Assembly (NCBI GenBank): GCA_017542465.1
Contig: JAFXXB010000040.1
Coordinates: forward strand, 24,301 to 88,300
Reading direction: 5' to 3'
Length of the DNA stretch: 64,000 bases
From: Bacilli bacterium
Lineage (GTDB): Bacteria > Bacillota_I > Bacilli_A > RF39 > UBA660
Shown here: piece by piece, positions 1 through 64,000 of the stretch
How positions within the stretch are numbered: the first letter of the stretch is position 1
Layout: each line of letters begins with the position of its first letter
Position numbers and translations under genes: made by a program
The notes under the pieces: generated by a model
Told to the model about the DNA's origin: nothing
The model's input: only the letters and a program-made list of their open reading frames with translations
The model's database searches: none

Positions 1-522
1 TTCTGGAATAGAATAGACAGTTCAAAGCTTCGTATTGTTGATAATAAAACACCAGATATAGCTAGATTATTTATACCTGTTAATAATTCAAATTTATACT
101 TATTTTCAACATTATTTATATTAAAATGTGAGGAAAGAGATATAGATTTCAATTTTAAGGTTACTACTGATTCTTCTAAACAATTAGGTAATAGTCTTGA
201 GATTAATGTTAATATCAATAATTATGAAGTTATATTAGATATTATTAATAACATTATTAATGATTATCCAGGTATATTTATTGATAGAGATAAACTACCA
301 ATTATATCTTATCCATTAAGTAATGAAGTTGGTGTTGTACCTATTATCTATGATGGGTTATTTGAGGAAAAATTATGTAATGATATAGTCTACTTAAAAC
401 AAAAAACAAGACATTACGGTGAGTTTAAAGATGAATTAGGTAATTTTGTAAAGTATTATTTTAAACCTATCATTAATGAATTCAAAAAAGAAGAAGAAAA
501 TACTAATAAAAAACTACATTAA
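1..522 (+). CDS. hypothetical protein, C-terminal fragment (5' end lies outside the window)
   Basis: Frame 1 is open from base 1 to TAA at 520-522 ('...FNFKVTTDSSKQLGNSLEINV...KPIINEFKKEEENTNKKLH*'). It is absent from the ORF track only because no start codon lies in the window. I recognise no motif. Confidence 0.55.
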   Translation, partial: FWNRIDSSKLRIVDNKTPDIARLFIPVNNSNLYLFSTLFILKCEERDIDFNFKVTTDSSKQLGNSLEINVNINNYEVILDIINNIINDYPGIFIDRDKLPIISYPLSNEVGVVPIIYDGLFEEKLCNDIVYLKQKTRHYGEFKDELGNFVKYYFKPIINEFKKEEENTNKKLH

Positions 523-538
523 TATAGTAGTTTTTTTT
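508..538 (+). terminator. putative rho-independent terminator
   Basis: AAAAAACTAC-loop-GTAGTTTTTTTT overlaps the stop codon. The stem is AT-rich and therefore weak. Confidence 0.45.
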
Positions 539-589
539 ATTGTTTGTTATAATTAATATGTGAAAATATAATAAAGAATATGTGGTTTT

Positions 590-1720
590 ATGATTAAAGA
601 GAATAAGAAGATTTACAATATAATTGTTTTAGTGTTATTAAGTGTATTTGTAATATTATATAGGCTTGTATTATATAAACACTTATTAGCATATTCAGAG
701 GCTATAAGTACAGCATTTATAATGTTATTTGCTGGATTATTAGTTTTATTTTATGGATTTAGAAAACATAATAGTATTAAATGGACAGATAAATTCTTTA
801 AAGCCACATTCTTTGTAATCATATTATATTTCATTGTTATATATTTATTTGGTATATCGTCTGGATTCTTAAGGAATGCTTATTCACTTAAAATAGATGC
901 TATTATTGATAATATGATATACCCTGTTCTTATTATAATATTTACTGAAATAGCTAGATATGTATTTATTAAAGGAAATAAGAATAATTTATTATTAATA
1001 ATATTATTCAATATTCTATTAATTATATTTGATACTAACTTCTATATTAAGATGGATAGTTTTGGATCATTTAATAGTACATTTGAATTTATAACTATTA
1101 CAATTATTCCAATCGCTTTAAAGAATATTGTATGTTCTTACGCTGCTTATTATAGTGATTATAAATCAGCATTAGTTTATAGAGGATTTACTGAATTATA
1201 TATTTATCTAGCACCTATTCAACCAAATCTAGATAAGTTATTTGTAAGTATATCATCTATGATGTTACCATTTATGTTATTAATGTTATATTCAGGAATA
1301 ATAGAAAATCAAAGTGAATCACATAATAAGAGTAAGAAGGTTATGAGATTATCTGATATACCATTGTTCTTACTTGTAGTATTAATGGTATGCGTTATAT
1401 TTGGAATTGGACCATTTAAATTAATAGGTATTGAAACTCCATCAATGACTCCTAAGTATAAAGTAGGAGATGGTGTTATAGTAGATAAGAATGTTAATAA
1501 AGATGAACTTAAAGTAGGAGATGTTATCGCTTATTATGATAAGGATAATAAACTAATAGTTCATAGAATTATTAATATAAATATAGATGAAAGTTTTACT
1601 ACAAAAGGTGATTATAACAACACTGCTGACAGTGGTTTTGTTAAAAAAGATCAAATATTTGGAATTGTAAGATTTAAAATACCATGGATTGCATATCCAT
1701 CGTTAATATTTAGGAAGTGA
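590..1720 (+). CDS. polytopic membrane domain fused to a C-terminal SipW/archaeal-type (S26B) signal peptidase I domain
   Basis: The N-terminal ~250 aa contain about 7-8 hydrophobic segments. The C-terminal ~110 aa carry SipW-type motifs: 'IETPSMTPKYKVGDGVIV' (catalytic Ser box), 'LIVHRII' (His box), 'TKGDYNNTADS' and 'KIPWIAYP'. Confidence 0.75.
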   Translation: MIKENKKIYNIIVLVLLSVFVILYRLVLYKHLLAYSEAISTAFIMLFAGLLVLFYGFRKHNSIKWTDKFFKATFFVIILYFIVIYLFGISSGFLRNAYSLKIDAIIDNMIYPVLIIIFTEIARYVFIKGNKNNLLLIILFNILLIIFDTNFYIKMDSFGSFNSTFEFITITIIPIALKNIVCSYAAYYSDYKSALVYRGFTELYIYLAPIQPNLDKLFVSISSMMLPFMLLMLYSGIIENQSESHNKSKKVMRLSDIPLFLLVVLMVCVIFGIGPFKLIGIETPSMTPKYKVGDGVIVDKNVNKDELKVGDVIAYYDKDNKLIVHRIININIDESFTTKGDYNNTADSGFVKKDQIFGIVRFKIPWIAYPSLIFRK

Positions 1721-1724
1721 TATT

Positions 1725-2285
1725 ATGAATAATGATTTAAAGATTATATTATTAGGTTTTCTTGCATGTATTACATTAGTTGCATCATTTATCTTATTCT
1801 TTAATGATGTTATATCTTATTCTATTCTATGTGCTGCAGTTACAGTATTATTAATAGGTTATTTAATATATACAGTATTTTCAGGTAAAAGCAACAAAGC
1901 TGAATATGATGCTAAATTAAAGAATGTATTAAAGACTTATGATGAAGATATCATATATGCTGAAACTGACTATGAGATTAAAGAAAAGAATGTGTTATTT
2001 GTTAAGTCATTAGATGATTTGCTTGTAGCTACTTCAATAACCGGAACACCTATAATATATATTGCTGAAGATGAAGCATCAACATTCTTAGTTAAAAATG
2101 ATGAAGACTTATTAGCTTATATATTAAAGGTTAATCCAAATAAAGAAACTAAGTATGAAAAAATATTAAAAGATAAAATTGAAAATAATAAGAAGAATGT
2201 TAATTCTTTATTAAATAATATTACTAAGGAAACAATCATAGTAATCGATAATAAATCATATAAAGTTAGTCCAGTAGCTAAATAA
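1725..2285 (+). CDS. membrane-anchored partner protein (2 TM plus a soluble domain), paralog of 5896-6327
   Basis: RBS AGGAAGTGA lies 4 nt after the upstream stop. There are two N-terminal hydrophobic helices. 'LKTYDEDIIYAETDYEIKEKNVLFVKSLDDLL...TPIIYIAEDEASTFLV' aligns with 'LSKYGDYLVELETVPNITTKQIIYVQSFKDIL...KPIYYLQGKDTVDFIFI' of 5896-6327. Confidence 0.6.
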   Translation: MNNDLKIILLGFLACITLVASFILFFNDVISYSILCAAVTVLLIGYLIYTVFSGKSNKAEYDAKLKNVLKTYDEDIIYAETDYEIKEKNVLFVKSLDDLLVATSITGTPIIYIAEDEASTFLVKNDEDLLAYILKVNPNKETKYEKILKDKIENNKKNVNSLLNNITKETIIVIDNKSYKVSPVAK

Positions 2286-2314
2286 ATATGATATAATTTA
2301 AGTAGGTGAATGAA

Positions 2315-3163
2315 ATGAGAAAGTTAAAGAGATTTTTTAAGAATTTACCAAAGAATATAAAGGAATTTTTTGTTAAGTCTAAAGATACATTAGTTAATTT
2401 CTTTAGTAAAAAAGAATATGATAGAAAGCAATTAGGCGTTATCTCATTAATTGGTGTTGGCATAGTTGCTTTAGTTGTAATAATTATATTCTTATTTATG
2501 TCTAAGAATATTTCTCAAATAGAAAGAAATACAATTATGGATAAGAGTACAGTTTATTCATATTACTTAGAATATGCTGAAGATAAGAAAAAAGGAACTG
2601 ATGATTATATAATATTTGCATTAAAGTATTCAACAATTAATAATCATAAAAGTGGATTATCAAGTGCAGAATTAAGCAAATTAATATCTGAAATCTTTAA
2701 TGTTAAGATTGATGAAGATACTATAAGAAAAAATGGTATATCTGAAAAAATGTTAAAGGAGAATATTATGTATTCACCATCAGATGATGTATATGACATG
2801 ATTACTCCTAAGGTAGATCCTAAAACTATAGCTGAAACTCAAGTAAGTTATTATAAATTTAAAAAGTTATCAAGAATTAACTCTAAAAAGTATAGCATTG
2901 TATATCAAAAATATATAATTGAAGATCCATATAAAGTATTAAACTATTATATAGATAAAAACAATCAATCAGATAGAATATATGATATAGCACCTTATAG
3001 AAATTATCTTGTAGGTTCTGATTCGACTGTTAGATTTAAAGAATCTATTATAGCTGATGATATTCAAAACTATGCTAAGAAAGATAAAAAATATAAAGTA
3101 ACTTACATAGTTGATGGAGATAAAGTATTAATTGATAAAGTAAGTAGGTGTACATTATGTTAA
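2315..3163 (+). CDS. bitopic membrane protein of unknown function, paralog of 3157-3891
   Basis: I moved the start to ATG 2315, behind the RBS AGTAGGTGA. There is a single TM ('VISLIGVGIVALVVIIIFLF'). The ectodomain aligns with the next gene ('DDYIIFALKY' vs 'ESYVMFALDY'; 'YSIVYQKYIIEDPYKVLNYYIDKNN' vs 'SYVVMYDRYVVNKPYNIYNYYLTKDN'). Confidence 0.6.
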   Translation: MRKLKRFFKNLPKNIKEFFVKSKDTLVNFFSKKEYDRKQLGVISLIGVGIVALVVIIIFLFMSKNISQIERNTIMDKSTVYSYYLEYAEDKKKGTDDYIIFALKYSTINNHKSGLSSAELSKLISEIFNVKIDEDTIRKNGISEKMLKENIMYSPSDDVYDMITPKVDPKTIAETQVSYYKFKKLSRINSKKYSIVYQKYIIEDPYKVLNYYIDKNNQSDRIYDIAPYRNYLVGSDSTVRFKESIIADDIQNYAKKDKKYKVTYIVDGDKVLIDKVSRCTLC

Positions 3164-3891
3164 AGAAGTTATTTACAACAAAGTTAGTTATTATACCTAT
3201 ATCTATATTAGCTATTATATTAATTGTAGGTGGATTTTTATTATTAGATAATAAATGGATGACTCCTCTTGAAAAGATTAAAGTAAATGATGAAGCAGCA
3301 AGAGTTGTTTATAACATCGATGAAGTAATTGAAAGAGATTATTCAGATGAATCATATGTAATGTTTGCTTTAGATTATCTTAAACAAGAAAAGAATAGTA
3401 ATACATTTACTGTTTATGAAGTAAGAGATATTATTAATGAATTCTTCACAGTTAATTTTGATATCGATAAACTAAACAATATTGGTATTACACCATATAT
3501 GGTTGAAAGAGGTGTAACTTTTGATACAAGTTCAATGAGTTATACCTACAATAAAACATATACTCGTGTAGATATAAGTGAAATGAAAATAGTTAAATAT
3601 AATATTAAAAAAATTACTAAAAAGAGTAAGACATCATACGTAGTTATGTATGATAGATATGTAGTTAACAAACCATATAATATCTATAATTACTATTTAA
3701 CTAAAGATAATAGCCAAGAGAAAATAGATGCAATATCTAAGTATCTTAAAGGCGATGGACCAGTTAATAAAGTAAAAGATTTAATTAATAAGGATAATAT
3801 TAATGAGATTGGTTCTGTTGAAGGTAAATTAAAGGTAACATATAAAGTTATTGATAATAAATTAAAAGTCTCAAAAATAGAGAGAAAATAA
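3157..3891 (+). CDS. bitopic membrane protein of unknown function, paralog of 2315-3163
   Basis: ATG 3157 sits behind the same AGTAGGTG RBS and overlaps the upstream stop by 7 nt. There is a single N-terminal TM. Paralogy is described under 2315-3163. Confidence 0.6.
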   Translation: MLKKLFTTKLVIIPISILAIILIVGGFLLLDNKWMTPLEKIKVNDEAARVVYNIDEVIERDYSDESYVMFALDYLKQEKNSNTFTVYEVRDIINEFFTVNFDIDKLNNIGITPYMVERGVTFDTSSMSYTYNKTYTRVDISEMKIVKYNIKKITKKSKTSYVVMYDRYVVNKPYNIYNYYLTKDNSQEKIDAISKYLKGDGPVNKVKDLINKDNINEIGSVEGKLKVTYKVIDNKLKVSKIERK

Positions 3892-3920
3892 AAGTAAATA
3901 TATTCATTTACTTTTTTTTT
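3891..3920 (+). terminator. rho-independent terminator
   Basis: AAAGTAAAT-atattc-ATTTACTTT followed by a T-run of more than 8. Confidence 0.7.
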
Positions 3921-3942
3921 ATTTGTTATCGTGATAAAATAA

Positions 3943-4659
3943 ATGTATGGTGAGAATATGGAAAGTATAGGAAGAGATAACATTAAGGTTACAAACTTTG
4001 TTGTTAATGAACAATTAAAAGATAATAATCGTTTTAGACCACTATATATCGTTGGTTTTATTTTGATTATAACTTTTTTAACTGTAGCTTATGCATCTTT
4101 AGCAATTAACTATGGTATTAAAATACATGATCCTCGTCCTATAGTTGAACCTGATATAAAAGGTGATGATGTTATACCGGAGCCAGAACCAACACCACCA
4201 CCAACACCAACACCAAAACCATACATACCTCCAACTCCACCTAGAAAATTGGATTGGAGAATTCAATTCGAAAACTTAAGTGTATTTGCTGGTTCTAAAG
4301 AACCTATAAAAGCAGCTGAAATAGATTCTACAAAGACTACAGTTAATTTTGAAGTTAAATTAGAATTACCTGGAGATTATTATAAGTTCCAAGTTGATAT
4401 GGTAAATGATGGTAATTATAATGCTAAGATATATGAAATAATTCGTGACCAATTAACACCTGATCAGGCTAAATATTTAGATTTAAATATTACATATGAT
4501 GATGGTACTGAAATTAAAGTTGATGATGAATTACCAAATAAAACAAGAAAGACTATGATTGTTGAAATAAAATTTAAAGAAGATGTAACAGCAGAAGATT
4601 TACCTCAAACTGATACTGATGTTAATATTTCATATCAAGTTGTATATGTAGAAAAGTAG
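3943..4659 (+). CDS. exported or anchored beta-rich protein with a Pro-rich stalk; putative SipW-type substrate
   Basis: There is a long N-region, then the TM 'LYIVGFILIITFLTVAYA|SLAINYG'. A Pro-rich linker follows ('PEPEPTPPPTPTPKPYIPPTPP'). The C-terminal domain has 'LPGDYYKFQVDMVNDGNYNAKI', shared with 6446-7027. An alternative start is ATG 3958. Confidence 0.6.
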   Translation: MYGENMESIGRDNIKVTNFVVNEQLKDNNRFRPLYIVGFILIITFLTVAYASLAINYGIKIHDPRPIVEPDIKGDDVIPEPEPTPPPTPTPKPYIPPTPPRKLDWRIQFENLSVFAGSKEPIKAAEIDSTKTTVNFEVKLELPGDYYKFQVDMVNDGNYNAKIYEIIRDQLTPDQAKYLDLNITYDDGTEIKVDDELPNKTRKTMIVEIKFKEDVTAEDLPQTDTDVNISYQVVYVEK

Positions 4660-4667
4660 GTATATAT

Positions 4668-5909
4668 ATGGAAAGTAAAAATGGGTTAAAAAACTTTGGC
4701 TATTTGATAATTATATGCTTATATGCAGTGTTATATTTATTTTATCTAGCACCTAAGATACCTAATTATTGTTCTTTGATTAATATGGGATTTATTATTC
4801 TATTAACAATAACAGGATTCTTCCTATATAAATTTGAAAAGAATGATATGACTAAGGTAAAAAGAAAGATTATTATTGAAGTATTTGTAGGAATGATAGT
4901 ATACTTCGCTATGATATATTCACTAGGACTAGTAACTGGATATGTTAAAAACATATATACTACTAGATTCTTAGGAATAATTTCTAATATCTTAATACCT
5001 TTAGTAAGTGCGGTAGGTATAGAATTATTTAGATATATGTATATGAGAAGTAATAAGATGAGTAAGTTTTCAATATTTCTTGGAACATTATTCTTATCTA
5101 TTATTGATTGTTTACTATTATATTATATAGTTGATGCAACTAAATATGGATATTTCATATTTGGAACAACTGTAATATTACCTGTAATATTTAAAAATAT
5201 ATTATTATCTTATTTAACTATAAAAGAAGGATGGGAAGCATGTTTAATCTATTCTGTCCCAATGACTATATATGGATTTATAGTACCTGTTATTCCTAAT
5301 TTAGGTGATTATTTAATAAGTATTATAAATGTTACATTCCCTTCTATGTTGATAATATATGCATCAAGACTGATAACTGATGATTTAATTGATCAAGAGA
5401 TTAAGAGATTATCATCAAGTGTAGAATTATCAGATAAAGAAGAAGTAGAGTATCGTAAGAGAAGTAAGAAGTTTAATATATTTAAAATATTCTTAATTGA
5501 TATTCCTTTAATTGAACTAATAGCAGTTGTTGTTATACTAGTATCTGGATTATTTGTATATCATGCAATTGGTGTTGATACATCAGCAGTTGCTGAGGTA
5601 GCTCAAAGAGGAGATGCAGTTATCATCTTTAAGGGTTATAAACAATCTGATTATAACGTTAATGATATTGTTATATATAAAGCAAATAATAAATATATAA
5701 TTGATAGAATATCTCGTAAACAAGATGAAGGTAATGATAAAGCTTCATTATATGTTAAGAAAGAGATAGATCAAGATAGAAATATAGAATATCGTAATAT
5801 AAGTGAAGAGATAGTAGGTGTCTACACTGGATTTAAACTTCCTAAGATAGCTTATCCAACTATATGGATTAGAGATTATTTAAGCGGAGGTTCAAATGAA
5901 CAAAAGTAG
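4668..5909 (+). CDS. polytopic membrane protein with a degenerate (probably inactive) SipW-like C-terminal domain
   Basis: The N-terminal polytopic domain is alignable with 590-1720. The C-terminal domain aligns with the SPase domain but reads 'VDTSAVAEVAQRGDAVII' where the SMxP Ser box should be and 'YIIDRIS' where the His box should be. The KGDxN box is absent. 'KLPKIAYP' is retained. Confidence 0.7.
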   Translation: MESKNGLKNFGYLIIICLYAVLYLFYLAPKIPNYCSLINMGFIILLTITGFFLYKFEKNDMTKVKRKIIIEVFVGMIVYFAMIYSLGLVTGYVKNIYTTRFLGIISNILIPLVSAVGIELFRYMYMRSNKMSKFSIFLGTLFLSIIDCLLLYYIVDATKYGYFIFGTTVILPVIFKNILLSYLTIKEGWEACLIYSVPMTIYGFIVPVIPNLGDYLISIINVTFPSMLIIYASRLITDDLIDQEIKRLSSSVELSDKEEVEYRKRSKKFNIFKIFLIDIPLIELIAVVVILVSGLFVYHAIGVDTSAVAEVAQRGDAVIIFKGYKQSDYNVNDIVIYKANNKYIIDRISRKQDEGNDKASLYVKKEIDQDRNIEYRNISEEIVGVYTGFKLPKIAYPTIWIRDYLSGGSNEQK

Positions 5910-6327
5910 TTTTAAAAAGATACTATCTAAATATGGTGATTATTTAGTTGAATTAGAAACAGTTCCTAATATAACAACTAAACAAATAATCTATGTTCAA
6001 TCATTTAAAGATATTCTAAATGTTAAAGAAAAAACAAATAAACCAATTTATTATTTACAAGGTAAGGATACAGTAGATTTTATATTTATAGATAAGAATG
6101 TTTATATTTATATAATTAAAGATGATGAAAATATTAAGTCTGTATTTGAAGATTACAATGCAGAAATGAATGATTATGAATTAATCAAAGGCATTGAACA
6201 AGACACAATTATACAATGTGGTGATGGTTCTGAGTATAAAGTATCTTTAATAACTGATACTAAGAGTAGTAAAGAAAATAAAGTAATTCAAACTGATATT
6301 ACATTACCTAAAAAGAGACATAAATAA
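5896..6327 (+). CDS. soluble partner protein, paralog of the C-terminal domain of 1725-2285
   Basis: A GGAGG RBS is present and the gene overlaps the upstream gene by 14 nt. Alignment to 1725-2285 includes 'GSEYKVSLI' vs 'NKSYKVSPV'. There is no TM. Confidence 0.6.
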   Translation: MNKSSFKKILSKYGDYLVELETVPNITTKQIIYVQSFKDILNVKEKTNKPIYYLQGKDTVDFIFIDKNVYIYIIKDDENIKSVFEDYNAEMNDYELIKGIEQDTIIQCGDGSEYKVSLITDTKSSKENKVIQTDITLPKKRHK

Positions 6328-6338
6328 TGTCTCTTTTA
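6311..6338 (+). terminator. rho-independent terminator
   Basis: AAAGAGACAT-aaata-ATGTCTCTTT overlapping the stop codon, followed by TTATATTT. Confidence 0.7.
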
Positions 6339-6388
6339 TATTTATTGTAAAATTAGTTGTCAAATATACATTTTCTTATCATTTATTT

Positions 6389-6417
6389 TACACACAGTAA
6401 AATGTAAATGCTATAAT
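6389..6417 (+). promoter_or_regulatory. putative sigma-70-type promoter with extended -10
   Basis: TACACA, 17 nt, then TGcTATAAT (TATAAT at 6412-6417), about 30 nt upstream of the ATG at 6446. Confidence 0.5.
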
Positions 6418-6445
6418 GTAATTAAGAAGAAAAGGAGTGTATTGT

Positions 6446-7027
6446 ATGAAAAGAGAAAATGTAATGTTTAAGAAGAGATATTTATTCGTTATGTTATTTG
6501 TTGCACTTATTGCAGGTATTTCATTTGGTTACGCTAACTTAAGAACAACATTATCTATAAACGGTACTACAACAATATCTAAAGTAACTTGGGGAGTTGT
6601 ATTTGACAACAAAGTAATTACTGAAGGATCTTATGATCCGGTTGATTCAACTACAGGTGAAAAGATTAATACTGTTGAATTATCTGATAATGATACAACA
6701 TTAACTTATAATATCACTTTGGCAGAACCTGGCGATTTCTATGAGTTCAAGATTAATGTACATAACACTGGTACATTAAAAGCTAAACTTGATGCTATAA
6801 GACGTGGTGATGATGATACTGAATTATCTCCACGTATGGCTCAATATTTCAATTATACTGAAACAGGTTTACAAGCTAAAGACTCTGTATTAAATCCAGA
6901 TGGATCTTATACTATTACTATTAGATTAGATTACTTATCTACTGTAACACCAGAACAATTACCTACAAGTTCTGATGTAACAACATTCAAGAGAACTATT
7001 CATTTAGATTATATTCAAGATAAATAA
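6446..7027 (+). CDS. exported beta-rich protein; putative SipW-type substrate (paralogous fold to 3943-4659)
   Basis: ATG 6446 follows the RBS AAAAGGAGTG. The signal-anchor is 'KKRYLFVMLFVALIAGISFGYA|NLRTTLSINGTTTI'. 'EPGDFYEFKINVHNTGTLKAKL' matches 'LPGDYYKFQVDMVNDGNYNAKI' of 3943-4659. Both proteins end with a '...PEQLP/AEDLPQT...' segment. Confidence 0.65.
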   Translation: MKRENVMFKKRYLFVMLFVALIAGISFGYANLRTTLSINGTTTISKVTWGVVFDNKVITEGSYDPVDSTTGEKINTVELSDNDTTLTYNITLAEPGDFYEFKINVHNTGTLKAKLDAIRRGDDDTELSPRMAQYFNYTETGLQAKDSVLNPDGSYTITIRLDYLSTVTPEQLPTSSDVTTFKRTIHLDYIQDK

Positions 7028-7028
7028 T

Positions 7029-7052
7029 AACCTTAGAGAAATCTAAGGTTTT
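7029..7052 (+). terminator. rho-independent terminator (first of a tandem pair)
   Basis: AACCTTAGA-gaaa-TCTAAGGTT followed by TTCTCATTTTT. Confidence 0.7.
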
Positions 7053-7061
7053 CTCATTTTT

Positions 7062-7090
7062 AAATAGGATATTTATATATCCTATTTTTT
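7062..7090 (+). terminator. rho-independent terminator (second of a tandem pair)
   Basis: AAATAGGATAT-ttat-ATATCCTATTT followed by a T-run. Confidence 0.7.
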
Positions 7091-7143
7091 GCATTGTGAA
7101 ATCTTTTATGCTATTATAACTCCCAAAAAAAGGAGATGTGCAT

Positions 7144-8157
7144 ATGAGTGATTATGAGACATCATTACACAACTTAGTATTGTATTTATCTGGTGATGAA
7201 TATGATAAGGAAACAATTGAAAAAGATATTGATATCTTTTTTGATAATTCTAGTTATTTTTCAAATAAATATAACGATGTATATAAAGGAATATATAGTT
7301 TAATTGCTAAGAAGATTAATGAATATAAAGTAATATCATCTGCACATCTAAGTGCATTGAAAGGTAATAATAACTTTGATTCAATTACAAAATTATATCA
7401 TTTGTATAGATTATATCCTTTTGATTTGAATAATAAAACTGATTTATTATTATTTAGAAAAGTATTTAGAACAAATGACTCATTTGAAATAATAAAGAGA
7501 ATTTTAAAAATAGATAAATTAGGATATGATAATTTAATAGCTAATCCATATGATATTGGTAATATAGAAACAGTATGTGATGCATTAATAGATTATGATA
7601 ATGTATGTGCTGCTGAAAGACATCAATTTTATTACAATCCTGATAGAAGAATATATTCAGATAATGAATGTGAAGAAATGATATATGAGATTAATCAAAG
7701 AATAGTATATAACCAACCAAAAGACTATAAAGAGTTAGATGAAAATGAATTAAAAGGTAAATATGGTGAATATAAAGTTAAAAAGTATTTTGAACATTAT
7801 AATTATATAGTTGATCAAGTATCTAACTATGGGGATGGATACGGTTTTGATATAGCTTTAGTACAAAAAGACTATTCTAAGGTATGTGGAATAGAAGTTA
7901 AAACCACATATGATAGCTATGAAGAAGATCAATTCACAGTATCTAAGACACAATTAAAGAATTTTGAACAAGGTGATACAGTTAGAAATTTCTTTGTTAT
8001 AAGATACTGTATCTCAGAAGATAAATTATATATGATTTTTAAAGAAAATGGTAATTTCTATTGTATAGATCAAGATGGAAATGAACATAAGGTTGAATTA
8101 AATGTTGAAACATTTAAAATAACTAAAACTAAAACAAAGAAAAAGGGGGAAAAATAA
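7144..8157 (+). CDS. DUF3883-like PD-(D/E)xK nuclease-fold protein with an uncharacterised N-terminal domain
   Basis: ATG 7144 lies 8 nt after AGGAG. The C-terminal part reads 'GEYKVKKYFEHYNY...GYGFDIALVQKDYSKVCGIEVKTT...FTVSKTQL', which gives an E...D...ExK pattern as in restriction-endonuclease-like DUF3883 domains. Confidence 0.55.
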   Translation: MSDYETSLHNLVLYLSGDEYDKETIEKDIDIFFDNSSYFSNKYNDVYKGIYSLIAKKINEYKVISSAHLSALKGNNNFDSITKLYHLYRLYPFDLNNKTDLLLFRKVFRTNDSFEIIKRILKIDKLGYDNLIANPYDIGNIETVCDALIDYDNVCAAERHQFYYNPDRRIYSDNECEEMIYEINQRIVYNQPKDYKELDENELKGKYGEYKVKKYFEHYNYIVDQVSNYGDGYGFDIALVQKDYSKVCGIEVKTTYDSYEEDQFTVSKTQLKNFEQGDTVRNFFVIRYCISEDKLYMIFKENGNFYCIDQDGNEHKVELNVETFKITKTKTKKKGEK

Positions 8158-8158
8158 A

Positions 8159-8362
8159 ATGAAATACAATCCTGGAGATTTAGATCTAGAAAAAGTAAGA
8201 TTATTCTTGCAAGATTATTATGAATCAGCATATTTTGTTGGTATACCAGAAGCTAAGGAAGATTGGGAATTTGTTAAAAATGCTTCTGATGAAGAATTAT
8301 TAGAATTTATTAACAATTCTTCTTTTAATTATGAATTGTATAAAAATAAAACAAGAAAATAA
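8159..8362 (+). CDS. small acidic hypothetical protein, tightly coupled to 7144-8157
   Basis: The ATG lies 1 nt after the upstream TAA, with a GGGGGA RBS inside the upstream 3' end. The product is 67 aa with no TM and no motif I recognise. Confidence 0.5.
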   Translation: MKYNPGDLDLEKVRLFLQDYYESAYFVGIPEAKEDWEFVKNASDEELLEFINNSSFNYELYKNKTRK

Positions 8363-8382
8363 CTTATAGAGTTATTTTTTTT
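8359..8382 (+). terminator. rho-independent terminator
   Basis: ATAACT-tatag-AGTTAT followed by T8. Confidence 0.55.
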
Positions 8383-8418
8383 ATTTAATTATTATATAAT
8401 TAATGTAGGTGAATACTT

Positions 8419-9420
8419 ATGAAGAAGAATAAGACTGAAACTAAGAATTATATTAATTTACTTAAAGTAATTGCTATGTTGATGGTTGTAGCGATGCATG
8501 TAATATCTAAAGCTATGCCTAACTATCCTATAGATACTTTTATGTATAAGTTTATGTTATTTATAGATATACTCTTAAGAGCATCAGTTCCTATTTTTAT
8601 TCTAATAAGTGGATATTTATTACTTAATAAAAAATATAAATTAATAGATATTATATATAGATTATTAAAGTATTATATATTCTTTATTATATTTAATAGT
8701 TTATATATGTTATTAGATATGTCAGTTTTAAATAATAATCCTATAACTACTGATGGTATAAAGAATATTTTGATAAGTTCATTAACACTTAAGAGTATAT
8801 ATCAAATGTGGTATTTCCAATTAATCTTATTAACTTATGCATCAGTTCCTATATTCCAATTATTAATAGGCAAGAATAGTAAGTTATTAGATACAATAAC
8901 ACTTGTTGTATTAATACTATTATTCCAATTAATTCCTTGGTTTATACCTACATTCTATAATAACTACACATACTATTTAGTATTCTTAACTTATTTCTTC
9001 TTAGGTTATTATTTAAAGAAGTATGAGCTTAAATATATGAATATATTATTATTTGTATTATTCATAATTGGTTATGCCTTTACTTATATTAAATCTGTTA
9101 ATTTAGATCATAGTTATTATTATTTTAATTTTACTTTCTTTAATACAATGTTTGTAGCTTTATTCATATATAATGTATTCTCTAAATTTGAAAGTATATT
9201 AAAGAATGAAAAAGTAAATGCTACAATTAAGTATTTATCTAGTTATAACTTTTCCATATTTATATTCCATGGTTTAGTTATAGGTTTATTAACTAAGTTA
9301 AATGTAATAAATATATATGAATATAGTAATGTTTTTATGATTTTAGTAAATACTATTCTTGTATATTTATTTACTCTAGTTATATCTATAGGATTAAAGA
9401 AATTATTTAAAGAAATTTAA
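8419..9420 (+). CDS. acyltransferase family 3 membrane protein (O-acyltransferase)
   Basis: There are about 10 hydrophobic helices. The N-terminus 'INLLKVIAMLMVVAMHV' has the conserved His typical of the acyltransferase_3 family. Confidence 0.7.
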   Translation: MKKNKTETKNYINLLKVIAMLMVVAMHVISKAMPNYPIDTFMYKFMLFIDILLRASVPIFILISGYLLLNKKYKLIDIIYRLLKYYIFFIIFNSLYMLLDMSVLNNNPITTDGIKNILISSLTLKSIYQMWYFQLILLTYASVPIFQLLIGKNSKLLDTITLVVLILLFQLIPWFIPTFYNNYTYYLVFLTYFFLGYYLKKYELKYMNILLFVLFIIGYAFTYIKSVNLDHSYYYFNFTFFNTMFVALFIYNVFSKFESILKNEKVNATIKYLSSYNFSIFIFHGLVIGLLTKLNVINIYEYSNVFMILVNTILVYLFTLVISIGLKKLFKEI

Positions 9421-9480
9421 TAATTATTTATTGATTAATAATAATTATAGTGATATATTTTAGATAGAAGGATGATATGA

Positions 9481-9903
9481 ATGAAAAAGAAAACAGTTAT
9501 AATCATATCAACATTGTTGTTTACTTTAATAATGGGTTTAATATTTGCATGGAGGATTTATTTAATCACTCAGGATACCACAGGTATTTATTTATTACCT
9601 ACTGAGGATTTCTTAAGTTTCTTCTTAAATTATTTACCTGTATTAACAATAGTAATTACTGTTATTACTACATATGCTCGTAGAAAGATGGGATTGGTAT
9701 TCTCTGTAATAGCTTCAATCATGTCTGTTTTATCATTGGTTGTTGAATTAGTTATATTTATATGTAGATCATTAGATTTCAATGCTCCAGTTCCAAAGGC
9801 ATGCTTACCTTGGCTTGATATACCAATTATTATTATATGTGTAATATTATTTATTATTAAATTTAAAATATATACATTACCAAAGACAATTAAATTTAAA
9901 TAG
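9481..9903 (+). CDS. small integral membrane protein (about 4 TM), unknown function
   Basis: A GAAGGATGA RBS is present and there are four hydrophobic segments. I recognise no motif. Confidence 0.55.
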   Translation: MKKKTVIIISTLLFTLIMGLIFAWRIYLITQDTTGIYLLPTEDFLSFFLNYLPVLTIVITVITTYARRKMGLVFSVIASIMSVLSLVVELVIFICRSLDFNAPVPKACLPWLDIPIIIICVILFIIKFKIYTLPKTIKFK

Positions 9904-9911
9904 GAGACTAT

Positions 9912-11306
9912 ATGAAAAAGAAAGGCAATATTAAATATAAAATTATAAATTTTAGTATTATATTGTTTGTATTAATTATATGTGCTTATGTCATATATAG
10001 TCTTTTTTTTATGAATAAATTTAAAATTGATGATTTTGAAAAGGACTTAGTTATCAACTATGGAAGTGAATTTAAGTCTAGTCATAAAGTTTGTTATGGA
10101 AATAAAAATAAATGTGATGAGATAACTCCAACAATTGAAGGTGAAGTTGATTATAATACAATAGGTAAATATGAAGTTAAGTATACATATCATTATAATA
10201 AGAAAGAACTAGTGTTGGATCAAATTGTAGAAGTAAAAGATATATCTGGACCAGTTATAAATATTAAAAATGAATCTGAAATAATAGCTTGTCCAAATGG
10301 TAAAAATAATATAGAGATAGAAGTTACAGATAATTATGATTCTGAAGTCACTAATATTAATCAAAGATTAGAAGATAATAAGGTTATAATTGAAGCAATA
10401 GATTCAAATAATAATAAAACAATAACAGAAATAGAAGTAACAGTTAAAGATGAAGAAAAACCTAAGATAACTATAAATGGTAGCAAGAATTTAACACATA
10501 TTATAGGTACTAAATATTCTGATAAAGGCGCAACAGCCACAGATAACTGTGATGATAAAGTAGAAGTTAAAACATCAGGTGAAGTAAATAAAGATAAAGA
10601 AGGTACTTATACAATTACTTATTCTGCTGAGGATTCATCAGGAAATAAAAGTGAAGCAACAAGAAAAGTAACAGTTAAAGAAAAGACCCCTGGAACTAGA
10701 GTTATATATTTAACATTTGATGATGGACCATCTAAATATACAAATGAATTATTAGATGTATTAAAAAAATATAATGTTAAAGCAACATTCTTTGTTACAT
10801 GTAAGGGTGATGATTCAATTATTCAAAGAGAATATAATGAAGGACATACAGTAGCACTTCATACATGCTCTCATGTATATTCTCAAGTATATGCATCATA
10901 TGATGCTTATTTTAAAGATTTAAATAATGTTAAAGCAAGAGTTAAAAGATTAACAGGTTATAATGCAAATATTGTAAGATTTCCGGGTGGTACATCTAAT
11001 GCTAGATCTATAAGTCCAAATATATCTATGAAAACACTTGCAAGTAAAGTATTAAATAATGGATATTATTATTTTGATTGGAATATATCAAGTGGTGATG
11101 CAGGAGAAACAACATCGACTGATGTAGTATATTCTAATGTAGTTAATCATCTAAAATCTGGTACTTCTGTAGTATTACAACATGATACAAAAGGATATTC
11201 AGTAAAAGCTGTTGAACGTATAATTCAATATGGATTAGAAAATGGTTATACCTTTGAAAGATTAACTCCATCATCACCTAAAATAAGACATGGGGCTGGC
11301 CATTAG
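9912..11306 (+). CDS. membrane-anchored polysaccharide/peptidoglycan deacetylase (NodB domain) with Ig-like repeats
   Basis: An N-terminal TM is followed by DUF5011/Ig-like repeats ('KYSDKGATATDNCDDKVEVKTSGEVNKDKEGTYTITYSAEDSSGNKSEATRKVTV'). The NodB motifs are 'IYLTFDDGPS', 'HTVALHTCSH' and 'RFPGG'. Confidence 0.85.
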   Translation: MKKKGNIKYKIINFSIILFVLIICAYVIYSLFFMNKFKIDDFEKDLVINYGSEFKSSHKVCYGNKNKCDEITPTIEGEVDYNTIGKYEVKYTYHYNKKELVLDQIVEVKDISGPVINIKNESEIIACPNGKNNIEIEVTDNYDSEVTNINQRLEDNKVIIEAIDSNNNKTITEIEVTVKDEEKPKITINGSKNLTHIIGTKYSDKGATATDNCDDKVEVKTSGEVNKDKEGTYTITYSAEDSSGNKSEATRKVTVKEKTPGTRVIYLTFDDGPSKYTNELLDVLKKYNVKATFFVTCKGDDSIIQREYNEGHTVALHTCSHVYSQVYASYDAYFKDLNNVKARVKRLTGYNANIVRFPGGTSNARSISPNISMKTLASKVLNNGYYYFDWNISSGDAGETTSTDVVYSNVVNHLKSGTSVVLQHDTKGYSVKAVERIIQYGLENGYTFERLTPSSPKIRHGAGH

Positions 11307-11330
11307 AAAAAATGAGTCAACCCTTTTAAT

Positions 11331-11359
11331 TTGACAAAGAATATAATCAGTGATATTAT
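11331..11359 (+). promoter_or_regulatory. sigma-70-type promoter with extended -10
   Basis: TTGACA (11331-11336), 17 nt, then TGaTATTAT (TATTAT at 11354-11359). Confidence 0.65.
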
Positions 11360-11391
11360 GTTGTCGAATTTGAAGAGAGAGGAGTGAGAAC

Positions 11392-11478
11392 ATGATAGCA
11401 AATAAAACAAATTCAAAACAATTTATTTTTAGAGTATTTGAACAAATGGCTTGCGGGATTGTTCTCGCTTCATTTTAA
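11392..11478 (+). CDS. candidate 28-aa leader peptide upstream of the ABC exporter
   Basis: A strong RBS precedes it (GAGAGGAGTGAgaacATG). The product is 'MIANKTNSKQFIFRVFEQMACGIVLASF*'. It lies between a consensus promoter and an intrinsic terminator that precedes the ABC gene. Confidence 0.5.
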   Translation: MIANKTNSKQFIFRVFEQMACGIVLASF

Positions 11479-11508
11479 CTTTTTAGTGTATAAAAATATA
11501 TAATTGTT

Positions 11509-11539
11509 AAAGGAGTCATTTGTATGGCTCCTTTTTTTG
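11509..11539 (+). terminator. intrinsic terminator / candidate attenuator between the leader ORF and the ABC exporter
   Basis: AGGAGTCAT-ttgt-ATGGCTCCT (one G-T pair) followed by T7. It lies about 20 nt upstream of the ABC start codon and inside the track's spurious N-terminal extension. Confidence 0.65.
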
Positions 11540-11561
11540 TTGGAAAGAAGAAGGTGGTCAT

Positions 11562-13295
11562 ATGAAAAAGTTAGATAGTTTTAAATTACTTTTTAAGTAT
11601 TTAAATAAAGATAAATTTAAAATGATTATCTATATACTCTTAGTATTATCAACCTATGTACCAGTTTTATCGGCCGCCTATTTTTGGGGTAAGGGCTTAG
11701 AGAACTTATTATCAAATAATTTCATTTGGTTTGTTATATACGTGGGTATATGGACATTTATTTATATTTTATGTTTTACCATTTTTCAAATATTCAGAGA
11801 TAAATTATACAATTATTTAGAGATTAAATTTACAAAGAATGTATCAATTGATTTATACAATAAGATTGATAAGTTACCTGCTATAGCTTTTGAGGATATT
11901 GGGGTTGGAGAGTTTATTAATAGACTTCATAATGATACAGATAGAATTATGTCTTTATTAAGTCAATTAATTAAATTAGCCTGTAAGTCATTAGCTATTA
12001 TAGCTGTATTAATATTATCATTTAAGATTTCATGGATTCTTGGTGTTGAGATATTAACTTTTGGCCTAGTAATGGGCTTTATATCAACGTACTTTTTCCC
12101 TAAAATTAAGAAGACTCAAGAAAACATTAAAACAGAATCAGATGAGTATGTTAAGAAAGCTACAGAGAATATTACAGGAATAAGAGAGATTAAAGCATTA
12201 GGTATAAAGGACATCATTGAGTGTGATATTAAAAACGTATTAGATAACTTATTTAAACATGAGAAAGATATTAGATCATATGAAGTAATATACTATGCAT
12301 TAAATAACTTAATATATTTCTTATTAAACTTTATGATTTATTTCACTGCTGGTAAGTTTTTACTAGAAGGAAATATAACATATGCATTATTTACTATGCT
12401 TGATTCATATATATGGAGAATTGATGAGGTCGTTGAGTCTATTTCAGACTTTGGTGTATCCTTCAATAAAGTATCTGTTTCTTTAAAACGTATTGATGAG
12501 ATAGTAAATAATAGATTATATGAAGATGAACAATTTGGTACAATGGAATTGAGAAAAACTAAAGGTGTCATTGAATTTAAAGATGTTAAATTTAAGTATA
12601 GAGAAGATGAAGATTACACATTAAAAGGATTAAACTTAAAGGTTGAACCAAATAAAAAGACTGCCATTGTTGGTAGATCTGGAAATGGTAAATCAACATT
12701 ATTTAACCTATTATTAAGATACTTTGATGCATCTATTGGTGAAATCACTATTGATGGAATAAATATAAAAGAATTATCTGAGAAATCATTAAGATCAAAT
12801 GTATCAATAATCAGACAAACTCCATTCTTATTTAATGTTTCTATTTTAGATAACTTTAGATATGTTAAGAAAAATGTATCTCTAAGACAAGTAAGAGAAG
12901 TATGTAAGAAAGCCTATATTGATGATTATATTATGTCATTACCAAATGGTTATAACACTATAATTGGTGAAGGTGGAGTTAACTTATCAGGTGGTCAAAA
13001 ACAAAGAATAGCTATCGCAAGAACATTATTATTGAACACTAAGATTATATTATTTGATGAAGCAACATCTGCATTGGATAATGAATCACAAGAGTATATT
13101 AAGAAGACTATAGATTCTTTAGTTAAAGATCATACAATAATTATAGTTGCTCACCGTTTATCAACTATTGTAGATGCTGATGTAATTAACGTTATTGATA
13201 AGGGTAGACTTGCTGCTTCTGGTACTCATGATGAATTGTTAATTAACTCTAAAGTATATAACAAATTATATACAAATGAATCTTCAAATTCATAA
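11562..13295 (+). CDS. ABC exporter, fused permease/ATPase (MsbA/LmrA/BmrCD type)
   Basis: I moved the start to ATG 11562, behind GAAGGTGG. A six-TM domain is followed by an NBD with Walker A 'GRSGNGKST', signature 'LSGGQKQR' and Walker B 'ILFDEATSALD', then 'AHRLST'. Confidence 0.9.
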   Translation: MKKLDSFKLLFKYLNKDKFKMIIYILLVLSTYVPVLSAAYFWGKGLENLLSNNFIWFVIYVGIWTFIYILCFTIFQIFRDKLYNYLEIKFTKNVSIDLYNKIDKLPAIAFEDIGVGEFINRLHNDTDRIMSLLSQLIKLACKSLAIIAVLILSFKISWILGVEILTFGLVMGFISTYFFPKIKKTQENIKTESDEYVKKATENITGIREIKALGIKDIIECDIKNVLDNLFKHEKDIRSYEVIYYALNNLIYFLLNFMIYFTAGKFLLEGNITYALFTMLDSYIWRIDEVVESISDFGVSFNKVSVSLKRIDEIVNNRLYEDEQFGTMELRKTKGVIEFKDVKFKYREDEDYTLKGLNLKVEPNKKTAIVGRSGNGKSTLFNLLLRYFDASIGEITIDGINIKELSEKSLRSNVSIIRQTPFLFNVSILDNFRYVKKNVSLRQVREVCKKAYIDDYIMSLPNGYNTIIGEGGVNLSGGQKQRIAIARTLLLNTKIILFDEATSALDNESQEYIKKTIDSLVKDHTIIIVAHRLSTIVDADVINVIDKGRLAASGTHDELLINSKVYNKLYTNESSNS

Positions 13296-13324
13296 GAAGA
13301 AGTGTAATGCTTCTTCTTTTTTTT
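13294..13324 (+). terminator. rho-independent terminator
   Basis: AAGAAGAAG-tgtaatg-CTTCTTCTT followed by a T-run. Confidence 0.75.
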
Positions 13325-13370
13325 ATATATTTATAATGATATAATATAAATGAAATAAAGGGTGATAAGA

Positions 13371-15488
13371 ATGTATTGCGGTAATTGTGGAAACAAGAAT
13401 GAAGAAGGAGCTTTATTTTGTTCTAACTGTGGAACAAAAATAGAAAAGCTAGTTGAAGTAAAAGAAGAAAAGAAAGAGGAAGTTAAGGTAGTTGAACCAG
13501 TTCAACCTGTACAACCACAACCTCCGGTTCAACCAGTAAATAATAATTCTGGAATGCCTATGTGGCAAAAACTTGTTATTGTTGGTTTATTATTATTTTT
13601 AATATTTATATTAATTATAATAATAGTAGTTGTAGCTATATTAAAACCTGGTAATAATCCGACTAAAAAGAGAGGCAACCAAGCAGATACTCGTACAGTT
13701 ATGATTTATATAGATGGAAGTAACTTAGAGACTGATGCTGGTATTGTTACAAGTGAATTAAATGCCATTAAACCTGAAACCATAGATTTAGATAAAGTTA
13801 ATATCTTATTATATACAGGTGGAACATCTAAATGGCATAACTTTATTAAGAATAATGAAAATGCTATTTATAAATTAACTAAAGATGGATTTGAGAAGGT
13901 TGAAACATATCAAAAGAAAAATATGGGTGATCCTTCTACACTTTCAGAATTCTTAAATTATGCTTATGATAATTATAGTGCTGGACATTATAATTTAGTT
14001 TTATATAATCATGGTGGAGCTATAGATGGTGCAATATATGATGATTTTACTCGTGATAACTTAACACTTGAAGATTTCCATAAAGCATTAAAAGATAGTA
14101 GATTTAATGAAAATAATAAGATGGATGCTGTAATATTCAGAACTTGTTTAAACGGTACTCTTGAAGTAGCAAGTGTATTTGATGATTATGCAGATTATAT
14201 AGTATTCTCAGAAGAAATTACTTTAGGATCAGGAATGTCTAATGTATTAGGATATTTCTTAAATGGAATTGATTCTACATCTGATGGAGCTAAGATAGGT
14301 GAAAAGTTTATTGATGGATATAATAAACAAATGGAAGATATAGATATTCTTGGTACTCAAGCTGTAACTTATTCAATTATTGATTTATCTAAAGTTAAAC
14401 CTTTAATAAATAAATTAGATAGTTATATGACTACAATAGATTTAAAGAATAATTATAAAGAAATATCAACAATTAGAAATGGATTATATCAATATGGTAA
14501 AGTTGAACCATCATATGATACTATTGATTTAAAAGAATTTATAAAAGAAGTTAAACCATATGCTACAGGAGATGCAGATGATTTAATAAAGAGTATAGAT
14601 GAAGCTATAGTTAAGAATAATACTAACTTATCTAAGTCTCATGGTTTATCTGTTTACTTCCCTTATAATGGTAAAGCACAAATAATTCAAAGATTTATTA
14701 ATGTATATAATAAATTAGAGTTCTCTAAGAACTATCAATCATTCATTAGTTCATTCATTACTGCTAAGGGTCAAACATCATCATTTAATTATAACTTAAC
14801 AACTAATGAATCAACTGTTACTAATGATAAAGAAGTAACATTACAATTAACAGATGAACAAAAGAGTAATATTGTAAGAAGTGCTTACTATGTATTTAGA
14901 AGAGAAGAAGAAAAAGATAGAAAACAATATTACCAAATGGTATATGCATCTAATAATTCAACAATTGATAATGGTGTAGTATCGACTCACTTTAATAATA
15001 AACTTGTAACAATAAGGGAAGAAGGAGATACAGAATATCAATACATATGTGTTATAGATGAAATAAATGATAATAACAGCAAGAAATCAGTAGGTGCTAC
15101 TATTATAGATACTGATGAAGATGTATTAAGTGATAGTAGAAGAGTATCAGCTGATTTACTTATTGAAGATCATGATGGAACTCCTAAGTTTGGTAAGATG
15201 GAATTGATGTCTAGAGATGAAAGAGTGCAAGGAGTTTTATATGATACTTCTAAATATGAAAAAATCCAAATAATGAAGACTTCACCTAAAGTATTAGATG
15301 ATAAAGGTAAAGTAATGGATAACAGTAAATGGACATTCCCTAAAGTAAGATATGGTTTTGAAGGATCATTAGATAAGATTAAACTTGAGTATACCGGATT
15401 AGATGATGGAGAATTCTATGTATTATTCTTCTTATTTGACTACAATGGAAATAGATATTTATCTGATTTAATAAAGGTTGGTGAATAA
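13371..15488 (+). CDS. membrane-anchored clostripain-like (C11) cysteine peptidase with an N-terminal cytoplasmic zinc ribbon
   Basis: The zinc ribbon is 'MYCGNCGNKNEEGALFCSNCG'. A Pro/Gln linker ('PVQPVQPQPPVQPV') and a TM follow. The C11 motifs are 'RTVMIYIDGSNLE', 'LYNHGGAIDG' (His) and 'VIFRTCLNG' (Cys). Confidence 0.75.
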   Translation: MYCGNCGNKNEEGALFCSNCGTKIEKLVEVKEEKKEEVKVVEPVQPVQPQPPVQPVNNNSGMPMWQKLVIVGLLLFLIFILIIIIVVVAILKPGNNPTKKRGNQADTRTVMIYIDGSNLETDAGIVTSELNAIKPETIDLDKVNILLYTGGTSKWHNFIKNNENAIYKLTKDGFEKVETYQKKNMGDPSTLSEFLNYAYDNYSAGHYNLVLYNHGGAIDGAIYDDFTRDNLTLEDFHKALKDSRFNENNKMDAVIFRTCLNGTLEVASVFDDYADYIVFSEEITLGSGMSNVLGYFLNGIDSTSDGAKIGEKFIDGYNKQMEDIDILGTQAVTYSIIDLSKVKPLINKLDSYMTTIDLKNNYKEISTIRNGLYQYGKVEPSYDTIDLKEFIKEVKPYATGDADDLIKSIDEAIVKNNTNLSKSHGLSVYFPYNGKAQIIQRFINVYNKLEFSKNYQSFISSFITAKGQTSSFNYNLTTNESTVTNDKEVTLQLTDEQKSNIVRSAYYVFRREEEKDRKQYYQMVYASNNSTIDNGVVSTHFNNKLVTIREEGDTEYQYICVIDEINDNNSKKSVGATIIDTDEDVLSDSRRVSADLLIEDHDGTPKFGKMELMSRDERVQGVLYDTSKYEKIQIMKTSPKVLDDKGKVMDNSKWTFPKVRYGFEGSLDKIKLEYTGLDDGEFYVLFFLFDYNGNRYLSDLIKVGE

Positions 15489-15489
15489 T

Positions 15490-16428
15490 ATGTTTTGTAA
15501 TAAATGTGGAAATGAAATAAAAGAAAATGAAAAGTTTTGTAATAAATGTGGTGAAGCAGTAACTGCGCAAAATGCTGCTCAGCCACAAACAACAGAACCA
15601 AAGAAGTCAAATATAGGATTAATAATAGGAATTGTTTTAGGATTATTACTATTATTAATAATTGTAATAATTGCAATTATAGTAGTAGCTTTATTATTTT
15701 TTAGAAATGATAAAAAACAATCAACTGTAACAACAACTACAGGAGAAGTTACAACTACAACAGCTGCAAGCATGGATGATGATAAAAAAGAAGGAAAAGT
15801 AAAAGAATTAGATTTTACTAATGTATCATTTAAACCTGAAGACAATAATGAAGAAACAAAGAATATAGAGTTTGTATCAGGATTCATGGGAAAAGAAGGA
15901 TATCAAGGTGCATCAAGATATGCTTATATTGGTGTAATTAATAAGAATAAAACAAATCAAGACATTTGGATTTATATTAACTATTATAAAGACGGAACAA
16001 GAATTGGATCTGACAGTGCAATAACTTCATTTGTTAAACCAAATGTATTAACTGTTATTGATGTTAATTTAAAACCAAAAGATGAATATGATAAATTTGA
16101 TATCACAGTTAAAACAACTCCTGGGGATAGTTATATGGTAGATGTACCTGTTACAGATAAAAACTTCAAGGCAATAAATACAGATAAAAAGAAAGCTGAT
16201 AGTTATGGTACATTCACAAATGATTCTAAGAATAAAGTATATGGATATGCAGCATGCGCTAGATATAAAGATGATAAATTAGTTTACTTACATAGAGGTT
16301 ATCTAGGAGAAGTTGAAGTAGGTAAAAAGAAAGAATGTACTTGTTATGAAGTGGATTTACCTGAAGGACTTGAATATAATAAAACTGAATGTTCATTATA
16401 TAACGTTTATTACACTGATGGTGAATAG
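15490..16428 (+). CDS. zinc-ribbon / TM / extracellular-domain protein, unknown function
   Basis: ATG 15490 lies 2 nt after the upstream stop. The zinc ribbon is 'MFCNKCGNEIKENEKFCNKCG'. The juxtamembrane segment 'PKKSNIGLIIGIVLGLLLLLII' and a Thr-rich linker follow, then a ~200-aa Cys-containing ectodomain. Confidence 0.65.
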   Translation: MFCNKCGNEIKENEKFCNKCGEAVTAQNAAQPQTTEPKKSNIGLIIGIVLGLLLLLIIVIIAIIVVALLFFRNDKKQSTVTTTTGEVTTTTAASMDDDKKEGKVKELDFTNVSFKPEDNNEETKNIEFVSGFMGKEGYQGASRYAYIGVINKNKTNQDIWIYINYYKDGTRIGSDSAITSFVKPNVLTVIDVNLKPKDEYDKFDITVKTTPGDSYMVDVPVTDKNFKAINTDKKKADSYGTFTNDSKNKVYGYAACARYKDDKLVYLHRGYLGEVEVGKKKECTCYEVDLPEGLEYNKTECSLYNVYYTDGE

Positions 16429-16514
16429 AAAATTATAAGAGAATAATAAAAAAAATATTTTATTATTCTTTTTATTATGATAAAATGTTAGTTAGAATAG
16501 GAAGGAAATGAAAT

Positions 16515-17636
16515 ATGGAAGAAAATAATTTTGAAATAAAAAATGATACTACTCCAGTAGAACCAACTGCAGAAGCACCAGTTGAACCAGTTGCTCCTGA
16601 AACTCCAGTTGAACCTGCTGAACCAGTTGCTCCAGTAGTAGATGAGCAACCAGTAGAAGCTGCTCCAGTTCAAGAAGAGATATCTACTCCACCTGTAACT
16701 GAAGAAGCACCAGTAGAGCCTGTTGTTCCTGAAGCACCAGTTGAACCTGCTGAACCAGTTGCTCCACAAGCACCTGCAGAACCAGTTATGCCTGCAGAAC
16801 CTAGTGCAACATCAGCTATACCAGTTCAACCAGTTGCTGAACAAGCTCCTCAAGGAGTTGTTGAACAACCACCTAAAAAGAAAGGAAGCTCTGCTGCATT
16901 TATAATTATAGTAATTATTCTTGTACTTGCTATATGTGGTTTAGGTGTTGGATTAATAGTTCTAGCTATTACTAATGCTAATGCTGGTAAAGTAACACCA
17001 ACAACTACAACAACTGAAACTACTACATTACCTACAGGAACATCTACAATACCTGTAACAACACAAGAAAATACTACTACATTACAAAGAACAACAAGAA
17101 GTATTGATACACCAACACCAACAAGTGTTGATGATACAACTATTAAAGTTGGATACTATGATTTACCAGTTCCAACTGGATATCAAATTTATAAGAATAA
17201 TTCATCTTATCCAATAATAGTTAATAAGACTAAGAAAGTACAATTATCTTTCTACTATAATGGTTCAATATCTTATAGCAGATTAGTTGCAAATCCTGAT
17301 AAAGCTATCAAGGATTTACAATCACAAGGATGCACAGTTAAAGATGCTGCTTCTGGTACTGTTGGAAATCATGCATGGATGTTATTCTTATTAGATTATC
17401 CTGGAACTCCAGATGGATATGAATATGTATATGGTATCACTTCATTATCAAGTGGTATTATGGAAACAGCAATTCTTTTACCAGCTACTGGTGATTTAGA
17501 AGAAGTTGTTAAAGATGTTAATACTATGTTAGATAATGCTAAGTCTGGATCAAGTTCATTTGCTCCAAGCATTAGTGAATCTGAAGACATTAATTCAAAA
17601 TCATTAGATAACTTAGATTCTAGATTATTTGAATAA
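16515..17636 (+). CDS. Pro-rich-head / TM / Thr-rich / extracellular-domain protein, unknown function
   Basis: The N-terminus 'MEENN...' is followed by about 110 aa of PVEP/AEPVAP repeats, then 'PPKKKGSSAAFIIIVIILVLAI' (TM), a Thr-rich linker and a ~190-aa ectodomain. Confidence 0.65.
   Translation: MEENNFEIKNDTTPVEPTAEAPVEPVAPETPVEPAEPVAPVVDEQPVEAAPVQEEISTPPVTEEAPVEPVVPEAPVEPAEPVAPQAPAEPVMPAEPSATSAIPVQPVAEQAPQGVVEQPPKKKGSSAAFIIIVIILVLAICGLGVGLIVLAITNANAGKVTPTTTTTETTTLPTGTSTIPVTTQENTTTLQRTTRSIDTPTPTSVDDTTIKVGYYDLPVPTGYQIYKNNSSYPIIVNKTKKVQLSFYYNGSISYSRLVANPDKAIKDLQSQGCTVKDAASGTVGNHAWMLFLLDYPGTPDGYEYVYGITSLSSGIMETAILLPATGDLEEVVKDVNTMLDNAKSGSSSFAPSISESEDINSKSLDNLDSRLFE
16575..16766 (+). repeat. 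imperfect ~60-nt direct repeat (two copies) inside the Pro-rich coding region
   Basis: 16575-16634 and 16707-16766 both end in the identical 30-mer 'ccagttgaacctgctgaaccagttgctcca', which encodes PVEPAEPVAP. Confidence 0.8.
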
Positions 17637-17712
17637 TTAATAAAACAATTAAGTTAACTCTTAATTGTTTTTTTATTGTTTAATTTTGATATAATTATTG
17701 TAGGAGTACAAT

Positions 17713-18807
17713 ATGAAGAAGAGAAGATTAAAGAAAAGTGTTAGAAACTTTATTAAATTCATATTTGTTATTATAGTATTAGTATTAATTATACTAATAG
17801 GTTTTAATGTATTTAAAAATAGAGACAATGAAGTTATAGATACTCCTGAAATAATTGAATTAACTATAAAATCAAAAACTATTTATTTAATTAAAGGTGA
17901 AGAATATAAGATTGATTATAATGATAAATACAATTATCAAATTGATGATAATAATGTTGTGTCTTTTAATAAAGGAATAATTAAAGCTAATTCAAATGGT
18001 AAGGCTATTGTTAAGGTATCTACTCCAGCACAATCTGCAGAAGTAACAGTATATGTTACTGATTTATTAGTTCAAGCTACAGTTAATAATAGTAAGTCAT
18101 ATTTGGAGTGTCATCATTATACTGAAGAACAAGCTGAATTATTAGACAAAGTATTAGAGTATAAGATAAGTGAAAAAGGATATGAAACTAGAGCAGGTGC
18201 TGTTGAAGCAGTTAGATTCTTAACATTAAACTTCCCTTATAGATTAAAGTATTTTTTTGAAAATGGAAGACTAGATAGATCCAATTCATTCTTTGATTAT
18301 GTAGATGGAGAAGGAAGATATTATCATAAAGGATTGTATTTAACTGATAATAAATTTTCTGGATTAAAAGCTACATTAAGAGGACCTCAACCATGGGGAT
18401 GTTCAATGTATAATGATACAACTAAAGTGAATAATCCAAATGGATTAGATTGTTCTGGATTTATTACATGGGCACTTGTTAATGCTGGATATGATCCAGG
18501 GGATGTTGGCGCAGGTGTTAATAATTATAATGATATAACTGACATTGGAACTATTGTTAATTTTACTGATAAAGATGCTTTTGAAAATGTTAAAGTAGGA
18601 GATTTAGTTGGAAGAAAAGGTCATATAGCTATGCTTATAGGAATAGAAGATGGAAAGTATTATATAGGTGAAGCATTAGACCGTGGTGAATATGATATGC
18701 ATGTTTATTCATACACTAAAGAGGAATTAATATCTTCAGAATTAACATATTTTGTATATTTAGATAATTATTATAAAAGTGATGGTAATTTAACTAATAT
18801 GTGGTAA
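17713..18807 (+). CDS. membrane-anchored NlpC/P60 cell-wall hydrolase with a Big_2-like domain
   Basis: An N-terminal TM is followed by an Ig-like segment ('VVSFNKGIIKANSNGKAIVKVSTP'). The NlpC/P60 catalytic boxes are 'NGLDCSGFITWALVNAGY' and 'KGHIAMLIG'. Confidence 0.8.
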   Translation: MKKRRLKKSVRNFIKFIFVIIVLVLIILIGFNVFKNRDNEVIDTPEIIELTIKSKTIYLIKGEEYKIDYNDKYNYQIDDNNVVSFNKGIIKANSNGKAIVKVSTPAQSAEVTVYVTDLLVQATVNNSKSYLECHHYTEEQAELLDKVLEYKISEKGYETRAGAVEAVRFLTLNFPYRLKYFFENGRLDRSNSFFDYVDGEGRYYHKGLYLTDNKFSGLKATLRGPQPWGCSMYNDTTKVNNPNGLDCSGFITWALVNAGYDPGDVGAGVNNYNDITDIGTIVNFTDKDAFENVKVGDLVGRKGHIAMLIGIEDGKYYIGEALDRGEYDMHVYSYTKEELISSELTYFVYLDNYYKSDGNLTNMW

Positions 18808-18859
18808 TTATAATTATTTATTGTTATAATTATGTTATAAAAATAGAAGGAGAAAAAAT

Positions 18860-19387
18860 ATGGAAGAAAACAATGTTAATAATCAACCAGTTCAACCAGT
18901 TGAACAAGCTGCACCACAAGCACCAGCAGAACAACCAAAGAAATCAAATGTTGGTTTAATTATTGGTATTGGATGTGGAGTATTATTATTACTTGGTATT
19001 ATTATAGCTATCATAGTAATAGCTGTAGTAGTATTTGCATCAAGTGGTAAGAAGTTAAAATGTACTTACAAGAAGACTCAATCTGGATGTACTACATCAA
19101 TCAATGCTGATATTAAGTTTAAAGGTGGAAGAGCTAATTCGGTTACAATGGATGGATATGTTGATTGTTCAGGATCTGCTTATGAAAGCACAATGTTAGA
19201 TGCTATGGAATCTTCATTAAAGAAGCAAACAAATGTAACTAACATTAAGAGAAGCGGAAGTAAGATAACATTCGACTATAAGGATCAAGCTGGTATTAAT
19301 TTATCAGATCCAAAAAATAGTAAAGTCGGAGTTTCTTACGATGATGCTAAGAAGCAAATCGAAAAAGCAGGATATACTTGTGAATAA
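18860..19387 (+). CDS. Pro/Gln-head / TM / small extracellular-domain protein (DUF1307/YehR-like?)
   Basis: The N-terminal region is 'MEENNVNNQPVQPVEQAAPQAPAEQPKKSNVGLIIGIGCGVLLLLGII'. This shares the 'MEENN' start with 16515 and the 'KKSN(I/V)GLIIGI' segment with 15490. A ~110-aa ectodomain follows. Confidence 0.6.
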   Translation: MEENNVNNQPVQPVEQAAPQAPAEQPKKSNVGLIIGIGCGVLLLLGIIIAIIVIAVVVFASSGKKLKCTYKKTQSGCTTSINADIKFKGGRANSVTMDGYVDCSGSAYESTMLDAMESSLKKQTNVTNIKRSGSKITFDYKDQAGINLSDPKNSKVGVSYDDAKKQIEKAGYTCE

Positions 19388-19388
19388 T

Positions 19389-19416
19389 AAAAAAGTACTA
19401 GTAATTAGTACTTTTT
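19389..19416. terminator. bidirectional hairpin terminator between convergent genes
   Basis: AAAAAGTACT-agtaatt-AGTACTTTTT. A-runs and T-runs flank it on both sides. Confidence 0.7.
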
Positions 19417-20249
19417 GTTTTGCTTAATGTTTTAACCTTGTTTTCACCTGATAAAGACATGTTTTCAGCTAATAACACTTGGCTAACAGTATGTTGTGAT
19501 TTAGTATATAAATCTCTTAATTCATCATTATAATAATAATAGTTTTCATTTATTTTTGAATAAAAGCTCTTTGTATGTTTTATCCATCCTTCTGTACCAT
19601 CTGGACAATAAGTTGATGCTATTCTTTTAAAGAATTCTTCATCAGATTCTTTTTCAAGATTATATCCGTATTTAAGTAAGAAAGTATAATATATAATTCC
19701 TTCTTCTTTATTATTGAACTTTTTATTAGGACCAATTCCAGCAGGATTATTATTATGTTGGTAATTATAAGAGTCTAGGTCTCCACCACATTCTGCGTAA
19801 GTGATTGATAATGCAATCTCTGGGTCTATTTCTAATAGATTAGAGTAATATAGAATAGTTTCTTCATGTGATTTTTCCATCTCATAATTAGTTTCATCTC
19901 TTACTACTTCTTTTTTATTTATACCTAATTGATCTGGTTTAAATGCTAATTTATATATAAATGTAAGTATTGCTTCTTCTTCAGTTTGATAATGAACACC
20001 ATCAATTGTTGTGAAATCACCATCACATACATAATTACATAAACAATTACATACATAATTAGGATTTAAGTTGCATATTTCAGAATACTTTTTAATATAA
20101 TGTAATTGTTCGTATGATAAAGATTCTTGATTCATTATTTCACTATGTGCAGCTTCAACTTGCATAGGTACCATATTTACTGTACCAAAAGTTAAGCAAC
20201 CAACGATAAGTCCTTTGATTAATAATTTCTTCATATTTGTTTTATCCAT
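19398..20249 (-). CDS. secreted protein, tentatively lysozyme/glucosaminidase-like
   Basis: I moved the start to ATG 20249, behind AAGGGAGTGA. The signal peptide is 'MKKLLIKGLIVGCLTFGTVNMVPMQVEA'. 'ITYAECGGDLDSYNYQHNNNPAGIG' resembles the E...N.aGI box of glucosaminidase-type muramidases, but the match is weak. Confidence 0.45.
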   Translation of the reverse strand: MDKTNMKKLLIKGLIVGCLTFGTVNMVPMQVEAAHSEIMNQESLSYEQLHYIKKYSEICNLNPNYVCNCLCNYVCDGDFTTIDGVHYQTEEEAILTFIYKLAFKPDQLGINKKEVVRDETNYEMEKSHEETILYYSNLLEIDPEIALSITYAECGGDLDSYNYQHNNNPAGIGPNKKFNNKEEGIIYYTFLLKYGYNLEKESDEEFFKRIASTYCPDGTEGWIKHTKSFYSKINENYYYYNDELRDLYTKSQHTVSQVLLAENMSLSGENKVKTLSKTKSTNY

Positions 20250-20398
20250 ATAAATCACTCCCTTACACACAAAAAACATTAACATTTTAACATAAATTCA
20301 ACAGTCTAGTCAAATAAAATAAGTATCAAATAATAGTAAATATATAGATTTTTTTTACATTTTATTGATTATTTAATATATAATTATATTAAGGTAAG

Positions 20399-20755
20399 AT
20401 GGTAATTATGAGTAGAAACATAACAAATGTATTAATGAAAGTTGATGTTGAAGAACCTAAAATAACTATAAAGTCAGCTCTTAATAATGCTGATAATAGG
20501 GTAATCAACAATGAAAACTTAAGTACTGAAGAATCTTTCTTAGTTGGTAATGTACAAGCAAATACCAATGATTTAAATGAAGAAGAAAGAAACAGTATTA
20601 ATCAATCTATTAATTTATATGATGTGGATAAAGAGATTAATGATCCAACTATTCATCAAATAATTTCATATCATGTATCATTGTTATCGAGTCGATATGG
20701 AAAAGAAGCTGTGGAGGACTTCCTTCATAATAATATATATCAAATTACAAAATAG
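20399..20755 (+). CDS. hypothetical protein
   Basis: The ORF is followed by a terminator hairpin (AAATAGATTA-tt-TAATCTATTT plus T-run). I recognise no motif. An alternative start is ATG 20408. Confidence 0.45.
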   Translation: MVIMSRNITNVLMKVDVEEPKITIKSALNNADNRVINNENLSTEESFLVGNVQANTNDLNEEERNSINQSINLYDVDKEINDPTIHQIISYHVSLLSSRYGKEAVEDFLHNNIYQITK

Positions 20756-20776
20756 ATTATTTAATCTATTTTTTTA

Positions 20777-20805
20777 TTGAAATAATATATTTGTATATAT
20801 ATAAT
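20777..20805 (+). promoter_or_regulatory. sigma-70-type promoter for argS
   Basis: TTGAAA (20777-20782), 17 nt, then TATAAT (20800-20805). Confidence 0.6.
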
Positions 20806-20869
20806 AGTACGAGTCAATGCATCTATAAATTAGGTGTAATAAATGATATAATTAATAAAGGTGATATGT

Positions 20870-22540
20870 ATGATTACAAAAGAACTAAACAAGTTATTTA
20901 ATAATGAATTAGATGTTAATGTAACAGTTATTCAATCTAATAGACCTGATCTATGTGACTTTCAAATAGATGAGGCTTTTAGGCTTGCAAAAGAATTACA
21001 TAAATCACCATTTGAAATTGCTAATAATATAGTAGATAAGATTAAGAATATAGATAATATAGATAGTATTATATCTAAGATAGAAGTAGTAAATGGATTT
21101 GTTAATATATCTGTAACTGATTCATTTATTAATAAAGTAGTTAAAGAAGTAGCTACTACTTCTAAGTATGGTGTTGAAGAAGATAATAAGAAAGTAGTCA
21201 TGGACTATGGTGGACCTAATGTAGCTAAACCATTACATGTAGGACACTTAAGAAGTGCTATAATTGGTGAATCAATTAAAAGAATACTTAAATATAAAGG
21301 TAATGATGTAATTGCTGATGTTCATTTAGGTGACTATGGATTACAAATAGGTGAAGTTATCTATGCTATTCAACATGATGGTAAAGCTGATGATGAAATA
21401 ACATTAGAGTATTTAAATGAAGCATATCCTAGAATGTCTGGAATATGTAAGGAAAATGAAGATATTAAAAAAGAATGTGAAGAAATCACTAAGAAGATGC
21501 AAGAAGGAGACCCAGAATATAATAGATTATGTGACATCATATGTAATATATCCATTAAGGATATTAAAGGTATTTATGATGATTTAGATGTATCATTTGA
21601 TCTATGGGAATCAGAAAGAAGTGCATATAACTACATTAAAGATGTTGAAGATATATTAAAGAATAAAGGATTATTATATGAATCTCAAGGAGCTATGGTT
21701 GTTGATGTAGCTGAAGAAACAGATTCAAAAGAAATCCCTCCAATGATATTCCAAAAATCAAATGGAGCATATCTATATGGTACTACTGATATGGCTACTA
21801 TCTATGATAGAGAAAATAAATATCAACCAGATAATATGTTATATATAACTGATGATAGACAATCAATGCATTTCACTCAAGTATTTAGAGCATCTCATAA
21901 AGCTGGAATAACTGATGCAGTATTTGAACATAAAGGATTTGGTACTGTTAACGGAACAGATGGTAAACCATTTAAAACAAGAGCTGGTAATGCTCCTTCA
22001 TTAAGAGATTTACTTAATGAAACTAAAGATATCTTTATATCTAAAAAAGAAGAAAACAAAGATATGAGTGAAGAAGACTTAAATAAGATAGTTAATTCAA
22101 TAGTTAAGTTTGCTGATCTTCAAAATAACTTAACTAATGATTACATATTTGATATTAATAAGTTTTCTAATACATCTGGTAAAACTGGACCTTACATGCA
22201 ATATACTGTATTAAGATTAAAGAAAATATTAGATAATGAATCAATACCTACAGAATTATCAGATAATATCTATAATGAAGTAGATAGAAACTTAAGATTA
22301 AAGATAACTAATCTATGTGAAGCATTTGATAAAGCATATGAGAATAGAATGCCATCATATATAGTAGATTATATATACGATTTAGCTAATGAAGCTAATA
22401 ACTTCTATCAAACAAATCATATTGCTGGTTTAGATGATGAAACTAAGAAGAATGATTGGTTATATGTATTAAATATTACAGTTAATATATTAACTGATAT
22501 GTTAAAACTAATTGGTATTGATATACCATCTTATATGTAA
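20870..22540 (+). CDS. argS: arginine--tRNA ligase
   Basis: ATG 20870 follows AAAGGTGAT. The class I HIGH region is 'PNVAKPLHVGHLRSAIIGESI'. The length of about 556 aa is typical, and the C-terminal anticodon-binding region ends in '...IDIPSYM'. Confidence 0.9.
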   Translation: MITKELNKLFNNELDVNVTVIQSNRPDLCDFQIDEAFRLAKELHKSPFEIANNIVDKIKNIDNIDSIISKIEVVNGFVNISVTDSFINKVVKEVATTSKYGVEEDNKKVVMDYGGPNVAKPLHVGHLRSAIIGESIKRILKYKGNDVIADVHLGDYGLQIGEVIYAIQHDGKADDEITLEYLNEAYPRMSGICKENEDIKKECEEITKKMQEGDPEYNRLCDIICNISIKDIKGIYDDLDVSFDLWESERSAYNYIKDVEDILKNKGLLYESQGAMVVDVAEETDSKEIPPMIFQKSNGAYLYGTTDMATIYDRENKYQPDNMLYITDDRQSMHFTQVFRASHKAGITDAVFEHKGFGTVNGTDGKPFKTRAGNAPSLRDLLNETKDIFISKKEENKDMSEEDLNKIVNSIVKFADLQNNLTNDYIFDINKFSNTSGKTGPYMQYTVLRLKKILDNESIPTELSDNIYNEVDRNLRLKITNLCEAFDKAYENRMPSYIVDYIYDLANEANNFYQTNHIAGLDDETKKNDWLYVLNITVNILTDMLKLIGIDIPSYM

Positions 22541-22580
22541 AAGTTGATAGTTATCAACTTTTATTTATTAGGAGGATTAT

Positions 22581-23432
22581 ATGGATAACTTAAAAGTATT
22601 ATTAATTAATGAATATGGTGAAGAATTAACAAATGAAATAATAGATGGATATGTTGATAAATATACGACTATTAGATGTAATGTTGATAAAAATGAAGTT
22701 ATTAACATCTTAAAAGACTTAAATATTGAATATGAAGAAGTTAATAACAATAAGAATGCTCTTATCTTAAAGGAAATAGATGAAAAAGTAATAGAGGAAT
22801 TAGATTTATATAAAGAAGGAAAGATATATCTACAATCATTATCTTCTCAAATGCCTCCTTTATATATGAAGGTTGAAGATAAGGATCAAATATTAGATAT
22901 GTGTGCTGCTCCTGGATCTAAAACTACAGAACTAGCTTATCTATATCCTAATAGTTTAATAACTGCATGTGAGATGAATAAGATAAGAGCTGAAAGATTA
23001 CAGTATAATATAAATAAACAAAATGTTCATAATGTAACTGTATTAAATCAAGATGGAAGAGAACTATCAGAATATATGACATTTGATTCAATATTACTAG
23101 ATGCTCCATGTTCAGGATCAGGAACAATTACAAGTAATCATGTATTTAATATGGAAAATAATATAGATAGTATTGTTAAAATACAAGAAAAATTATTAAA
23201 TAAAGCTATAACATTATTGAAAAAAGATAAATATATGGTGTATTCTACATGTTCTATTCTTAAAGAAGAGAATGAAGAACAAATCAAAAAGGTATTATCT
23301 GATGATGTTGAAATAATACCTATAAGTATAGATGGAGTAGAATTACTTCCTTCTACATTAGATGGAGTATTAACTATTAAACCTAATAAGTATTATGAAG
23401 GATTCTTTATCTGTCTTCTACATAAGAAATAA
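22581..23432 (+). CDS. NOL1/NOP2/Sun (RsmB/RsmF-like) RNA cytosine-C5 methyltransferase
   Basis: The motifs are 'LDMCAAPGSKTT' (SAM binding), 'LLDAPCSGSGT' and 'YSTCS'. The RBS is TAGGAGGA. Confidence 0.85.
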   Translation: MDNLKVLLINEYGEELTNEIIDGYVDKYTTIRCNVDKNEVINILKDLNIEYEEVNNNKNALILKEIDEKVIEELDLYKEGKIYLQSLSSQMPPLYMKVEDKDQILDMCAAPGSKTTELAYLYPNSLITACEMNKIRAERLQYNINKQNVHNVTVLNQDGRELSEYMTFDSILLDAPCSGSGTITSNHVFNMENNIDSIVKIQEKLLNKAITLLKKDKYMVYSTCSILKEENEEQIKKVLSDDVEIIPISIDGVELLPSTLDGVLTIKPNKYYEGFFICLLHKK

Positions 23433-23731
23433 TCATAGGTTTATATTTAATAATTCTATAATTATATTTTGATAATAATAGATTATATGTTAATCGTTTA
23501 ACTTTAAGGTAATTGATATCTCTTATATTAATTACTTTTTTTATTCTATTGGTTAGTTTAAATAAAGATATATTTAATCTATTATTCCTATATAAATAGA
23601 GTATCTCGTGTACTATTAATTCAGGCAATAGTACTGTTTCTATATAAAAATATAGGTCTTGGTAATATTTATTCATTTTATTCCTGCTTTCTTTATTATT
23701 TAATGTTATAATATTTTTAGGAGTGATATGA

Positions 23732-24271
23732 ATGGAATTAAAAGGATCAAAAACTGAAGCCAATTTAATGGCTGCATTTGCTGGAGAATCTCAAGCAAGA
23801 AATAAATATACTTACTATGCATCTAAAGCTAAGAAAGATGGATATGAACAAATAGCTGCTATATTTGAAGAAACAGCTAACAATGAAAAAGAACATGCTA
23901 AAATGTGGTTCAAAGAATTACATGGTGGAGATGTTCCAACTACAACTGAAAACTTAAAGGATGCAGCAGATGGTGAAAACTATGAATGGACAGATATGTA
24001 TGAAGGTTTCGCTAAGGAAGCAGAAGAAGAAGGATTTACTGAAATAGCTGCTAAATTTAGAATGGTAGCTGCTATTGAAAAACATCATGAAGAAAGATAT
24101 AGAAAATTACTTAAGAATATAGATGATGAAGTAGTATTCTCTAAAGATGAAGATAAGATTTGGATTTGTCGTAACTGTGGACATGTAGTAATTGGTAAGA
24201 AAGCACCAGATGTATGTCCTGTATGTGCTCATCCTCAATCATATTTTGAATTAAAAGCTGAAAACTACTAG
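23732..24271 (+). CDS. rbr: rubrerythrin
   Basis: The N-terminal ferritin-like part reads '[26 protein letters not shown]' and 'EKEHAKMW'. The C-terminal rubredoxin-like part reads 'CRNCGH...[11 protein letters not shown]'. Confidence 0.92.
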
Positions 24272-25644
24272 GATTTCCTTATTTCAATATATTCAGGATA
24301 ATCGTTAATAAGTTCTTTAACAAAAGGACTTATTTTTTTGTTTATAAGTATATATATTTTATTCTTAGTTCTTGTTAAAGCAACATAGAATAATCTTCTT
24401 TCTTCTTCGTGTAATATATAATCTTTATCATTAAGAACATATCTAAGTATTCTTTCATTCTTTATATTATTAGGTATATTATCTGAATTAACTAAGATTA
24501 CATTATCAGATTCTAAACCTTTAGATTTATGTATTGTGTATTTATTATCATATGAGAGTTTATCAATATCTTTATTATTTCTTCCTAATATCATTGGATT
24601 ATCTATTTTATCTATTATATCTTCCAACTTATATCCAAATAATATAACTATTGGTTTATCTAAATCTTTATTAGATACAATACTTTTCTTTAATTGTTTA
24701 GGGTTCTTCATAACAAATGATGATGATACTTTGATAAGTTCATTTGAGTTCCTATATGTGTATTTAAGATAATATACTTTAACATCATCAAAGTATTTAT
24801 GGAAGTTAATAAAAGTATCTAAGTTACATCCTGAAAACCTATATATTGATTGAAAATCATCGCCTACACAGAATAACCTAGAGCCGGTGTATTTAATTAT
24901 TTCTTTAATAAGATCAAATCTAACAGGTGAAGTATCTTGAAATTCATCTATAATAATGTATTTAAAGGGTAAATTAGATGTTTTAACCTTATTTATTGCT
25001 AAAGATATCATATCATTAAAATCTATTTGATTAACCGACTCTAATTCTCTTTTATAGAGTATATATATTTCTAATATAATTCTTAATAACTGTTTTTCAT
25101 TAAAGTATGAATGTTGATAAAACTTAATTAAATCATATTCATCTTTATTATTACTTTTTAGAAGATTGATAAATGTTTTAATTAATATTTTTAGATTCTT
25201 ATAATTATATGTATTAAATATATTACTAGTTTCATCCATATATAAGATATTCTTGAATAATTCTTTTCTATTTTTATCATTCATTATAAATGATTTAAAG
25301 TATTCATCTACTACATAATCTATATATTGATCTTGGCATACTGAATAACCATCACCTATTATCTTTAATCCTAGTTTATGGAATGTTAATACTTCAATAT
25401 CATATCCAATATCTAATAGTTTATTATGTAGGCTTATTGTAGTCTCATTAGTGAAAGATATAGCTAATATTTCATCTTTCTTATATCCTTTTACTTCAAT
25501 TAAATACTTAATTAAACCTAATATAGTTAAGGTTTTACCTGAACCAGCACCAGCCACTACTAGTGTATTTTGAGCATCACTTTTAATAACATTTATTTGA
25601 GTATCATCTAACTTATAACTATTAATTGTAAATAATTCATCCAT
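24268..25644 (-). CDS. UvrD/Rep-family (helicase IV-like) DNA helicase
   Basis: The motifs are Walker A '[12 protein letters not shown]', '[11 protein letters not shown]', 'YRFSGC', '[15 protein letters not shown]' and '[18 protein letters not shown]'. The RBS is AAGGGGAAAG. Confidence 0.85.
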
Positions 25645-25692
25645 ATATACTTTCCCCTTGATTTATAAAAATTCATAATATACAATGTAATT

Positions 25693-25770
25693 AGAGGAGT
25701 GCATCACCAACTGATGCTATCTCCTTTTTATAGGGATGCATCTAGTTTTTTCTAGATGCTTTTTATTTTA
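25693..25770 (+). ncRNA. candidate small RNA with two hairpins, each followed by a T-run; possible type I antitoxin
   Basis: A possible promoter is TTGATT (25658-63), 17 nt, TACAAT (25681-86). Hairpin 1 is GGAGTGCATCA...TGATGCTATCTCC plus T5 (25696-25729). Hairpin 2 is GCATCTAG-tttttt-CTAGATGC plus TTTTTATTTT (25738-25770). The T-runs occur only on the + strand. The ends are not determined. Confidence 0.3.
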
Positions 25771-25792
25771 CCTCCCCATTGATCCGTTCTGA

Positions 25793-25861
25793 TTAAAGTG
25801 CTAGTAAAACAATAATTACTAATAATAGTAGAATTAAAAGTTTTAACTCTGTATTATTCAT
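25793..25861 (-). CDS. candidate 22-aa hydrophobic peptide (type I toxin-like)
   Basis: The product is 'MNNTELKLLILLLLVIIVLLAL*'. GGAGG lies 7 nt upstream of the ATG. This SD is buried in the 3' arm of an ~11-bp hairpin (GTTATCTCCAG-taaa-CTGGAGGTGAT). Confidence 0.45.
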   Translation of the reverse strand: MNNTELKLLILLLLVIIVLLAL

Positions 25862-25954
25862 GTAATCACCTCCAGTTTACTGGAGATAACATCCAGGTGA
25901 TATTTTCCACCCTCTACTATTCTTATTAACGATAAATCTTCAAATCTCGAATAA

Positions 25955-25990
25955 AAAATAAAAAAAGTTGTAATTTCTTACAACTTTTTA
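25955..25990 (-). terminator. rho-independent terminator of addA
   Basis: On the - strand: GTTGTAA-gaaa-TTACAAC followed by T7ATTTTTT. The stem includes the addA stop codon. Confidence 0.75.
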
Positions 25991-28900
25991 AATATGTCCT
26001 TTTTAATTGAGTATAAGTATATATTAGTTTTCTTATTATATCTAGATTCTATATATTCTTTATATCCAGTTAATTGTTCTTTATATTCAGGACTATCTAT
26101 ATTATTTGTTTTGTAATCTATGATATCAAAATGTTCATCATATTCTACAAGTAAATCTATAAATCCATGATATGTAGAACCGTCTTTCTTAAATTTTATT
26201 TCATGTTCTTTATATATCTTAGCATTAGATATATCTTTTACTTCATCGTGCTTTAAGAATGCTTTAATATAATTCTTATATTCATCAATTATACTTAAAT
26301 CATTTAAGTTATCATGATTAAAATCATATACTTCAAAACAGTAATGCATGATAGTACCTAGATCAAGTATATCCTTTAACTCTTGAGTCATAACTGAAGT
26401 AAGAGGTTTACTGAAATGCTTATTATCTAATACTTTATTATCTATATTTAATTCATTAACATCTATAGTATCTTTAGATGGTTTTATTAATGAATTATAA
26501 TCATCTTTCTTAGATATAAGATTATTTTTAATACCCAATTCATTTATATTAATATACTTAATATTGTTTAAGAAATAAGGTTTAATTATTGTTACAAAAT
26601 CTCTAAAACTCTTACACTTTAATAAGTCATGAGGTTCTATTGATTCATTATTAATTAACTTATCATTAAAATCAGTAATAAGTATAAAGTTTTCTTTAGC
26701 TCTAGTTATAGCAACATAGAATAATCTAATTCTTTCAGATATAGTTTCTATATCTTGTTTTTGTTTATATAACTTATACATGAATGTAGTATCTATACCA
26801 TCATTATTGAAAGGTACTAATAAACCTAATTCATTATCGATTACGAATTTACCTGATCTATCTTTCATGAAATTAGTTGCTAGATAAGGCATATAAACAT
26901 AGTTAAACTCTAACCCTTTAGATCCATGAATTGTCATGATAGTAACAGCATCTTTATCTGATTGTTCTATCTCCATTTGAATATCATCATCATCTGATGA
27001 AACAATATCATTAAAGTATTGTTCCATAGTGTAGATATCCATACCAAACTTATTTAAATCGTTTGATTGTTTAATAAAATGTTCTAGTTTAGCTAATCTT
27101 TCATCTATATTACCAACACTTATAGTTTTATTGATAAAATCAAATTCATCTATTAGTTTATATAATATTTCCTTATTTGATAGTGAATCAATATAATTAG
27201 ATATCTCTTTTAACTTAATATATAAATCAGTATCTTTAAACTTTCTTAACTTAATTGCATCATATATTTCTTGATCATCCATTTTGTATATATATGATCT
27301 AGCAATAGATGCATATGCATGTTTAAATGGTTCTTTATATTCATTTTTCTTAATACATGTTAAACATGTAATTAAGTTCTTTAGGATATATATTTCATCA
27401 TCATTCTTAATAGATAAACCTTTAGCTATATAAGCAGGTATTCCTTTAGATTCTAATACTTTCTTTAATGTTTCAAATCTAGTAGAAGTATCTACTAGTA
27501 TGCAGAAATCTTTATATCTTATAGGTTTAAATTCATCATCATTATAGGCATGACGATTCATCTTATTTTTTATATCATCTGCTATTATATATGCTTCTAT
27601 TAAATCATTCTTATATTTTTTATCTTCGTTGTTATAGTTAAGAATAGATAAATTATAATCTACATCTTTATCTATATTCTTATCATAATCAACTTTTCCA
27701 TGTTCCATCTTATGTGTTGCCTTATAATTAGCTCCACCTATTTCATCAAACATGATAAGTGAGAACATATCATTTATATTGTTAATAACTTCTCCTCTAG
27801 ATCTAAAGTTAGATGTTAAATCTATTTTATATCCACCTTCATTATGAGAGTAGCTATCATATTTAGATTTAAATAACTTAGGATTAGCATTTCTAAATCC
27901 ATATATAGATTGTTTAATATCTCCAACCATATATAAGTTATTATTTTCAATATAACTAATAAATTCATCTTGTATATCATTTGTATCTTGATATTCATCT
28001 ATAAGTATTTCATGAGTTTTATTCTTTATTTCATTTCTTATATCTTTATGATTCCTTACTAGTTCTATAGCTTTAAATGCTATATCAGTAAATTCATATG
28101 AGTTATGTTCTTTTTTAAACTTATTCATTCTATCATCTAATTCAAGTATGATATTTTTAAGTTCTATAACATCATCATATGTAGATAAATAGTATTCTTT
28201 TAAATCTTTTCTATAATAATTTAATTGAGTACCTAATGATTTATAGATGTCAGTATAAGTTGAATCTTTTATACCTTTAATATATTCTTTATCATCATAT
28301 GTATTTTCTTTTATAGTACTTACTTTAATAGATGAATAATTATCTATTAATTCATCTAATGATGTAATTGATTGCATCAAAGATAATACTTTATTGTTAT
28401 TTTCAATTGTTTTCTCATCACTTGAATGTTCAACAAATACTTCGAATACTTCAATTAACTTATTAAACTCATCAAATATATTATTTTCATATTCATCTAA
28501 CTTATTTTCAATAAATTCATCAGTATAATATGAATCTATATTTAAGAATTTATCTTTATTAACTATATTAGTATATTTACTATATATTTCTATTATATCT
28601 TTTCTTAAATCTTCGTCATCTTTATAACATAAGTTATTAATTAGTTTAATATATTTCTCATCTTGTTTCTCATATTTATCTTCTAATATTTCATCTAATA
28701 TATTTCTTAATTCTGTTTTAGCTATAGATGAATCTATTATATTAAAGTTTTTATCTATATCTAATAGATATGAATACTTATTTACTAATGAATGAGCAAA
28801 TGAATCAAATGTAGATATATAAGCTGAATCAATATATTTAGCATCTTCTACATTATTCTCTGTTAATATTTTTCTTATTCTTTCTTTCATTTCATTAGCA

Positions 28901-29076
28901 GCTTTTTTAGTAAATGTTAATATTATTAAATCATTTATAGATGTACCATCTTGTACTTCTTTTAAAACTCTTTCTTTAAGTACAAAAGTCTTACCAGATC
29001 CTGCTCCTGCGGAAACGATAATGTTACATCCATTTTTTTCTATTGCTTCTTTTTGTTGTGGTGTTGGATTACTCAT
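25978..29076 (-). CDS. addA: ATP-dependent helicase/nuclease subunit A (AddA/RexA)
   Basis: I moved the start to ATG 29076, behind GAAGGAGA. The N-terminus reads '[29 protein letters not shown]'. UvrD-type motifs are 'ILIDEYQDTN', 'TIHGSKGLEF' and 'RLFYVAITRAKE'. The C-terminal RecB-type nuclease motif is 'HGFIDLLVEYDEHFDIIDYKTN'. Confidence 0.9.
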   Translation of the reverse strand: MSNPTPQQKEAIEKNGCNIIVSAGAGSGKTFVLKERVLKEVQDGTSINDLIILTFTKKAANEMKERIRKILTENNVEDAKYIDSAYISTFDSFAHSLVNKYSYLLDIDKNFNIIDSSIAKTELRNILDEILEDKYEKQDEKYIKLINNLCYKDDEDLRKDIIEIYSKYTNIVNKDKFLNIDSYYTDEFIENKLDEYENNIFDEFNKLIEVFEVFVEHSSDEKTIENNNKVLSLMQSITSLDELIDNYSSIKVSTIKENTYDDKEYIKGIKDSTYTDIYKSLGTQLNYYRKDLKEYYLSTYDDVIELKNIILELDDRMNKFKKEHNSYEFTDIAFKAIELVRNHKDIRNEIKNKTHEILIDEYQDTNDIQDEFISYIENNNLYMVGDIKQSIYGFRNANPKLFKSKYDSYSHNEGGYKIDLTSNFRSRGEVINNINDMFSLIMFDEIGGANYKATHKMEHGKVDYDKNIDKDVDYNLSILNYNNEDKKYKNDLIEAYIIADDIKNKMNRHAYNDDEFKPIRYKDFCILVDTSTRFETLKKVLESKGIPAYIAKGLSIKNDDEIYILKNLITCLTCIKKNEYKEPFKHAYASIARSYIYKMDDQEIYDAIKLRKFKDTDLYIKLKEISNYIDSLSNKEILYKLIDEFDFINKTISVGNIDERLAKLEHFIKQSNDLNKFGMDIYTMEQYFNDIVSSDDDDIQMEIEQSDKDAVTIMTIHGSKGLEFNYVYMPYLATNFMKDRSGKFVIDNELGLLVPFNNDGIDTTFMYKLYKQKQDIETISERIRLFYVAITRAKENFILITDFNDKLINNESIEPHDLLKCKSFRDFVTIIKPYFLNNIKYININELGIKNNLISKKDDYNSLIKPSKDTIDVNELNIDNKVLDNKHFSKPLTSVMTQELKDILDLGTIMHYCFEVYDFNHDNLNDLSIIDEYKNYIKAFLKHDEVKDISNAKIYKEHEIKFKKDGSTYHGFIDLLVEYDEHFDIIDYKTNNIDSPEYKEQLTGYKEYIESRYNKKTNIYLYSIKKDIFKKL

Positions 29077-31435
29077 TATTATCATCTCCTTCTGTTGTAT
29101 ATAAATAGTTATAATCTGATTCTTTCTTATAACATACATCACGGAATGGGCAGAACTTACATCCATCTTCTTTACCATCATTTAAATTAATTGGTTTAAT
29201 ATCAAACTTAGCATCATACACATCATTTATACATTCAACCATTAGATTCTTAATACTATTCTTTATATCTTCTTTTTCTTCTATAGTATATTCTCTTTTA
29301 GCTGAAGTAGTCATGATATCTTTAGGATTAATAGATGCTATTTCATTTGTATATGCTGGATTATATATACCATCTAGTTTTAACTCATTCTTTCTTAATT
29401 CTAATTGAGTTTTCTTAACGTCTTTTTTATTATTACCAGTTAATATATGTTGTAGATAAATACCTGCTACATTTAATTCAGGATTAATAGTTTCAAGTAA
29501 ATACATATAAATAGGTAATTGAATATGTAATCCATAATCAAATGTTTCTCTTTTTATTTCATCAGATGTACCTGTTTTATAATCAATTACAAATACATCA
29601 TTTTCAACAACTATGCACTTATCAACAAATCCTTTAATGGTAGCATTTGTTTTAGTATCTAATCCTATATCTTGTGTTTTAACTAATACTTCTTTTTCAT
29701 GCCATTCAGTGAATCCTGGATCTAATTGTTCATATTGTTCTTTAATTATATCCATGATAGTATGTATTTCTTGTCTAACTTTTTCAATAAAGAATGTATC
29801 TTTCTTATTAAAGATATATTTATTTCTATCATCATCAGGCAAGTTATTATTATCATTTATAAACTTATCATATACTTCATCTATATCTTTAGTATTATCA
29901 GTTAAACATATCTCTAATACATAATGGAATAAACTACCTATAAATAGATTATTATTCTTAGTAAATTCATTTATATATAATACATTATTACAGTAGAATC
30001 TAAATGGACATTTAAAGTAATTAGACATACTAGAATATGAATAATTAATACCTTCTATATGTGTATTTAATCCTGTGAATTTATTATCATATTCATTATA
30101 ATTAATCTTATAATTATTCTTTAAGATAGGAAGTAATTCATCATCTATTTTAAACTTAATTAAGTTATCTAACTTCTTAGCATATGCTAGTTTATTTATA
30201 TCATTAGAGTAATTAGATATATAATTCCTTATATCCTCTTCTTTAAAATATTCTTTAACTAAATATGAAGGCATATAACTATCAAATAAAGAAGATAGTT
30301 TATATGTTATAGTTAAGTTCTTTATACTCTTAATAGAGTTAACTAATGTATCCTTATATATAATATTTAATTCATTTGTATTCTCTAAAATATTAGGTTT
30401 AATCTTATCATCTATATAATCTTCATCTTTTTTAATCTTAGGAAATACTCCTTGATTAAAGTTCATTAAGAATACATATTCATCATCATTAAAGATATTA
30501 TCATATATATCAGTTGTTACTATTTCTTGTTCCATATGAACTGATGGAAGAGTAGTAGTCTTAGCTTCTTCTATCATGATATCTTTAACATCTAGATATG
30601 ATGATGCCCAGTAGTATTTATTAACTAAAGAGAATAACTTATCATATATAACTTTATTAGATTCATTATTGTTTATATCAAATACTCTTTCTATTTCTTT
30701 AAATAGATCATTTATATTATCATTTAGATTATTAAAGAAATACTTTGATATAGCTGTATCATATAAGATATTTTCATTCTTAATAAAATATGGAATATTA
30801 TATGCTTTAAATATTCTTCTTATAGTAAAATCATATTCTTCATTTAATCCTGTTATATATATTTTATTTAAAGGTATACCTTGATTAATTAATTTAGCTA
30901 TTTCTTCAGCAACATATAGTACTTCATCTTCCATAGTTTTTGCTTTATGTACTACATGTTCATATTCTTTAACTTCTTTATTTATTATTTCTACATCTAT
31001 ATATTCCTTAGATAGATCTAATAAATAATTATTAAACTTAGTTATATAATCAAATCCATATACATATATCTTATTCTTAGATTTTAATAAGTCTTTAAAT
31101 AATTCATCTTTAATTAATAGGTTATTATCTAATAGATAATTCTTTAACTCTAATAGCTTATTTAACTTATCTACTTTATATTTATCTTCAGTTAAATAAT
31201 ACATGTTCTTTATTAAATCTTTTGAAAGTCCATATGAGATATTTTCTTTATTCATTAAAGAATAAATAGTTTTGTTATCATAGTCAAATAAAAGACCTTT
31301 TTTAAGATCATTAAAAGAGATTATTTTTATATTTAATAATAATCTATTATCATCTATATAATCTAATATTTTATCTTTAATATTACTAGGTATTAATAAA
31401 AAAGAATTGCTGTCTAAATCTTTAATAAAGTCCAT
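29069..31435 (-). CDS. addB: helicase/nuclease subunit B (AddB/RexB), Walker-A-less N-terminus, Fe-S nuclease domain
   Basis: It lies directly upstream of addA and overlaps it by 8 nt. The C-terminal nuclease motif is 'VFVIDYKTG'. Cysteines 'YFKCPFRFYC' and 'GCKFCPFRDVC' match the AddB 4Fe-4S pattern. I found no GxGKT in the N-terminus. Confidence 0.8.
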   Translation of the reverse strand: MDFIKDLDSNSFLLIPSNIKDKILDYIDDNRLLLNIKIISFNDLKKGLLFDYDNKTIYSLMNKENISYGLSKDLIKNMYYLTEDKYKVDKLNKLLELKNYLLDNNLLIKDELFKDLLKSKNKIYVYGFDYITKFNNYLLDLSKEYIDVEIINKEVKEYEHVVHKAKTMEDEVLYVAEEIAKLINQGIPLNKIYITGLNEEYDFTIRRIFKAYNIPYFIKNENILYDTAISKYFFNNLNDNINDLFKEIERVFDINNNESNKVIYDKLFSLVNKYYWASSYLDVKDIMIEEAKTTTLPSVHMEQEIVTTDIYDNIFNDDEYVFLMNFNQGVFPKIKKDEDYIDDKIKPNILENTNELNIIYKDTLVNSIKSIKNLTITYKLSSLFDSYMPSYLVKEYFKEEDIRNYISNYSNDINKLAYAKKLDNLIKFKIDDELLPILKNNYKINYNEYDNKFTGLNTHIEGINYSYSSMSNYFKCPFRFYCNNVLYINEFTKNNNLFIGSLFHYVLEICLTDNTKDIDEVYDKFINDNNNLPDDDRNKYIFNKKDTFFIEKVRQEIHTIMDIIKEQYEQLDPGFTEWHEKEVLVKTQDIGLDTKTNATIKGFVDKCIVVENDVFVIDYKTGTSDEIKRETFDYGLHIQLPIYMYLLETINPELNVAGIYLQHILTGNNKKDVKKTQLELRKNELKLDGIYNPAYTNEIASINPKDIMTTSAKREYTIEEKEDIKNSIKNLMVECINDVYDAKFDIKPINLNDGKEDGCKFCPFRDVCYKKESDYNYLYTTEGDDNNE

Positions 31436-31505
31436 GATTATCACCTATAAATATTATATCATTAAAAAAAGTTAAGTGATTACTTAACTTTCTATAATTA
31501 TTATT

Positions 31506-32471
31506 TTATTCACCTATAGGTTTAGAATCATATGATGAAGTTAAACCAAAGTAATCTTCCATGGTAATCCAATTACCATTGTTGTATAGTTTTTCAGCAA
31601 GTTCAGTACCTACATATCTAAAATGCCAAGATTCATACATATAACCTGTTTCATTATCTTTACCCTTAACATATCTTAAGATAAATCCATATTTATAAGC
31701 ATTTTCAGATAACCATTTAGCTTGATTAGTGTTATCAAATCCAGATGTAATACATGCACCAACATTTCTATCACATACATCAAATGCTAAACCAGTTTGA
31801 TGTTCTGAATAACCAGGTCTAGCTGAATATGTATCAGCTTTCTTTTGACCATCATTATTAACATATCTATTATAGATACTCTTTTGAGTACTATATGATC
31901 TAAATCCAGATGCTACATATAAGTTAAATCCTTTTTCTGATTTAGCTGCAGCAAACATTTTATTAGCAGCTTCATTTACAGTTGAGTTTAATTTACCAGG
32001 ACTATATGTTTCAGGTAAATCATATGTTTTATTAGCTACTAGGTATCCATCTACATAATAAATACCATCAACTAGTTTTACTTCATATCCTTTAGGTGTT
32101 TTACCTACAACTTCACCACCTGTAGGAGTTAAGATTTTATCATAGTTATAATCATTAGTAGCCTTAGTTGTTTTCTTTGTTGTACTTTTCTTTTCAGTAG
32201 TCTTAGTTGTAGTATCTCCTTCTTTAGTTGTTATATCACCAGATGTAGTAGTTGATGTTTCAGTAGGTATATATTTCTTTAAAGGTGACATAGTGAATAT
32301 AAATAGTCTTATAACAAATAGTATTAAAGCTATTACTATAGCTACTATAAAACCATATAAATAATTTCTTTTATTCTTCTTTCTTTTTAATTGAGTCATG
32401 ATATAAATTATAAAATATATTAAAGGAATTAATCCTACTATTACATAACTTATTAATTCAATATTATTCAT
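31506..32471 (-). CDS. membrane-anchored VanY/LdcB-like M15B D-alanyl-D-alanine (LD-) carboxypeptidase
   Basis: Two N-terminal hydrophobic helices and a Thr-rich linker come first. The catalytic motifs are 'SGFRSYSTQ', 'GYSEHQTGLAFDV' and 'ESWHFRYVG'. Confidence 0.85.
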   Translation of the reverse strand: MNNIELISYVIVGLIPLIYFIIYIMTQLKRKKNKRNYLYGFIVAIVIALILFVIRLFIFTMSPLKKYIPTETSTTTSGDITTKEGDTTTKTTEKKSTTKKTTKATNDYNYDKILTPTGGEVVGKTPKGYEVKLVDGIYYVDGYLVANKTYDLPETYSPGKLNSTVNEAANKMFAAAKSEKGFNLYVASGFRSYSTQKSIYNRYVNNDGQKKADTYSARPGYSEHQTGLAFDVCDRNVGACITSGFDNTNQAKWLSENAYKYGFILRYVKGKDNETGYMYESWHFRYVGTELAEKLYNNGNWITMEDYFGLTSSYDSKPIGE

Positions 32472-33183
32472 TTTTACCTCCTATATTTAATTTCTTAAAT
32501 GTTTCTCCTAACTTATCATTTATTTGTAATGTACATCTAACATTAACAGGATCTTTATTAATTATTATTAAGTTTTTACCATTGAAAGCATTTATCATAC
32601 CAGCTGCAGGATAAACTGTAAGTGAAGTTCCACCTACAATTAATGTATCAGCATTACCTATTGCTTCAATACTTTTATTAAATGCTTCTTCTGGTAACAT
32701 CTCACCATATAATACAACATCAGGTTTAATCATTCCTCCACATGTACATATGACTTTATCCATCTTTAATATATCATCTAGTGAATATTCTTTATTACAA
32801 TTAACACAATGATTTGTATTAATTGTTCCATGTATATGATATATATTCTTACTTCCTGCTTGTTCATGTAAGTTATCTATATTTTGTGTTACTATTGCTT
32901 TTAATTTACCCATACTCTCTAATTTACTTAAGAATTCATGAGTATAATTAGGTTTAATATCAGGATATATCATCTTATCAAAGTAGAATCTGTAGAATTC
33001 ATCATAGTTATAGTAAAAAAAACGATCAGATAGTATCAACTCTGGTGGATAATCATACTTTTGATTATATAAGCCATCTTGTGATCTAAAATCAGGTATA
33101 CCAGATTCTGTAGATACCCCAGCTCCTCCAAAGAAAACGATATTATCTGATTCGTTTATAATTCGTTCTAATTCTTCAATCAT
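32464..33183 (-). CDS. cobB: NAD-dependent protein deacylase (sirtuin, Sir2 family)
   Basis: The motifs are 'FFGGAGVSTESGIPDFRS', 'TQNIDNLHEQAG' and 'HG'. The Zn module is 'CVNCNKEY...CTCGGMIKPDVVLYGE'. Confidence 0.9.
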   Translation of the reverse strand: MIEELERIINESDNIVFFGGAGVSTESGIPDFRSQDGLYNQKYDYPPELILSDRFFYYNYDEFYRFYFDKMIYPDIKPNYTHEFLSKLESMGKLKAIVTQNIDNLHEQAGSKNIYHIHGTINTNHCVNCNKEYSLDDILKMDKVICTCGGMIKPDVVLYGEMLPEEAFNKSIEAIGNADTLIVGGTSLTVYPAAGMINAFNGKNLIIINKDPVNVRCTLQINDKLGETFKKLNIGGKNE

Positions 33184-33788
33184 TATTTATTAGATTTAAT
33201 AGTATTAAATATAATTAATCCTATTCCTAATACTTCTATAACTATAGATACAATAACCATGATATCTATAATATTCTTAGTAACTATATTTGCAGCATTT
33301 AGGTATGTAGTAACAATTAATACAACTAATCCTAATAATACTACACCTAAACCAATATCAATTCTTTTTTCACATTTCTTAGATTTATCAACCTTAGTTT
33401 CTTCTTTAACAGGTTCAACAGGTTTTTCTTCTTCTACTTTAACTTCTTCTAAAGGTCTTCCTTCAATTTTAACTTCAACAGGTTCTTCAACTTTTTCAGG
33501 AATAATTACTTCTGGTTCAACCTTAGTTTCTTCAGTTTCAACAGGAGCAATAACAACGTCTGTTTCTTGTTCAACAACCTTTACTTCTTCAACTTTAGGT
33601 AACTCTTTAACTTCTGTCTTCTTAACTACCTTTTTTGTTTGTTTCTTCTTAGGTGCTGTAGAAGTTTTCTTAGGAGCTACTTTTTTATTTGTATTTTTTC
33701 TAGTACCAGTTCTTTTTTTAGTGCTAGTATTTCCTTTTTTAGTTGTTCTTTTAGTTGTGCTAGTTTTCTTTTTCTTTTCCTCAGCCAT
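33183..33788 (-). CDS. membrane protein with a highly basic, then acidic, disordered N-terminal region
   Basis: The N-terminus is 'MAEEKKKKTSTTKRTTKKGNTSTKKRTGTRKN...'. E/V/P-rich repeats follow, with two C-terminal TM helices. An ATGA start/stop overlap links it to cobB. Confidence 0.6.
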   Translation of the reverse strand: MAEEKKKKTSTTKRTTKKGNTSTKKRTGTRKNTNKKVAPKKTSTAPKKKQTKKVVKKTEVKELPKVEEVKVVEQETDVVIAPVETEETKVEPEVIIPEKVEEPVEVKIEGRPLEEVKVEEEKPVEPVKEETKVDKSKKCEKRIDIGLGVVLLGLVVLIVTTYLNAANIVTKNIIDIMVIVSIVIEVLGIGLIIFNTIKSNK

Positions 33789-33870
33789 TTTATATCCACC
33801 TCTAGATAATATTATAATACATATTAAAAATAATATCTATTTATATTATAATATTTATAGGTGATTTCTT

Positions 33871-34488
33871 ATGAAGAAGTTGGATATTATTTATGAAGAT
33901 AAAAAAATACTAGTTATTAACAAAGAATATAATGTTTTAACTATAGGTACAGACAAAGATAAAATACATAATTTATATCATGAAGTAAGAGAATATTTAA
34001 ATAAAAAGAATCAAAAAGTATTTATTGTTCATAGATTAGATAAGGATACATCCGGGGTAATAGTGTTTGCTAAGGATGAACAAACAAAAAAGAGATTACA
34101 AGATAACTGGGAATCATATACAAGAGAGTATAGAGCAGTTGTTCATGGTAAAGTAAAAGATGATAAGAAAAGAATAATAGAATATTTAAAAGAAAATAAA
34201 GAACATATAGTATATGCTACAAATAAGAATGAAGGATTAATAGCAGTTACCAATATAGAGGTAATAAAAAGATTTAATAAGGTAACATATCTTAATGTAT
34301 TAATAGAAACAGGAAGAAAGAATCAAATAAGAGTAGCTTTAGCCAATCTAGGACATCCAATTCTAGGAGATAAGAAGTATGGACTTAAAGATAAAGCACC
34401 TAGAATGTTCTTACATGCTTATAAATTAGTTATAGATGGTAAGGAATATATAGCTAAATTACCTAAAGAGTTTAATATTTATGAATAA
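33871..34488 (+). CDS. RluA-family pseudouridine synthase (no S4 domain)
   Basis: The catalytic Asp box is 'HRLDKDTSGVIVFAK', followed by 'GRKNQIRVALANLGHPILGDKKYG'. Confidence 0.85.
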   Translation: MKKLDIIYEDKKILVINKEYNVLTIGTDKDKIHNLYHEVREYLNKKNQKVFIVHRLDKDTSGVIVFAKDEQTKKRLQDNWESYTREYRAVVHGKVKDDKKRIIEYLKENKEHIVYATNKNEGLIAVTNIEVIKRFNKVTYLNVLIETGRKNQIRVALANLGHPILGDKKYGLKDKAPRMFLHAYKLVIDGKEYIAKLPKEFNIYE

Positions 34489-34514
34489 TAAAACTACACT
34501 TATGTGTAGTTTTT
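34489..34514. terminator. bidirectional hairpin terminator
   Basis: AAAACTACAC-ttat-GTGTAGTTTT between convergent genes. Confidence 0.75.
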
Positions 34515-34537
34515 ATTAAAATGATCCTTCTTCCATA

Positions 34538-34765
34538 TTACAATAACTCATCCTTATTATCGTCATCTCTAAACTCTAAGATATCACCAGGTTGGCATTT
34601 TAATACCTTACAAATACCTTCAAGTGTTGAAAATCTAATAGCTTTAGCTTTACCTGTTTTAATATTTGACATATTAGCAGTAGTTATTCCAACATTCTCT
34701 GCTAATTGATTTAATGACATTTTTTTATCTAACATTACATGATCTAATTTAATTACTATTCCCAT
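34538..34765 (-). CDS. XRE/Cro-type helix-turn-helix transcriptional regulator (YozG-like small HTH)
   Basis: 'LDKKMSLNQLAENVGITTANMSNIKTGKAKAIRFSTLEGICKVLKCQPGDILEF' is a typical HTH_26/YozG-like pattern. Confidence 0.85.
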   Translation of the reverse strand: MGIVIKLDHVMLDKKMSLNQLAENVGITTANMSNIKTGKAKAIRFSTLEGICKVLKCQPGDILEFRDDDNKDELL

Positions 34766-34819
34766 AGTTTCACTCCCTTTGTATATCTTATTATAACATT
34801 TTTTTATTGTTATTCAATA

Positions 34820-35068
34820 CTATTTATTAAAATTTTCATAATAATCTCTTTCAGATAATATATCTAATAGATTATTTAATACATCATCATTAGTTTCATC
34901 ATATACATTTTCTATTTTATAGATTAATTCATTTAAACTCTTACATGATAGATAATCTATATTATATTCTTTTAAGATATCAATTTGTTCTTCTGATAAC
35001 ATTAATCCATTAGGTAGAGTTTTCATCATAGTATAATCTGGATTAATTTCTACATCTATATTATCCAT
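34820..35068 (-). CDS. small acidic hypothetical protein
   Basis: The ORF is 82 aa and overlaps the upstream gene by 8 nt. I recognise no motif. Confidence 0.5.
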   Translation of the reverse strand: MDNIDVEINPDYTMMKTLPNGLMLSEEQIDILKEYNIDYLSCKSLNELIYKIENVYDETNDDVLNNLLDILSERDYYENFNK

Positions 35069-35381
35069 GATTAATTAAAGTAGATACATCAAAGTTATTT
35101 AAGAAATAATAACCTGCATATACTACAACACCAAATATTAATAACATAAATAATGCAGGTAAAAAATCTTTAATTGATATACCTTTTTCTTTCTTTACTA
35201 CTTTAGGCATTTCTACTTCTTTTTGAATAGGAATAGCATTAGTATCTACTATTTCTTCATCAAGATCATAATAGTTTTGCCCATGAAGTGCTATTTCAAC
35301 TTCTTCTATCTTTTTATCAAAGTCAGCAACAAAATTATTATTAGCATCAAATAGTTTAATTGTATCTTCATTACTGTACAT
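35061..35381 (-). CDS. hypothetical protein with a C-terminal TM anchor
   Basis: The start is set at ATG 35381. An acidic N-terminal region is followed by the TM 'FLPALFMLLIFGVVVYAGYYFL'. Confidence 0.5.
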   Translation of the reverse strand: MYSNEDTIKLFDANNNFVADFDKKIEEVEIALHGQNYYDLDEEIVDTNAIPIQKEVEMPKVVKKEKGISIKDFLPALFMLLIFGVVVYAGYYFLNNFDVSTLINHG

Positions 35382-35498
35382 ATCTATCAACTCTATCTCT
35401 TAAAAAATAATAGCATAATATATTCTTAAAAACAATCATATTTGTTTACTAAGATTTATCAAATATGATAAAATGTTATAAGAATAGGAGGCTTAAAG

Positions 35499-36554
35499 AT
35501 GGAACAAGTTATTAAAACATTTTTAGATGAACTAAATGATCGTGTTAACTTAATTACTTCAATGGATGATAAACTTGATTCATCTAAAGTTGACCAATTA
35601 AAAAGTATAATAGATAAGTATGGAGTATTAGATTCATCTAAGTTTAATAAGGAAGATTTAGAGTATGTATTAAGTATTGTTAATACTGAATCTACTACTG
35701 ATAATAAGCTTATAGATGAAGCTATAAATCAGTTTATTGATGATTTTAATACTGCAAAAAAAACTCATATAACTACTACTGAATCATCAGTTAATAAATA
35801 TAGAAAATATATTGATATCTTAAATGGTAATGATAGAGAATTATTTATTGATTTTGATGAGTTAAATGAAATAATGAGTGAGTTAGGAACACCAATCCCA
35901 GATAAATGGAAAATAATATCATACATAAATGAATGTAATATTAATAATAATAAAGATATGATTACTTTATTAAATCTAAATAGCAAGTTAAATACATATA
36001 ATAAATTATATTTAGATAATAAAGATTTAAACAATTATATTGAGGAATCTATTAAAGATTTAAATATTGATATAGATATGATTCCATCACTTTCAAAGAA
36101 AATAGCAAATAATACATATGATGAAAATAAAGTTAAGAATGCTATGAGTACTATTATATTAAATAAACTATATAATGAGTTAAGTGAATCAACTGATGAT
36201 AAACAAAAGGATAATCTACAAGAGATGATTAATGATACTTTAAATTATATAGATGATTATGAAGATAAAATAGTTAATCCAATTAAAGATATTATTATTA
36301 ATTATGAAGATTTATTAAATGAAGAAATTAATAAAGGTAATGATATAAATACATATTTAGATATATCTGTAGATGATTTGGAAAAACTAGTAGGTGATAG
36401 GGATAAAGCATTAGCTTTAAAGAAATTACCTTTAATTAAGAGTATGAAAGATACTATAAATTCAATAGATGAATGTGATAAGTCTAGTGATGATTTAATT
36501 AATTATCTTAATTTATTAAATGATTTAAACAAACTATATACTGAAACAAATTAA
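35499..36554 (+). CDS. acidic, helix-rich hypothetical protein
   Basis: The RBS is TAGGAGGC. The product is 351 aa, rich in D/E/N/K and lacking a TM. I recognise no motif. Confidence 0.55.
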   Translation: MEQVIKTFLDELNDRVNLITSMDDKLDSSKVDQLKSIIDKYGVLDSSKFNKEDLEYVLSIVNTESTTDNKLIDEAINQFIDDFNTAKKTHITTTESSVNKYRKYIDILNGNDRELFIDFDELNEIMSELGTPIPDKWKIISYINECNINNNKDMITLLNLNSKLNTYNKLYLDNKDLNNYIEESIKDLNIDIDMIPSLSKKIANNTYDENKVKNAMSTIILNKLYNELSESTDDKQKDNLQEMINDTLNYIDDYEDKIVNPIKDIIINYEDLLNEEINKGNDINTYLDISVDDLEKLVGDRDKALALKKLPLIKSMKDTINSIDECDKSSDDLINYLNLLNDLNKLYTETN

Positions 36555-36574
36555 TAAAGAAAGAAGAATAAAGA

Positions 36575-37939
36575 ATGAATAAGGGAAAGGAACTTTTAAT
36601 TGATATAATACTATCTTATCAAGATAAGTTATCAACGATGGATGATAGTTCTATATTAATATCTGATGTTGATATTATAGATCTATACAAGAAAATCAAA
36701 AGTGATAAGTATTATTTGGGTAATGTCAGTAATGAATTAATTGATGAAGTTATATCTATTAATAAATATAAATCTCATTTTATATTTGTTAAAAAGTTAT
36801 ATCAATTAAGAGACTTATACCTTGATAAGCTTAATGATAAAGAAATTAAAGATAAAGAAGATAATGTTAAAACATTAAATACATTCTTAGAATTATTAGA
36901 TAATATAATTGAGAAAGATAATAATTATATTCAAAAAGAACAAACAATTATAAGATTAAATAACTTAATAAGTGCTATTAAGTATAATGAAATAATAAAT
37001 GATCAAGAATTAATTGAAGTCATAACTAAAGAGTATGATGAATTAAAATATGATCAAAATATGCTTACAATCATGGAATATGTATCTAGACATAACGTTA
37101 ATATATTAAATGTTAAGACATTAGAAGATACTATTAATCTATCAGGTGAATTAAAATTATCTGAATTAGATGATGAAGTAAGAGAAGTATTAAATAAGGT
37201 AGAAATTAATTATAATGAATTATCTATAGATTATAAGTTATTAATTAAGAATACACCTAAAGAACATATCATTAATACTTATGAATTAATTAAACATAAT
37301 AAGGTAGAAGACTATGGTATTCTTCACTTAATAGATAGAAAAAGTGATGAACATAAATTATTAATATTGTTGTTATCTAGTATAACTATTATTAAAGAAA
37401 TAGTAGATTTATTTAGAGATAATAATAATGATATAGATATAAAATCTTTAAAGATAGTTATAAATAAATTATTACCTGTATTTATTAATAAAGATAATAG
37501 TTTTTATGAGCCTTTATATAATAACTTTATAACTAATATTAAATTGTTTAATAACTTAAATATTAATATAAGTGGATTATTAAAGAAGAGTCCAATGATA
37601 TTTATTGTTGATCCTGAAAGATTAAAGAATGAATTAAATATTATTAATAATAAATATAAAGTTGATAAGAAGAAAATAATTAATAAGTTATATAAAACTA
37701 TATCTTTAGACTTAGATCTTGTATTAACTAATATAGAAGTATTAAAGAAATATATAAATATTAATAAGTATTTATCTGGAGATAATTATAATTTATTAAA
37801 AGTAAAAGATTTAGATAAGAAGATTATATATTTAAAGGATAAATATGAAATAAATAATGAAGAAGATATCTTAAATAATTTAATTAAAGAAATATATGAT
37901 AATAAAAATATATATGTATGGGGTGATGAAGATGCTTAA
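36575..37939 (+). CDS. helical-repeat hypothetical protein
   Basis: The product is 454 aa. The C-terminal half contains ~30-aa helical repeats such as 'LLKKSPMIFIVDPERLKNELNII'. Any resemblance to mTERF-type repeats is only an impression. Confidence 0.55.
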   Translation: MNKGKELLIDIILSYQDKLSTMDDSSILISDVDIIDLYKKIKSDKYYLGNVSNELIDEVISINKYKSHFIFVKKLYQLRDLYLDKLNDKEIKDKEDNVKTLNTFLELLDNIIEKDNNYIQKEQTIIRLNNLISAIKYNEIINDQELIEVITKEYDELKYDQNMLTIMEYVSRHNVNILNVKTLEDTINLSGELKLSELDDEVREVLNKVEINYNELSIDYKLLIKNTPKEHIINTYELIKHNKVEDYGILHLIDRKSDEHKLLILLLSSITIIKEIVDLFRDNNNDIDIKSLKIVINKLLPVFINKDNSFYEPLYNNFITNIKLFNNLNINISGLLKKSPMIFIVDPERLKNELNIINNKYKVDKKKIINKLYKTISLDLDLVLTNIEVLKKYININKYLSGDNYNLLKVKDLDKKIIYLKDKYEINNEEDILNNLIKEIYDNKNIYVWGDEDA

Positions 37940-38228
37940 TTATTTATTAGATTTAGAAATATCACCAGAAGAAATATATGATATTAATCATACATTAGAT
38001 AAAGGTACTATTGAAATATTAGAGATATCTAAGAATAATGTTAAAGACATATTAAGATTCTATAGACTAAAAGGCGTAACTAATATATGTGGATTAATTA
38101 TAAATAGACCTGATTTAGTTCTATTAAATATTGATGAAGCTGATAAGAATATAAATAAATTAGAAGATGGTTTATTTGTAGAATTAGTTAATAATAATAT
38201 AGAAGACTTAATAGTATTTGGGGTGTAA
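37932..38228 (+). CDS. small helical-repeat hypothetical protein
   Basis: ATG 37932 follows GGGGTGA and overlaps the upstream gene by 8 nt. 'RFYRLKGVTNICGLIINRPDLVLLNIDEADKNINKL' is the same repeat flavour as in 36575-37939. Confidence 0.5.
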   Translation: MLNYLLDLEISPEEIYDINHTLDKGTIEILEISKNNVKDILRFYRLKGVTNICGLIINRPDLVLLNIDEADKNINKLEDGLFVELVNNNIEDLIVFGV

Positions 38229-38229
38229 T

Positions 38230-39459
38230 ATGAAGAAATTGAAATATTTATTACTATTAATATTATTATTACCTATATCTGTATTTGCGTTAGATGATAT
38301 TGATTTATATTCTAAAGCTTACATTATATATGATAGTACAGATGATAGAGTATTAATAAAAAAAGACAATGATAAACAAAATTATATTGCATCTACAACA
38401 AAGATGATGTCTATTCTAGTAGCCTTAGATAGTATAGATAATTTAGATACTAAAGTTACTATTGAACAATCATGGTTAAATACAGTTCCATGGGATGCAT
38501 ATAAGATGGGATTAAAAGCTGGCGATGAAGTAACATATAAAGATTTATTATATGGAACTATGTTACCAAGTGCAGCAGATGCAGTTAATTCACTTGCGAT
38601 GGCTACAAATGGAAGTATTAGTACATTTGTTAAGAAGATGAATGATAAAGCTACTGAAATAGGTATGAAGAATACTAATTTCACTAATCCTATAGGTATG
38701 GATGATAATAGTGATATTAATCATCATTCAACAGCAGATGATTTATTAGTATTAGTTAAATATGCTTTAAAAGATGATAGATTTAAAGAAGTATACGAAA
38801 CTAAAGAATATACTTTAACTAATGGATTTAAAGCAGTAGCGTCATCTAAGTCATTTGGAGATCAAAAAGGAATAAATACAGACAGAATTATAGGAGCTAA
38901 GACAGGTTTTACTGATAAAGCAGGATTCTGTTTAGCTTACGAGTTTAAAGCACATGATCATACTTATTATGCTGTAACTCTTGGTGCCCCTGTTGAAAAC
39001 TTCAGAGATTTTAAACATTTAAGAGATGCTAATACTGTAATTGATTATATTGAAAAGAACTATGAATATAAAACATTATTTAAAAAAGATGATGTTTATA
39101 AAGCTATTCAAGTTAATGATTCAACAATAGATTACTATGATGTTAAATATAAAGATGATTTAACTTTATTATTACCAATAGACTTTAAGATGGAAGATTT
39201 AAGAATTGAAAATGATTTATTATATGATATATCTTATAAGTTTAAGAAAGGTGATAAGTTAGGTACAGTTAAAATGTATTATCAAGATGAATTAATATAT
39301 TCAGAAGATTTCTATTTAGAAGAAACTATTAAGCCTTCTATAATAGGATTTATTAAGAATAATGTTATATTATGTTCTATCATGGTAGTAGCATTTACTA
39401 TACTTGTAATATCTTTAATGATATTAATAAAAAGAAAGACTAAAAAGATTGGTAAATAA
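38230..39459 (+). CDS. serine-type D-Ala-D-Ala carboxypeptidase (S11, PBP5/DacA-like)
   Basis: The signal peptide is 'MKKLKYLLLLILLLPISVFA'. 'ASTTKMM' is the SxxK box and 'KTGFT' is the KTG box. The middle box reads 'PSAADA' instead of the usual SGNDA. There is a C-terminal TM anchor. Confidence 0.8.
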   Translation: MKKLKYLLLLILLLPISVFALDDIDLYSKAYIIYDSTDDRVLIKKDNDKQNYIASTTKMMSILVALDSIDNLDTKVTIEQSWLNTVPWDAYKMGLKAGDEVTYKDLLYGTMLPSAADAVNSLAMATNGSISTFVKKMNDKATEIGMKNTNFTNPIGMDDNSDINHHSTADDLLVLVKYALKDDRFKEVYETKEYTLTNGFKAVASSKSFGDQKGINTDRIIGAKTGFTDKAGFCLAYEFKAHDHTYYAVTLGAPVENFRDFKHLRDANTVIDYIEKNYEYKTLFKKDDVYKAIQVNDSTIDYYDVKYKDDLTLLLPIDFKMEDLRIENDLLYDISYKFKKGDKLGTVKMYYQDELIYSEDFYLEETIKPSIIGFIKNNVILCSIMVVAFTILVISLMILIKRKTKKIGK

Positions 39460-39496
39460 GATATAAATGTGTTAATATATTTATATCTTTTCAATT

Positions 39497-39573
39497 GGCC
39501 TGTTGGTGAAGTGGTTTAACACATAGCCCTCTCAAGGCTACATTCATGGGTCCGAATCCCATACAGGTCACCA
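39497..39573 (+). tRNA. tRNA-Glu-like, anticodon CUC, with encoded CCA
   Basis: The manual cloverleaf has acceptor GGCCTGT/ACAGGTC, D stem GTG/CAC, anticodon stem TAGCC/GGCTA with loop CT-CTC-AA, a 5-nt variable loop and T stem ATGGG/CCCAT. The T loop is TCCGAAT, so position 55 is C rather than T. The backbone resembles Bacillus tRNA-Glu. Confidence 0.75.
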
Positions 39574-39583
39574 ATTAGATAAT

Positions 39584-39605
39584 AAGAACCTTAATAGGTT
39601 CTTTT
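39584..39605 (+). terminator. rho-independent terminator after the tRNA
   Basis: AAGAACCT-taat-AGGTTCTT followed by TTAATTT. Confidence 0.6.
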
Positions 39606-39684
39606 AATTTACAAAATAAATAAAAGTATACTATAATACTATATATTTTATAAAAGTAACTCTTAAAAAGAAATAAGTGATAAT

Positions 39685-40437
39685 ATGAAAGTAACTAATG
39701 TAAGAAGTGTATATTCATACGTAAGCAAAGGTCTACTTATAGGACATGGTAAAACAGCTTTTTGTTATAGATTACCAGATAATAGAGTATTAAAACTATA
39801 TGTTAATACTATAAGTAAGAGAGAATATTTTGATAAATATGAAGATATGGTAGATCATTTAGCTTTATTAAGTTCAGTCTCTAATGATTCATTTGTAGGA
39901 CCTGAAGAAGTATTAATAAAAGGTGATAAAGTGATAGGCTATATTTATCCTTTTGTTGATGGATGTACTATAAAAACAATGAAGAGTAGTACTAGTTTAA
40001 GTTCTTTATATCGTAATTTTAATAAGCTAATTGAAGATACAATTGAAGTAGGTAATAATAAGTTTGAATTAATAGATGTTCATAATGAAAATATATTATT
40101 CGATGGTGATAATTATTATGTAATTGATTTAGATCAAGGTAGATTATCAAATAATGATGTTGATCCAGTTAAACATACAGTTAATAAAAATATAAGAGAA
40201 GTACAAGAAACAATCATTAATACAATGTTTAAAGGAGATAATAATTATATATTAAGTTTTTATGATTATTATTTAGATGAACTATATAGAAGTGTTAATT
40301 GGAGAGATGATAAGCAAATATATGATTTTTTTAAAGCATTAAAGGATAAATGTAAATCATCAGATCCATCACTTGGTGAAGTAAGAAGAAAAGTTAAAAC
40401 AAGAATGAATTTTAATGAATATAAAAGACCATTTTAA
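39685..40437 (+). CDS. small protein-kinase-like (PKL) fold protein
   Basis: The Gly-rich loop is 'IGHGKTAFCY'. 'RVLKLY' supplies a Lys. The hinge is 'YIYPFVDG'. The catalytic loop reads 'IDVHNENILF', and 'YVIDLDQG' is DFG-like. Confidence 0.5.
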   Translation: MKVTNVRSVYSYVSKGLLIGHGKTAFCYRLPDNRVLKLYVNTISKREYFDKYEDMVDHLALLSSVSNDSFVGPEEVLIKGDKVIGYIYPFVDGCTIKTMKSSTSLSSLYRNFNKLIEDTIEVGNNKFELIDVHNENILFDGDNYYVIDLDQGRLSNNDVDPVKHTVNKNIREVQETIINTMFKGDNNYILSFYDYYLDELYRSVNWRDDKQIYDFFKALKDKCKSSDPSLGEVRRKVKTRMNFNEYKRPF

Positions 40438-40498
40438 TGGTTTTTATTGACTATTATTATAAATAGAATATAATAAAAAATAATTAAGGGGAGTATTT

Positions 40499-41431
40499 AT
40501 GGAAAAAATTAAATATGTTTTAAAAAATGGAAAAGTAGATGAATATCGATTAGGTACAGGTGAAAGTAATTATAATGGATCTTATTATTTATCTGTATCA
40601 ACAATGTTTGATGATGTTGTACCAATGAAAGTAAGTGATAAACCAGTTTCATTAATGGAATCATTTATGAATCAATTAAAGATGAAAGATTATCAAATAT
40701 ATAATTCATTAATCAATAGATTGATGGGTGCAGTTATTACTGCAAAAGATGCTGATGACTTATGTGATGTAACAAGAGAAAATTCATTTTATAAAATAAT
40801 TACAAATGCATATAGAGTTTATTGTAATTCACATAATAGAAAAGTAGATAAATTAGTGTTTAATAATTCAATTGAATATATGGCAACATTATCTAGATTA
40901 TCTATTAGACGTTATATGGATGATTTCTTTAATTCAGTAGAAGATACAAATAGATTAAAAAAATTATCTGCATTTGATGCACTTAAAGTATCAAATAAAA
41001 GAATGTCAGCTATAAGTAATTCTAGATTAAAAGAAGATGAAAAATTATCTGGATATATTAATAATTTATATATAGAAGGATTAAATAGATTTGAAGTAGA
41101 TAGTAAAGATCATAAATGTTTTAAATGTCATTGGAAACGTACAACAGATTGTCCTAAATTATCTCATGTTGGTATTGATGCAATAACAATAGATAACCCA
41201 ATATTAAAAGATATGTTAATTGATGCTACACAAGTTGTATCTATTACTGAAGATGAAGAAGGAAATAAAAAAGTAGAAACAGATTCATGCATTGTTAGAG
41301 ATTGTAGAAGATATAGATATTTTGAACAAAAATATAATGAAGAACATAAAGATGATGAAAGTAAATATGTTAAAGAGCAATCATCAAAAGATGTTAAAAC
41401 ACTTAAACGTATATTAACTGATAAAAAATAG
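40499..41431 (+). CDS. hypothetical protein with a C-terminal Cys/His cluster
   Basis: The RBS is AAGGGGAG. The product is 310 aa and contains 'HKCFKCHWKRTTDCPKLSH...DSCIVRDCRRY'. I recognise no family. Confidence 0.5.
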   Translation: MEKIKYVLKNGKVDEYRLGTGESNYNGSYYLSVSTMFDDVVPMKVSDKPVSLMESFMNQLKMKDYQIYNSLINRLMGAVITAKDADDLCDVTRENSFYKIITNAYRVYCNSHNRKVDKLVFNNSIEYMATLSRLSIRRYMDDFFNSVEDTNRLKKLSAFDALKVSNKRMSAISNSRLKEDEKLSGYINNLYIEGLNRFEVDSKDHKCFKCHWKRTTDCPKLSHVGIDAITIDNPILKDMLIDATQVVSITEDEEGNKKVETDSCIVRDCRRYRYFEQKYNEEHKDDESKYVKEQSSKDVKTLKRILTDKK

Positions 41432-41449
41432 GCTATAAGGCCTATTTTT
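41423..41449 (+). terminator. rho-independent terminator
   Basis: AAAAA-ATAGGC-tataag-GCCTAT-TTTT, overlapping the stop codon. Confidence 0.6.
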
Positions 41450-41451
41450 AG

Positions 41452-41480
41452 TTTACAAACAAACAAATATTTGCTACAAT
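41452..41480 (+). promoter_or_regulatory. sigma-70-type promoter of the rpsF-ssb-rpsR operon
   Basis: TTTACA (41452-57), 17 nt, then TACAAT (41475-80). Confidence 0.65.
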
Positions 41481-41486
41481 ACTTTC

Positions 41487-41548
41487 GAGCGAAGAGCTCC
41501 TTGCTTATATTTAAGTATAAGCCGAATAGACCACAAGGAGGTGTAATA
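41487..41548 (+). promoter_or_regulatory. structured rpsF 5' leader (possible S6:S18 autoregulatory element)
   Basis: There are two hairpins: GAGC-gaaga-GCTC (41487-99) and GCTTATA-tttaag-TATAAGC (41503-22). The second is immediately followed by 'CCGAA' and the SD AAGGAGG. Confidence 0.35.
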
Positions 41549-41839
41549 ATGAATAAGTATGAAATGATGTTTATTGTAAAAGCTAATTCTGATGAAAAAG
41601 CTATTACAAAAACTGCAGATGCTCTTAAGTCAATTATTACTTCAATGAAAGGTAAAATTGTTGAAGAAAAGGATTTAGGAAGCAAAGAATTAGCTTATCC
41701 TATTAAAAAGGAAACAGTTGGTTACTATTTTGTAGTTGACTTTGAAGCTAACGCTGAAACAGTAGCTGAATTAGACAGAAAAGCTAGAATCGACGAATCT
41801 ATATTAAGACATTTAATTATCAGATTAGATGAGGAGTAA
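41549..41839 (+). CDS. rpsF: 30S ribosomal protein S6
   Basis: ATG 41549 follows AAGGAGGTG. The product starts 'MNKYEMMFIVKANSDEKAI...' and is 96 aa. Synteny with ssb and rpsR supports the call. Confidence 0.92.
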   Translation: MNKYEMMFIVKANSDEKAITKTADALKSIITSMKGKIVEEKDLGSKELAYPIKKETVGYYFVVDFEANAETVAELDRKARIDESILRHLIIRLDEE

Positions 41840-41842
41840 TTT

Positions 41843-42283
41843 ATGAATAATGTAAGTTTAATTGGAAGATTAACTCAAGATCCAGAATTAAGAACAACTT
41901 CTACTGGATTATCAACAACTAGATTTTCTATAGCTGTTGATGGAAGACCAACTGCAAGTGGTGAAAGAACAACAAATTTCATCAATATCGTAGCATGGAG
42001 AGGACAAGCTGAAAACGTTTGCAAATATTGCAAGAAAGGCTCACAAGTAGGAGTAACAGGTTATATTCAAACTGGATCATATACTGCTCAAGATGGTACA
42101 AAGAGATATACAACTGATGTTGTAGCTAATCAAGTAACATTCTTAGGTAGCAAATCAGCAAATGATGCTGATGAAACAATATATGATGTTGGTAGTGAAA
42201 CACCAGATGAAGGTACTGATTTAACAGGCATTGAATCAATGGGTGATGAAACAGTATTATCTGATGAAGAATTACCATTCTAG
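41843..42283 (+). CDS. ssb: single-stranded DNA-binding protein
   Basis: The N-terminus is 'MNNVSLIGRLTQDPELRTT' and the acidic C-terminal tip is 'DEELPF'. Confidence 0.93.
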   Translation: MNNVSLIGRLTQDPELRTTSTGLSTTRFSIAVDGRPTASGERTTNFINIVAWRGQAENVCKYCKKGSQVGVTGYIQTGSYTAQDGTKRYTTDVVANQVTFLGSKSANDADETIYDVGSETPDEGTDLTGIESMGDETVLSDEELPF

Positions 42284-42298
42284 AAAGGAATAATAGAA

Positions 42299-42514
42299 AT
42301 GGCTGAATTTTTTAGAAAGAAAAAGAAAGTTTGCCAAATGTGTGCTGGTAAAGACGTTGATTATAAAGATGTTAATATAATCACTAAATATATAAATGAA
42401 AAAGGTAAAATTATGCCTAGAAGAATGACTGGAGCTTGCTCTAGACATCAAAGACATATAGCTAACCAAGTTAAGAGAGCTAGATTCATGGCATTAATAC
42501 CTGATGTTAAATAA
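42299..42514 (+). CDS. rpsR: 30S ribosomal protein S18
   Basis: The product contains '...KKVCQMCAGKDVDYKDVNIITKYINEKGKIMPRRMTGACSRHQRHIANQVKRARFMALIP'. Confidence 0.93.
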   Translation: MAEFFRKKKKVCQMCAGKDVDYKDVNIITKYINEKGKIMPRRMTGACSRHQRHIANQVKRARFMALIPDVK

Positions 42515-42516
42515 TT

Positions 42517-42545
42517 AAGATACTTAAATAAGTATCTTTTTTTAT
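42517..42545 (+). terminator. rho-independent terminator of the rpsF operon
   Basis: AAGATACTT-aaat-AAGTATCTT followed by T7. Confidence 0.75.
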
Positions 42546-42621
42546 TGCAATTTCATTGTATTTATATGGTCTCTTTGATAAAATTATTATAGTATGGATA
42601 GTAGTAGAGGGACGGGATACT

Positions 42622-45600
42622 ATGAAAGATTTTTTTAAGGTGCATTATTTTAAAATTTTAGCAATATTAAGTGTAATAATATTGTTTATTTTTGGTTTTA
42701 TTATTTTTAGTGGAAAGATGAATAAAACATTAGCGGATAATCAAAATAGACAACATACATATGCAAGATATAATGAAGGAGATGAAGCGATTCAAGGAAC
42801 AGAATATGTTACCTTTGATGCATTCTTCCTTGATGATTATGATAATGATGGCAATGCTGATATCGTTCGTGGTAGCGATATTGAAATTGGACAAACAGAC
42901 AAGTTATACTTTGAGTTAAAAGTATTAGGTGATGTTAAATTAATTAATGGTAAAATAACATTTGTTAATTCCAATGCTAGAGTTGCTGGTGTTCTTAATA
43001 AAGGTGCATTAGTATCTTCTAACCAAAGTAGTACGGATTTTAAAACTATAACTTTAAATGAACTTAATAATGGTTTAACTATAACTAAACCAATGAATAT
43101 ATATGCTAGATTAACTGATGATTTAACATCATATTCAGGAATTAACCAAGTAGTATTAACTGGTACTGTAACAGACCTATATGGTAATGTTTTAGCTGAT
43201 ATTGAAAAGACAGTTGATTATACAGTTGACTGGTATGGTGATAATGTTACTGCTACAGTAACTGGATCTGGTAAATTTGATGAAATACATCCAAATCAAA
43301 ATCCAGTAGTTAATTATACTGTTACATCATCAGAAACAGCTGGTCAATTATTCTTAAAAACTGCTTATCTTGAAGGTACAGTCAGCCAATTAAATGGTCG
43401 TGATCCTGAAAGTGTAGAAATATATGGTTCTGATATAACATATGATTACAATCCAACTACTAGAAAGTTCACTATAACTAAAGAATCAGAGTTAGACGGA
43501 ACACTATTAACGAAAAAAGCATATGATTATAAAAATGAATTAGTAAGTTATAACAACTATCAAGTAAGAGTAACATATCCATATGATGAAACAGATGAAG
43601 AAGGATTTACTTCGTTATCTGTAAGTTCTTGGTACGATGCTTATAATAATGATATGGGTGTTGATAGCGTTAAGACAAGTACAAAAGCATCAAGAATCAT
43701 ATCTGCATCATTTGTTAATCAAAAACCAGGTGGATCTCTTCCAATCGATAGAAGAAACAGTATATCTGTTGGTACTAAATCAACTATATTAGATGCAAAT
43801 TATGTAGATAAGACTGAAGCCACAAGTATTTATAATGGTGCTAATATTGAAGAGCCTTTCGAAGATTATCGTGTCAATTGGCATGTATATGTTCCATCGA
43901 TTCTTAATGATGAAAATAAAGGTGGAATGACATATACATTAAAACTTGAAGATAACAATGGAGATAAACTAAATAATACATTCGCATTTAGAAACTATGT
44001 TAAATATAAATCTATAAGTGTTACTGGTTTAGCATCTGCATTAAATGTTAATGGTACTATTAGAGTAGTTAATGCTGATACACATGAAGTTGTTCATGTA
44101 TTCTATGCTGGTAACTGGAATACTCCTTATACTTTTGAAAGTGATGTAAGAAGTATTGAATTATATGTAAATGGATTTAATTATATTAAAGAATATGTTG
44201 ATGCAAATAATTACCGTAGTCAATTATCATTTGGAGTTAATATGACTAAAACTATTGATAACAATAGTATTGTACAATATATTCCTCAAGAAGACTTTGA
44301 AACATATGGAACAATTACTTCTATAATGAATCAAACTATTTATAATGGAAATGAAATAGTTAAATATAATAATTTAGATACAAATAGTTATACTGGATAT
44401 GCATCATACGTTAATGCAGAATCTCAAGCATACTTATCAATAAGTAGATCACAAGTATATACTACAGAAGAGTCTGAAGTAACATTTACTATTACAACTA
44501 ATGAATTAGATGATATCTCAAGAGGATTTAAAGATGGTGAATATTTCATCTTAATGCCAACTGAAATATTAAATGCAAAAATAGTAAGCGTAACAGCTGC
44601 TGAAGGAAATGCAACTATAGTTGGATCTTCAGTTGGAACAACAAGTGATGGAAGAAAGTATATTAAATTAATAACAAGCAATAGTAGTCCTGGAAAACAA
44701 AAATTAAATATTAAAGCTAAGTTATTGCCAGACCCAAGAAAGACTGATAAGGGTGTATCATTTACTTTATATGCATACAATCCTAACTGCCATAACTATA
44801 GATATAAAGCAACAGATACATTTGATATAAATGGTAATAATGATAAAGAAGAAAAAGTAAGTTATGCGACTGCTTCGTTAACTTTATCTGCACCAAACGA
44901 AATGATTACAACATCTATCTTAAAGATGTATGATAATTCAGGAAATATAATTGTTGCACCTTTAATAGCAGAAGTTGACCCAGTAGAATATGATCCTGAG
45001 GCAACAGTAGAAGTAGGTTTAACAAATAATTCTGAATTTAGTGTTGATAATGTTAGAGTTGTTGGTAAGTTAGCTTACTATGATAATACTTATGTAATAG
45101 GTGAAGGATCACTTGGATCACAATATAATGTTCAAATGACTAGTGATGGAATAACTTATCCAGAAGAATTAGAAGGTAAAATACATATTTACTATTCAGA
45201 AGTTGAAACACCAACTGATGATTTAAATAATTCAGCTAATGGATGGACAACAAAAGAAAACACTGACTTCACAAAAGTTAAATCATATTTAATTGTGTTA
45301 GATAATTATACAATGGCAAGAGGTAAGAGCTTAACATTCTCATACAATATTGAAATGCCAATGAATACTGCAGATATTAATAAGGTTACATATTTTACTC
45401 ATGGTGTATATTATAATTTAATTACTGAAGCTGGTCTTCATGCATCATCTGTAGGTGGATCTAAACTAGGTATTAGAATGTCTAGACAATATAATTTAGA
45501 ATTAACTAACCTAAAATCTTACGGTGAAAGAATTATAGATGGTTCTAAGTATATCCTTGAAGATGATGAAGGAAATCAAACAATTCTTTCAACTAATGCT

Positions 45601-48600
45601 TCAGGTAAAGCTACAGTTAATGATTTATATATTAATAGAACTTATAGTTTAAAACAAATAAGTGTTAAACAACCATATATATTAGATGAAGAACAAAAGA
45701 CATTTAAAGTAAAAGACGATGAAAATAATGCTTTATCTATTGAAAGCAATGGAACATTTAAAACTATAGAATTATCTAATACAAAGAAATTAGTAATAGA
45801 TCATGAAAATGAAACAAAATATACATTAGTGATAAAGAATACAGATCTTGATACAGATGCTAATATTAGAAATGCATCATTTAAGTTAACAGGTAAAGGA
45901 TATGAAGATGGTACAATCTTAACTACAAATGCAAATGGTGAATATACATTAAAGAATGTATATTTAAATGAAAGATATACATTTGAACAAGTAACATCAG
46001 ATGGTTATTTAAGATTAACTAATAGTTTTGTTATTGATATAGTGAGAAATGATGAAACTGGTGAACCTGAGATTACTTTAACTAGAGTTCCAACATGGAC
46101 TTCACCAACAACAAGATTATTTTCTAATTATTGTGGATTAACATATTATTCTAGTGATAAATATTATACACAAGAAAACTGGGATTGTAGTTGGAATTCA
46201 GGTAGATATATATATGGATATATAAATGTTGATTTAACTGGCTTTAAAGAACAATATCAAGTATCTTATGATGTATCATGGCGTGATTCGGGTAAAGGTA
46301 CATACATGTATACTTGGATATTTGATGATAAAAGCGAATATCCTGGGCCTGGTTCTACGGGTGCAAAACCAACAATAACTATTAATTCATCTAGTTATAA
46401 TGGTTCAGAAGTAAATGGAACATTCTCTACAAATCAAATATCAAGAAAAGTTGATGGCCAATGGGTTAACTTAAACTTTATGGGTGGAAAGTCATATGAT
46501 GTGGTATTGTTTGAACGTAATGGTACAACTGGAAATGGTTTAAAAATTAGAAACATTAAAATTCAACCTGTAAGTGGTTATGATGAACAAGTAGCTCAAG
46601 AGTCTAAAATTAATGTGCCTTTAGATGATAATCAAAATGTATTACAAACTATTCAAGATAGTGATGATCAAGATTCTCCAGTATTAACAGTTCATGTTAA
46701 ATCTAAAAAGATTCCAACTTATACATTAGAAGTAACTAAAGTAGATGCTGAGACTAATGAACCATTAGCTGGCGCTCAATATAAGGTTGAGGGCCCTGGT
46801 TTAGGCTCTGGGAAATATATTACTACTGATGCAAATGGTAAAGCTTCTATAGAATTACAAAAGAAATATAACCATGATGTTATAAATGATGTTGATTATT
46901 CTCAAATTGAAAATGTATATACTATATCTGAAGCAGTAGCACCTGTTGGTTACATGATTGATCGTAATACTATTGAATTTAATGGTATCCAAGTACTATC
47001 AGATTGTACATACGAACGTAATGGGTATACATGTGATTTTTCACAAGAAAATTTAACAGCTGCTATTACTACTTCAGCAACTGGTTTTGCAACAAATACA
47101 TTTGATGCATCAACAAATACTGTTAAAGTATCACTAAAAGATTATCCAATAGTTAAGATAACTAAAAAAGACGGTGAAACTGGTGATTTACTTCCAAATA
47201 CATTATTTGCAGTATACAAAATTGTAGATTATAATGGTGTAACTGTAGATGTGCCTGCTGTTGATCAAGCTGGTAAAGTAATTGGATTAGAAGTAGAAGT
47301 AGATGGTCAAAGCTATTATGTTGTTAAGACTGATCAAAATGGTAACTTAAATTTAAATTTACCTGCTGGTCAATATAAATTACAAGAAGTTCAAGCTGCT
47401 GATGAAAAATATGAAGTAACTGATGCTAAATACTATTTTGGTGTAGGTGAAACTGTACCATATAAAGCGGAAGGTATTGAATATGTTGATCATAGCATTA
47501 GAAATTTAGAGAAGGCTGATTATGCAACGTATTATATATTTAAAGGTTTAAAGAATAACTATAGTACTGTTGATGGTGGATATATTGAAATGATTAACAG
47601 AAGCATCAACAAATATGATGCAAATGGTAATCTTGAGTGGGCCACACCTGCTAAAGCGGATTATTTCTGTTCTTCAATGTCAGAATATATATATCAAGAT
47701 GATCCTGATAGAAAGGAAATTTATCAATATAATACCGATATGTGCGAATTTTATGCATCAACAGCTAAGATAGTTGAGACTACAGATGGATATTTTGTTG
47801 CAATTTCAGATGAGTCTAGCGCTTGGGAATTTGACTTCGTAATTAAGTTAGATAAAAATGGTAATAAAGTATGGCAAAATCAAGATTATAGATACAAGTA
47901 TTTATATATGATGTATGGTAGATACGAAGCAGATTCATCTACATATCCATCATATTATAAAGTTCCAGGTGATGACTCCCATGTATATAATTCAAGTGTT
48001 TCTATTGCAGGTAATATTAACTATCCAAGTATTGGTGATATTAATATAGATGCAAATGGAAATCTTTTGATGTTTTCTGAAATAGGTACATATAATTATA
48101 CAAGTACTCAAACTATGTATGTTAATGGTGAAAATACAGGAGAATTTTCATACCATTATTATAATTATGTATATGAATTACCAGACGGAACAATCATGTA
48201 TCCTGATACTGACAATGATCATTACGTTACGTCTACTTCAACATACAATAGTGAGACTCAACAATATGAGTATTCATTTCAACCAAGTACAAATAGTAGA
48301 AACATAATGTATATTTTTAAATATGACAGTGAAGGAAATTATATAACAAATATTAATTATACTGATATGTTGATTGATAAGTTATCTGAATATGTTGTTG
48401 AAAACAATTTAGGTACAGGATATTATACAAAAAGTAGTAGTGCTTATGGAGATACTGGTTATTCATATATAGGTAGATATAATGATGGATCGATTCTAAC
48501 ATCGGCATATTATGATGGCGATTATATATTATCTCTAGATTATAATCAAAGTAATCGTAATAGTACAAATAGTACTTCAGTTCTAATGAAATTAGATGAG

Positions 48601-51600
48601 AATCTAAATCCAGTTTATGTTGTCCCTGTTGGATTAAACGGATATGCTAATGCATTATATTATACCAGCATGTCTAAATCCGTATATCCTGATAATGAAA
48701 CTGGCGGACTAATTTATGACGTTCCTTATATTACTGATTATGTTGGAATGGATCGAGACAGTAGTTCATATAAATTATTATCTCCAATGTCTTATGATAT
48801 TCAAAAAATAAGGGATTGGGATGGAAATTTAGTATATCCATCTGGAAGTTATTTAATTAAGATTGACGGACAAGGTAAATTATCACATGCTGTAGAATAT
48901 ACAAGATCTAAATATGGTGAATCTGCAGAAGCTAATGATATTTTATATGGTGAAAATAATATTGAAAAACTAAATGGAACAACAGAAGCGTTATTCTATC
49001 CTATGGAAGATAATTCTTATATTATAGCTAAAGATATATATTCTTCTAACAATGGAAATAGAATTAAACTTGCTTCAGGTGAAATGGTAACTATTAACCC
49101 TAGCACAACATCTGTTATATACAAGATTAATTCTGAGGGTAAGATTGAATGGCTTAAACAAATTTCAGGAGCTGGTCCAAATGCAACACCAGTCAACTTT
49201 AGAGCTAACGGATCATATGGTTATGTATTGTATCCGTATATTGAAACAGATGATGATGGCAATTTAGTACTTCCATTTGCTTTATATGATAAGTATTCAG
49301 AAGTTGGTAACCCTGATTTCACTACAATTACAAATGATACAACTCAATCAAATCCAACTAAATGGTTATACTTAAAATATGCTTTATCAGATGAAGTACA
49401 ACCATCAGGACCAGAAGCATATACATTAACACTAGAGAATAGAAGAAAAGAATTCAAGATAACTGCAGAAGCTAATGAAGGTGGAAAAGTAATAGTAACT
49501 AATCCAGATAATAATAATGAAGAGGTTGTTAACACTAACGCTAGTAAGAAAACAACATTAGAGACAGTAAAATATGGTGATAATAATATTTATAATATTA
49601 CTATTAAACCAGATGCTGGCTATGTTATTAAGAGTGTTAAAGTAAATGGCAAAGATATTAATTATACAGTTAATAATGATTCATCAATTACATTAAATAA
49701 GATTAATGATATTAAAGAAGAAAAGAATATTAGTATTACATATGAATATGGTATGTCTCAAGTAATTGTTAAACATTATTTATATGGTACTACTGAATCA
49801 ATCTTCAGTGATGAGATATTAACTGGACAAATATCAACATCATATACGACTGAACCAAATGTAACTGAACTATATAGTCTTGCTCAAGAGAATGGTGAAG
49901 ATATACTTCCTGATAATATGGAAGGTATATATACTGTTGAACCTATAACAGTAATTTACTATTATACTGAGAATCAAGTTGCATTAAGAATTAATTATTA
50001 TAAAGATGGAACTAGTGAAGAATTATTACCAACATCTGAAACTACTGCTCCAATTGGATCAGTATATGCAACATCAGCTGAAGTTATTCCTCATTATTCT
50101 GTATCAAGAGTACTTGGTAAAGAAAGTGGAGTCTTAAATAAAGACTTAACTGAGGTTACTTACATGTATGTTGAAGATGAAAATGCTAAGGTAGTAGTTA
50201 AATATGTTGATAAAGATACAAATGAAGCTATTGCTCCTCAAGTAGTAATGTCTCTTCCATATAATGAAGAATATACAACTAATAATGATGTAACAATTCC
50301 AAGTAATTATAGATATGCTTATTCTACACCTAATACAACTGGTAGAGCAGAACAAGCATTAACAGAAGTAATATATTACTATGAAAAGATACCATTTAAT
50401 ATAAGTGTTTATAAGAAGATTAATCGTTTAGTTATTAATAACGTTAATATTCCTATATATGATGAAAAGAACATGAATATCAGACCAGAAAAAACTGATG
50501 AAGTAACAGTTGATTATGCAATCATAGTTAAGAATACTGGTGACATTAAATCAACATTTAAAGTTGATGAAGAAGATATATTAGGATTCGTTATTAGTGA
50601 TAAGAAAGAATTTAATATATCTGGTGATAAATATGAAGTAAATGTTGAATTAGAGCCAGGTGAAGAGAAGACTTATAATATTACTTATAAATGGAATCAA
50701 AAGAGTTATGGTATAAGCACTAATAATGTATCATTGAAAGATGTATCAAATGATTTAGGATTTGATGAACCTGATTCAGATGATAATAATTCTTCAGCAA
50801 CAATTAAAGTGAATAAACCTGATACTCCACCACCAGCAACTGTACCAACAAAGAAAACAACAACTACAACAACAACAACTGAGGCTCCAACAACTGAAGA
50901 GTCTACAACTACAACAAGAAGAAAAACAACAACAAAGGCTCCTGAAGTTAAGGGTGAAGAAGTAGTTAAGAAACCATTCCCATGGTGGATAATTATAGTA
51001 GCTGTAACTGGTATTGGAATAATAGGATTATTAATCTGGTTATTACCAATCTTATTAAGAAAGACAGTTCTTGTAGCAATCTCTGGTAGTGTAGGTTCCG
51101 CAGTAGCAGCTAAGTTATTACAAGAAAGACAATGCAAAGTAACAGGTTTATTCATTAATAATGGAACTAACCTAGGACAATTAACTTATGCTAAACAAGT
51201 ATGTAGTAAATTAGGTATTGATCTATACGAAGAAGCTATAGATAAACAAAAGATTGTTGAAGCTATTGCTCACAGTCCAAATGAAGATTTAGATAAGATA
51301 TATAATAAAGTATTAATAGATACATTAAGAGATGTAGCTAAAGAACAACATATTAAATATATCTCAACAGGTACATATGCAACTAAGAAAGGTAACAGAA
51401 TTGAACCTGGTATAAATCAAGTATTTGATGAATCAACTAAGTTATCATTATTAACTGATGAAGATATAAAGAAATTATTATTACCACTTGGTGAAATAGA
51501 ATATCAAGAGATTAATAAAATAGCAGAACAAAACAATATAAACTATAATAGTAATAAACAAACTGCTATAGAAAAATTAGGTAATAATAATATACCTTCA

Positions 51601-51615
51601 AATGATAATAAATAA
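42622..51615 (+). CDS. giant (~3000 aa) membrane-anchored surface protein with a cytoplasmic MnmA-like tail; domains are Cna-B/SpaA-like, beta-propeller-like and MucBP-like
   Basis: ATG 42622 precedes the N-terminal signal-anchor 'FKILAILSVIILFIFGFIIF'. Prealbumin/Cna-B-like units include 'YTLEVTKVDAETNEPLAGAQYKVEG...TTDANGKASI' and 'VKITKKDGETGDLLPNTLFAVYK...KTDQNGNLNLNLPAGQYKLQE'. W/Y-rich repeats occur ('NGNLEWA', 'NGNKVWQ', 'EGKIEWLKQ'). There are three MucBP-like units ('VIVKHYLYGT...', 'LRINYYKDGT...', 'VVVKYVDKDT...'). A Thr-rich stalk and the TM 'WWIIIVAVTGIGIIGLLIWLLPILL' follow. No LPxTG motif is present. Confidence 0.8.
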   Translation: MKDFFKVHYFKILAILSVIILFIFGFIIFSGKMNKTLADNQNRQHTYARYNEGDEAIQGTEYVTFDAFFLDDYDNDGNADIVRGSDIEIGQTDKLYFELKVLGDVKLINGKITFVNSNARVAGVLNKGALVSSNQSSTDFKTITLNELNNGLTITKPMNIYARLTDDLTSYSGINQVVLTGTVTDLYGNVLADIEKTVDYTVDWYGDNVTATVTGSGKFDEIHPNQNPVVNYTVTSSETAGQLFLKTAYLEGTVSQLNGRDPESVEIYGSDITYDYNPTTRKFTITKESELDGTLLTKKAYDYKNELVSYNNYQVRVTYPYDETDEEGFTSLSVSSWYDAYNNDMGVDSVKTSTKASRIISASFVNQKPGGSLPIDRRNSISVGTKSTILDANYVDKTEATSIYNGANIEEPFEDYRVNWHVYVPSILNDENKGGMTYTLKLEDNNGDKLNNTFAFRNYVKYKSISVTGLASALNVNGTIRVVNADTHEVVHVFYAGNWNTPYTFESDVRSIELYVNGFNYIKEYVDANNYRSQLSFGVNMTKTIDNNSIVQYIPQEDFETYGTITSIMNQTIYNGNEIVKYNNLDTNSYTGYASYVNAESQAYLSISRSQVYTTEESEVTFTITTNELDDISRGFKDGEYFILMPTEILNAKIVSVTAAEGNATIVGSSVGTTSDGRKYIKLITSNSSPGKQKLNIKAKLLPDPRKTDKGVSFTLYAYNPNCHNYRYKATDTFDINGNNDKEEKVSYATASLTLSAPNEMITTSILKMYDNSGNIIVAPLIAEVDPVEYDPEATVEVGLTNNSEFSVDNVRVVGKLAYYDNTYVIGEGSLGSQYNVQMTSDGITYPEELEGKIHIYYSEVETPTDDLNNSANGWTTKENTDFTKVKSYLIVLDNYTMARGKSLTFSYNIEMPMNTADINKVTYFTHGVYYNLITEAGLHASSVGGSKLGIRMSRQYNLELTNLKSYGERIIDGSKYILEDDEGNQTILSTNASGKATVNDLYINRTYSLKQISVKQPYILDEEQKTFKVKDDENNALSIESNGTFKTIELSNTKKLVIDHENETKYTLVIKNTDLDTDANIRNASFKLTGKGYEDGTILTTNANGEYTLKNVYLNERYTFEQVTSDGYLRLTNSFVIDIVRNDETGEPEITLTRVPTWTSPTTRLFSNYCGLTYYSSDKYYTQENWDCSWNSGRYIYGYINVDLTGFKEQYQVSYDVSWRDSGKGTYMYTWIFDDKSEYPGPGSTGAKPTITINSSSYNGSEVNGTFSTNQISRKVDGQWVNLNFMGGKSYDVVLFERNGTTGNGLKIRNIKIQPVSGYDEQVAQESKINVPLDDNQNVLQTIQDSDDQDSPVLTVHVKSKKIPTYTLEVTKVDAETNEPLAGAQYKVEGPGLGSGKYITTDANGKASIELQKKYNHDVINDVDYSQIENVYTISEAVAPVGYMIDRNTIEFNGIQVLSDCTYERNGYTCDFSQENLTAAITTSATGFATNTFDASTNTVKVSLKDYPIVKITKKDGETGDLLPNTLFAVYKIVDYNGVTVDVPAVDQAGKVIGLEVEVDGQSYYVVKTDQNGNLNLNLPAGQYKLQEVQAADEKYEVTDAKYYFGVGETVPYKAEGIEYVDHSIRNLEKADYATYYIFKGLKNNYSTVDGGYIEMINRSINKYDANGNLEWATPAKADYFCSSMSEYIYQDDPDRKEIYQYNTDMCEFYASTAKIVETTDGYFVAISDESSAWEFDFVIKLDKNGNKVWQNQDYRYKYLYMMYGRYEADSSTYPSYYKVPGDDSHVYNSSVSIAGNINYPSIGDINIDANGNLLMFSEIGTYNYTSTQTMYVNGENTGEFSYHYYNYVYELPDGTIMYPDTDNDHYVTSTSTYNSETQQYEYSFQPSTNSRNIMYIFKYDSEGNYITNINYTDMLIDKLSEYVVENNLGTGYYTKSSSAYGDTGYSYIGRYNDGSILTSAYYDGDYILSLDYNQSNRNSTNSTSVLMKLDENLNPVYVVPVGLNGYANALYYTSMSKSVYPDNETGGLIYDVPYITDYVGMDRDSSSYKLLSPMSYDIQKIRDWDGNLVYPSGSYLIKIDGQGKLSHAVEYTRSKYGESAEANDILYGENNIEKLNGTTEALFYPMEDNSYIIAKDIYSSNNGNRIKLASGEMVTINPSTTSVIYKINSEGKIEWLKQISGAGPNATPVNFRANGSYGYVLYPYIETDDDGNLVLPFALYDKYSEVGNPDFTTITNDTTQSNPTKWLYLKYALSDEVQPSGPEAYTLTLENRRKEFKITAEANEGGKVIVTNPDNNNEEVVNTNASKKTTLETVKYGDNNIYNITIKPDAGYVIKSVKVNGKDINYTVNNDSSITLNKINDIKEEKNISITYEYGMSQVIVKHYLYGTTESIFSDEILTGQISTSYTTEPNVTELYSLAQENGEDILPDNMEGIYTVEPITVIYYYTENQVALRINYYKDGTSEELLPTSETTAPIGSVYATSAEVIPHYSVSRVLGKESGVLNKDLTEVTYMYVEDENAKVVVKYVDKDTNEAIAPQVVMSLPYNEEYTTNNDVTIPSNYRYAYSTPNTTGRAEQALTEVIYYYEKIPFNISVYKKINRLVINNVNIPIYDEKNMNIRPEKTDEVTVDYAIIVKNTGDIKSTFKVDEEDILGFVISDKKEFNISGDKYEVNVELEPGEEKTYNITYKWNQKSYGISTNNVSLKDVSNDLGFDEPDSDDNNSSATIKVNKPDTPPPATVPTKKTTTTTTTTEAPTTEESTTTTRRKTTTKAPEVKGEEVVKKPFPWWIIIVAVTGIGIIGLLIWLLPILLRKTVLVAISGSVGSAVAAKLLQERQCKVTGLFINNGTNLGQLTYAKQVCSKLGIDLYEEAIDKQKIVEAIAHSPNEDLDKIYNKVLIDTLRDVAKEQHIKYISTGTYATKKGNRIEPGINQVFDESTKLSLLTDEDIKKLLLPLGEIEYQEINKIAEQNNINYNSNKQTAIEKLGNNNIPSNDNK

Positions 51616-51617
51616 TA

Positions 51618-51650
51618 AAAGGATATTAGTTTAAACTAATATCTTTTTTA
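51618..51650 (+). terminator. rho-independent terminator
   Basis: GATATTAGT-ttaa-ACTAATATC followed by T6. Confidence 0.75.
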
Positions 51651-51754
51651 TTTTATAAGAGTTTTCAACACTATTAACAAATTATAGATATAAGGCTAAA
51701 AACATAGATTTTAAGCACTATTTTTTATATAATAATGTGTAGGAGGTAGTAGGT

Positions 51755-52192
51755 ATGAAAGTAATATTACTCCAAGATGTTAAGAAACAAGGTAAGAAAG
51801 ATGAAATAATTAATGTTTCAGATGGATATGCCAATAACTTCTTGATTGCTAAGGGCTTAGCTGTACCTTATAATGAAGCTAATAAAAAACAATTAGAAAG
51901 AACTATTAATAAAAGAGAACAAGCTGAAGAAAACTTAATAGAAGAGATGACTCTATTAAAGAATAAATTAGAGAAAACTAGTATTAAGTTTAAAGTTAAA
52001 ACTGGTAAAGATGGAAGAATGTTTGGAACAATAACATCTAAACAAATATGTGATGAATTAAAGAATAAAGGATTTGATATTGATAAGAAAAAGATATCAT
52101 GTGATCATACAATAGAATCACTTGGTACACATGTTGTTAATATTGAATTACATAAGAAGGTAGTTGCCAAGATTAATGTTAATGTAGAATAG
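51755..52192 (+). CDS. rplI: 50S ribosomal protein L9
   Basis: The N-terminus is '[39 protein letters not shown]'. The RBS is TAGGAGGT. Confidence 0.93.
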
Positions 52193-52203
52193 GAGGAAAA
52201 ATC

Positions 52204-53556
52204 ATGAACAACCAAGAACCAAGAAACATCGAAGCTGAAATGAATGCTTTAGGATGCGCTTATCTTAATCAAAGTGCATTAGATAAAGTATGTGATGAAT
52301 TATCTCCAGATATGTTCTACGATAAAAAGAATCAAGTAATATTCTCTGCTTTAAAAGAGTTAAGAGGTAGAAATGATAATGTTGATTCAACTATCTTAAA
52401 GAATGAAATTGAAAAGACTACACCTATTAATTCTGTAGGTGGAGTTGAGTATTTATCTGAAGTAATTGATTCTGTAGTAACATCTGCAAATGTTGATACT
52501 TATATAGATATTATTAAAGATAAATATTTAAGAAGAAAATTAATTGATACATGTACTAAGATTACCAAGAATGCTATGGATGAAAATAATAGTCAAGGTG
52601 AATTAATAGATTCAGCTGAGAAAGAAATATTCTCTGTAGCTAAACAAAGAAAATCTGGTGAGTTTAAGACTGCTGCAATGGTTGTAGCATCTGCTAAGAG
52701 ACAATTAGATGAGATGGCTAAAAATGGTAAGGATATTACAGGTATCCCTACAGGATTTATTGATTTTGATAAATTAACTACTGGATTACATCCTAATGAA
52801 TTAATTATCTTAGCTGCTCGTCCTGGTATGGGTAAAACTGCATTTGCATTAAATATTGCAGTTAATGCAGCTCTTCAATCTAATAAAGCTGTAGCTGTAT
52901 TCAACTTAGAAATGTCAGATGTTCAATTAATGTATAGAATGATAGCAGCTCAAGGTGCTGTTGATGGTTATAAATTAAAGACTGGTAAATTAAACAATGA
53001 TGATTGGAAAAGAGTTAATCAAGCAATGGATATATTATCTGATGCTCCAATTTATATTGAAGATACACCAGGTATAACTATTGGTGAACTTAGAGCTAAA
53101 TGTAGAAGATTAGCTGAGAAAGCTAATTTAGGATTAATCATAATCGACTACTTACAATTATTATCTGGTGGTTCTAATTATGGAACTAACAGACAACAAG
53201 AGGTATCTGATATCTCACGTAATCTTAAAACTATGGCTATGGAATTAGGTGTTCCTGTTATAGCATTAGCTCAATTATCTCGTTCTGTTGAAGGAAGAGA
53301 AGATAAGAGACCAATGTTACAAGATTTAAGGGAATCTGGTTCAATAGAGCAAGATGCCGACTTAGTTGGTTTCTTATATAGAGATGATTATTATAAGAAA
53401 AAAGAAGGACAAGCTGAAAATCCAATTTCACTTGTTGAATTAATAATTGCTAAGCATAGATCAGGTTCAACTGATACTATATATTTACAATTTGAAAAGA
53501 GCATATCAGAATTTAGAACATCAGTGCAACATCCAGATAATAAGAATGAGGAATAA
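52204..53556 (+). CDS. dnaB: replicative DNA helicase
   Basis: The N-terminus is 'EPRNIEAEMNALGCAYLNQ'. Walker A is 'ARPGMGKTAFALNIA'. 'IIIDYLQLL' and 'ALAQLSRSVE' are also present. Confidence 0.93.
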   Translation: MNNQEPRNIEAEMNALGCAYLNQSALDKVCDELSPDMFYDKKNQVIFSALKELRGRNDNVDSTILKNEIEKTTPINSVGGVEYLSEVIDSVVTSANVDTYIDIIKDKYLRRKLIDTCTKITKNAMDENNSQGELIDSAEKEIFSVAKQRKSGEFKTAAMVVASAKRQLDEMAKNGKDITGIPTGFIDFDKLTTGLHPNELIILAARPGMGKTAFALNIAVNAALQSNKAVAVFNLEMSDVQLMYRMIAAQGAVDGYKLKTGKLNNDDWKRVNQAMDILSDAPIYIEDTPGITIGELRAKCRRLAEKANLGLIIIDYLQLLSGGSNYGTNRQQEVSDISRNLKTMAMELGVPVIALAQLSRSVEGREDKRPMLQDLRESGSIEQDADLVGFLYRDDYYKKKEGQAENPISLVELIIAKHRSGSTDTIYLQFEKSISEFRTSVQHPDNKNEE

Positions 53557-53571
53557 TAGGAAGTGTTCTAA

Positions 53572-55086
53572 ATGAAAGAAAAAGTAATAGGAACATTAAT
53601 AACTGTCTTTATTGCTTTATTTGTACTTGTAGTATCTATTGGTACTAAATCATTAGGAGAACCTAATGAAGTATATCAAGTATATTTAAATGGTAAGAAG
53701 ATTGGTTTAATTCAATCTAAAGATAGTTTATTAAGTCTTATAGATAAAGAACAAGCTAGTATTAAAGATAAATTTAATGTAGATAAAGTATATCCTCCTT
53801 CAGGATTAAACATTGAGAAAACATATACTTATAATAATAATTTAAGTGAGACTGAAGATATATATAATCAAATAAAAGAGTCTGACCCATTTACTATTAA
53901 AGGATATGTAGTAACAATTAATTATAATAATGAAGGTAAGGATGAAGATGAAATAAAAGAACCATTAAAGATAAATTTAATGGATTCTAGTCTTATTAAA
54001 ACATCTCTACATGAAGTAGCTGAAACTTTTATTGGTAAGGATGAATTAAAATTATATGAGAATAATACTCAAAGTGAAATAACAGATACAGGTGAAATAA
54101 TCACATCTGCTTATTTTGCTGAGACAATTACAATAAAAGAATCTTTAATGTCTACAAGTGAAAAGATATTTAATAATACAGATGATTTAACGCAATTCTT
54201 AATGTATGGTTCAAGTGAAGATCAACCTCAATACAAAGTTAAGGTTGGTGAAGATCTTAATTCAATAGCTGAAGATCATAAATTAAATATAGCAGAATTA
54301 TTAATAGCAAATCCTAAATATCCATCAGGTAATGCTTTAATAGCACCAGGTGATATATTAAATGTAGGATTAATTAATCCTGTTGTAAGTTTTACTTATA
54401 GAAAAACAGTAGTAAGTAATGAAAAGGTACCATATAAAACAGAATATGTTGAAGATGATAATAAATATACTAGTTATCGTGAAACTAAGACAAAAGGTGT
54501 AGATGGAATAAGTAAGGTTACTCAAGATGCATTATATGTTAATGGTGAAGTTAAGAACCTTAGAATTGTAACTTCAGAGGTTGTTAAAGAACCAATTAAT
54601 GAAGTAATTGTTAAAGGAACTAAGAAAGAACGTTCTTATGGTAACTATAATAGTATCACATTCTCAAGTGGTGATTATAGTTGGCCTACATTATCACCAT
54701 TTATGATAGTTTCAAGATTTGAATATAGATGGGGTGTATTCCATAGAGGTATAGATATAACTGGTGCCGGAGGAGGTTCTGGTTATGGTTCTCCTATATT
54801 TGCTATAAGAGATGGTGTAGTTTATAAAACAGGTACTGGCGTTAAAGAGGGTAATTATATTATAATTAAACATGAGGGTAATATATATAGCCAATACATG
54901 CATTTATCTAAGATAGGTGTATCAACTGGCCAAAGTGTTAAAAAGGAACAAAAGATTGGCCAAATGGGACATACAGGTAAAGGTGTAACTGGTACACACT
55001 TGCATTTAGGTATATGGATAGGAGCTCCTCCATACTTACCTGGTTCTACTGTAGTTGACCCATGTAAGAGTGTATTTAGATGTTAA
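53572..55086 (+). CDS. membrane-anchored LysM-G5-M23 peptidoglycan metalloendopeptidase (tandem paralog 1)
   Basis: An N-terminal TM comes first. The LysM domain is 'YKVKVGEDLNSIAEDHKLNIAELLIANP'. The G5-like region is 'KVPYKTEYVEDDNKY...KGVDGISKV...VKGTK'. The M23 motifs are 'HRGIDI' and 'GHTG...GTHLHLGI'. Confidence 0.85.
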   Translation: MKEKVIGTLITVFIALFVLVVSIGTKSLGEPNEVYQVYLNGKKIGLIQSKDSLLSLIDKEQASIKDKFNVDKVYPPSGLNIEKTYTYNNNLSETEDIYNQIKESDPFTIKGYVVTINYNNEGKDEDEIKEPLKINLMDSSLIKTSLHEVAETFIGKDELKLYENNTQSEITDTGEIITSAYFAETITIKESLMSTSEKIFNNTDDLTQFLMYGSSEDQPQYKVKVGEDLNSIAEDHKLNIAELLIANPKYPSGNALIAPGDILNVGLINPVVSFTYRKTVVSNEKVPYKTEYVEDDNKYTSYRETKTKGVDGISKVTQDALYVNGEVKNLRIVTSEVVKEPINEVIVKGTKKERSYGNYNSITFSSGDYSWPTLSPFMIVSRFEYRWGVFHRGIDITGAGGGSGYGSPIFAIRDGVVYKTGTGVKEGNYIIIKHEGNIYSQYMHLSKIGVSTGQSVKKEQKIGQMGHTGKGVTGTHLHLGIWIGAPPYLPGSTVVDPCKSVFRC

Positions 55087-55124
55087 TATTATATTTAACT
55101 TGAGTAAAAAGGAAGTGTAATTAT

Positions 55125-56654
55125 ATGAAAGAAAAGTTATTAGGTGTATTGATAACTTTATGTGTTACAGCTTTATTGGTAGCTATGTGGATGAGTAGTA
55201 AATCATATAGTAAGCCAAGTGAAGTATATCAAGTATATTTAAATGGTAAGAAGATAGGTTTAATAGAATCTCAAGATAGTTTACTTGATTTAATTGATAA
55301 AGAACAAGCAAGTATTAAACAAGCTTTTAATGTTGATAAAGTTTATCCACCTGCTGGATTAAATATTGAAAAGACATTCACTTATAATAATAAATTAAGT
55401 AATACAGAAGATATTTATAATCAAATAAAAGAAACTGATCCTTTTACTATTAAAGGGTATGTAGTAACAATCAATTATAATAATGAAGATAAAGATGATG
55501 ATGAAAAGAAAGAACCATTGAAAATATATTTAATGGATTCAAGCCTTATTAAAACTTCATTACATGATATAGCAGCTACTTTTATAGGTGCAGATGAATT
55601 AAAGAAATATGAGAATAATACTCAAACTGAAATAAATGAAACAGGAGAGATTATTACATCAGTTTATTTTGAAGAAACAATAACTATTAAAGAATCATTA
55701 ATATCTACTGAAGAGAAAATATTTAATAGTTCTGATGAATTAACTCAATACTTATTATATGGAACTAATGATGATCAACCTAAATATACAGTTAAGGTTG
55801 GTGAAGATTTAGCTAAGATAGCTGAAGATAATAAATTGAATATTGAAGAATTATTAATAGCTAATCCTAAGTATCCATCTGGTAATGCTTTAATAGCACC
55901 AGGAGATGTATTGAATGTAGGATTAATTAACCCATTAATAAATGTAACTTATAGAAGTACAGAAGTTGAAGATGCTCCAACTAGATTTACTACTGAATAT
56001 CAAGATGATAAAACAAAATATGTTGATTATATGGTAGTACAACAAGAAGGATCAGATGGTGTTACAAGAATAACGAAAGATGTTCAATATACTAATGGTG
56101 AAATTAAGAAAGTTAGTATTACAAAACAAGAAACAATTAAACCACCAGTTAATAAAGTTGTAATTAGAGGAACTAAGAAATATCAATCATGGGGTGGTGG
56201 TGGAAATCCTCCTCAACCAGTTGGACGTGGTGACTTACTATGGCCAACAAATACTCCATATGTTATTACATCGTTCTATGAATATAGGTGGGGTACATTT
56301 CATAAAGGTATAGATATATCTGGTACTGGATGGTATTCACCAATTTATTCATCAACAGATGGTGTAGTTATAGCAGTTAATAATTCATGTGGTAATAAAG
56401 GTAGTATGAGAGATCATTGTGGTGGAAGAATGGGTAACTATGTTAAGATTCATTCTGATAAATTAGGTTATACATTTGTATATGGTCACGTTGCATCTAA
56501 TATTAAAGTACATGTAGGTGATACAGTTAGACAAGGACAAGTAATAGCTTCAATGGCGATGTCTGGTCAATCAACAGGTGTTCACTTACATTTCCAAATA
56601 GAGGATTCAAGTGGTCAAACATACAATCCATGTAAGATGGGGTTAAGATGTTAG
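55125..56654 (+). CDS. membrane-anchored LysM-G5-M23 peptidoglycan metalloendopeptidase (tandem paralog 2)
   Basis: The architecture is the same as in paralog 1. The first ~270 aa are highly similar to paralog 1. The M23 motifs are 'HKGIDI' and 'SGQSTGVHLHFQI'. Confidence 0.85.
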   Translation: MKEKLLGVLITLCVTALLVAMWMSSKSYSKPSEVYQVYLNGKKIGLIESQDSLLDLIDKEQASIKQAFNVDKVYPPAGLNIEKTFTYNNKLSNTEDIYNQIKETDPFTIKGYVVTINYNNEDKDDDEKKEPLKIYLMDSSLIKTSLHDIAATFIGADELKKYENNTQTEINETGEIITSVYFEETITIKESLISTEEKIFNSSDELTQYLLYGTNDDQPKYTVKVGEDLAKIAEDNKLNIEELLIANPKYPSGNALIAPGDVLNVGLINPLINVTYRSTEVEDAPTRFTTEYQDDKTKYVDYMVVQQEGSDGVTRITKDVQYTNGEIKKVSITKQETIKPPVNKVVIRGTKKYQSWGGGGNPPQPVGRGDLLWPTNTPYVITSFYEYRWGTFHKGIDISGTGWYSPIYSSTDGVVIAVNNSCGNKGSMRDHCGGRMGNYVKIHSDKLGYTFVYGHVASNIKVHVGDTVRQGQVIASMAMSGQSTGVHLHFQIEDSSGQTYNPCKMGLRC

Positions 56655-57412
56655 CGACAGTATTTGCATCAGGATCAAAAGGGAATATTACTTTATTACA
56701 AATTAATGATAAGAAAATATTAATAGATGTGGGGATGACATATAAGTATTTATGTGAATCCCTTGCATCTTATGATTTAAAACCTAAAGATATAACTCAT
56801 ATTTTAATAACACATGCACATCGAGATCATACAAGTGCATTAGATTCATTTATTAAATATAATGATCCAATTATATATATTACTCCTGAAGCATTAAAAG
56901 AAGTAAAGTTTTTACAAGAATATGATAATATATCGTTTGAGGATAAAACTATTATGTTAGACGATAATATTAAAGTAGAAACATTTAATACTTCACATGA
57001 TGCTAAAGGATCTCGTGGTTATATTATAACTGTAGATGATAAATCAATTGTATATGTAACAGACACAGGATATATTAATAGAAAGATACTACCTAAGATA
57101 ACTAATAAAGAAGTATATATATTTGAATCTAATCATGATGTTGAAATGTTATTACATGGTAGATACCCATCATGGTTAAAACAAAGAGTTGCATCAGATG
57201 TTGGTCACTTATCAAATGGTCAAGCAGGAACTTATTTATCTGAAATCATAGGTGATAAGACTAAGCAAGTTGTATTAGCTCACCTTTCTCAAGAAAATAA
57301 TACACCTGAGATAGCTTTAGATACAGTAAAACAATATCTTAAAGATAAGGGAGTTAAGTTTAAGAATATAGTATGTGCTAAACAACAAGACAGGTTGGAG
57401 ATTAAGATATGA
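56648..57412 (+). CDS. yycJ: MBL-fold metallo-hydrolase (YycJ/WalJ-like)
   Basis: The motifs are 'FASGSKGNITLLQ', 'ILITHAHRDHTSAL' and 'AHLSQENN'. It lies immediately upstream of rlmH. Confidence 0.75.
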   Translation: MLATVFASGSKGNITLLQINDKKILIDVGMTYKYLCESLASYDLKPKDITHILITHAHRDHTSALDSFIKYNDPIIYITPEALKEVKFLQEYDNISFEDKTIMLDDNIKVETFNTSHDAKGSRGYIITVDDKSIVYVTDTGYINRKILPKITNKEVYIFESNHDVEMLLHGRYPSWLKQRVASDVGHLSNGQAGTYLSEIIGDKTKQVVLAHLSQENNTPEIALDTVKQYLKDKGVKFKNIVCAKQQDRLEIKI

Positions 57413-57843
57413 TAAATATAATATGTGTTGGTAAATTAAAAGATAAGTATTTAGTGGATATGTCTAATGACTATCTAACTAGGTTAACTAAATATCATAA
57501 AATAAATATTATTGAGTTAAAAGATAGTAATATTAAAGAAGAAGGAGACTTAATTCTTAAACACTTAAGTGAAAGAGATTATATAATTACCATGGAAATA
57601 AATGGTAATAACTTATCTTCTGTAGAATTATCAAATCTAATTGATAAAACATTTATTAATTATCCATCTATAACATTTATTATAGGTGGATCTGATGGAA
57701 TAGATGAAAGAGTATTGTCTAAATCTAATTATAGATTATCATTTGGAAAGAATACTTATCCACATGGTATATTTAGATGTTTACTTTTAGAACAAATATA
57801 TAGATCATTTAAAATATTAAATAATGAGAGTTACCATAAATAA
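57409..57843 (+). CDS. rlmH: 23S rRNA (pseudouridine1915-N3)-methyltransferase (SPOUT)
   Basis: The motifs are 'MINIICVGKLKDKYL', 'FIIGGSDGI' and 'LSFGKNTYPHGIFRCLLLEQIYRSFKI'. Confidence 0.9.
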   Translation: MINIICVGKLKDKYLVDMSNDYLTRLTKYHKINIIELKDSNIKEEGDLILKHLSERDYIITMEINGNNLSSVELSNLIDKTFINYPSITFIIGGSDGIDERVLSKSNYRLSFGKNTYPHGIFRCLLLEQIYRSFKILNNESYHK

Positions 57844-57909
57844 CTCTTTTTTTGCTTTAAATAGCTATTATTGGTATAATATATAACTAATCAAAAGGGG
57901 TTGAATAAT

Positions 57910-58527
57910 ATGGAATTATTTCATATTCATAAATCAAATATGTTTGATGAGAGTTATTATGAAGGTGCTGAACTAGAAGTAGGTAAAGAACCTAATTTAT
58001 TTAGAATGAATAGTTTAAGAAGACATGCTAGTTTCTTATATGAAACTAAATTTAATGAAGAGGGAAAAGAACAATACCATTATAGAGATCTAGCTAGTTC
58101 ATTTAATATTGAATCAATCAATAAGATGAGTGATGATCAAAAGAAATCATTTATAAATGCATTACAAGAGTATATAACTTTTGGGCCTATAGACAATAGA
58201 GAAATGGTATTAGAGGAAGTAAGATATAAATTATATTCAGATAGACCTTCTAGATATAAATGTATATGGTTATGCAGTGAGGAAGAAATTGATAATTGGC
58301 TTAATTTGTTAAAAGTTGAAGATAATAATTATCAAATATATAAAGTACGTACATATAGAGAACCATTCTTAACTAATGAGAATCTATTGCCTACACCAAG
58401 CATGCCTAAGGAATTAATGTATGAATGTGCACAAAAGTATTGGAATCCTACTAATGAGGATTTAAGCATAAATGGTACTGAATATATATATGAAGGTAAA
58501 ATCAAGTTGTTAAAAAGAGTTAAATAA
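57910..58527 (+). CDS. hypothetical protein
   Basis: ATG 57910 follows AAAAGGGG. The product is 205 aa and the gene has its own terminator (AAAGAGTTA-aa-TAACTCTTT). 'EEVRYKLYSDRPSRYKCIWLCSEEE' looks like a conserved core, but I cannot name the family. Confidence 0.5.
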   Translation: MELFHIHKSNMFDESYYEGAELEVGKEPNLFRMNSLRRHASFLYETKFNEEGKEQYHYRDLASSFNIESINKMSDDQKKSFINALQEYITFGPIDNREMVLEEVRYKLYSDRPSRYKCIWLCSEEEIDNWLNLLKVEDNNYQIYKVRTYREPFLTNENLLPTPSMPKELMYECAQKYWNPTNEDLSINGTEYIYEGKIKLLKRVK

Positions 58528-58574
58528 CTCTTTTTATTTTGTTTTTAATGATATAATTATTATAGGTGATACTC

Positions 58575-59231
58575 ATGGAAGTACTAGCTAATGAAAATGT
58601 AGTTATAAAAGCTAATAAATATTATGATGAGATTGATGATTTAGTTAAATATATTAATTCTTATATAGTACCAATATTTGATTACTTATCATTAAGTACA
58701 AATAAGATGTGTAATATAAGATTATTAGATAGTAAAGAAGAATTAGATTTATTATATAAAGAATTAATGCAATCTGAAGGTGAAAAAAATTCACATAAAG
58801 AAGTGCCATCAAATATTGCATCATTCATTTATGAAAATGATTTATTCATTCTTAACTATGAATCATTTATAGATGTGTATCAACATAATAGAACCACTCA
58901 AGAGGAATTCTTTGGTGAAATAGTTGGTAATCTTGTATCAATATTTCAAACATGGAAATATGGTAAACTAACTGATAATCCAATAATTAATAAAGGTTTA
59001 GCAGTATATTTATCAGGTCAAGATATTAATTCTAAAATATTAATTGATTCCTATATAGATTTAAAGAGAAGCAATAGTATTAAAGCATATGGTAACTTTT
59101 ATAAATATATAGATAATACTTTAGATAGAGAAGGTATAAATAAATTACTATCTAATAATATTGATGAAGATAGATTAAGAAAGATATATGATGGATATAA
59201 GCATCAATTCTTAAGTAACCGAGGTAAATAA
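58575..59231 (+). CDS. hypothetical protein
   Basis: ATG 58575 follows GGTGAT. The product is 218 aa. I recognise no motif. Confidence 0.5.
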   Translation: MEVLANENVVIKANKYYDEIDDLVKYINSYIVPIFDYLSLSTNKMCNIRLLDSKEELDLLYKELMQSEGEKNSHKEVPSNIASFIYENDLFILNYESFIDVYQHNRTTQEEFFGEIVGNLVSIFQTWKYGKLTDNPIINKGLAVYLSGQDINSKILIDSYIDLKRSNSIKAYGNFYKYIDNTLDREGINKLLSNNIDEDRLRKIYDGYKHQFLSNRGK

Positions 59232-59232
59232 T

Positions 59233-59898
59233 ATGATAGGTAATGATTGGGATAATATATTATCTAAAGTATTTGAATCACCTGGTTATCATGAATTTAT
59301 AGATAAAATAAATAAAGAATATGATAATAAAATAATATATCCTCCAAAAGAAGATATATATAAAGCATTTAAGAATACTTCATTTAAAGATGTTAAAGTA
59401 GTAATCATGGGACAAGATCCTTATCATGGTGAAGGTGAAGCTATGGGTTTATCATTTTCAGTTCCAAATGGTATTAAATTACCTCCATCTTTAAAGAATA
59501 TATATAAAGAATTAGAGGATGATTTAGGAATAAAACCTTCTACATCAGGTGATTTAACTAAATGGACTAAAGAAGGAGTATTATTACTTAATTCTACATT
59601 AACAGTTGTTAAAGATACACCTAATTCTCATTCTAAAATGGGATGGGATAAATTTACTGATTATATTATTAAGTTACTTAATAAAAGAGAAGAACCAATT
59701 GTTTTCATCCTTTGGGGTAACTATGCAAGGAGTAAGAAAGTATATATAACTAATCCTAAACACTTAGTTATAGAATCAGCTCATCCATCTCCTTTCAGTG
59801 CACGTTCAGGTTTCTTTGGTTCTAAACCATTCAGTAAAACTAATGATTTTTTAATAAAAAATAACATAAAACCAATAGATTGGGATTTAAATAAATAA
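59233..59898 (+). CDS. ung: uracil-DNA glycosylase
   Basis: The motifs are 'VVIMGQDPYHGEGEAMGLSFSV', 'LLLNSTLTV' and 'HPSPFSA'. Confidence 0.93.
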   Translation: MIGNDWDNILSKVFESPGYHEFIDKINKEYDNKIIYPPKEDIYKAFKNTSFKDVKVVIMGQDPYHGEGEAMGLSFSVPNGIKLPPSLKNIYKELEDDLGIKPSTSGDLTKWTKEGVLLLNSTLTVVKDTPNSHSKMGWDKFTDYIIKLLNKREEPIVFILWGNYARSKKVYITNPKHLVIESAHPSPFSARSGFFGSKPFSKTNDFLIKNNIKPIDWDLNK

Positions 59899-59949
59899 GT
59901 ATAGCAATATACTTATTTTTTATGTATAATAATCACTTGAGTGATGTAT

Positions 59950-60858
59950 ATGGAAGATTATAAAAAGTATCAAAAAGAATTAGGTGAAATACCAGAATTC
60001 TTAAATAAATATTTAAATTTAGATGTAATGCAAAGATTAAAGGGTGTCTCTCTTTTTTGTGGAATGAACTATGCATCTCCATATATGTATGACTTTAGTT
60101 TAAATATATCTAGATATGATCATAGTTTAAATGTTGCTTTAATAACATGGAGATTAACACATGATAAAACTCAAACACTTGCAGCTTTATTTCATGATGT
60201 TTCTACACCAGTTTTTTCACATGTAATAGATTTTATGAATGGTGATTATATAGAACAAGAATCTACTGAAGATAAAATAAGAGAAGTATTATTATCTTCT
60301 AGAAATTTACTTACTTATCTTAAAGAAGATGATATCTCTCTTGAGGATGTAATAGACTTTAAGAAACATTCTATTGTTGATTTACCAAGACCTTCATTAT
60401 GTGCTGATAGAATTGAAAATACCATAGGTGGTGGTATGGGATGGGCTAATAAAGTAGATTATAAACATGCTAAACAAATATTAGATAATTTATATATAGA
60501 TAAGAATGAAAATGGGCAAGATGAAATTAGTTTATTATCAAAAGATGTTGGAGAATATGTATTATATATAAATGATTGTTTAAATAAATTAACACATAAA
60601 GATGAAGATTCATATATGATGGATTTATTAGCTGATTTAGTTAGATTAACTATAAATGAAGGTATAATAATATATGATGATTTATATAGATTAACTGAAG
60701 AAGAATTCTTTAATATAATAGAACAATATTTATATATATCAGATATAAATGATTACTATCATTTATTTAAGACAGTTAAAGATCCTTTATGTATGAAACA
60801 TGTAATTGTAAAGGATAGAGTAGTTAATCCAATAGTAAATGGTAAAAGAATGATATAA
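59950..60858 (+). CDS. HD-domain phosphohydrolase (COG1078/dNTPase-like N-terminal pattern)
   Basis: 'MQRLKGVSLFCGMNY...ISRYDHSLNVALI...ALFHDVSTPVFSH' gives the H...HD metal-binding pattern. The start is uncertain (59941, 59944 or 59950). Confidence 0.7.
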   Translation: MEDYKKYQKELGEIPEFLNKYLNLDVMQRLKGVSLFCGMNYASPYMYDFSLNISRYDHSLNVALITWRLTHDKTQTLAALFHDVSTPVFSHVIDFMNGDYIEQESTEDKIREVLLSSRNLLTYLKEDDISLEDVIDFKKHSIVDLPRPSLCADRIENTIGGGMGWANKVDYKHAKQILDNLYIDKNENGQDEISLLSKDVGEYVLYINDCLNKLTHKDEDSYMMDLLADLVRLTINEGIIIYDDLYRLTEEEFFNIIEQYLYISDINDYYHLFKTVKDPLCMKHVIVKDRVVNPIVNGKRMI

Positions 60859-60875
60859 TTATAATAGGTGGTTGT

Positions 60876-61550
60876 ATGGATAGTTTAGGTAAACAATACT
60901 ATGAATTAAGTGATACAGAGAAAAAAGCTTTATTTGTATATAAAAGTGGTATGAGTGAAGTTTTAAATGATTTAGATAATGAAGAATTACTACGTAAGAA
61001 ATATGATTATTATGTTAAAATATTTAATAATTTTAAAAACTATATAATAAAAATGACATATTTTAATTTAATTGATATGACTACAATTGATACATTTAAA
61101 CGATCATTAATATATGTTAAACAAATAATTGATGAAGTATCAACTAAGCTTATAACTACTCATGACTTAAAGTTATTTAGAATGATTTCAAGTAGTAGTG
61201 AAATAACAGATATATCTAAGGGTAATATTATATCAGTTACAACATCTCCTGGAGAAGTTATAAAATATGAATTAGGAGGAATTGATGCTAGTATTAATAA
61301 ATTAGATGATCTTAATTTAGTTATATATGAAATTGAATTACCTATGGGATCACATGTTTGTTGTGTACCTGGTAGATTTAAATATAATGATAAAGAAAAC
61401 ATATTAGATATTTCATCTAGAGTGAATGAAGAAGAATTAATACTTAATAAAGATATATATGATATAGATGTAATTAGAGAATATGATAATGATGGAATAA
61501 AATATATAAAGTGTAATGCTATAGATAGACTTGGTAAAATTAGGAAATAA
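60876..61550 (+). CDS. C3/iota-like mono-ADP-ribosyltransferase domain protein (R-S-E class), no signal peptide
   Basis: The motifs are 'LSDTEKKALFVYKSGMSEVLNDL', 'KLFRMISS' (Arg), 'IISVTTSPGEV' (STS-like), 'IYEIELPMGSHVCCVPG' and 'VNEEELILNKDIYDIDVI' (ExE). The RBS AGGTGG lies 18 nt after the HD gene. Confidence 0.65.
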   Translation: MDSLGKQYYELSDTEKKALFVYKSGMSEVLNDLDNEELLRKKYDYYVKIFNNFKNYIIKMTYFNLIDMTTIDTFKRSLIYVKQIIDEVSTKLITTHDLKLFRMISSSSEITDISKGNIISVTTSPGEVIKYELGGIDASINKLDDLNLVIYEIELPMGSHVCCVPGRFKYNDKENILDISSRVNEEELILNKDIYDIDVIREYDNDGIKYIKCNAIDRLGKIRK

Positions 61551-61575
61551 AACACGAATTAATTATTCGTGTTTT
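61549..61575. terminator. bidirectional hairpin terminator
   Basis: AAAACACGAAT-taatt-ATTCGTGTTTT between convergent genes. Confidence 0.75.
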
Positions 61576-61576
61576 A

Positions 61577-62545
61577 TTATTTAAGTAATTTATTAATATA
61601 ATTAGATTCTAAAATATTATCTTGATTTATTTCTATTTTATCTAATAATTCTTCAACGGTCATATCTCCATTAAATACTTTATTAATTAAATTAATAATA
61701 TGATATTTTGTTACTCTATCATCACCGGTACATTTAATAAATAATTTTAATGCTTTTAATGTTGATATAAGATATTTAATATCTGTATGGTAATCAAAAT
61801 CACCATATTCTATTCCACCTATTACTGATTTAATAAAATTAGCTTCTTTATATTCATATATAGAATTAAAAGAAAGAAATAAACTATTTAATCTATTTGT
61901 TAATAACTTCTTAAATATTATAGGTTCACAGTAATTATATGCATATAATAATTCATTAAATATACTTAATACTTCAACATTGTTAAAATCTTCTATAATA
62001 CCTTTATGAGATTCTAATTGAGAATGAGTTATTTCATGTATATAACTTGAAGTACTCACTTCAGTTGTTCTTTTAGGTAATTCAATATTGGTGAAATATA
62101 AGTTTAATTTATTCAATAATTCTTTATGTAATGTTTCATCTTCTGTCAATACTGATTGAGTTACAAGTGTTCCTCCATTTATACCATCAAGTTTATAATT
62201 AATTGGTAACTTAAAAGGATTAATCATTTTAGCAGATTTATTATATATATCTGATATATCTGATGTAGTACTTATTTCTTTATTATTTAATAGAGCTTTT
62301 AATTTATTATCAGATAAATAACCTATTTCATGTATATTATAATAATCATTAAAAAATGTATATGCATGTTTTTTTAGTAAGAATTTAGATAATGATTTAA
62401 TTTTATTGTTATTTATTTCAGGTATATCTAAATTATTAATATCTACTATACAATTTATTAGTTTATCATTTAATATAAAATCACCAGTTCTTTTATGACC
62501 ATGCAATAACATATAATCATCTAAATCATCGATAGTACGAATCAT
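61577..62545 (-). CDS. hypothetical protein with an HExxH motif (putative zinc metallopeptidase)
   Basis: ATG 62545 follows GGTGAGG. 'SSYIHEITHSQLE...IFNELLYA' gives HExxH plus a downstream Glu. I cannot name a family. Confidence 0.45.
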   Translation of the reverse strand: MIRTIDDLDDYMLLHGHKRTGDFILNDKLINCIVDINNLDIPEINNNKIKSLSKFLLKKHAYTFFNDYYNIHEIGYLSDNKLKALLNNKEISTTSDISDIYNKSAKMINPFKLPINYKLDGINGGTLVTQSVLTEDETLHKELLNKLNLYFTNIELPKRTTEVSTSSYIHEITHSQLESHKGIIEDFNNVEVLSIFNELLYAYNYCEPIIFKKLLTNRLNSLFLSFNSIYEYKEANFIKSVIGGIEYGDFDYHTDIKYLISTLKALKLFIKCTGDDRVTKYHIINLINKVFNGDMTVEELLDKIEINQDNILESNYINKLLK

Positions 62546-62677
62546 ACGCCTCACCAATCAGTATTATACTTTATTAGAGATTAAATGTATATAAAAATAA
62601 TTATTTGTAAAATAGTTGCACATGCAACAACAGTGATGTTCGTATAGATGATAATATATAATTGGAGGTAATAAAAT

Positions 62678-63934
62678 ATGAAAGGATTGATTAACAACAA
62701 GTGGATGAGAGCAGCAGTACCTGCATTACTTATACATTGTTCTATAGGTACAGTTTATTGTTGGTCTACATTTAAGGAAGCTATTGGTCAACAAATTGGA
62801 GCATCTACATTCTCATTAGGATGGGCATTCTCTTTAGCAATATTCTTCTTAGGTATGTCTGCAGCTTTTGCTGGTAGATTAGTTGAGAAAGATATTCATA
62901 AGTCATCTTTAATTGCATGTATTTGTTTCACATTAGGTATGTTAGGAACTGGTTTATTCATTCAATTCACTCATGGTATTGTAGCTTTATTAGGTATTTA
63001 TTTATGCTATGGTTGTATTATGGGTATTGGATTAGGAATTGGTTATTTAACTCCTGTTAAAACACTTATGTTATGGTTTAAAGATAAAAAGGGATTAGCT
63101 ACTGGTATATCAATCATGGGCTTTGGACTTGCTAAAGCTATAGCAACACCAATTATGGAATTTATTCAAAATCATGCTGGTATAGCTATGATGTTTTATA
63201 TACTAGGTGGTGTATATTTTGTATTAATGCTATTAGGACATTTCTTACTTAAAAAACCAGAAGGATGGGTTGAAAAAGAAGATAAGAAAAATGAATTTAA
63301 AGCTATGGATATGTTTAAGGATAAAACATTCCTTGGTATATGGTTAATGTTCTTTATTAATATTCATTGTGGATTAGCATTAATAACATATGAAAAACAA
63401 ATATTAAAAACAACATTTGCAGGTATGGAAGTATTAACTATGATGGTTGCTTTAATACCATCTATTACAGCCGCATTTAATGCACTAGGAAGAATAGGTT
63501 ATTCAACTATATCTGATAAATTAAATGAAAGAAATACTATCTATAAGATTATATTTATGACATCAATTATTATTACAGCTTTAGCATTTGCATTACTTGC
63601 AATTAAGATGGGACCATGTAATTGGTTTATAGGTACTATAGTAATCTTATTACTTGTAATTGTTAATGCTGGATATGGTGGAGGCTTCTCAACATTACCT
63701 GCATTATTAAGTGAAAGATATGGTATGGAAAAGATTAGTAAGATTCATGGTTTAGCTTTAAGTGCATGGGCATTTGCTGGTATAACTGGAAATAACATGT
63801 CTGAAATAATCTTAAAGGTATCTAATAATAATTATAACTTCATATTACTTGCAACATTATTATTCTATTGTGTAGCTTTAGCTATATGTATATCATTTGT
63901 AGGTAATAAAAAAATCGAAAAGAAAAGAGCTTAA
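62678..63934 (+). CDS. MFS transporter, oxalate/formate antiporter (OFA/YhjX-like) family
   Basis: There are 12 hydrophobic segments. The N-terminus 'KWMRAAVPALLIHCSIGTVYCWSTFKEAI' is typical of OFA-family MFS proteins. The RBS is TTGGAGGT. Confidence 0.8.
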   Translation: MKGLINNKWMRAAVPALLIHCSIGTVYCWSTFKEAIGQQIGASTFSLGWAFSLAIFFLGMSAAFAGRLVEKDIHKSSLIACICFTLGMLGTGLFIQFTHGIVALLGIYLCYGCIMGIGLGIGYLTPVKTLMLWFKDKKGLATGISIMGFGLAKAIATPIMEFIQNHAGIAMMFYILGGVYFVLMLLGHFLLKKPEGWVEKEDKKNEFKAMDMFKDKTFLGIWLMFFINIHCGLALITYEKQILKTTFAGMEVLTMMVALIPSITAAFNALGRIGYSTISDKLNERNTIYKIIFMTSIIITALAFALLAIKMGPCNWFIGTIVILLLVIVNAGYGGGFSTLPALLSERYGMEKISKIHGLALSAWAFAGITGNNMSEIILKVSNNNYNFILLATLLFYCVALAICISFVGNKKIEKKRA

Positions 63935-63949
63935 TTAAGCTCTTTTTTT
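63923..63949. terminator. bidirectional hairpin terminator
   Basis: The palindrome GAGCTTAATTAAGCTC is flanked by an A-run and T7. Confidence 0.65.
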
Positions 63950-64000
63950 ATTTTCTAACTAAATGTGTTGGAACACCATCTTTAAATATTGGAAGTAATT
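63948..64000 (-). CDS. 3' end of a minus-strand ORF continuing beyond the window
   Basis: The reverse-strand frame reads '...LLPIFKDGVPTHLVRK*' with its stop at 63948-63950. It is too short to assign. Confidence 0.3.
   Translation of the reverse strand, partial: LLPIFKDGVPTHLVRK

Follow-up and report, generated by a model that had tools for sequence, protein, structure and literature searches.

The window, which is the whole 64,000-nucleotide stretch of DNA that was analysed, contains a gene for an ABC exporter that is preceded by a leader with a promoter, a small open reading frame (ORF) with its own Shine-Dalgarno (SD) sequence, and an intrinsic terminator. The features of this region, including the predicted RNA helices P0, P1, P2 and the antiterminator (AT), are as follows.

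11316 to 11336, unstranded: inverted repeat GTCAAC-N9-TTTGACA, the right half of which doubles as the -35 box
11331 to 11359, plus strand: near-consensus promoter with an extended -10 box (TTGACA, 17 nt, TGaTATTAT)
11366 to 11414, plus strand: P0, 5'-terminal stem, GAAUUUG at 11366-72 with CAAAUUC at 11408-14 (codons 6-8)
11376 to 11384, plus strand: SD AGAGAGGAG, 7 nt upstream of the leader ATG at 11392
11376 to 11393, plus strand: P1 5' strand (segment 1), consisting of the extended SD AGAGAGGAG, the spacer and the start codon
11392 to 11478, plus strand: leader ORF of 28 codons plus TAA, peptide MIANKTNSKQFIFRVFEQMACGIVLASF
11442 to 11452, plus strand: AT 5' strand ACAAAUGGCUU in codons 17-21, 11 bp with 11513-23
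11453 to 11468, plus strand: P2, local hairpin GCGGGA-uugu-UCUCGC, -7.4 kcal/mol
11459 to 11477, plus strand: P1 3' strand UUGUUCUCGCUUCAUUUUA, an anti-SD mimic in codons 23-28 plus the stop codon
11509 to 11538, plus strand: intrinsic terminator (T) AAAGGAGTCAT-ttgt-ATGGCTCCTTT, 11-bp stem and U7 run, -13.7 kcal/mol
11562 to 13295, plus strand: ABC exporter gene, 577 amino acids, with SD GAAGGTGG at 11550-57
13294 to 13326, plus strand: terminator after the ABC stop codon, 11-bp stem plus T-run

The exporter contains the Pfam domains ABC_membrane and ABC_tran (transmembrane and nucleotide-binding), with no peptidase C39 domain detected by Pfam, and reaches no equivalog cut-off in NCBIfam; it is a half-transporter of the ABCB/Sav1866/MsbA type. 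The original prediction, which was made from the sequence alone, had placed a terminator shortly before the ABC start codon. The terminator was confirmed, but the start was corrected to ATG 11562, 23 nt past the T-run. Doubt had also been cast on an N-terminal extension of this gene; the extended frame starts at TTG-11520 inside the terminator loop, and the extension finds no support in the alignment of orthologues, which starts at the ATG. The exporter gene is monocistronic, as a terminator is located directly behind its stop codon, and the next gene downstream encodes a Zn-ribbon/peptidase C11 protein. Within the genus, the exporter cassette is present in some genomes and not in others; a clean empty site for it was not found, and the genes lying ahead of the C11 peptidase orthologue differ among same-genus genomes.

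The leader was compared among 40 non-redundant homologous leaders from related uncultured small-genome gut Bacilli, and the entire arrangement of elements recurs across these loci. Homologous genes for an ABCB-type half-transporter (identity 34-80%) lie behind 38 of the 40 leaders. A sub-type of the leader precedes an operon encoding an ASCH-cytidine-deaminase and a GNAT acetyltransferase in 14 of the 17 such loci. A lead pointing to blasticidin-S deaminase was weak and was set aside, the deaminase domain being closer to ordinary cytidine deaminases.

Both the near-consensus promoter and the strong SD of the original prediction were found, the former with TTGACA at 11331-36, TG at 11351-52 and TATTAT at 11354-59 (11 of 12 consensus positions plus the TG extension), and the latter 7 nt ahead of ATG 11392. 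The transcript is predicted to start at G 11366. In nearly all 40 loci, a TTGACA-type -35 box and a TGn -10 box are equally spaced from the conserved 5' end of the leader. The inverted repeat at the -35 box is possibly an operator for a dimeric regulator, which would constitute a second layer of control, and the pattern TGT(T/C)AAC-N8-9-GTTGACA was present in strict form in 16 of the 40 homologous promoters and in loose form in about 24. A genome-wide search found no other copies of the -35 palindrome and no regulon of such sites, so that no regulator could be assigned to it.

The 28-codon ORF proposed for the leader was recovered with the same peptide, and conservation of this ORF, which the original prediction had suggested examining, was found for the frame and not for the peptide. 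In 40 of 40 leaders the ATG frame stays open over 18-34 codons, whereas the other two frames reach that length in none of them and never exceed 14 codons, and the SD AGGAG is located at a constant 7-8 nt from the leader ATG. The peptide sequence is unconserved across the 40 loci, despite the open frame and the presence of indels. The leader ORF thus appears, from these comparisons, to be a short frame with its own SD and start codon that has been kept open by selection. No arrest motif was found in the leader peptides, macrolide-type '+x+' arrest motifs were not enriched (0.25, compared with 0.23 in ordinary N-termini), and the leader ORFs share no conserved run of identical codons. An excess of Lys and Asn in the early codons agrees with AT-rich N-termini and with the P0 strand.

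A layout common for bacteriocins combines a small hydrophobic ORF with a hairpin and an ABC exporter, and all three are present here. The ORF might accordingly encode an exported or bioactive peptide, such as a bacteriocin or pheromone, with the terminator just setting the ratio of peptide to transporter, but the probability of this is very slight: no residue is conserved among the peptides, the reading frame of the conserved RNA strands varies, a Gly-Gly leader is absent, the ABC protein is without a C39 peptidase domain, modification and immunity genes are absent nearby, and the same type of leader also precedes enzymes that have no role in transport. The first 30 nt of the leader are better conserved than the exporter protein, and a pseudoknot of P0 and P1 could form, both of which would suit a ligand- or protein-binding leader RNA with an incidental ORF. 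This is extremely unlikely given the frame that is open in all loci while the alternative frames are open in none, the strong SD at its near-constant distance from the ATG, the absence of an Rfam match, and the identity of the conserved 5' sequence, which is the extended SD itself.

The clean terminator that had been predicted was confirmed as a stem-loop at 11509-34 (5' arm 11509-19, loop 11520-23, 3' arm 11524-34) with a T-run extending to 11538. It begins 30 nt after the leader stop codon in this window, and the spacer between stop codon and terminator ranges from -2 to 35 nt across loci. A local terminator is present in 37 of the 40 loci; a separate terminator is missing in the other three leaders, one of which precedes a truncated ABC remnant. 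A scan detected 3 terminator-like sites in 2 kb where 0.4 were expected, and the leader has a folding z-score of -4.1; this excess and this z-score, together with the recurrence in 40 loci, place the arrangement of elements beyond chance.

Folding of the leader, which had been proposed as a check for mutually exclusive terminator and antiterminator structures, identified such a pair and thereby the antiterminator that the original prediction had not been able to pinpoint. Positions 11513-23 of the terminator (5' arm and loop) double as the 3' strand of AT, the 5' strand of which falls within codons 10-22 across loci, with the AT centre at 0.36 ± 0.05 of the distance from the AUG to the terminator. 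The terminator sequence varies between loci, yet each terminator is matched by the mid-ORF segment of its own locus. The energy of the AT duplex was -12.1 kcal/mol for own-locus pairs, compared with -6.9 kcal/mol for cross-locus and -6.1 kcal/mol for shuffled pairs, and the observed own-locus match was reached in 0 of 20,000 permutations (p < 5e-5), so that AT covaries with the terminator of its own locus.

The second long-range helix, P1, pairs the extended SD and the start codon with the 3' end of the ORF, and segment 2 comprises its 3' strand and the 5' strand of AT. Its energy is -19.2 kcal/mol in this window and averages -16.3 kcal/mol (z -4.3) over the 40 loci, and it is part of the MFE structure in 9 of the first 10 loci. 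MAFFT alignments of the leaders misplaced the P1 3' strand, and a CM was therefore built from six well-aligned sequences; on the CM alignment, 89% of P1 cells are paired, compared with 46-67% when the strands are slid. P1 shows compensatory changes, six of its 12 pairs are altered on both sides, the covariation score is 0.317 compared with 0.178 (0 of 500 shuffles), and the P1 core was recovered independently by RNAalifold. The reading frame of the P1 3' strand changes from clade to clade, and the stop codon lies between -7 and +13 nt from the end of this strand in all loci. The 3' end of the 16S RNA is absent from this MAG.

The small hairpin that the original prediction had noted in the GC-richer part of the ORF (GCGGGA-ttgt-TCTCGC) was found at 11453-68 and corresponds to P2. 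It contains an internal SD mimic that pairs with the anti-SD strand. An equivalent hairpin occurs in the MFE structure of most of the 40 loci and is significant against shuffles (z < -1.5) in 19 of them, and one locus (L003) carries the compensatory form GUGGGA/UCUCAC. In the structural model, P2 is a conserved decoy that engages the P1 3' strand during read-through. The 5'-terminal stem P0, whose loop encloses the SD and the AUG, probably stabilises the 5' end or gates initiation. Its early-ORF sequence AAUUC was present in 18 of the 40 loci, compared with 2 of 40 in a control window; it falls in differing reading frames, and positions 7-9 covary.

The open frame in all 40 leaders, the covarying AT, the compensatory changes in P1 and the conserved P2 support the original reading of the leader as a ribosome-mediated (leader-peptide) transcription attenuator, and this is probably how the monocistronic ABCB-type exporter gene is controlled. 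In the proposed mechanism, four RNA segments would form three mutually exclusive pairings (P1, AT and T) in the style of the trp leader, with P1 acting as an anti-antiterminator. When the SD is free of ribosomes, P1 would form, AT would be disfavoured and T would terminate transcription. A normally elongating ribosome would sit on the AT 5' strand while the terminator is being made, again allowing T to form. A ribosome held at the SD, at the start codon or within about the first six codons would block P1; with the SD occupied, P2 would provide the P1 3' strand with a decoy partner, P2 and AT would form, and RNA polymerase would enter the exporter gene. We infer that the natural signal is most likely impaired initiation or early elongation, as caused for example by ribosome-targeting antibiotics, and that the exporter, as originally suggested, would be induced by translation-targeting compounds. 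Because the leader peptide is unconserved, such sensing would be sequence-independent, and the leader may be a simple ribosome-arrest sensor of that kind.

The ribosome position that would lead to read-through was modelled by ribosome-position scans on 37 loci, with the transcript ending before the 3' arm of T. With one of codons 0-5 in the P-site, AT occupancy was 0.82; it was about 0.1 for codons 9-20 and 0.55-0.7 for the last four codons. In the ribosome-free case it averaged 0.51 over the 37 loci and was 0.28 in this window. In the folding model, P1 thus works as an anti-antiterminator only in part, since AT averages 0.51 without a ribosome and P1 and AT do not directly overlap in this window. 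The full window leader without a ribosome retained the terminator with a probability of 0.87 in the folding model, and blocking of nt -12 to +14 around the AUG flipped the window model to P2 plus AT. For the full-length window leader at equilibrium, the terminator won in folding even with a ribosome on the AUG, so the model depends on AT forming first during transcription.

The intermediate AT occupancy at the last four codons also bears on an attenuator of opposite polarity, in which read-through needs a ribosome that has arrived at, or is stuck on, the final codons or the stop codon. Such a ribosome would occupy the P1 3' strand without covering the AT 5' strand. Transcription would terminate if translation were slow or absent, and expression of the exporter would require efficient translation of the leader or inhibited peptide release. 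The window model does form AT when the A site holds the stop codon, the stop codon always lies close to the end of the P1 3' strand, and in loci with short spacers a terminating ribosome would also cover the terminator 5' arm. We nevertheless consider this polarity unlikely, because the conserved P2 decoy is useful only if the P1 3' strand is free of ribosomes in the ON state, the spacer between stop codon and terminator varies widely, no obvious advantage would come from silencing an exporter and modifying enzymes when translation is under stress, and the known relatives of the design, bmrB and vmlR, are induced by stalling.

In the trp leader of Escherichia coli, a ribosome on segment 1 frees segment 2 to form the antiterminator, whereas in the absence of translation the 1:2 and 3:4 pairings form and transcription terminates (summarised in PMC4191407). 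P1, AT and T are arranged in the same way, as 1:2, 2:3 and 3:4, but segment 1 here consists of the ribosome-binding site and start codon and not of regulatory codons inside the ORF, and the diagnostic codon runs of trpL, hisL and similar leaders are absent. The shared topology, and a cytidine-deaminase fusion (that is, pyrimidine metabolism) as one of the cargoes, could indicate a sensor of the trpL or pyrBI type, responding to scarce charged tRNA or to UTP-dependent polymerase pausing. This is very unlikely, since there is no conserved run of identical codons and the Lys/Asn excess is accounted for by AT-rich N-termini and the P0 strand, the ORF in this window ends ahead of the terminator, which makes a direct block of the pyrBI type impossible, and the main cargo is an exporter.

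The attenuator had originally been described as similar to bmrB/bmrCD of Bacillus subtilis, where an ABC exporter is regulated through a translated leader ORF, an intrinsic terminator and an alternative antiterminator (Reilman et al. 2014, PMC4191407). Efficient translation of bmrB leads to the terminator and slowed translation to the antiterminator, and the terminator, AT and anti-antiterminator (AAT) are all located within its coding region of about 53 codons, at nucleotides 60-162 (PMC4191407). This comparison holds for the logic, which in both cases is ribosome-mediated attenuation of an ABC exporter, and not for the architecture: the ORF here has 28 codons, the terminator lies 30 nt beyond the stop codon and not inside the ORF, the anti-antiterminator is a helix of the SD and start codon, and the cargo is a single monocistronic half-transporter of the homodimer type, whereas bmrCD encodes a heterodimer pair. 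A three-tier AAT/AT/terminator logic was reported for the vmlR leader of B. subtilis and for lmo0919-type leaders (Takada et al. 2022, PMC9226507). In vmlR, a ribosome arrested at the start of a 3-codon uORF within a local hairpin blocks the anti-antiterminator and causes read-through, the sensing is independent of peptide sequence, and the cargo is an ABC-F ribosome-protection factor (PMC9226507). As modelled here, the anti-antiterminator would likewise hold the ORF start and be disrupted by the initiating ribosome, but the ORF has 18-34 codons and not 3, the AAT is a long-range helix from the SD and AUG to the ORF's own 3' end, accompanied by a decoy hairpin, and the genes controlled encode an ABCB-type membrane exporter or modifying enzymes and not an ABC-F factor. 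The leader resembles bmrB and vmlR in design, without apparent homology to either.

The combination of export and modifying enzymes as cargo fits a response to a translation inhibitor, and both the exporter and the unrelated enzyme operon are marked by the leader as likely inducible by translation stress. A broader proposal, which we put forward tentatively and consider somewhat improbable, is that the leader is a generic sensor of the dwell time of the initiating ribosome, in which the ribosome would have a rival for the unusually long SD in a 16S anti-SD mimic encoded by the mRNA itself, while the internal SD decoy in P2 would latch the ON state. The module would have been repeatedly recruited and horizontally spread, giving a resistome-like regulon that responds to an unrecognised ribosome-targeting compound. 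If this were true, the ABCB exporter and the ASCH-cytidine-deaminase/GNAT operon would form a small regulon in uncultured gut Bacilli, and an unrecognised compound, possibly a cytosine-nucleoside one, would be present in ruminant and hindgut ecosystems. If confirmed, the leader could also help in spotting cryptic, inducible genes of a resistance-like kind in gut metagenomes.

While this type of control is well known, the leader family from uncultured gut Bacilli is absent from Rfam: the best match in an Rfam search of the region reached 20.9 bits where the gathering score is 228.9, the remaining matches had E-values above 0.2, and no description of this leader sequence family was found. For a lineage that is known from metagenomes alone, the analysis thus adds a well-supported cis-regulatory family that had not been annotated, in addition to correcting the exporter start codon. 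Default filters of Infernal drop many true AT-rich leaders, with recovery of 23 of 40 for R1, 12 of 40 for R2, and 1 of 14 for the ASCH-cytidine-deaminase leaders, and the genome counts are lower bounds because of these losses. In a class-wide CM search, the sole match outside the family was a false positive on an ordinary ribosome-binding site. TGA appears to be a sense codon in the genome containing that match.

The region 11100-11800 was read directly to check the elements behind the original prediction of a ribosome-mediated attenuator, and the promoter, Shine-Dalgarno sequence (SD), 28-codon ORF, hairpin and terminator were each present in the sequence.

Features of the leader and exporter gene (window coordinates, forward strand)
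11331-36 and 11351-59: promoter, TTGACA, 17-nt spacer and TG-n-TATTAT, 11 of 12 matches
11366-11372 with 11408-11414: P0, a 5'-terminal stem formed by the leader's first seven nucleotides and codons 6-8
11376-84: long SD, AGAGAGGAG
11376-93 with 11459-77: P1, the SD, spacer and AUG paired with the ORF's final codons and stop codon
11392-11478: leader ORF, 28 codons
11442-52 with 11513-23: antiterminator (AT), ACAAAUGGCUU (codons 17-21) paired with GAGUCAUUUGU (terminator 5' arm and loop)
11453-68: hairpin P2
11509-38: terminator T, 11-bp stem and U7, -13.7 kcal/mol
11550-57 and 11562: exporter SD and ATG start
13294-13326: second terminator, directly after the exporter stop codon

The 180-nt leader folded more stably than 200 of 200 shuffles (z -4.1) and had no Rfam match. 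An N-terminal extension of the ABC gene had been judged unlikely to be real; its TTG start at 11520 sits in the terminator loop and the orthologue alignment gives it no support.

Upstream regions of exporter orthologues (60-83% identity) and paralogues (~35-45%) shared a near-invariant 5' leader, GAATTTRAAGAGARAGGAGTGAGAAnATG, with a short ORF behind it, then a terminator and then the ABC gene. Within the family, a covariance model built on the leader 5' domain found one copy each in at least 30 genomes out of 301, and matches in a class-wide sample of 399 genomes were confined to this family, bar one false positive; these prevalence figures are lower bounds because the model's filters lose many AT-rich copies. 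The sole match outside the family (L142, G334:C1:641764-641878) was rejected as an ordinary ribosome-binding site; its genome, of 0.9 Mb, carries in-frame TGA codons in genes, apparently read as sense. Forty non-redundant leaders formed the comparative set, and 38 have an ABC homologue beginning 38-92 nt past the leader stop codon. In three loci (L008, L119 and L125) the long-range AT-like pairing is kept, with a U-run after it, and a separate terminator 3' arm is lacking; L119 looks like a decaying copy, since its ABC gene has shrunk to a 111-aa ORF.

The ATG frame was open for 18-34 codons (median 28) in all 40 loci, as against at most 14 codons in the other two frames. The prediction had looked to conservation of this ORF at orthologous loci, and the open frame is conserved though its peptide sequence varies: conserved RNA strands fall in different reading frames among loci, no conserved codon run was found among the 40 loci, and the leader peptides showed no enrichment of '+x+' arrest motifs. 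This pattern shows that the ORF is real and that selection is on its translation rather than on its product.

P1 had an energy of -19.2 kcal/mol in the window and a mean of -16.3 (z -4.3) over the 40 loci, and the ORF stop codon always lay -7 to +13 nt from the end of its 3' strand. On the covariance-model alignment, which was itself fitted to the model, 89% of P1 cells were paired versus 46-67% when the strands were slid, both-sided changes occurred in six of 12 pairs, and the covariation score was 0.317 versus 0.178 (0 of 500 shuffles); the P1 core was also predicted independently by RNAalifold. The mutually exclusive structures that the original prediction proposed to look for were found in AT, which pairs with the terminator 5' arm and loop. 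Terminator sequences vary among loci, yet each finds a fitting mid-ORF segment in its own locus, with mean duplex energies of -12.1 kcal/mol within a locus, -6.9 across loci and -6.1 after shuffling; none of 20,000 permutations equalled the own-locus mean. The open ORF, covarying P1 and locus-matched AT together support the attenuator reading. The hairpin of the original prediction, P2, in which an internal copy of the SD region binds the P1 3' strand, is seen in most loci and carries a compensatory change in one (L003). P0, whose loop holds the SD and start codon, is found in about half of the loci, covaries, and is conserved at the RNA level across three reading frames; it may act as a 5' stabiliser.

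P1, AT and T are laid out like the 1:2, 2:3 and 3:4 pairings of the trp leader, except that segment 1 is here the ribosome-binding site itself. In thermodynamic folding models, a 27-nt ribosome footprint was blocked at each codon and the transcript folded as just before the terminator 3' arm is made. AT occupancy was 0.82 with the P-site at codons 0-5, ~0.1 at codons 9-20, 0.55-0.7 at the last four codons, and 0.51 without a ribosome (0.28 for the window). In the model of the window's own leader, P1 formed and the terminator arm was free without a ribosome, and placing a ribosome on the AUG gave P2 and AT; when no ribosome was present, the full leader retained the terminator with a mean probability of 0.87. 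The centre of AT is 0.36 +/- 0.05 of the way from the AUG to the terminator. Given the uncoupling of transcription and translation described for Bacillus, a ribosome travelling at a third to half of polymerase speed would be on the AT strand at the decision moment. The modelled occupancies, window states and AT position favour a switch in which arrest of an initiating or early-elongating ribosome would lead to read-through, and normal elongation or absent translation to termination. Alternatively, the switch may be turned on by a ribosome that has come to the last codons or the stop codon, but the conserved decoy hairpin P2 speaks against this opposite polarity.

In its attenuation logic the leader agrees with bmrB-bmrCD, so that part of the 'bmrB/bmrCD-like' label holds; the rest does not, since there is one half-transporter instead of a BmrC/D pair and the terminator lies outside the leader ORF. 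The vmlR uORF likewise has an anti-antiterminator containing the start codon, but it is three codons long, not 18-34, and precedes an ABC-F factor, which the cargo here is not. These differences place the leader in neither family. The observation is real, and its interpretation as an attenuator of a known kind is supported.

The exporter gene codes for one half-transporter of 577 aa that carries the domains ABC_membrane and ABC_tran; its relatives include ABCB1, Sav1866 and MsbA, and it reached no NCBIfam equivalog cut-off. The terminator after the gene's stop codon makes it monocistronic, and the downstream Zn-ribbon/peptidase-C11 gene is a separate unit. The source genome is a 1.09-Mb MAG (26.9% G+C), and related records are MAGs of uncultured 'Bacilli', 'Tenericutes' or 'Erysipelotrichales' recovered from the gut of goat, deer, rabbit and horse. 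The cassette is present in some, not all, of the genus, and its neighbourhood is a variable locus. In two loci of the same genus (L144 and L146) compared with 9912-15488, the promoter-leader-ABC-terminator unit was missing, and the C11 peptidase orthologue was preceded by other genes, in one case a 166-aa ORF and in the second a lipoprotein-like ORF.

An inverted repeat, TGT(T/C)AAC-N8-9-GTTGACA, was observed at 11316-11336, with the -35 box as its right half. It was strict in 16 and loose in about 24 of the 40 leader promoters (equivalent positions in L002-L132) and may serve as an operator that overlaps the promoter; there was no indication of a regulon of copies elsewhere in the genome. The terminator 5' arm, AAAGGAGUCAU (11509-11519), resembles the leader SD region (11376-11386) and the exporter ribosome-binding site, GAAGGUGGUCAU (11550-11561), so that the freed 3' arm and U-run could pair with either. 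This pairing appeared in one modelled state and may be a translational layer or a coincidence.

One covariance-model match (L138) lies ahead of an ASCH/cytidine-deaminase domain fusion gene, and this leader sub-type precedes such a gene in 14 of 17 full-length copies, 74-90% identical across different genera (L138/L148, L149-L154 and L156-L162, e.g. L168:7700-10929). Its leader peptide is MKNLQVINNAELITTPNLLNF. The sub-type shares a P1 variant, GGAGUGUGAUUA/UAAUCAC, with an ABC-linked leader (L013), and its AT and P1 overlap directly. Exporter and modifying enzymes under one leader type fit a generic translation-stress signal. The deaminase domain resembles ordinary cytidine deaminases more than blasticidin-S deaminase, which makes any connection with nucleoside antibiotics no more than a lead. 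The fusion gene opens an operon that also encodes two or three GNAT acetyltransferases and an unknown protein of 130 aa, and the nearly identical upstream DNA in five loci suggests recent horizontal spread.

Follow-up and report, generated by a model that had tools for sequence, protein, structure and literature searches.

A candidate multicopy type I toxin-antitoxin module between addA and a helicase gene in a Bacilli bacterium

The addA-helicase spacer and its peptide gene

We analyzed a 64,000-nucleotide stretch of the genome of a Bacilli bacterium (contig JAFXXB010000040.1, positions 24,301 to 88,300), hereafter the window, in which a spacer separates genes for an AddA-like and a UvrD/helicase IV-like protein. 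An earlier note on this DNA had read the spacer as a candidate type I toxin-antitoxin pair, and all the sequence features that it listed were found in place (Table 1). The addA terminator, running from AAAAAGTTGTA to TACAACTTTTTTT and overlapping the addA stop codon (25980-25978), stands upstream of the candidate module. The stretch after it, described as GC-richer, is indeed raised in GC content, but only slightly (0.27-0.31 versus 0.13-0.27 nearby). Absent from the earlier note and added here are a pairing between the two ends of the predicted toxin mRNA, a toxin promoter block and the observed multicopy nature of the module.

Table 1. Features of the module in the window
Feature	Position	Strand	Remarks
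addA intrinsic terminator	25960..25989	-	hairpin AAAAAGTTGTA/TACAACTTTTT and T-run; read from sequence
Toxin promoter block TTCGAGATTT-N9-TCGTTAATAAGAATAG	25917..25951	-	putative promoter role
Predicted toxin mRNA, ~225 nt	25692..25916	-	TAGAGG... to ...CCTCTA; both ends predicted
5' arm of the long-range pairing	25880..25916	-	contains the anti-SD GAUGUUAUCUCC
SD-sequestering hairpin	25865..25890	-	GTTATCTCCAG (25890-25880), loop TAAA, CTGGAGGTGAT (25875-25865)
22-codon ORF MNNTELKLLILLLLVIIVLLAL, putative membrane toxin	25793..25861	-	ATG at 25861, stop at 25793; from the ORF listing
Invariant SD-like 12-mer AAUGGGGAGGUA	25769..25780	-	3' UTR, peptide subfamily A
Central hairpin GCATCTAG-N6-CTAGATGC	25738..25759	.	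on + with T-run 25760-25769, predicted antisense terminator
3' arm GGAGAUAGCAUC...CACUCCUCUA	25692..25724	-	partner of the 5' arm; SD imitation; predicted antisense target
Antisense promoter TTGATT-17-TACAAT	25658..25686	+	promoter scan and register conservation
Predicted antitoxin RNA, ~73-78 nt	25692..25766	+	5' stem-loop, linker, terminator hairpin and U-run; predicted transcription

The hydrophobic ORF of 22 amino acids was present as described. The spacer contains one copy of a repeated unit of ~300 bases, in which the gene for this membrane peptide on the - strand faces a predicted small antisense RNA gene on the + strand, and the conserved unit, corresponding to the predicted toxin mRNA, was aligned over 29 copies. 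The ORF was stable in length at 21-27 codons, with 27 distinct peptides of 21-27 amino acids. Column entropy was 0.39 bits at codon position 2, compared with 1.30 and 1.37 bits at positions 1 and 3, and T was the middle base in 93% of core codons versus 31-36% in the other frames. This codon-position test indicates a small hydrophobic coding gene under selection, and the product is a putative single-helix membrane toxin. Searches of Pfam and NCBIfam with seven peptides at E values up to 10 gave chance-level matches only, and none of ten peptides looked up in a collection of 15 billion proteins was present there. The peptides formed two subfamilies: subfamily A, which includes the window copy and comprises eight copies, and a sister subfamily with 19 of the 29.

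Predicted transcripts and their structures

The SD sequence of the peptide ORF (GGAGG at 25873-25869, 7 nt upstream of the ATG) lies in a hairpin, as proposed earlier. The isolated window leader was predicted to fold with about -14 kcal/mol (z about -4.4 to -5.0), and the hairpin was kept in 28 of 28 distinct leaders, with a mean of -12.3 kcal/mol and a z of -4.0. Its loop-proximal pairs covary, and its G.U wobbles suit the toxin strand only. Masking the 3' 80 nt raised the predicted cost of opening the ribosome-binding site from 9.6 to 11.9 kcal/mol, with a rise in 26 of the 29 copies, and the SD was still costly to open in the “free” state (7-14 kcal/mol). The conserved hairpin and these costs indicate an mRNA structure that sequesters the SD and would limit translation; the effect of the antisense RNA on SD opening, as predicted by thermodynamic models, is modest (~2.4 kcal/mol). 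Farther downstream, AAUGGGGAGGUA was identical in all eight subfamily A copies, and the sister subfamily has a different G-block at the corresponding position. A search for an RNA complementary to this block of the window copy returned only module copies and one likely ribosome-binding site.

The 5' end of the toxin mRNA is also predicted to pair with its 3' end, through a 3' arm that imitates the SD and coincides with the segment covered by the antisense RNA. Cognate 5'-3' duplexes had a mean energy of -34.6 kcal/mol, compared with -26.5 kcal/mol for non-cognate and -12.1 kcal/mol for shuffled pairs. Departures from Watson-Crick pairing in the long-range helix comprised 89 G.U and 8 A.C, and double changes were found in 7 of 14 core pairs; 0 of 500 shuffles reached the observed score. 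Because the module copies are related, these pair counts should not be read as independent. In 15 of 25 copies the anti-SD, the SD and the 3' arm covary all three together. With the full-length alignment as input, RNAalifold recovered no more than the two local hairpins: the outer segments of the long helix differ in length and fall out of register. This helix was therefore tested by cognate and non-cognate duplex energies, wobble asymmetry and a fixed-register alignment of its core.

On the + strand, the TTGATT-17-TACAAT sequence proposed earlier as a promoter is present. As a single site it is not above chance (8 promoter-like sites were found and 9.3 expected), and its significance comes only from conservation across the copies: TTGAnn-17-TAnAnT stands in a fixed register in 21 of 28 copies, with a mean score of 9.5 out of 12, compared with 7.2 in 60-nt windows drawn at random from the genome. 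The earlier caveat that such hexamers arise by chance is countered by this fixed register. The antisense RNA predicted downstream has the same two-hairpin shape in 29 copies, with a mean length of 74 nt and a mean z of -5.25. In the window, an 88-nt + strand stretch folds with -29.4 kcal/mol (z -4.9), and the + strand stems lie at 25701-25717, within an outer stem at ~25693-25727, and at 25738-25759, with T-rich sequence after each. Both of the hairpins that had been described as followed by T-runs are thus present, but the T-run of the first is not conserved in other copies.

The central hairpin was paired in 98% of cells, with compensatory changes in 3 of 8 pairs, and it was scored as terminator-like on the + strand only; the scan found 3 terminator-like sites, compared with 0.1 expected in shuffles. 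About 8 of 20 central-hairpin variants have a U.G pair on the toxin strand, which becomes a C.A mismatch when the hairpin is read as the antisense terminator. All copies conserve the toxin-strand A-run that would form the U-run of the antisense RNA. Along its full length, the predicted antisense RNA is complementary to the final ~75 nt of the predicted toxin mRNA; the predicted overlap, from 25692 to ~25766, falls wholly inside the toxin 3' UTR and stops short of the ORF. At the level of sequence, the predicted antisense gene therefore has its own promoter and terminator and complementarity to the toxin mRNA. Rfam searches at gathering and permissive thresholds returned nothing relevant.

The toxin promoter block contains a -10-like TAAGAAT that ends ~5 nt upstream of TAGAGG. 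Of its 14 occurrences in the genome, 9 precede toxin leaders (those of eight intact modules and a decayed one, C43) and 5 precede ordinary genes. Inspection against the boxes of known alternative sigma factors (ECF, SigH and ComX types) found no spacing that fitted, and the block was therefore kept as a sigma-70-like -10 preceded by an unexplained TTCGAGATTT box. The predicted toxin mRNA folds on the - strand with -77.5 kcal/mol (z -5.3). No U-tract terminator follows the 3' arm on the toxin strand in the copies of the source genome; the 3' end given for the mRNA is therefore only a prediction, and RNA synthesis from the toxin promoter may continue through the helicase gene.

Among the outcomes that the earlier note named as refuting its reading was a lack of conservation of the ORF and of the SD stem in relatives. 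This outcome did not occur: both are kept over 29 diverged copies from at least nine species, with a coding signature and compensatory changes, and so are the antisense promoter and terminator. The anatomy of the module is conserved, with covariation in all three helices. It is this comparative evidence that supports the type I reading; from it we infer transcription of both strands, the order of folding, a role for RNase III and toxicity of the peptide.

Genomic distribution and alternative readings

The multicopy distribution that the earlier note expected was found in the genome and in its relatives. The 1.09-Mb source genome carries eight intact copies, the decayed C43 and one antitoxin-only half, and a covariance model gave 51 matches in 9 of the 12 species of the genus. 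Beyond the genus, a search of 200 further genera in the family gave only two weak matches, and among 400 genomes sampled from the class there was no match except in the source genome. In copy C7 the ORF differs, yet both ends are the same as in the window copy, which indicates that the ends move together. The addA-helicase spacer is an empty site, lacking the module, in seven other species of the genus, and in one genome (G005) the same addA terminator stands before the empty site.

These data bear on whether the peptide is a leader peptide or attenuator for the downstream helicase gene. The window module does lie between the promoter block and the helicase gene without a toxin-strand terminator in between, and in G005 the same block stands directly ahead of the helicase gene and presumably drives it. 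The leader-peptide reading is contradicted by the neighborhoods of the other copies, which precede unrelated genes or face convergent ones, those for HIT, radical SAM, bL21 and KilA-N proteins among them, and by the seven species in which the spacer has no module. We regard it as the least probable of the alternatives, with hardly any weight.

Scarcely more probable is a structured repeat or miniature mobile element, in which the inverted repeats would act as DNA, the ORF would be incidental and the + strand would not be transcribed. The module is multicopy, is insertion-polymorphic and contains a long inverted repeat, as such an element would. This repeat is internal, however, and starts at the predicted RNA 5' ends rather than at the ends of an element, and the excess of G.U on one strand over A.C mismatches, the strong codon-position constraint on the ORF and the inward-pointing promoter in fixed register all argue against the DNA-level reading. 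BLAST against plasmids and phages gave no true match for the module, and neither did a pattern scan of IMG/VR, whose two viral hits were chance matches in unrelated DNA; this too speaks against a mobile repeat. The filled and empty addA-helicase sites were too diverged to define borders or target-site duplications.

The peptide could instead be a small membrane protein with a non-toxic role, as a regulator or a subunit of a membrane complex, with synthesis tuned by the antisense RNA. Selection for a hydrophobic helix is no proof of toxicity, and many small membrane proteins are benign. On the other hand, the 2 to 11 copies in genomes of 1.0-1.5 Mb, together with absence from 3 of the 12 species of the genus, would be unusual for a housekeeping peptide. 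Tandem duplicates (two modules behind polC in the source genome; at least two in tandem, followed by a third promoter block, in G004), the decayed copy and the antitoxin-only halves, which retain the antisense promoter and terminator, are traits of a selfish module. The insertion polymorphism at the addA-helicase site, the unrelated neighbors of different copies and the several layers of translational locking also weigh against a benign role, which we consider improbable.

Taken together, the addA-helicase gap probably contains one member of a multicopy and insertion-polymorphic family of type I toxin-antitoxin-like modules with a design like that of bsrG/SR4. Points against this reading are the cost of opening the SD even in the “free” state and the modest predicted effect of the antisense RNA, the C.A mismatches in the antisense terminator, the missing U-tract after the 3' arm and the peptides' lack of a match to a toxin family in Pfam or NCBIfam.

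A proposed switch and its relation to known type I systems

In Bacillus subtilis, binding of SR4 to the 3' end of the bsrG mRNA lengthens the SD helix, which grows from 4 bp to 8 bp, and favors RNase III-dependent decay of the mRNA (PMC3834814). The module resembles bsrG/SR4, and also txpA/RatA, bsrE/SR5 and yonT/SR6, in its convergent genes, its host phylum (Bacillota) and its predicted overlap at the 3' end only. It further shares with bsrG/SR4 a small hydrophobic toxin, putative here, an SD within a hairpin, and a lengthening of the SD helix upon antitoxin binding, predicted here as an 11-bp versus a 5-bp hairpin (~+2.4 kcal/mol). In contrast to BsrG (38 amino acids), the peptide here has 22-24 amino acids, and neither the peptide nor the RNAs have sequence similarity to that system; Pfam, NCBIfam and Rfam gave no homology to the bsrG/SR4, txpA/RatA group. 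The overlap of ~75 nt also differs in stopping short of the ORF, the antitoxin target would double as the docking site for the mRNA 5' end, and the toxin mRNA has no visible U-tract terminator in the source genome.

Other short-peptide systems share single traits with the module. Ibs/Sib of enterobacteria is likewise very short (Ibs, 18-19 amino acids; here 21-27), nearly all hydrophobic, multicopy and often in tandem; Sib, however, covers the whole ibs ORF, whereas the predicted antisense RNA here covers only the 3' UTR and ends before the ORF. No Ibs profile in Pfam or NCBIfam matched, there is no sequence relation, and the hosts belong to another phylum. Convergent toxin and RNA genes, Bacillota hosts and a 5' structure that limits translation are shared with Fst/RNA II (par of pAD1) and with the Fst/Ldr-like loci of Gram-positive bacteria. 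Fst is marked by a conserved Pro and a charged C-terminal tail; the peptides here have no Pro and no such tail, and the module has neither a shared bidirectional terminator nor 5' direct repeats; the peptides had no Pfam match to the Fst/Ldr profile.

In hok and aapA, the toxin mRNA is closed on itself by a long-distance 5'-3' interaction, and local SD hairpins are possible during transcription (PMC6733600). Hok/Sok of plasmid R1 and aapA/IsoA of Helicobacter pylori thus resemble the module in their long-distance pairing, predicted here, and in forming multicopy chromosomal families. The module might follow their logic, with the 5'-3' helix as an inert store that is activated by 3' trimming and an antisense RNA that mainly triggers decay without re-locking the SD. 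Long-distance pairing that keeps the full-length toxin mRNA inert is documented for hok, aapA1 and aapA3 (PMC6733600), and in the module the predicted helix encloses both RNA ends and the SD is largely paired in the full-length fold, at 9.6 kcal/mol to open. In hok and aapA, however, it is the SD or a translation activator that the pairing hides, the mRNA becomes active only after 3' trimming, and the antitoxin acts on the 5' region. The module is arranged differently: its 3' arm, an imitation of the SD, is predicted to pair with the anti-SD rather than with the SD itself, and once this arm is removed or masked the SD hairpin is therefore predicted to become tighter instead of opening. The predicted antisense gene is located at the 3' end, and its RNA would cover the very segment that trimming would remove. 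We consider hok-like logic unlikely, though less so than a benign peptide.

Returning to a module of bsrG/SR4-like design, we propose that the - strand would give an mRNA of ~225 nt for the peptide and that the near-consensus + strand promoter would give an RNA of ~74 nt. The nascent mRNA would be locked by its SD hairpin. Once the 3' end is completed, the 3' arm, whose sequence xGAGAUAGCAUC imitates the SD region, would draw the anti-SD off the SD and, with the 5' arm, close the mRNA ends into a helix of ~30 bp in which both ends would be protected and the SD held less tightly. This full-length, self-closed mRNA would be the permissive state. The 5' half of the antisense RNA resembles the mRNA 5' end and would compete for the same 3' arm; in the antisense-bound mRNA the anti-SD would go back to the SD, and the long antisense-mRNA duplex would be a substrate for RNase III, a gene for which is encoded in the genome. 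Bound mRNA would thus be re-locked and cleaved, and under this competition only those full-length mRNAs that evade the antisense RNA would yield peptide. The peptide would in turn damage the membrane, like other very short type I toxins.

The sister subfamily, which excludes the window copy, may carry a second regulatory layer. In its 19 copies, ~17-26 nt of the toxin 3' UTR are predicted to pair with a core small RNA found throughout the genus, even in species without the module, and the pairing partner in this RNA is an invariant single-stranded stretch. In genome G000 the small RNA lies on contig C1 at 68889-69024. Only tentatively do we put forward the joint model, in which an antitoxin that mimics the mRNA 5' end competes with it, in a three-state switch, for one 3' segment imitating the ribosome-binding site, and the core small RNA adds a second layer in the sister subfamily. 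If this is true, a host small RNA and a selfish module may be wired together: either the small RNA would act in trans as a second antitoxin, or the toxin mRNAs would serve as its sponge.

The module looks like an undescribed type I toxin-antitoxin family of uncultured rumen bacteria; its peptides matched no known toxin in Pfam and NCBIfam, and its RNAs matched no known family in Rfam. To our knowledge, hardly any type I systems have been described from uncultured gut and rumen bacteria with reduced genomes, since genes this short escape gene calling. The family would add a new type of toxin and a new RNA design, which joins in one switch two principles known separately, the self-closing mRNA (hok, aapA) and the 3'-overlapping antitoxin (bsrG/SR4). 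A load of up to 11 copies is notable in genomes of ~1.1 Mb, and the modules stand before housekeeping genes and may therefore affect their expression, as with the helicase gene in the window.

Layout of the locus and its insertion between addA and the helicase gene

The earlier note had described a short ORF, a hairpin sequestering its Shine-Dalgarno sequence (SD), and a + strand promoter with hairpins, and this observation was correct as written, all of these elements being at the locus (see the table below). The scan gave 3 terminator-like sites compared with 0.1 expected in shuffles, and no Rfam match was found at the window locus. By its anatomy, the locus is a putative type I toxin-antitoxin module whose two transcripts would overlap at their 3' ends.

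Features of the addA-helicase spacer in window coordinates
Feature	Position	Strand	Remark
addA end	25978	-	best NCBIfam match AddA, below curated cut-off
AT-rich hairpin and T-run	25989-25960	-	overlaps addA stop codon
Block TTCGAGATTT-N9-TCGTTAATAAGAATAG	25951-25917	-	first element after addA terminator hairpin
Leader starting TAGAGGG		-	3' of the TTCGAGATTT-N9-TCGTTAATAAGAATAG block
SD hairpin GTTATCTCCAG-TAAA-CTGGAGGTGAT	25890-25865	-	GGAGG (25873-25869) buried inside
ORF MNNTELKLLILLLLVIIVLLAL	ATG 25861, stop 25793	-	ATG 7 nt past GGAGG
12-mer AAUGGGGAGGUA, SD-like	25769-25780	-	toxin 3' UTR
SD-like AATGGGGAGGTA, then A-run		-	between ORF stop and central hairpin
Central hairpin GCATCTAG-N6-CTAGATGC	25759-25738	-	
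C/A-rich linker		-	between central hairpin and 3' arm
3' arm GGAGATAGCATCAGTTGGTGATGCACTCCTCTA	25724-25692	-	
Helicase gene start, UvrD/helicase IV-like	25644	-	
Promoter TTGATT-17-TACAAT	25658-25686	+	scan
Terminator-like hairpins	25701-25717 and 25738-25759	+	scan

The addA-helicase spacer of seven other species of the genus is 40-110 bp long and lacks the module, which on this comparison reads as an insertion at the site. G005, a relative with one of the two helicases most similar to that of the window (69% identity), has in its spacer, in order, a terminator, the TTCGAGATTT promoter block and the helicase; thus, the window copy sits between the promoter block and the helicase. In a further genome (G011), this site is occupied by a module of the second peptide subfamily. 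Other copies in the window's own genome (G000) flank MnmA/DnaG, bL21, a HIT protein, a radical SAM enzyme and PolC/KilA-N, some of them convergently. Because these neighbours are unrelated and partly convergent, the possibility that the ORF is a helicase leader peptide was ruled out.

The putative promoter block is a 35-42-nt element, TTCGAGATTT-N9-TCGTTAATAAGAATAGTAG(A/G)GG, found 14 times in G000 (once in the window and 13 times elsewhere), directly after terminators; in 5 of the 14 cases it precedes ordinary genes, among them an ABC ATPase-like gene and a Bro-N-like gene. Relatives have ...GTGTATATATA(A/T)AGTAGAGG at this position, and no sigma factor is readily assigned to the upstream TTCGAG box. 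The block is a general promoter type of the genus and lies outside the mobile core. Between 25644 and 25692, no clear helicase promoter was seen except TTACAT-17-TATAAA, which the earlier note had pointed out. Since the block stands directly before the helicase in G005 and before the toxin leader here, the helicase of this genome may rely for its expression on transcripts that read through the module.

The peptide and the predicted pairing of its mRNA ends

ORF statistics were taken from 29 distinct full copies, which together encode 27 different peptides, 21-27 aa long. Column entropy was 0.39 bits at codon position 2 and 1.30 and 1.37 bits at positions 1 and 3, respectively, and the middle base was T in 93% of core codons compared with 31-36% in other frames; as judged from these codon patterns, the ORF is a gene. 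Every peptide has a short polar head followed by 15-17 hydrophobic residues without a break. Two subfamilies were distinguished, an M-x-K-x-E-L-K type, to which the window copy belongs, and an M-I-K-R-x-D...F-N/K/R/E type. No peptide matched the toxin families of Pfam and NCBIfam, and none of the 10 peptides looked up was present in a collection of 15 billion proteins, indicating that they were never called as genes. The 3' UTR 12-mer AAUGGGGAGGUA, a perfect SD-like sequence with no start codon after it, shows no variation among the 8 copies of the window's subfamily and has one further exact copy at C6:4606-4617 of G000; it could be another partner of the strand opposite the SD in the leader hairpin (anti-SD), or a decoy.

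Folded as a single RNA, the - strand stretch reached -77.5 kcal/mol (z -5.3), and in the predicted fold its extreme 5' end (UAGAGGGUGG...GAUGUUAUC) forms a helix of ~30 bp with its extreme 3' end (GAUAGCAUC...CACUCCUCUA). The earlier note had missed this helix. The SD hairpin was present in 28 of 28 distinct leaders (mean -12.3 kcal/mol, z -4.0), with near-invariant SD-proximal pairs and loop-proximal pairs varying as CG, GC, AU, UA and GU. The mean energy of arm duplexes was -34.6 kcal/mol for cognate arms, -26.5 kcal/mol when the two arms came from different copies and -12.1 kcal/mol for shuffled ones. The copies are related, so that the following counts represent non-independent events: double changes in 3 of 8 pairs of the central hairpin (98% of cells paired), changes on both sides in 7 of 14 pairs of the long-range helix core in a fixed-register alignment (observed score reached by 0 of 500 shuffles), and 89 G.U versus 8 A.C mismatches in the long-range helix on the toxin strand. 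This G.U bias indicates that the selected structure is a - strand RNA rather than a DNA repeat.

The 3' arm (xGAGAUAGCAUC) is similar in sequence to the SD region (xGAGGUGAU), and the two share the anti-SD (GAUGUUAUCUCx') as pairing partner. At the variable base x', covariation with both partners was seen in 15 of 25 distinct copies (C/G/G, G/C/C, G/U/C, A/U/U and U/A/A), and the anti-SD:SD and anti-SD:3' arm pairings are mutually exclusive. In partition-function calculations, the free full-length RNA required 9.6 kcal/mol to open the SD through the AUG, compared with 11.9 with the last ~80 nt masked. The modelled cost was higher with the 3' end masked in 26 of 29 copies, and the SD was predicted to be well buried in both states. 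No U-tract was found at the toxin mRNA 3' end in this genome's copies; the distant relatives L058 and L073 have one. A leader variant (loci L010, L025, L032, L013, L014, L028, L037, L039 and L070) opens with an additional hairpin (UAGAGGG...CCCUCUA) at its 5' terminus; the stretch after it, UAGAACG..., forms pairs with the 3' end CGUUCUCUA. Thus, the 3' end of these copies has two alternative 5' partners.

The predicted antisense gene and a core small RNA

On the opposite strand, downstream of CCUCUA, TTGAnn-17-TAnAnT occurs in identical register in 21 of 28 distinct copies. The mean best promoter score was 9.5 of 12 compared with 7.2 for 60-nt windows drawn at random from this genome, only 12% of which reach 9. 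Transcription from this predicted promoter would start at about UAGAGG, the opening sequence of the toxin mRNA. All copies retain an A-run ahead of the central hairpin, giving a hairpin and U-run on the antisense strand. The T-run that the earlier note assigned to the first + strand hairpin is not conserved. The predicted antisense RNA is 68-92 nt long (mean 74), with a two-hairpin shape throughout (mean z -5.25); in ~8 of 20 central-hairpin variants, a toxin-strand U.G corresponds to a C.A mismatch in the antisense terminator. The scan also marked a terminator-like site on the + strand, complementary to the SD hairpin region (25880-25896; CTGGAGATAACATCCAG then GTGATATTTT), where an antisense transcript reading through would end, covering the whole ORF.

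A separate small RNA gene of ~100 nt lies on the - strand of G000 (C1:68889-69024; locus L103:590-725). Its conservation extends to at least 8 of the genus's 12 species, the three without the module among them. This core small RNA contains two hairpins and a terminator, along with the unpaired, invariant stretch GUAUAUCAACCAAAACCCCCUGAAG, and matched nothing in Rfam. A block complementary to GUAUAUCAACCAAAACCCCCUGAAG (for example, UCAGGGGGUUUUGGUUGAUA) was found in the toxin 3' UTR of 19 of 29 copies, all of the I-K-R-x-D subfamily and thus not including the window copy. This G-block is conserved, is in every case located after the stop codon and before the central hairpin, and forms duplexes of -18 to -33 kcal/mol with the small RNA compared with ~-10 for shuffles. 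These predicted pairings suggest a second, trans-acting control layer or sponging of a host small RNA.

Distribution and relation to known systems

BLAST of the module against its own assembly (1.09 Mb, 27% GC) returned a copy 95% identical to the window's on contig C28, a tandem pair behind polC on C26 and further copies on C46, C24 and C41. A copy on C7 has a different ORF type between the same two arms; the ends therefore move together. In a decayed copy (C43:1132-1371, L007), the ATG has become ATA and the central hairpin is lost, but the 5' and 3' ends can still be recognised as complementary. Antitoxin-only halves were found at C4:16876-16972 (L008) of G000 and at ~2411-2504 of locus L013 in the genome G007, the latter behind polC like the G000 tandem pair; both have lost the leader and ORF and kept the central hairpin, 3' arm, antisense promoter and terminator. 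Searches with a covariance model built on the module's 3' half gave 51 matches within the genus, spread over 9 of its 12 species at 2-11 per genome, only two weak matches in 200 other genera of the family and, in a 400-genome sample of the class, none outside the window's genome. When 185,579 species genomes were scanned by pattern, ~20 true matches emerged, all of them from rumen or gut MAGs of low GC content that carry the labels Bacilli, Bacillales or Tenericutes, and the module was absent from plasmid, phage and IMG/VR collections.

Taken at the level of sequence, the module is probably a toxin-antitoxin system of some kind; that it would act by the proposed mechanism, with pairing of the 3' arm to the anti-SD and an antitoxin that targets the 3' arm, is favoured with less assurance. 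Among described systems, the one nearest to it in layout and predicted action is bsrG/SR4, in which the antitoxin binds the 3' end, the SD helix is extended from 4 to 8 bp and decay is promoted (PMC3834814); RNase III is encoded in the window's genome. The predicted mRNA of this family resembles those of hok and aapA in being self-closing (PMC6733600). Unlike in those systems, its 3' arm pairs with the anti-SD rather than the SD and is itself the predicted antitoxin target, and thus the switch logic of this family is probably inverted relative to that of hok.

Follow-up and report, generated by a model that had tools for sequence, protein, structure and literature searches.

Layout of the giant surface-protein gene

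We analyzed a 64,000-nt stretch of contig JAFXXB010000040.1 from a Bacilli bacterium, the whole of which we refer to as the window (W in pairwise comparisons). It contains a single open frame that starts at 42556 (TTG) or 42622 (ATG) and runs uninterrupted to 51615, and a gene identical to the ATG-initiated version is called in ENA contigs. The ORF translation gives a 2997-aa protein in which a signal anchor, a SpaA/MucBP passenger, a Thr/Pro linker, a transmembrane (TM) helix, and an MnmA-like tail follow one another in that order. Its Pfam matches are SpaA (4.7e-22), MucBP (5.3e-10), and tRNA_Me_trans (5.3e-14). Only two hydrophobic segments reach a Kyte-Doolittle value of at least 1.8, residues 4–34 and residues 2785–2813. 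After the helix ('...LLIWLLPILLR'), the frame continues for 184 codons, from K2814 at 51061 to the stop codon at 51613–51615, and in alignments with genuine MnmAs the Arg-Lys pair at the joint is equivalent to the N-terminal 'KK' of the real enzyme. Directly 3' of the stop codon lies a hairpin of −12.4 kcal/mol (z = −4.84). A sortase-anchored LPXTG protein was considered and rejected: a regular-expression search of the giant protein found no LPXTG-like motif, and its TM helix is trailed by a 184-aa domain, not by a short basic tail.

Table 1. Features of the giant surface-protein gene and its 3' flank, in window coordinates
Feature	Position	Strand	Basis
Giant surface-protein gene, 2997 aa	42622..51615	+	Single ORF
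N-terminal hydrophobic segment, residues 4–34; signal peptide or signal anchor	42631..42723	+	Hydropathy
Thr/Pro-rich low-complexity linker (KPDTPPP...TTTTTTTT...RRKTTTKAP)	50815..50943	+	Translation
Conserved junction motif 'EVKGEEVVKKPFP', left boundary of the swappable cassette	50944..50982	+	W-L009 identity drop; start of P0006 homology
Sole C-terminal TM helix (WWIIIVAVTGIGIIGLLIWLLPILL)	50983..51057	+	Hydropathy; kept in L002, L003, and P0006
Arg-Lys stop-transfer residues, fusion joint	51058..51063	+	Alignment with genuine MnmAs
Cytoplasmic tail, complete but catalytically dead MnmA-type HUP (PP-loop) domain, 183 aa	51064..51612	+	Pfam, AF2, Foldseek, omega
Degenerate PP-loop SGSVGS (canonical SGGxDS)	51082..51099	+	Alignment
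Tyr at first catalytic Cys position ('IYNK' versus 'MCNK')	51301..51303	+	Profile and MAFFT alignments
Second-Cys motif remnant AIEKLG (versus GICFIG)	51565..51582	+	Alignment
Terminator-like hairpin, 14-bp stem then U run; right boundary of the cassette	51617..51654	+	Fold energy, identity jump

The window is a metagenomic contig, which could favor reading the fusion as an assembly or sequencing artefact, with either the contig being chimeric or a stop or frameshift having gone unnoticed. The whole gene is also present in assemblies L038 and L039, where junction and tail are codon-for-codon identical; the junction is spanned by the JGI contig L012, whose DNA is 97.6% identical, and an identical tail end lies on four short contigs. 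With the ORF found in two further assemblies, and the junction or tail end on five more contigs, the fusion is not a misassembly, and the uninterrupted 184-codon frame described in a previous, sequence-only reading of this DNA stands. Altogether, the frame recurs in at least seven additional independent assemblies, produced in different studies and with different assemblers, and it is kept across the junction in diverged relatives. The Thr/Pro linker varies in length among strains, with 18-nt and 9-nt differences in L012, L038, and L039. A second concern was that an internal start might yield the tail as a protein in its own right, as could be suggested by a stand-alone 188-aa product annotated by the gene caller in low-coverage contig L002. 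However, no in-frame ATG, GTG, or TTG occurs within 50950–51612 (221 codons), and no Shine-Dalgarno-like motif within 50900–51300, which bears out the previous claim that the junction offers neither start codon nor RBS for separate translation. We therefore consider an artefact or a separately made tail extremely improbable, and the fusion of the adhesin to its tail is confirmed.

The MnmA-like tail and its former active site

The tail matched PF03054, the Pfam model of the MnmA HUP domain, over profile positions 2–192 of 202 with E = 1.8e-16 and 60.8 bits (gathering cutoff 20.6 bits). It also matched the NCBIfam MnmA models (2e-17) and E. coli MnmA 2der (2e-10). An AF2 model, the MSA behind which included real MnmAs, reached a pLDDT of 92 and a pTM of 0.88, and the top Foldseek ranks were the MnmA structures 2hma, 2det, 2der, and 2deu, with TMq of 0.74–0.80. 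These matches and folds establish homology between the tail and MnmA's N-terminal HUP domain, in agreement with its initial identification as the N-terminal half of that enzyme. PF03054 was the sole Pfam match in the window's tail, where no barrel domain was found, so the C-terminal barrels of MnmA are missing, as had also been stated. We rejected a functional MnmA/TrmU as a candidate: the tail has neither the Asp of SGGxDS, nor either Cys, nor the three-domain architecture, and it scores far under the NCBIfam equivalog cutoffs (63.1 versus 284 bits for NF001138; 53.4 versus 236.95 bits for TIGR00420).

The reported change of the PP-loop from SGGxDS to SGSVGS was confirmed by alignment. The corresponding loop reads GGGISS in L003 and SGGIVS in L009. 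No tail lineage has kept the Asp, its place being taken by G, S, or V; the Gly-rich loop itself is partly retained as S-G-[SG]-x-x-S, in which G10 and S14 do not vary. The sequence-only reading was right that the first catalytic Cys is lost, but its alignment was a few residues off: the position within the PNPD..CNK motif is taken by the Tyr of 'IYNK', which is invariant across all tails. Similarly, the second Cys is gone, but its motif is not missing, as had been thought; it survives mutated as AIEKLG, where Cys has become Glu in the window (Asp or Thr in other tails) and where the Lys and the Gly are invariant among tails. Conservation also extends to the 'LPxGE' motif and to the 'DE' within DQSYFL. 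Taken together, the alignments show that the residues required for tRNA 2-thiolation were lost in all tail lineages. The tails are also mildly acidic (acidic to neutral), with a pI of 5.0–6.2 versus 8.2–9.1 for real MnmA N-domains.

Relatives and the TM-tail cassette

A search for other proteins of adhesin-TM-MnmA-like architecture was successful, and the architecture is not confined to this gene; it belongs to a small family. The TM helix is directly followed by the tail in P0002/L003, P0003/L004, P0006, P0007/L011, and P0008/L009, and the fusion stays open in relatives down to 39% identity. Among 5.8 billion clusters, the family numbers only about 8 sequences, all of them from a single clade of uncultured Bacilli with 26–31% GC.

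Two comparisons show that the TM helix and tail move together. In P0006, an unrelated 3,400-aa passenger carries a cassette 72.5% identical to that of the window, and homology begins at the junction motif. At the orthologous locus L009, the cassette is wholly replaced, with breakpoints at the 'EVKGE' motif and the stop codon: identity between the window and L009 is 85% in the passengers, 90% in rplI, and 86% in dnaB, versus 29% in the TM helix and 41% in the tail. Along the sequence, identity falls from 75–85% to 50–60% at about 50964 and is back at ~90% from 51615, and saturation of synonymous sites is restricted to 50964–51612. A further relative, L002, diverges upstream of 'VKGDD'. These sequence comparisons show a portable unit, TM helix plus dead MnmA domain, exchanged between different giant surface proteins.

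The relatives also differ in how much of MnmA they retain. L003 has the HUP, M, and C domains of MnmA in order, interrupted by a frameshift in a homopolymer and in-frame in L011, and the PF20259 and PF20258 remnants were found in L003 only. Thus three MnmA domains are retained in L003, two in L009 (the central/C-terminal part only partly present), and one in the window. This progressive shortening of the tail from its C terminus was counted against a functional reading. The short contigs L002 and L010 hold cassette fragments in broken contexts, which might be decayed copies.

Homologues of the passenger exist without the tail. P0172, P0173, and the LPXTG-anchored MucBP protein P0174 share a homologous C-terminal passenger (46%, 29%, and 27% identical, respectively) followed by a hydrophobic anchor; unlike the giant protein, they end 6–30 residues past the TM helix or carry LPXTG, and none of the three has an MnmA-like domain. 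The more distant homologues of the passenger finish with a TM helix and a short tail of 6 (basic, RRKRMN) to ~30 residues, so the MnmA-like tail is not required for anchoring as such.

Selection on the tail

Pairwise GY94 estimates of omega (dN/dS) were ~0.17 for the least saturated tail pairs, and omega = 1 was rejected in 10/10 pairs (LRT p from 8e-5 to 3e-21). Synonymous sites were saturated in most tail pairs, so most of the omega values are imprecise. Neighboring housekeeping genes, used as controls, gave omega of 0.05–0.11, meaning that the tail evolves 2–3 times faster. In neutral simulations, the probability of finding no stop in 184 codons was 5e-4 at d = 0.25, and at d ≥ 0.5 none of 20,000 trials stayed stop-free; a neutral ORF of this length at 26% GC would gain 7–13 stops at the observed divergences. 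The HUP domain is nevertheless open in all three deep lineages, and motifs of the former active-site cleft do not vary between tails sharing only 39–49% identity. The codon models and simulations show a tail under purifying selection; had it drifted neutrally, its frame would have been closed. All sequences come from one clade, so this constraint was tested over a limited evolutionary span. With neutrality rejected and the frame kept in relatives, the sequence-only view of a retained dead domain, as opposed to a fresh pseudogene scar, holds up.

Origin and role of the tail

We conclude that the tail is probably an exapted, noncatalytic cytoplasmic pseudoenzyme domain born by fusion with mnmA and that the cell makes it solely as the cytoplasmic C terminus of a giant TM-anchored surface protein. 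The ancestor would have been a surface-protein gene ending in a TM helix and a short basic tail, which most likely fused in-frame to the initial codons of an mnmA lying downstream. After fusion, the central and C-terminal MnmA domains would have become dispensable, being kept in L003/L011, in part in L009, and not at all in the window. The unit that extends from the EVKG(D/E) motif through the TM helix and RK to the dead MnmA domain and the terminator now acts as a portable cassette, moved by recombination among giant passengers and loci. Counted against this reading are a tail that evolves faster than its neighbors, passenger relatives without a tail, the tiny family, and the broken copies.

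Alternatively, the tail could be a scar in slow decay, left by a chance read-through into a neighboring mnmA; it would be tolerated, functionless, and in the course of being lost. Such a scar would account for the lost catalytic residues, the stepwise truncation from three domains to one, the L003 frameshift and the fragmentary L002 and L010, the elevated omega, and the passenger homologues without a tail. It sits poorly with the rejection of omega = 1, the stops expected but not seen, the invariance of the cleft motifs, and the spread of the cassette onto a second, unrelated passenger; we regard it as unlikely and, as far as codon-model tests and neutral simulation can tell, largely refuted already. 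We give similarly little weight to the idea that the tail keeps MnmA ligand binding (ATP/AMP, the tRNA anticodon loop, or a cysteine desulfurase partner) and so couples the state of the surface protein to translation or to the thiolation of tRNA. The partly kept Gly-rich loop, the conserved 'DE' and 'LPxGE' motifs, the high-confidence predicted fold, and 64 kb without a genuine mnmA would suit it; the replacement of the PP-loop Asp in every lineage, the absent barrel domains, and the lowered pI do not. MnmA barrel domains help hold tRNA, as in the 2der/2det/2deu complexes. The acidity of the tails relative to real N-domains argues against the tRNA-binding role suggested previously, and we do not think that the tail binds tRNA. 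Our best guess for the exapted domain is that it would serve as a folded, noncatalytic module that stabilizes or organizes the membrane anchor, or whose remodeled cleft accommodates a small ligand or a partner from the cytoplasm.

No genuine mnmA was found in the 64-kb window or in the ~20 kb of gene tables past its ends (L034, L036), and the 26% GC genome has a dedicated tRNA-Glu(CUC) at 39497–39573. A more far-reaching scenario, which we consider doubtful, is that the ancestral mnmA was consumed by the fusion, that the clade lacks s2U34 thiolation with the tRNA-Glu(CUC) as part of the compensation, and that the dead domain survives as the ligand- or partner-binding module of an anchor cassette for any passenger. 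If the fused copy was the sole mnmA, a nearly universal tRNA modification would have been lost.

The reach of these findings is limited by a very narrow distribution, confined to a small set of gut bacteria, and by the lack of a cultured host. The locus provides a clean natural example of a dead housekeeping tRNA-modification domain recruited to form the intracellular terminus of a giant surface protein, with an intermediate three-domain stage preserved in one lineage (L003/L011). The TM-tail unit has since become a portable cassette, recombination shuffling anchors and passengers, and it offers an entry point to the question of whether the tails of TM-anchored giant adhesins serve anchoring, clustering, or signaling.

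Comparison with known systems

The closest known proteins are MnmA/TrmU themselves (E. coli 2der/2det/2deu; S. pneumoniae TrmU 2hma), to which the tail is homologous over its whole length at ~30% identity, and the L003 lineage additionally retains vestiges of the two barrel domains, central and C-terminal. The tail differs from MnmA in having no SGGxDS Asp, neither catalytic Cys, no barrels in the window, and an acidic pI; and whereas MnmA is a soluble enzyme, the tail is TM-tethered at the C terminus of a 3,000-aa exported protein. Ctu2/Ncs2, the partner of the tRNA thiolase Ctu1/Ncs6, is a pseudoenzyme of the PP-loop superfamily. It resembles the tail in keeping the PP-loop fold and a noncatalytic role after loss of the signature motif; Ctu2/Ncs2 is soluble and works alongside an active paralogue in tRNA thiolation, whereas the tail has no known active partner and is membrane-tethered to an adhesin-like protein. 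In overall plan, the giant protein matches S. aureus Ebh-like proteins, with an N-terminal export signal, a SpaA/MucBP extracellular part, a single C-terminal TM helix, a cytoplasmic domain, and no LPXTG; this likeness is one of architecture only, and we claim no sequence homology. The cytoplasmic part of Ebh is not known to be enzyme-derived. Here, the cytoplasmic part is a folded, dead tRNA-modification domain within a cassette that recombines.

The giant protein ends in a degenerate MnmA domain

The giant gene is one open frame that interrupts an otherwise conserved rpsF-ssb-rpsR/rplI-dnaB cluster in the window, whose sequence is ENA contig ERZ27256878:k141_2376501. Only two segments of its product, residues 4-34 and 2785-2813, reach membrane-spanning hydrophobicity; the middle part carries the Pfam domains SpaA (4.7e-22) and MucBP (5.3e-10), and no LPXTG-like motif was found in the protein. 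The second hydrophobic segment leads directly into the cytoplasmic tail, and the 184 codons that a sequence-only reading had counted after "PILLR" are exact. A 14-bp hairpin with a U run lies immediately 3' of the stop (−12.4 kcal/mol, z = −4.8), within the 139-nt spacer before rplI; direct folding reveals it, whereas an automatic terminator scan reported no terminator after the giant gene because it demands at least three GC pairs. The orthologous locus on a second contig, L009, has the same order of giant gene, rplI, dnaB and G5/M23 genes, and the large gene is likewise wedged into this normally compact cluster in L009 and in two further assemblies, L038 and L039. Identity between the first G5-M23 gene of the window and its orthologue in L009 is only 62%, compared with 86-90% for dnaB and rplI.

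Features of the giant gene and its surroundings in the window
Feature	Positions	Strand	Description
Two large ORFs	25978-31444	−	1067 and 791 aa; overlap of ~110 nt
tRNA-Glu gene	39497-39573	+	Anticodon CUC; ARAGORN, Rfam 59 bits
Ribosomal cluster, before the giant gene	41471-42500
Giant gene	42622-51615	+	Frame open from 42556, first ATG at 42622, stop at 51613-51615; 2997 residues from the ATG
Thr/Pro-rich linker	50815-50943		Upstream of the junction motif
Junction motif			EVKGEEVVKKPFP; between linker and TM helix
TM helix	50983-51057		WWIIIVAVTGIGIIGLLIWLLPILL
Arg-Lys			Directly after the TM helix, then 183 residues to the stop
Tail	51064-51612		MnmA-like HUP domain
Ribosomal cluster, after the giant gene	51755-53556
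G5 + peptidase M23 gene, first	53572-55086	+	Just downstream of dnaB; tandem paralogue of the next
G5 + peptidase M23 gene, second	55125-56654	+	Tandem paralogue of the preceding gene

The tail matches the N-terminal HUP domain of MnmA (Pfam PF03054; E = 1.8e-16) over profile positions 2-192 of 202, and its 60.8 bits clear the gathering score of 20.6; other PP-loop Pfam families match it more weakly. Its closest solved-structure sequence is E. coli MnmA (2der, 2e-10). An AlphaFold2 model built on a 26-sequence alignment (pLDDT 92, pTM 0.88) has S. pneumoniae TrmU and E. coli MnmA as its top PDB folds (TMq 0.74-0.80), with ThiI, LarE and the NAD and GMP synthetases ranking below them, although the model is biased toward MnmA because the predictor alignment included real MnmAs. 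The PP-loop homology proposed earlier from sequence is thus borne out by both profile and fold. Aligned with genuine MnmAs, the window tail has SGSVGS for the PP-loop SGGVDS, so that the Asp is lost, STGTYA for ATGHYA, and DESTKL for DQSYFL. The first catalytic Cys motif, PNPD(I/V)MCNK, has become DLDKIYNK; the loss of this Cys had been recognized, but the residue aligned with it is the Tyr of IYNK and not the position then given. The second Cys had been thought missing, but its motif is present and mutated (AIEKLG for GICFIG, with Glu in the Cys place). The central and C-terminal MnmA barrels are absent from the window tail. The MnmA equivalog models of NCBIfam give an E value of 2e-17, but the score, 63 bits, lies far under the 284-bit cutoff. 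We conclude that the tail is homologous to the HUP domain of MnmA and has lost the thiolation chemistry, as the sequence-only reading had proposed, and that by its PP-loop, both Cys, three-domain architecture and equivalog score it stands outside the MnmA enzyme family.

The tail is translated with the giant protein and is under constraint

We were concerned that the apparent fusion could reflect a misassembly, a missed frameshift, or a separately translated MnmA fragment. There is no in-frame ATG, GTG or TTG within 50950-51612 (221 codons) and no Shine-Dalgarno-like motif within 50900-51300, in agreement with the earlier remark that neither a start codon nor a ribosome-binding site is visible at the junction. 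In ERZ28018973:k141_881645 (L038) and an XIEF21 scaffold (L039), the giant gene is codon-for-codon identical save for how many Thr codons the linker contains; identical tail ends were seen in three Logan assemblies and a SPAdes contig; and a JGI contig (L012) keeps the junction at 97.6% DNA identity over 1956 nt. Because these independent assemblies agree and internal starts and Shine-Dalgarno motifs are lacking, all three explanations were set aside.

An in-frame tail could still be decaying. Off-frame open runs in the giant gene average 4-11 codons, and in a neutral simulation with the base composition of the window the probability of finding no stop in 184 codons was 0.024 at 0.1 substitutions/site and 5e-4 at 0.25, with none of 20,000 trials stop-free at 0.5 or more, which agrees with the suggestion that random frames close quickly in this genome. 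Nei-Gojobori omega for tails was 0.25-0.55 with saturated dS; as NG86 and Biopython ML dN/dS proved unstable or saturated, pairwise GY94/F3x4 ML with a likelihood ratio test (LRT) was used instead. In the two least saturated pairs, window-L004 (t = 0.83) and L002-L004 (t = 1.26), both with tail-bearing contigs described below, tail omega was 0.17, and omega = 1 was rejected in 10 of 10 pairs (p from 8e-5 to 3e-21). Identical code gave 0.05-0.11 for the passenger, rplI, dnaB, G5-M23, PfkB and Smr. The tail is therefore constrained, as had been anticipated, but 2-3 times less tightly than its neighbors; the window and L012, whose tails are 96% identical, differ by 7 nonsynonymous and 6 synonymous changes, too few for inference. 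A nonsense mutation after "LLRK" would restore an anchor like that of P0172, a protein 46% identical to the C-terminal region of the passenger that ends in a TM helix and RRKRMN, yet none occurs in three deep lineages, which argues for a positive function and not for mere avoidance of misfolding. Residues of what was the active-site cleft do not vary among tails with an overall identity of only 39-49%: G10 and S14 in the loop, the Tyr that replaces the first Cys, D-E of DQSYFL, LPxGE, and the K-x-G remnant of the second Cys.

Similar tails form a small family

Relatives were sought among 5.8 billion clusters and 1.8 billion representatives, and only a handful of proteins proved nearer to the tail than genuine MnmAs, which are 27-33% identical to all tails. 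These are P0003 on L004 and P0006 (74% identity to the window tail; two contigs overlapping by 47 identical residues), P0001 on L002 (68%), P0002 on L003 and P0007 on L011 (49%), P0008 on L009 (39%), and a tail fragment, P0005, on L010. Wherever upstream sequence is present, a TM helix directly precedes the tail, so the search for other proteins of adhesin-TM-MnmA-like architecture, suggested from sequence alone, did find a small family. A profile search with five tails in the 5.8 billion clusters returned nothing beyond these members, a scan of GTDB species representatives only genuine MnmAs (~30% identity; L005-L008), and a JGI metagenome scan one close strain (L012) and otherwise ordinary MnmAs. 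The family is very small and restricted to few metagenomes, whose sample labels (STEW19, XIEF21, RUG) hint at ruminant gut. All tail lineages have Tyr for the first Cys and have lost both the second Cys and the PP-loop Asp (now Gly, Ser or Val), and these common losses point to a single origin of a domain that was already inactive.

L002 and L010 were not accepted as stand-alone versions of the tail: both contigs are at most ~1 kb with abrupt junctions, and L002 has ~1.5x coverage. The 188-aa "stand-alone" product called in L002 begins at a TTG within the end of the TM. At 1-430 of L010 (572 nt), the second half of a tail that retains ATGHYA is joined to an unrelated N terminus that has an AGGAGG and ATG of its own; the contig may be chimeric, or the copy decayed or rearranged.

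The TM helix and tail behave as a recombining cassette

Between the window and L009, protein identity is 85% for the passenger, 90% for rplI and 86% for dnaB, compared with 29% for the TM helix and 41% for the tail. Along the DNA, identity stays at 75-85% as far as ~50964, is 50-60% over the stretch that ends with the stop, and recovers to ~90% from 51615 on. Synonymous sites are saturated only within this island (NG86 dS 1.16, against 0.41-0.63 in the flanks; ML branch length infinite, against 0.5-0.8). Since relaxed constraint would leave dS unaffected, the resident segment has been replaced, through recombination, by an anciently diverged cassette. P0006, longer than 3570 aa, shares 72.5% identity over its last 131 residues (from "VKGD") with window residues 2776-2900, and no similarity was detectable between the two passengers. 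In L002 (1-370) the likeness to the window begins exactly at "VKGDD", immediately past the stop of an unrelated ORF without Pfam hit, although this 1-kb contig at 1.5x coverage may be chimeric or may preserve a relic of recombination. Judged by these sequence comparisons, TM and tail together are a cassette.

The TM motif [AG]G[LI]G[LI]IGLLIWL.P.LLRK is conserved among the window, L003, P0006 and L002, even where tails are only 49% identical, and this Gly-rich motif may be a helix-packing or oligomerization interface. Six of the 7 amino-acid differences between the window and L012 tails fall within residues 104-117 (51370-51410), which looks like a small gene-conversion patch; L012 there agrees with the L002/L004 consensus. 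Downstream of the tail, L003 and L004 encode a TPR-like protein (TPR hits marginal), PfkB and Smr, an arrangement we call locus B. L038, which represents the window strain, and L004 come from the same sample, and flank divergence is alike in the window-L009 and L004-L003 pairs, which would fit two cassette-bearing loci in each genome.

Origin of the fusion

L003 carries, after its TM helix, MnmA domains in their proper order: HUP (7.6e-26), central (4e-5) and C-terminal barrel (6.5e-11). Between the last two, a homopolymer (1040-1100) that is longer by two A's shifts the frame, which is intact in the near-identical L011, and another apparent frameshift lies near the passenger end (1-100); at the 3.5x coverage of L003, sequencing error and true pseudogene are indistinguishable. 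L009 retains the HUP and central domains, and the window group only the HUP domain, ending soon after the second-Cys remnant. Two distant homologues of the C-terminal region of the passenger end in a TM helix plus ~30 residues (P0173) and in LPQTG (P0174). The fusion joint falls at MnmA residue 2-3 (RK-TVLVAISGS, compared with MKK-VVIGMSGG). In the simplest history, a gene for a giant protein anchored by an ordinary TM helix would have joined, in frame, the beginning of an mnmA lying downstream; the barrels would later have become dispensable, and the cassette would then have spread to other passengers and loci. By analogy with trmU-yrrB of B. subtilis, locus B might conceivably be the ancestral mnmA locus.

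A genuine mnmA, which the sequence-only reading had proposed to locate elsewhere in the genome, was not found in the 64-kb window, where tblastn with real MnmA matches the tail alone, and no tRNA_Me_trans match appeared within ~10 kb past each window end in the gene tables of contigs sharing the edge genes (L034, L036). A tRNA-Glu(CUC) is unexpected in a genome of 25.8% GC in which GAG makes up 13% of Glu codons in the window, and a tie to possible loss of s2U34 or of a working MnmA is only a lead. Over the 52 long ORFs of the window, CAG occurs 8 times and CAA 410, CTG and CCC once each, and CGG and CGC never; stop codons are TAA (37), TAG (13) and TGA (2). Codon reassignment, or an unassigned CAG, was rejected, as CAG is rare but used; the pattern looks as if codons starting with C and ending in G are avoided in general.

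Probable function and relation to known surface proteins

The barrels of MnmA help to hold tRNA in MnmA-tRNA complexes (2der/2det/2deu). Because these are missing and the pI of the tails is acidic to neutral (5.0-6.2, compared with 8.2-9.1 for N-domains of genuine MnmAs in related MAGs), tRNA binding, one of the functions suggested earlier, seems unlikely. The tail, a compact and well-folded cytoplasmic domain, is tethered two residues from the conserved TM helix, and both are always co-inherited. Most likely it has a structural or interaction role within the anchor, by which it holds, clusters or positions the giant protein, and its remodeled cleft may bind a partner or small ligand.

The literature searched yielded nothing relevant on MnmA pseudoenzymes and no surface protein whose tail derives from MnmA or is of the PP-loop type, consistent with the earlier statement that no such adhesin was known to be described. 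The nearest precedent for the plan of the giant protein is staphylococcal Ebh, whose "transmembrane/cytoplasmic domains" are credited with anchoring (PMC6548404). In overall layout the protein matches a plan already known from giant Gram-positive surface proteins anchored by a TM helix. Its novelty lies in which domain forms the cytoplasmic end, in the selection acting on that domain as a pseudoenzyme, and in the TM+tail cassette that recombines.
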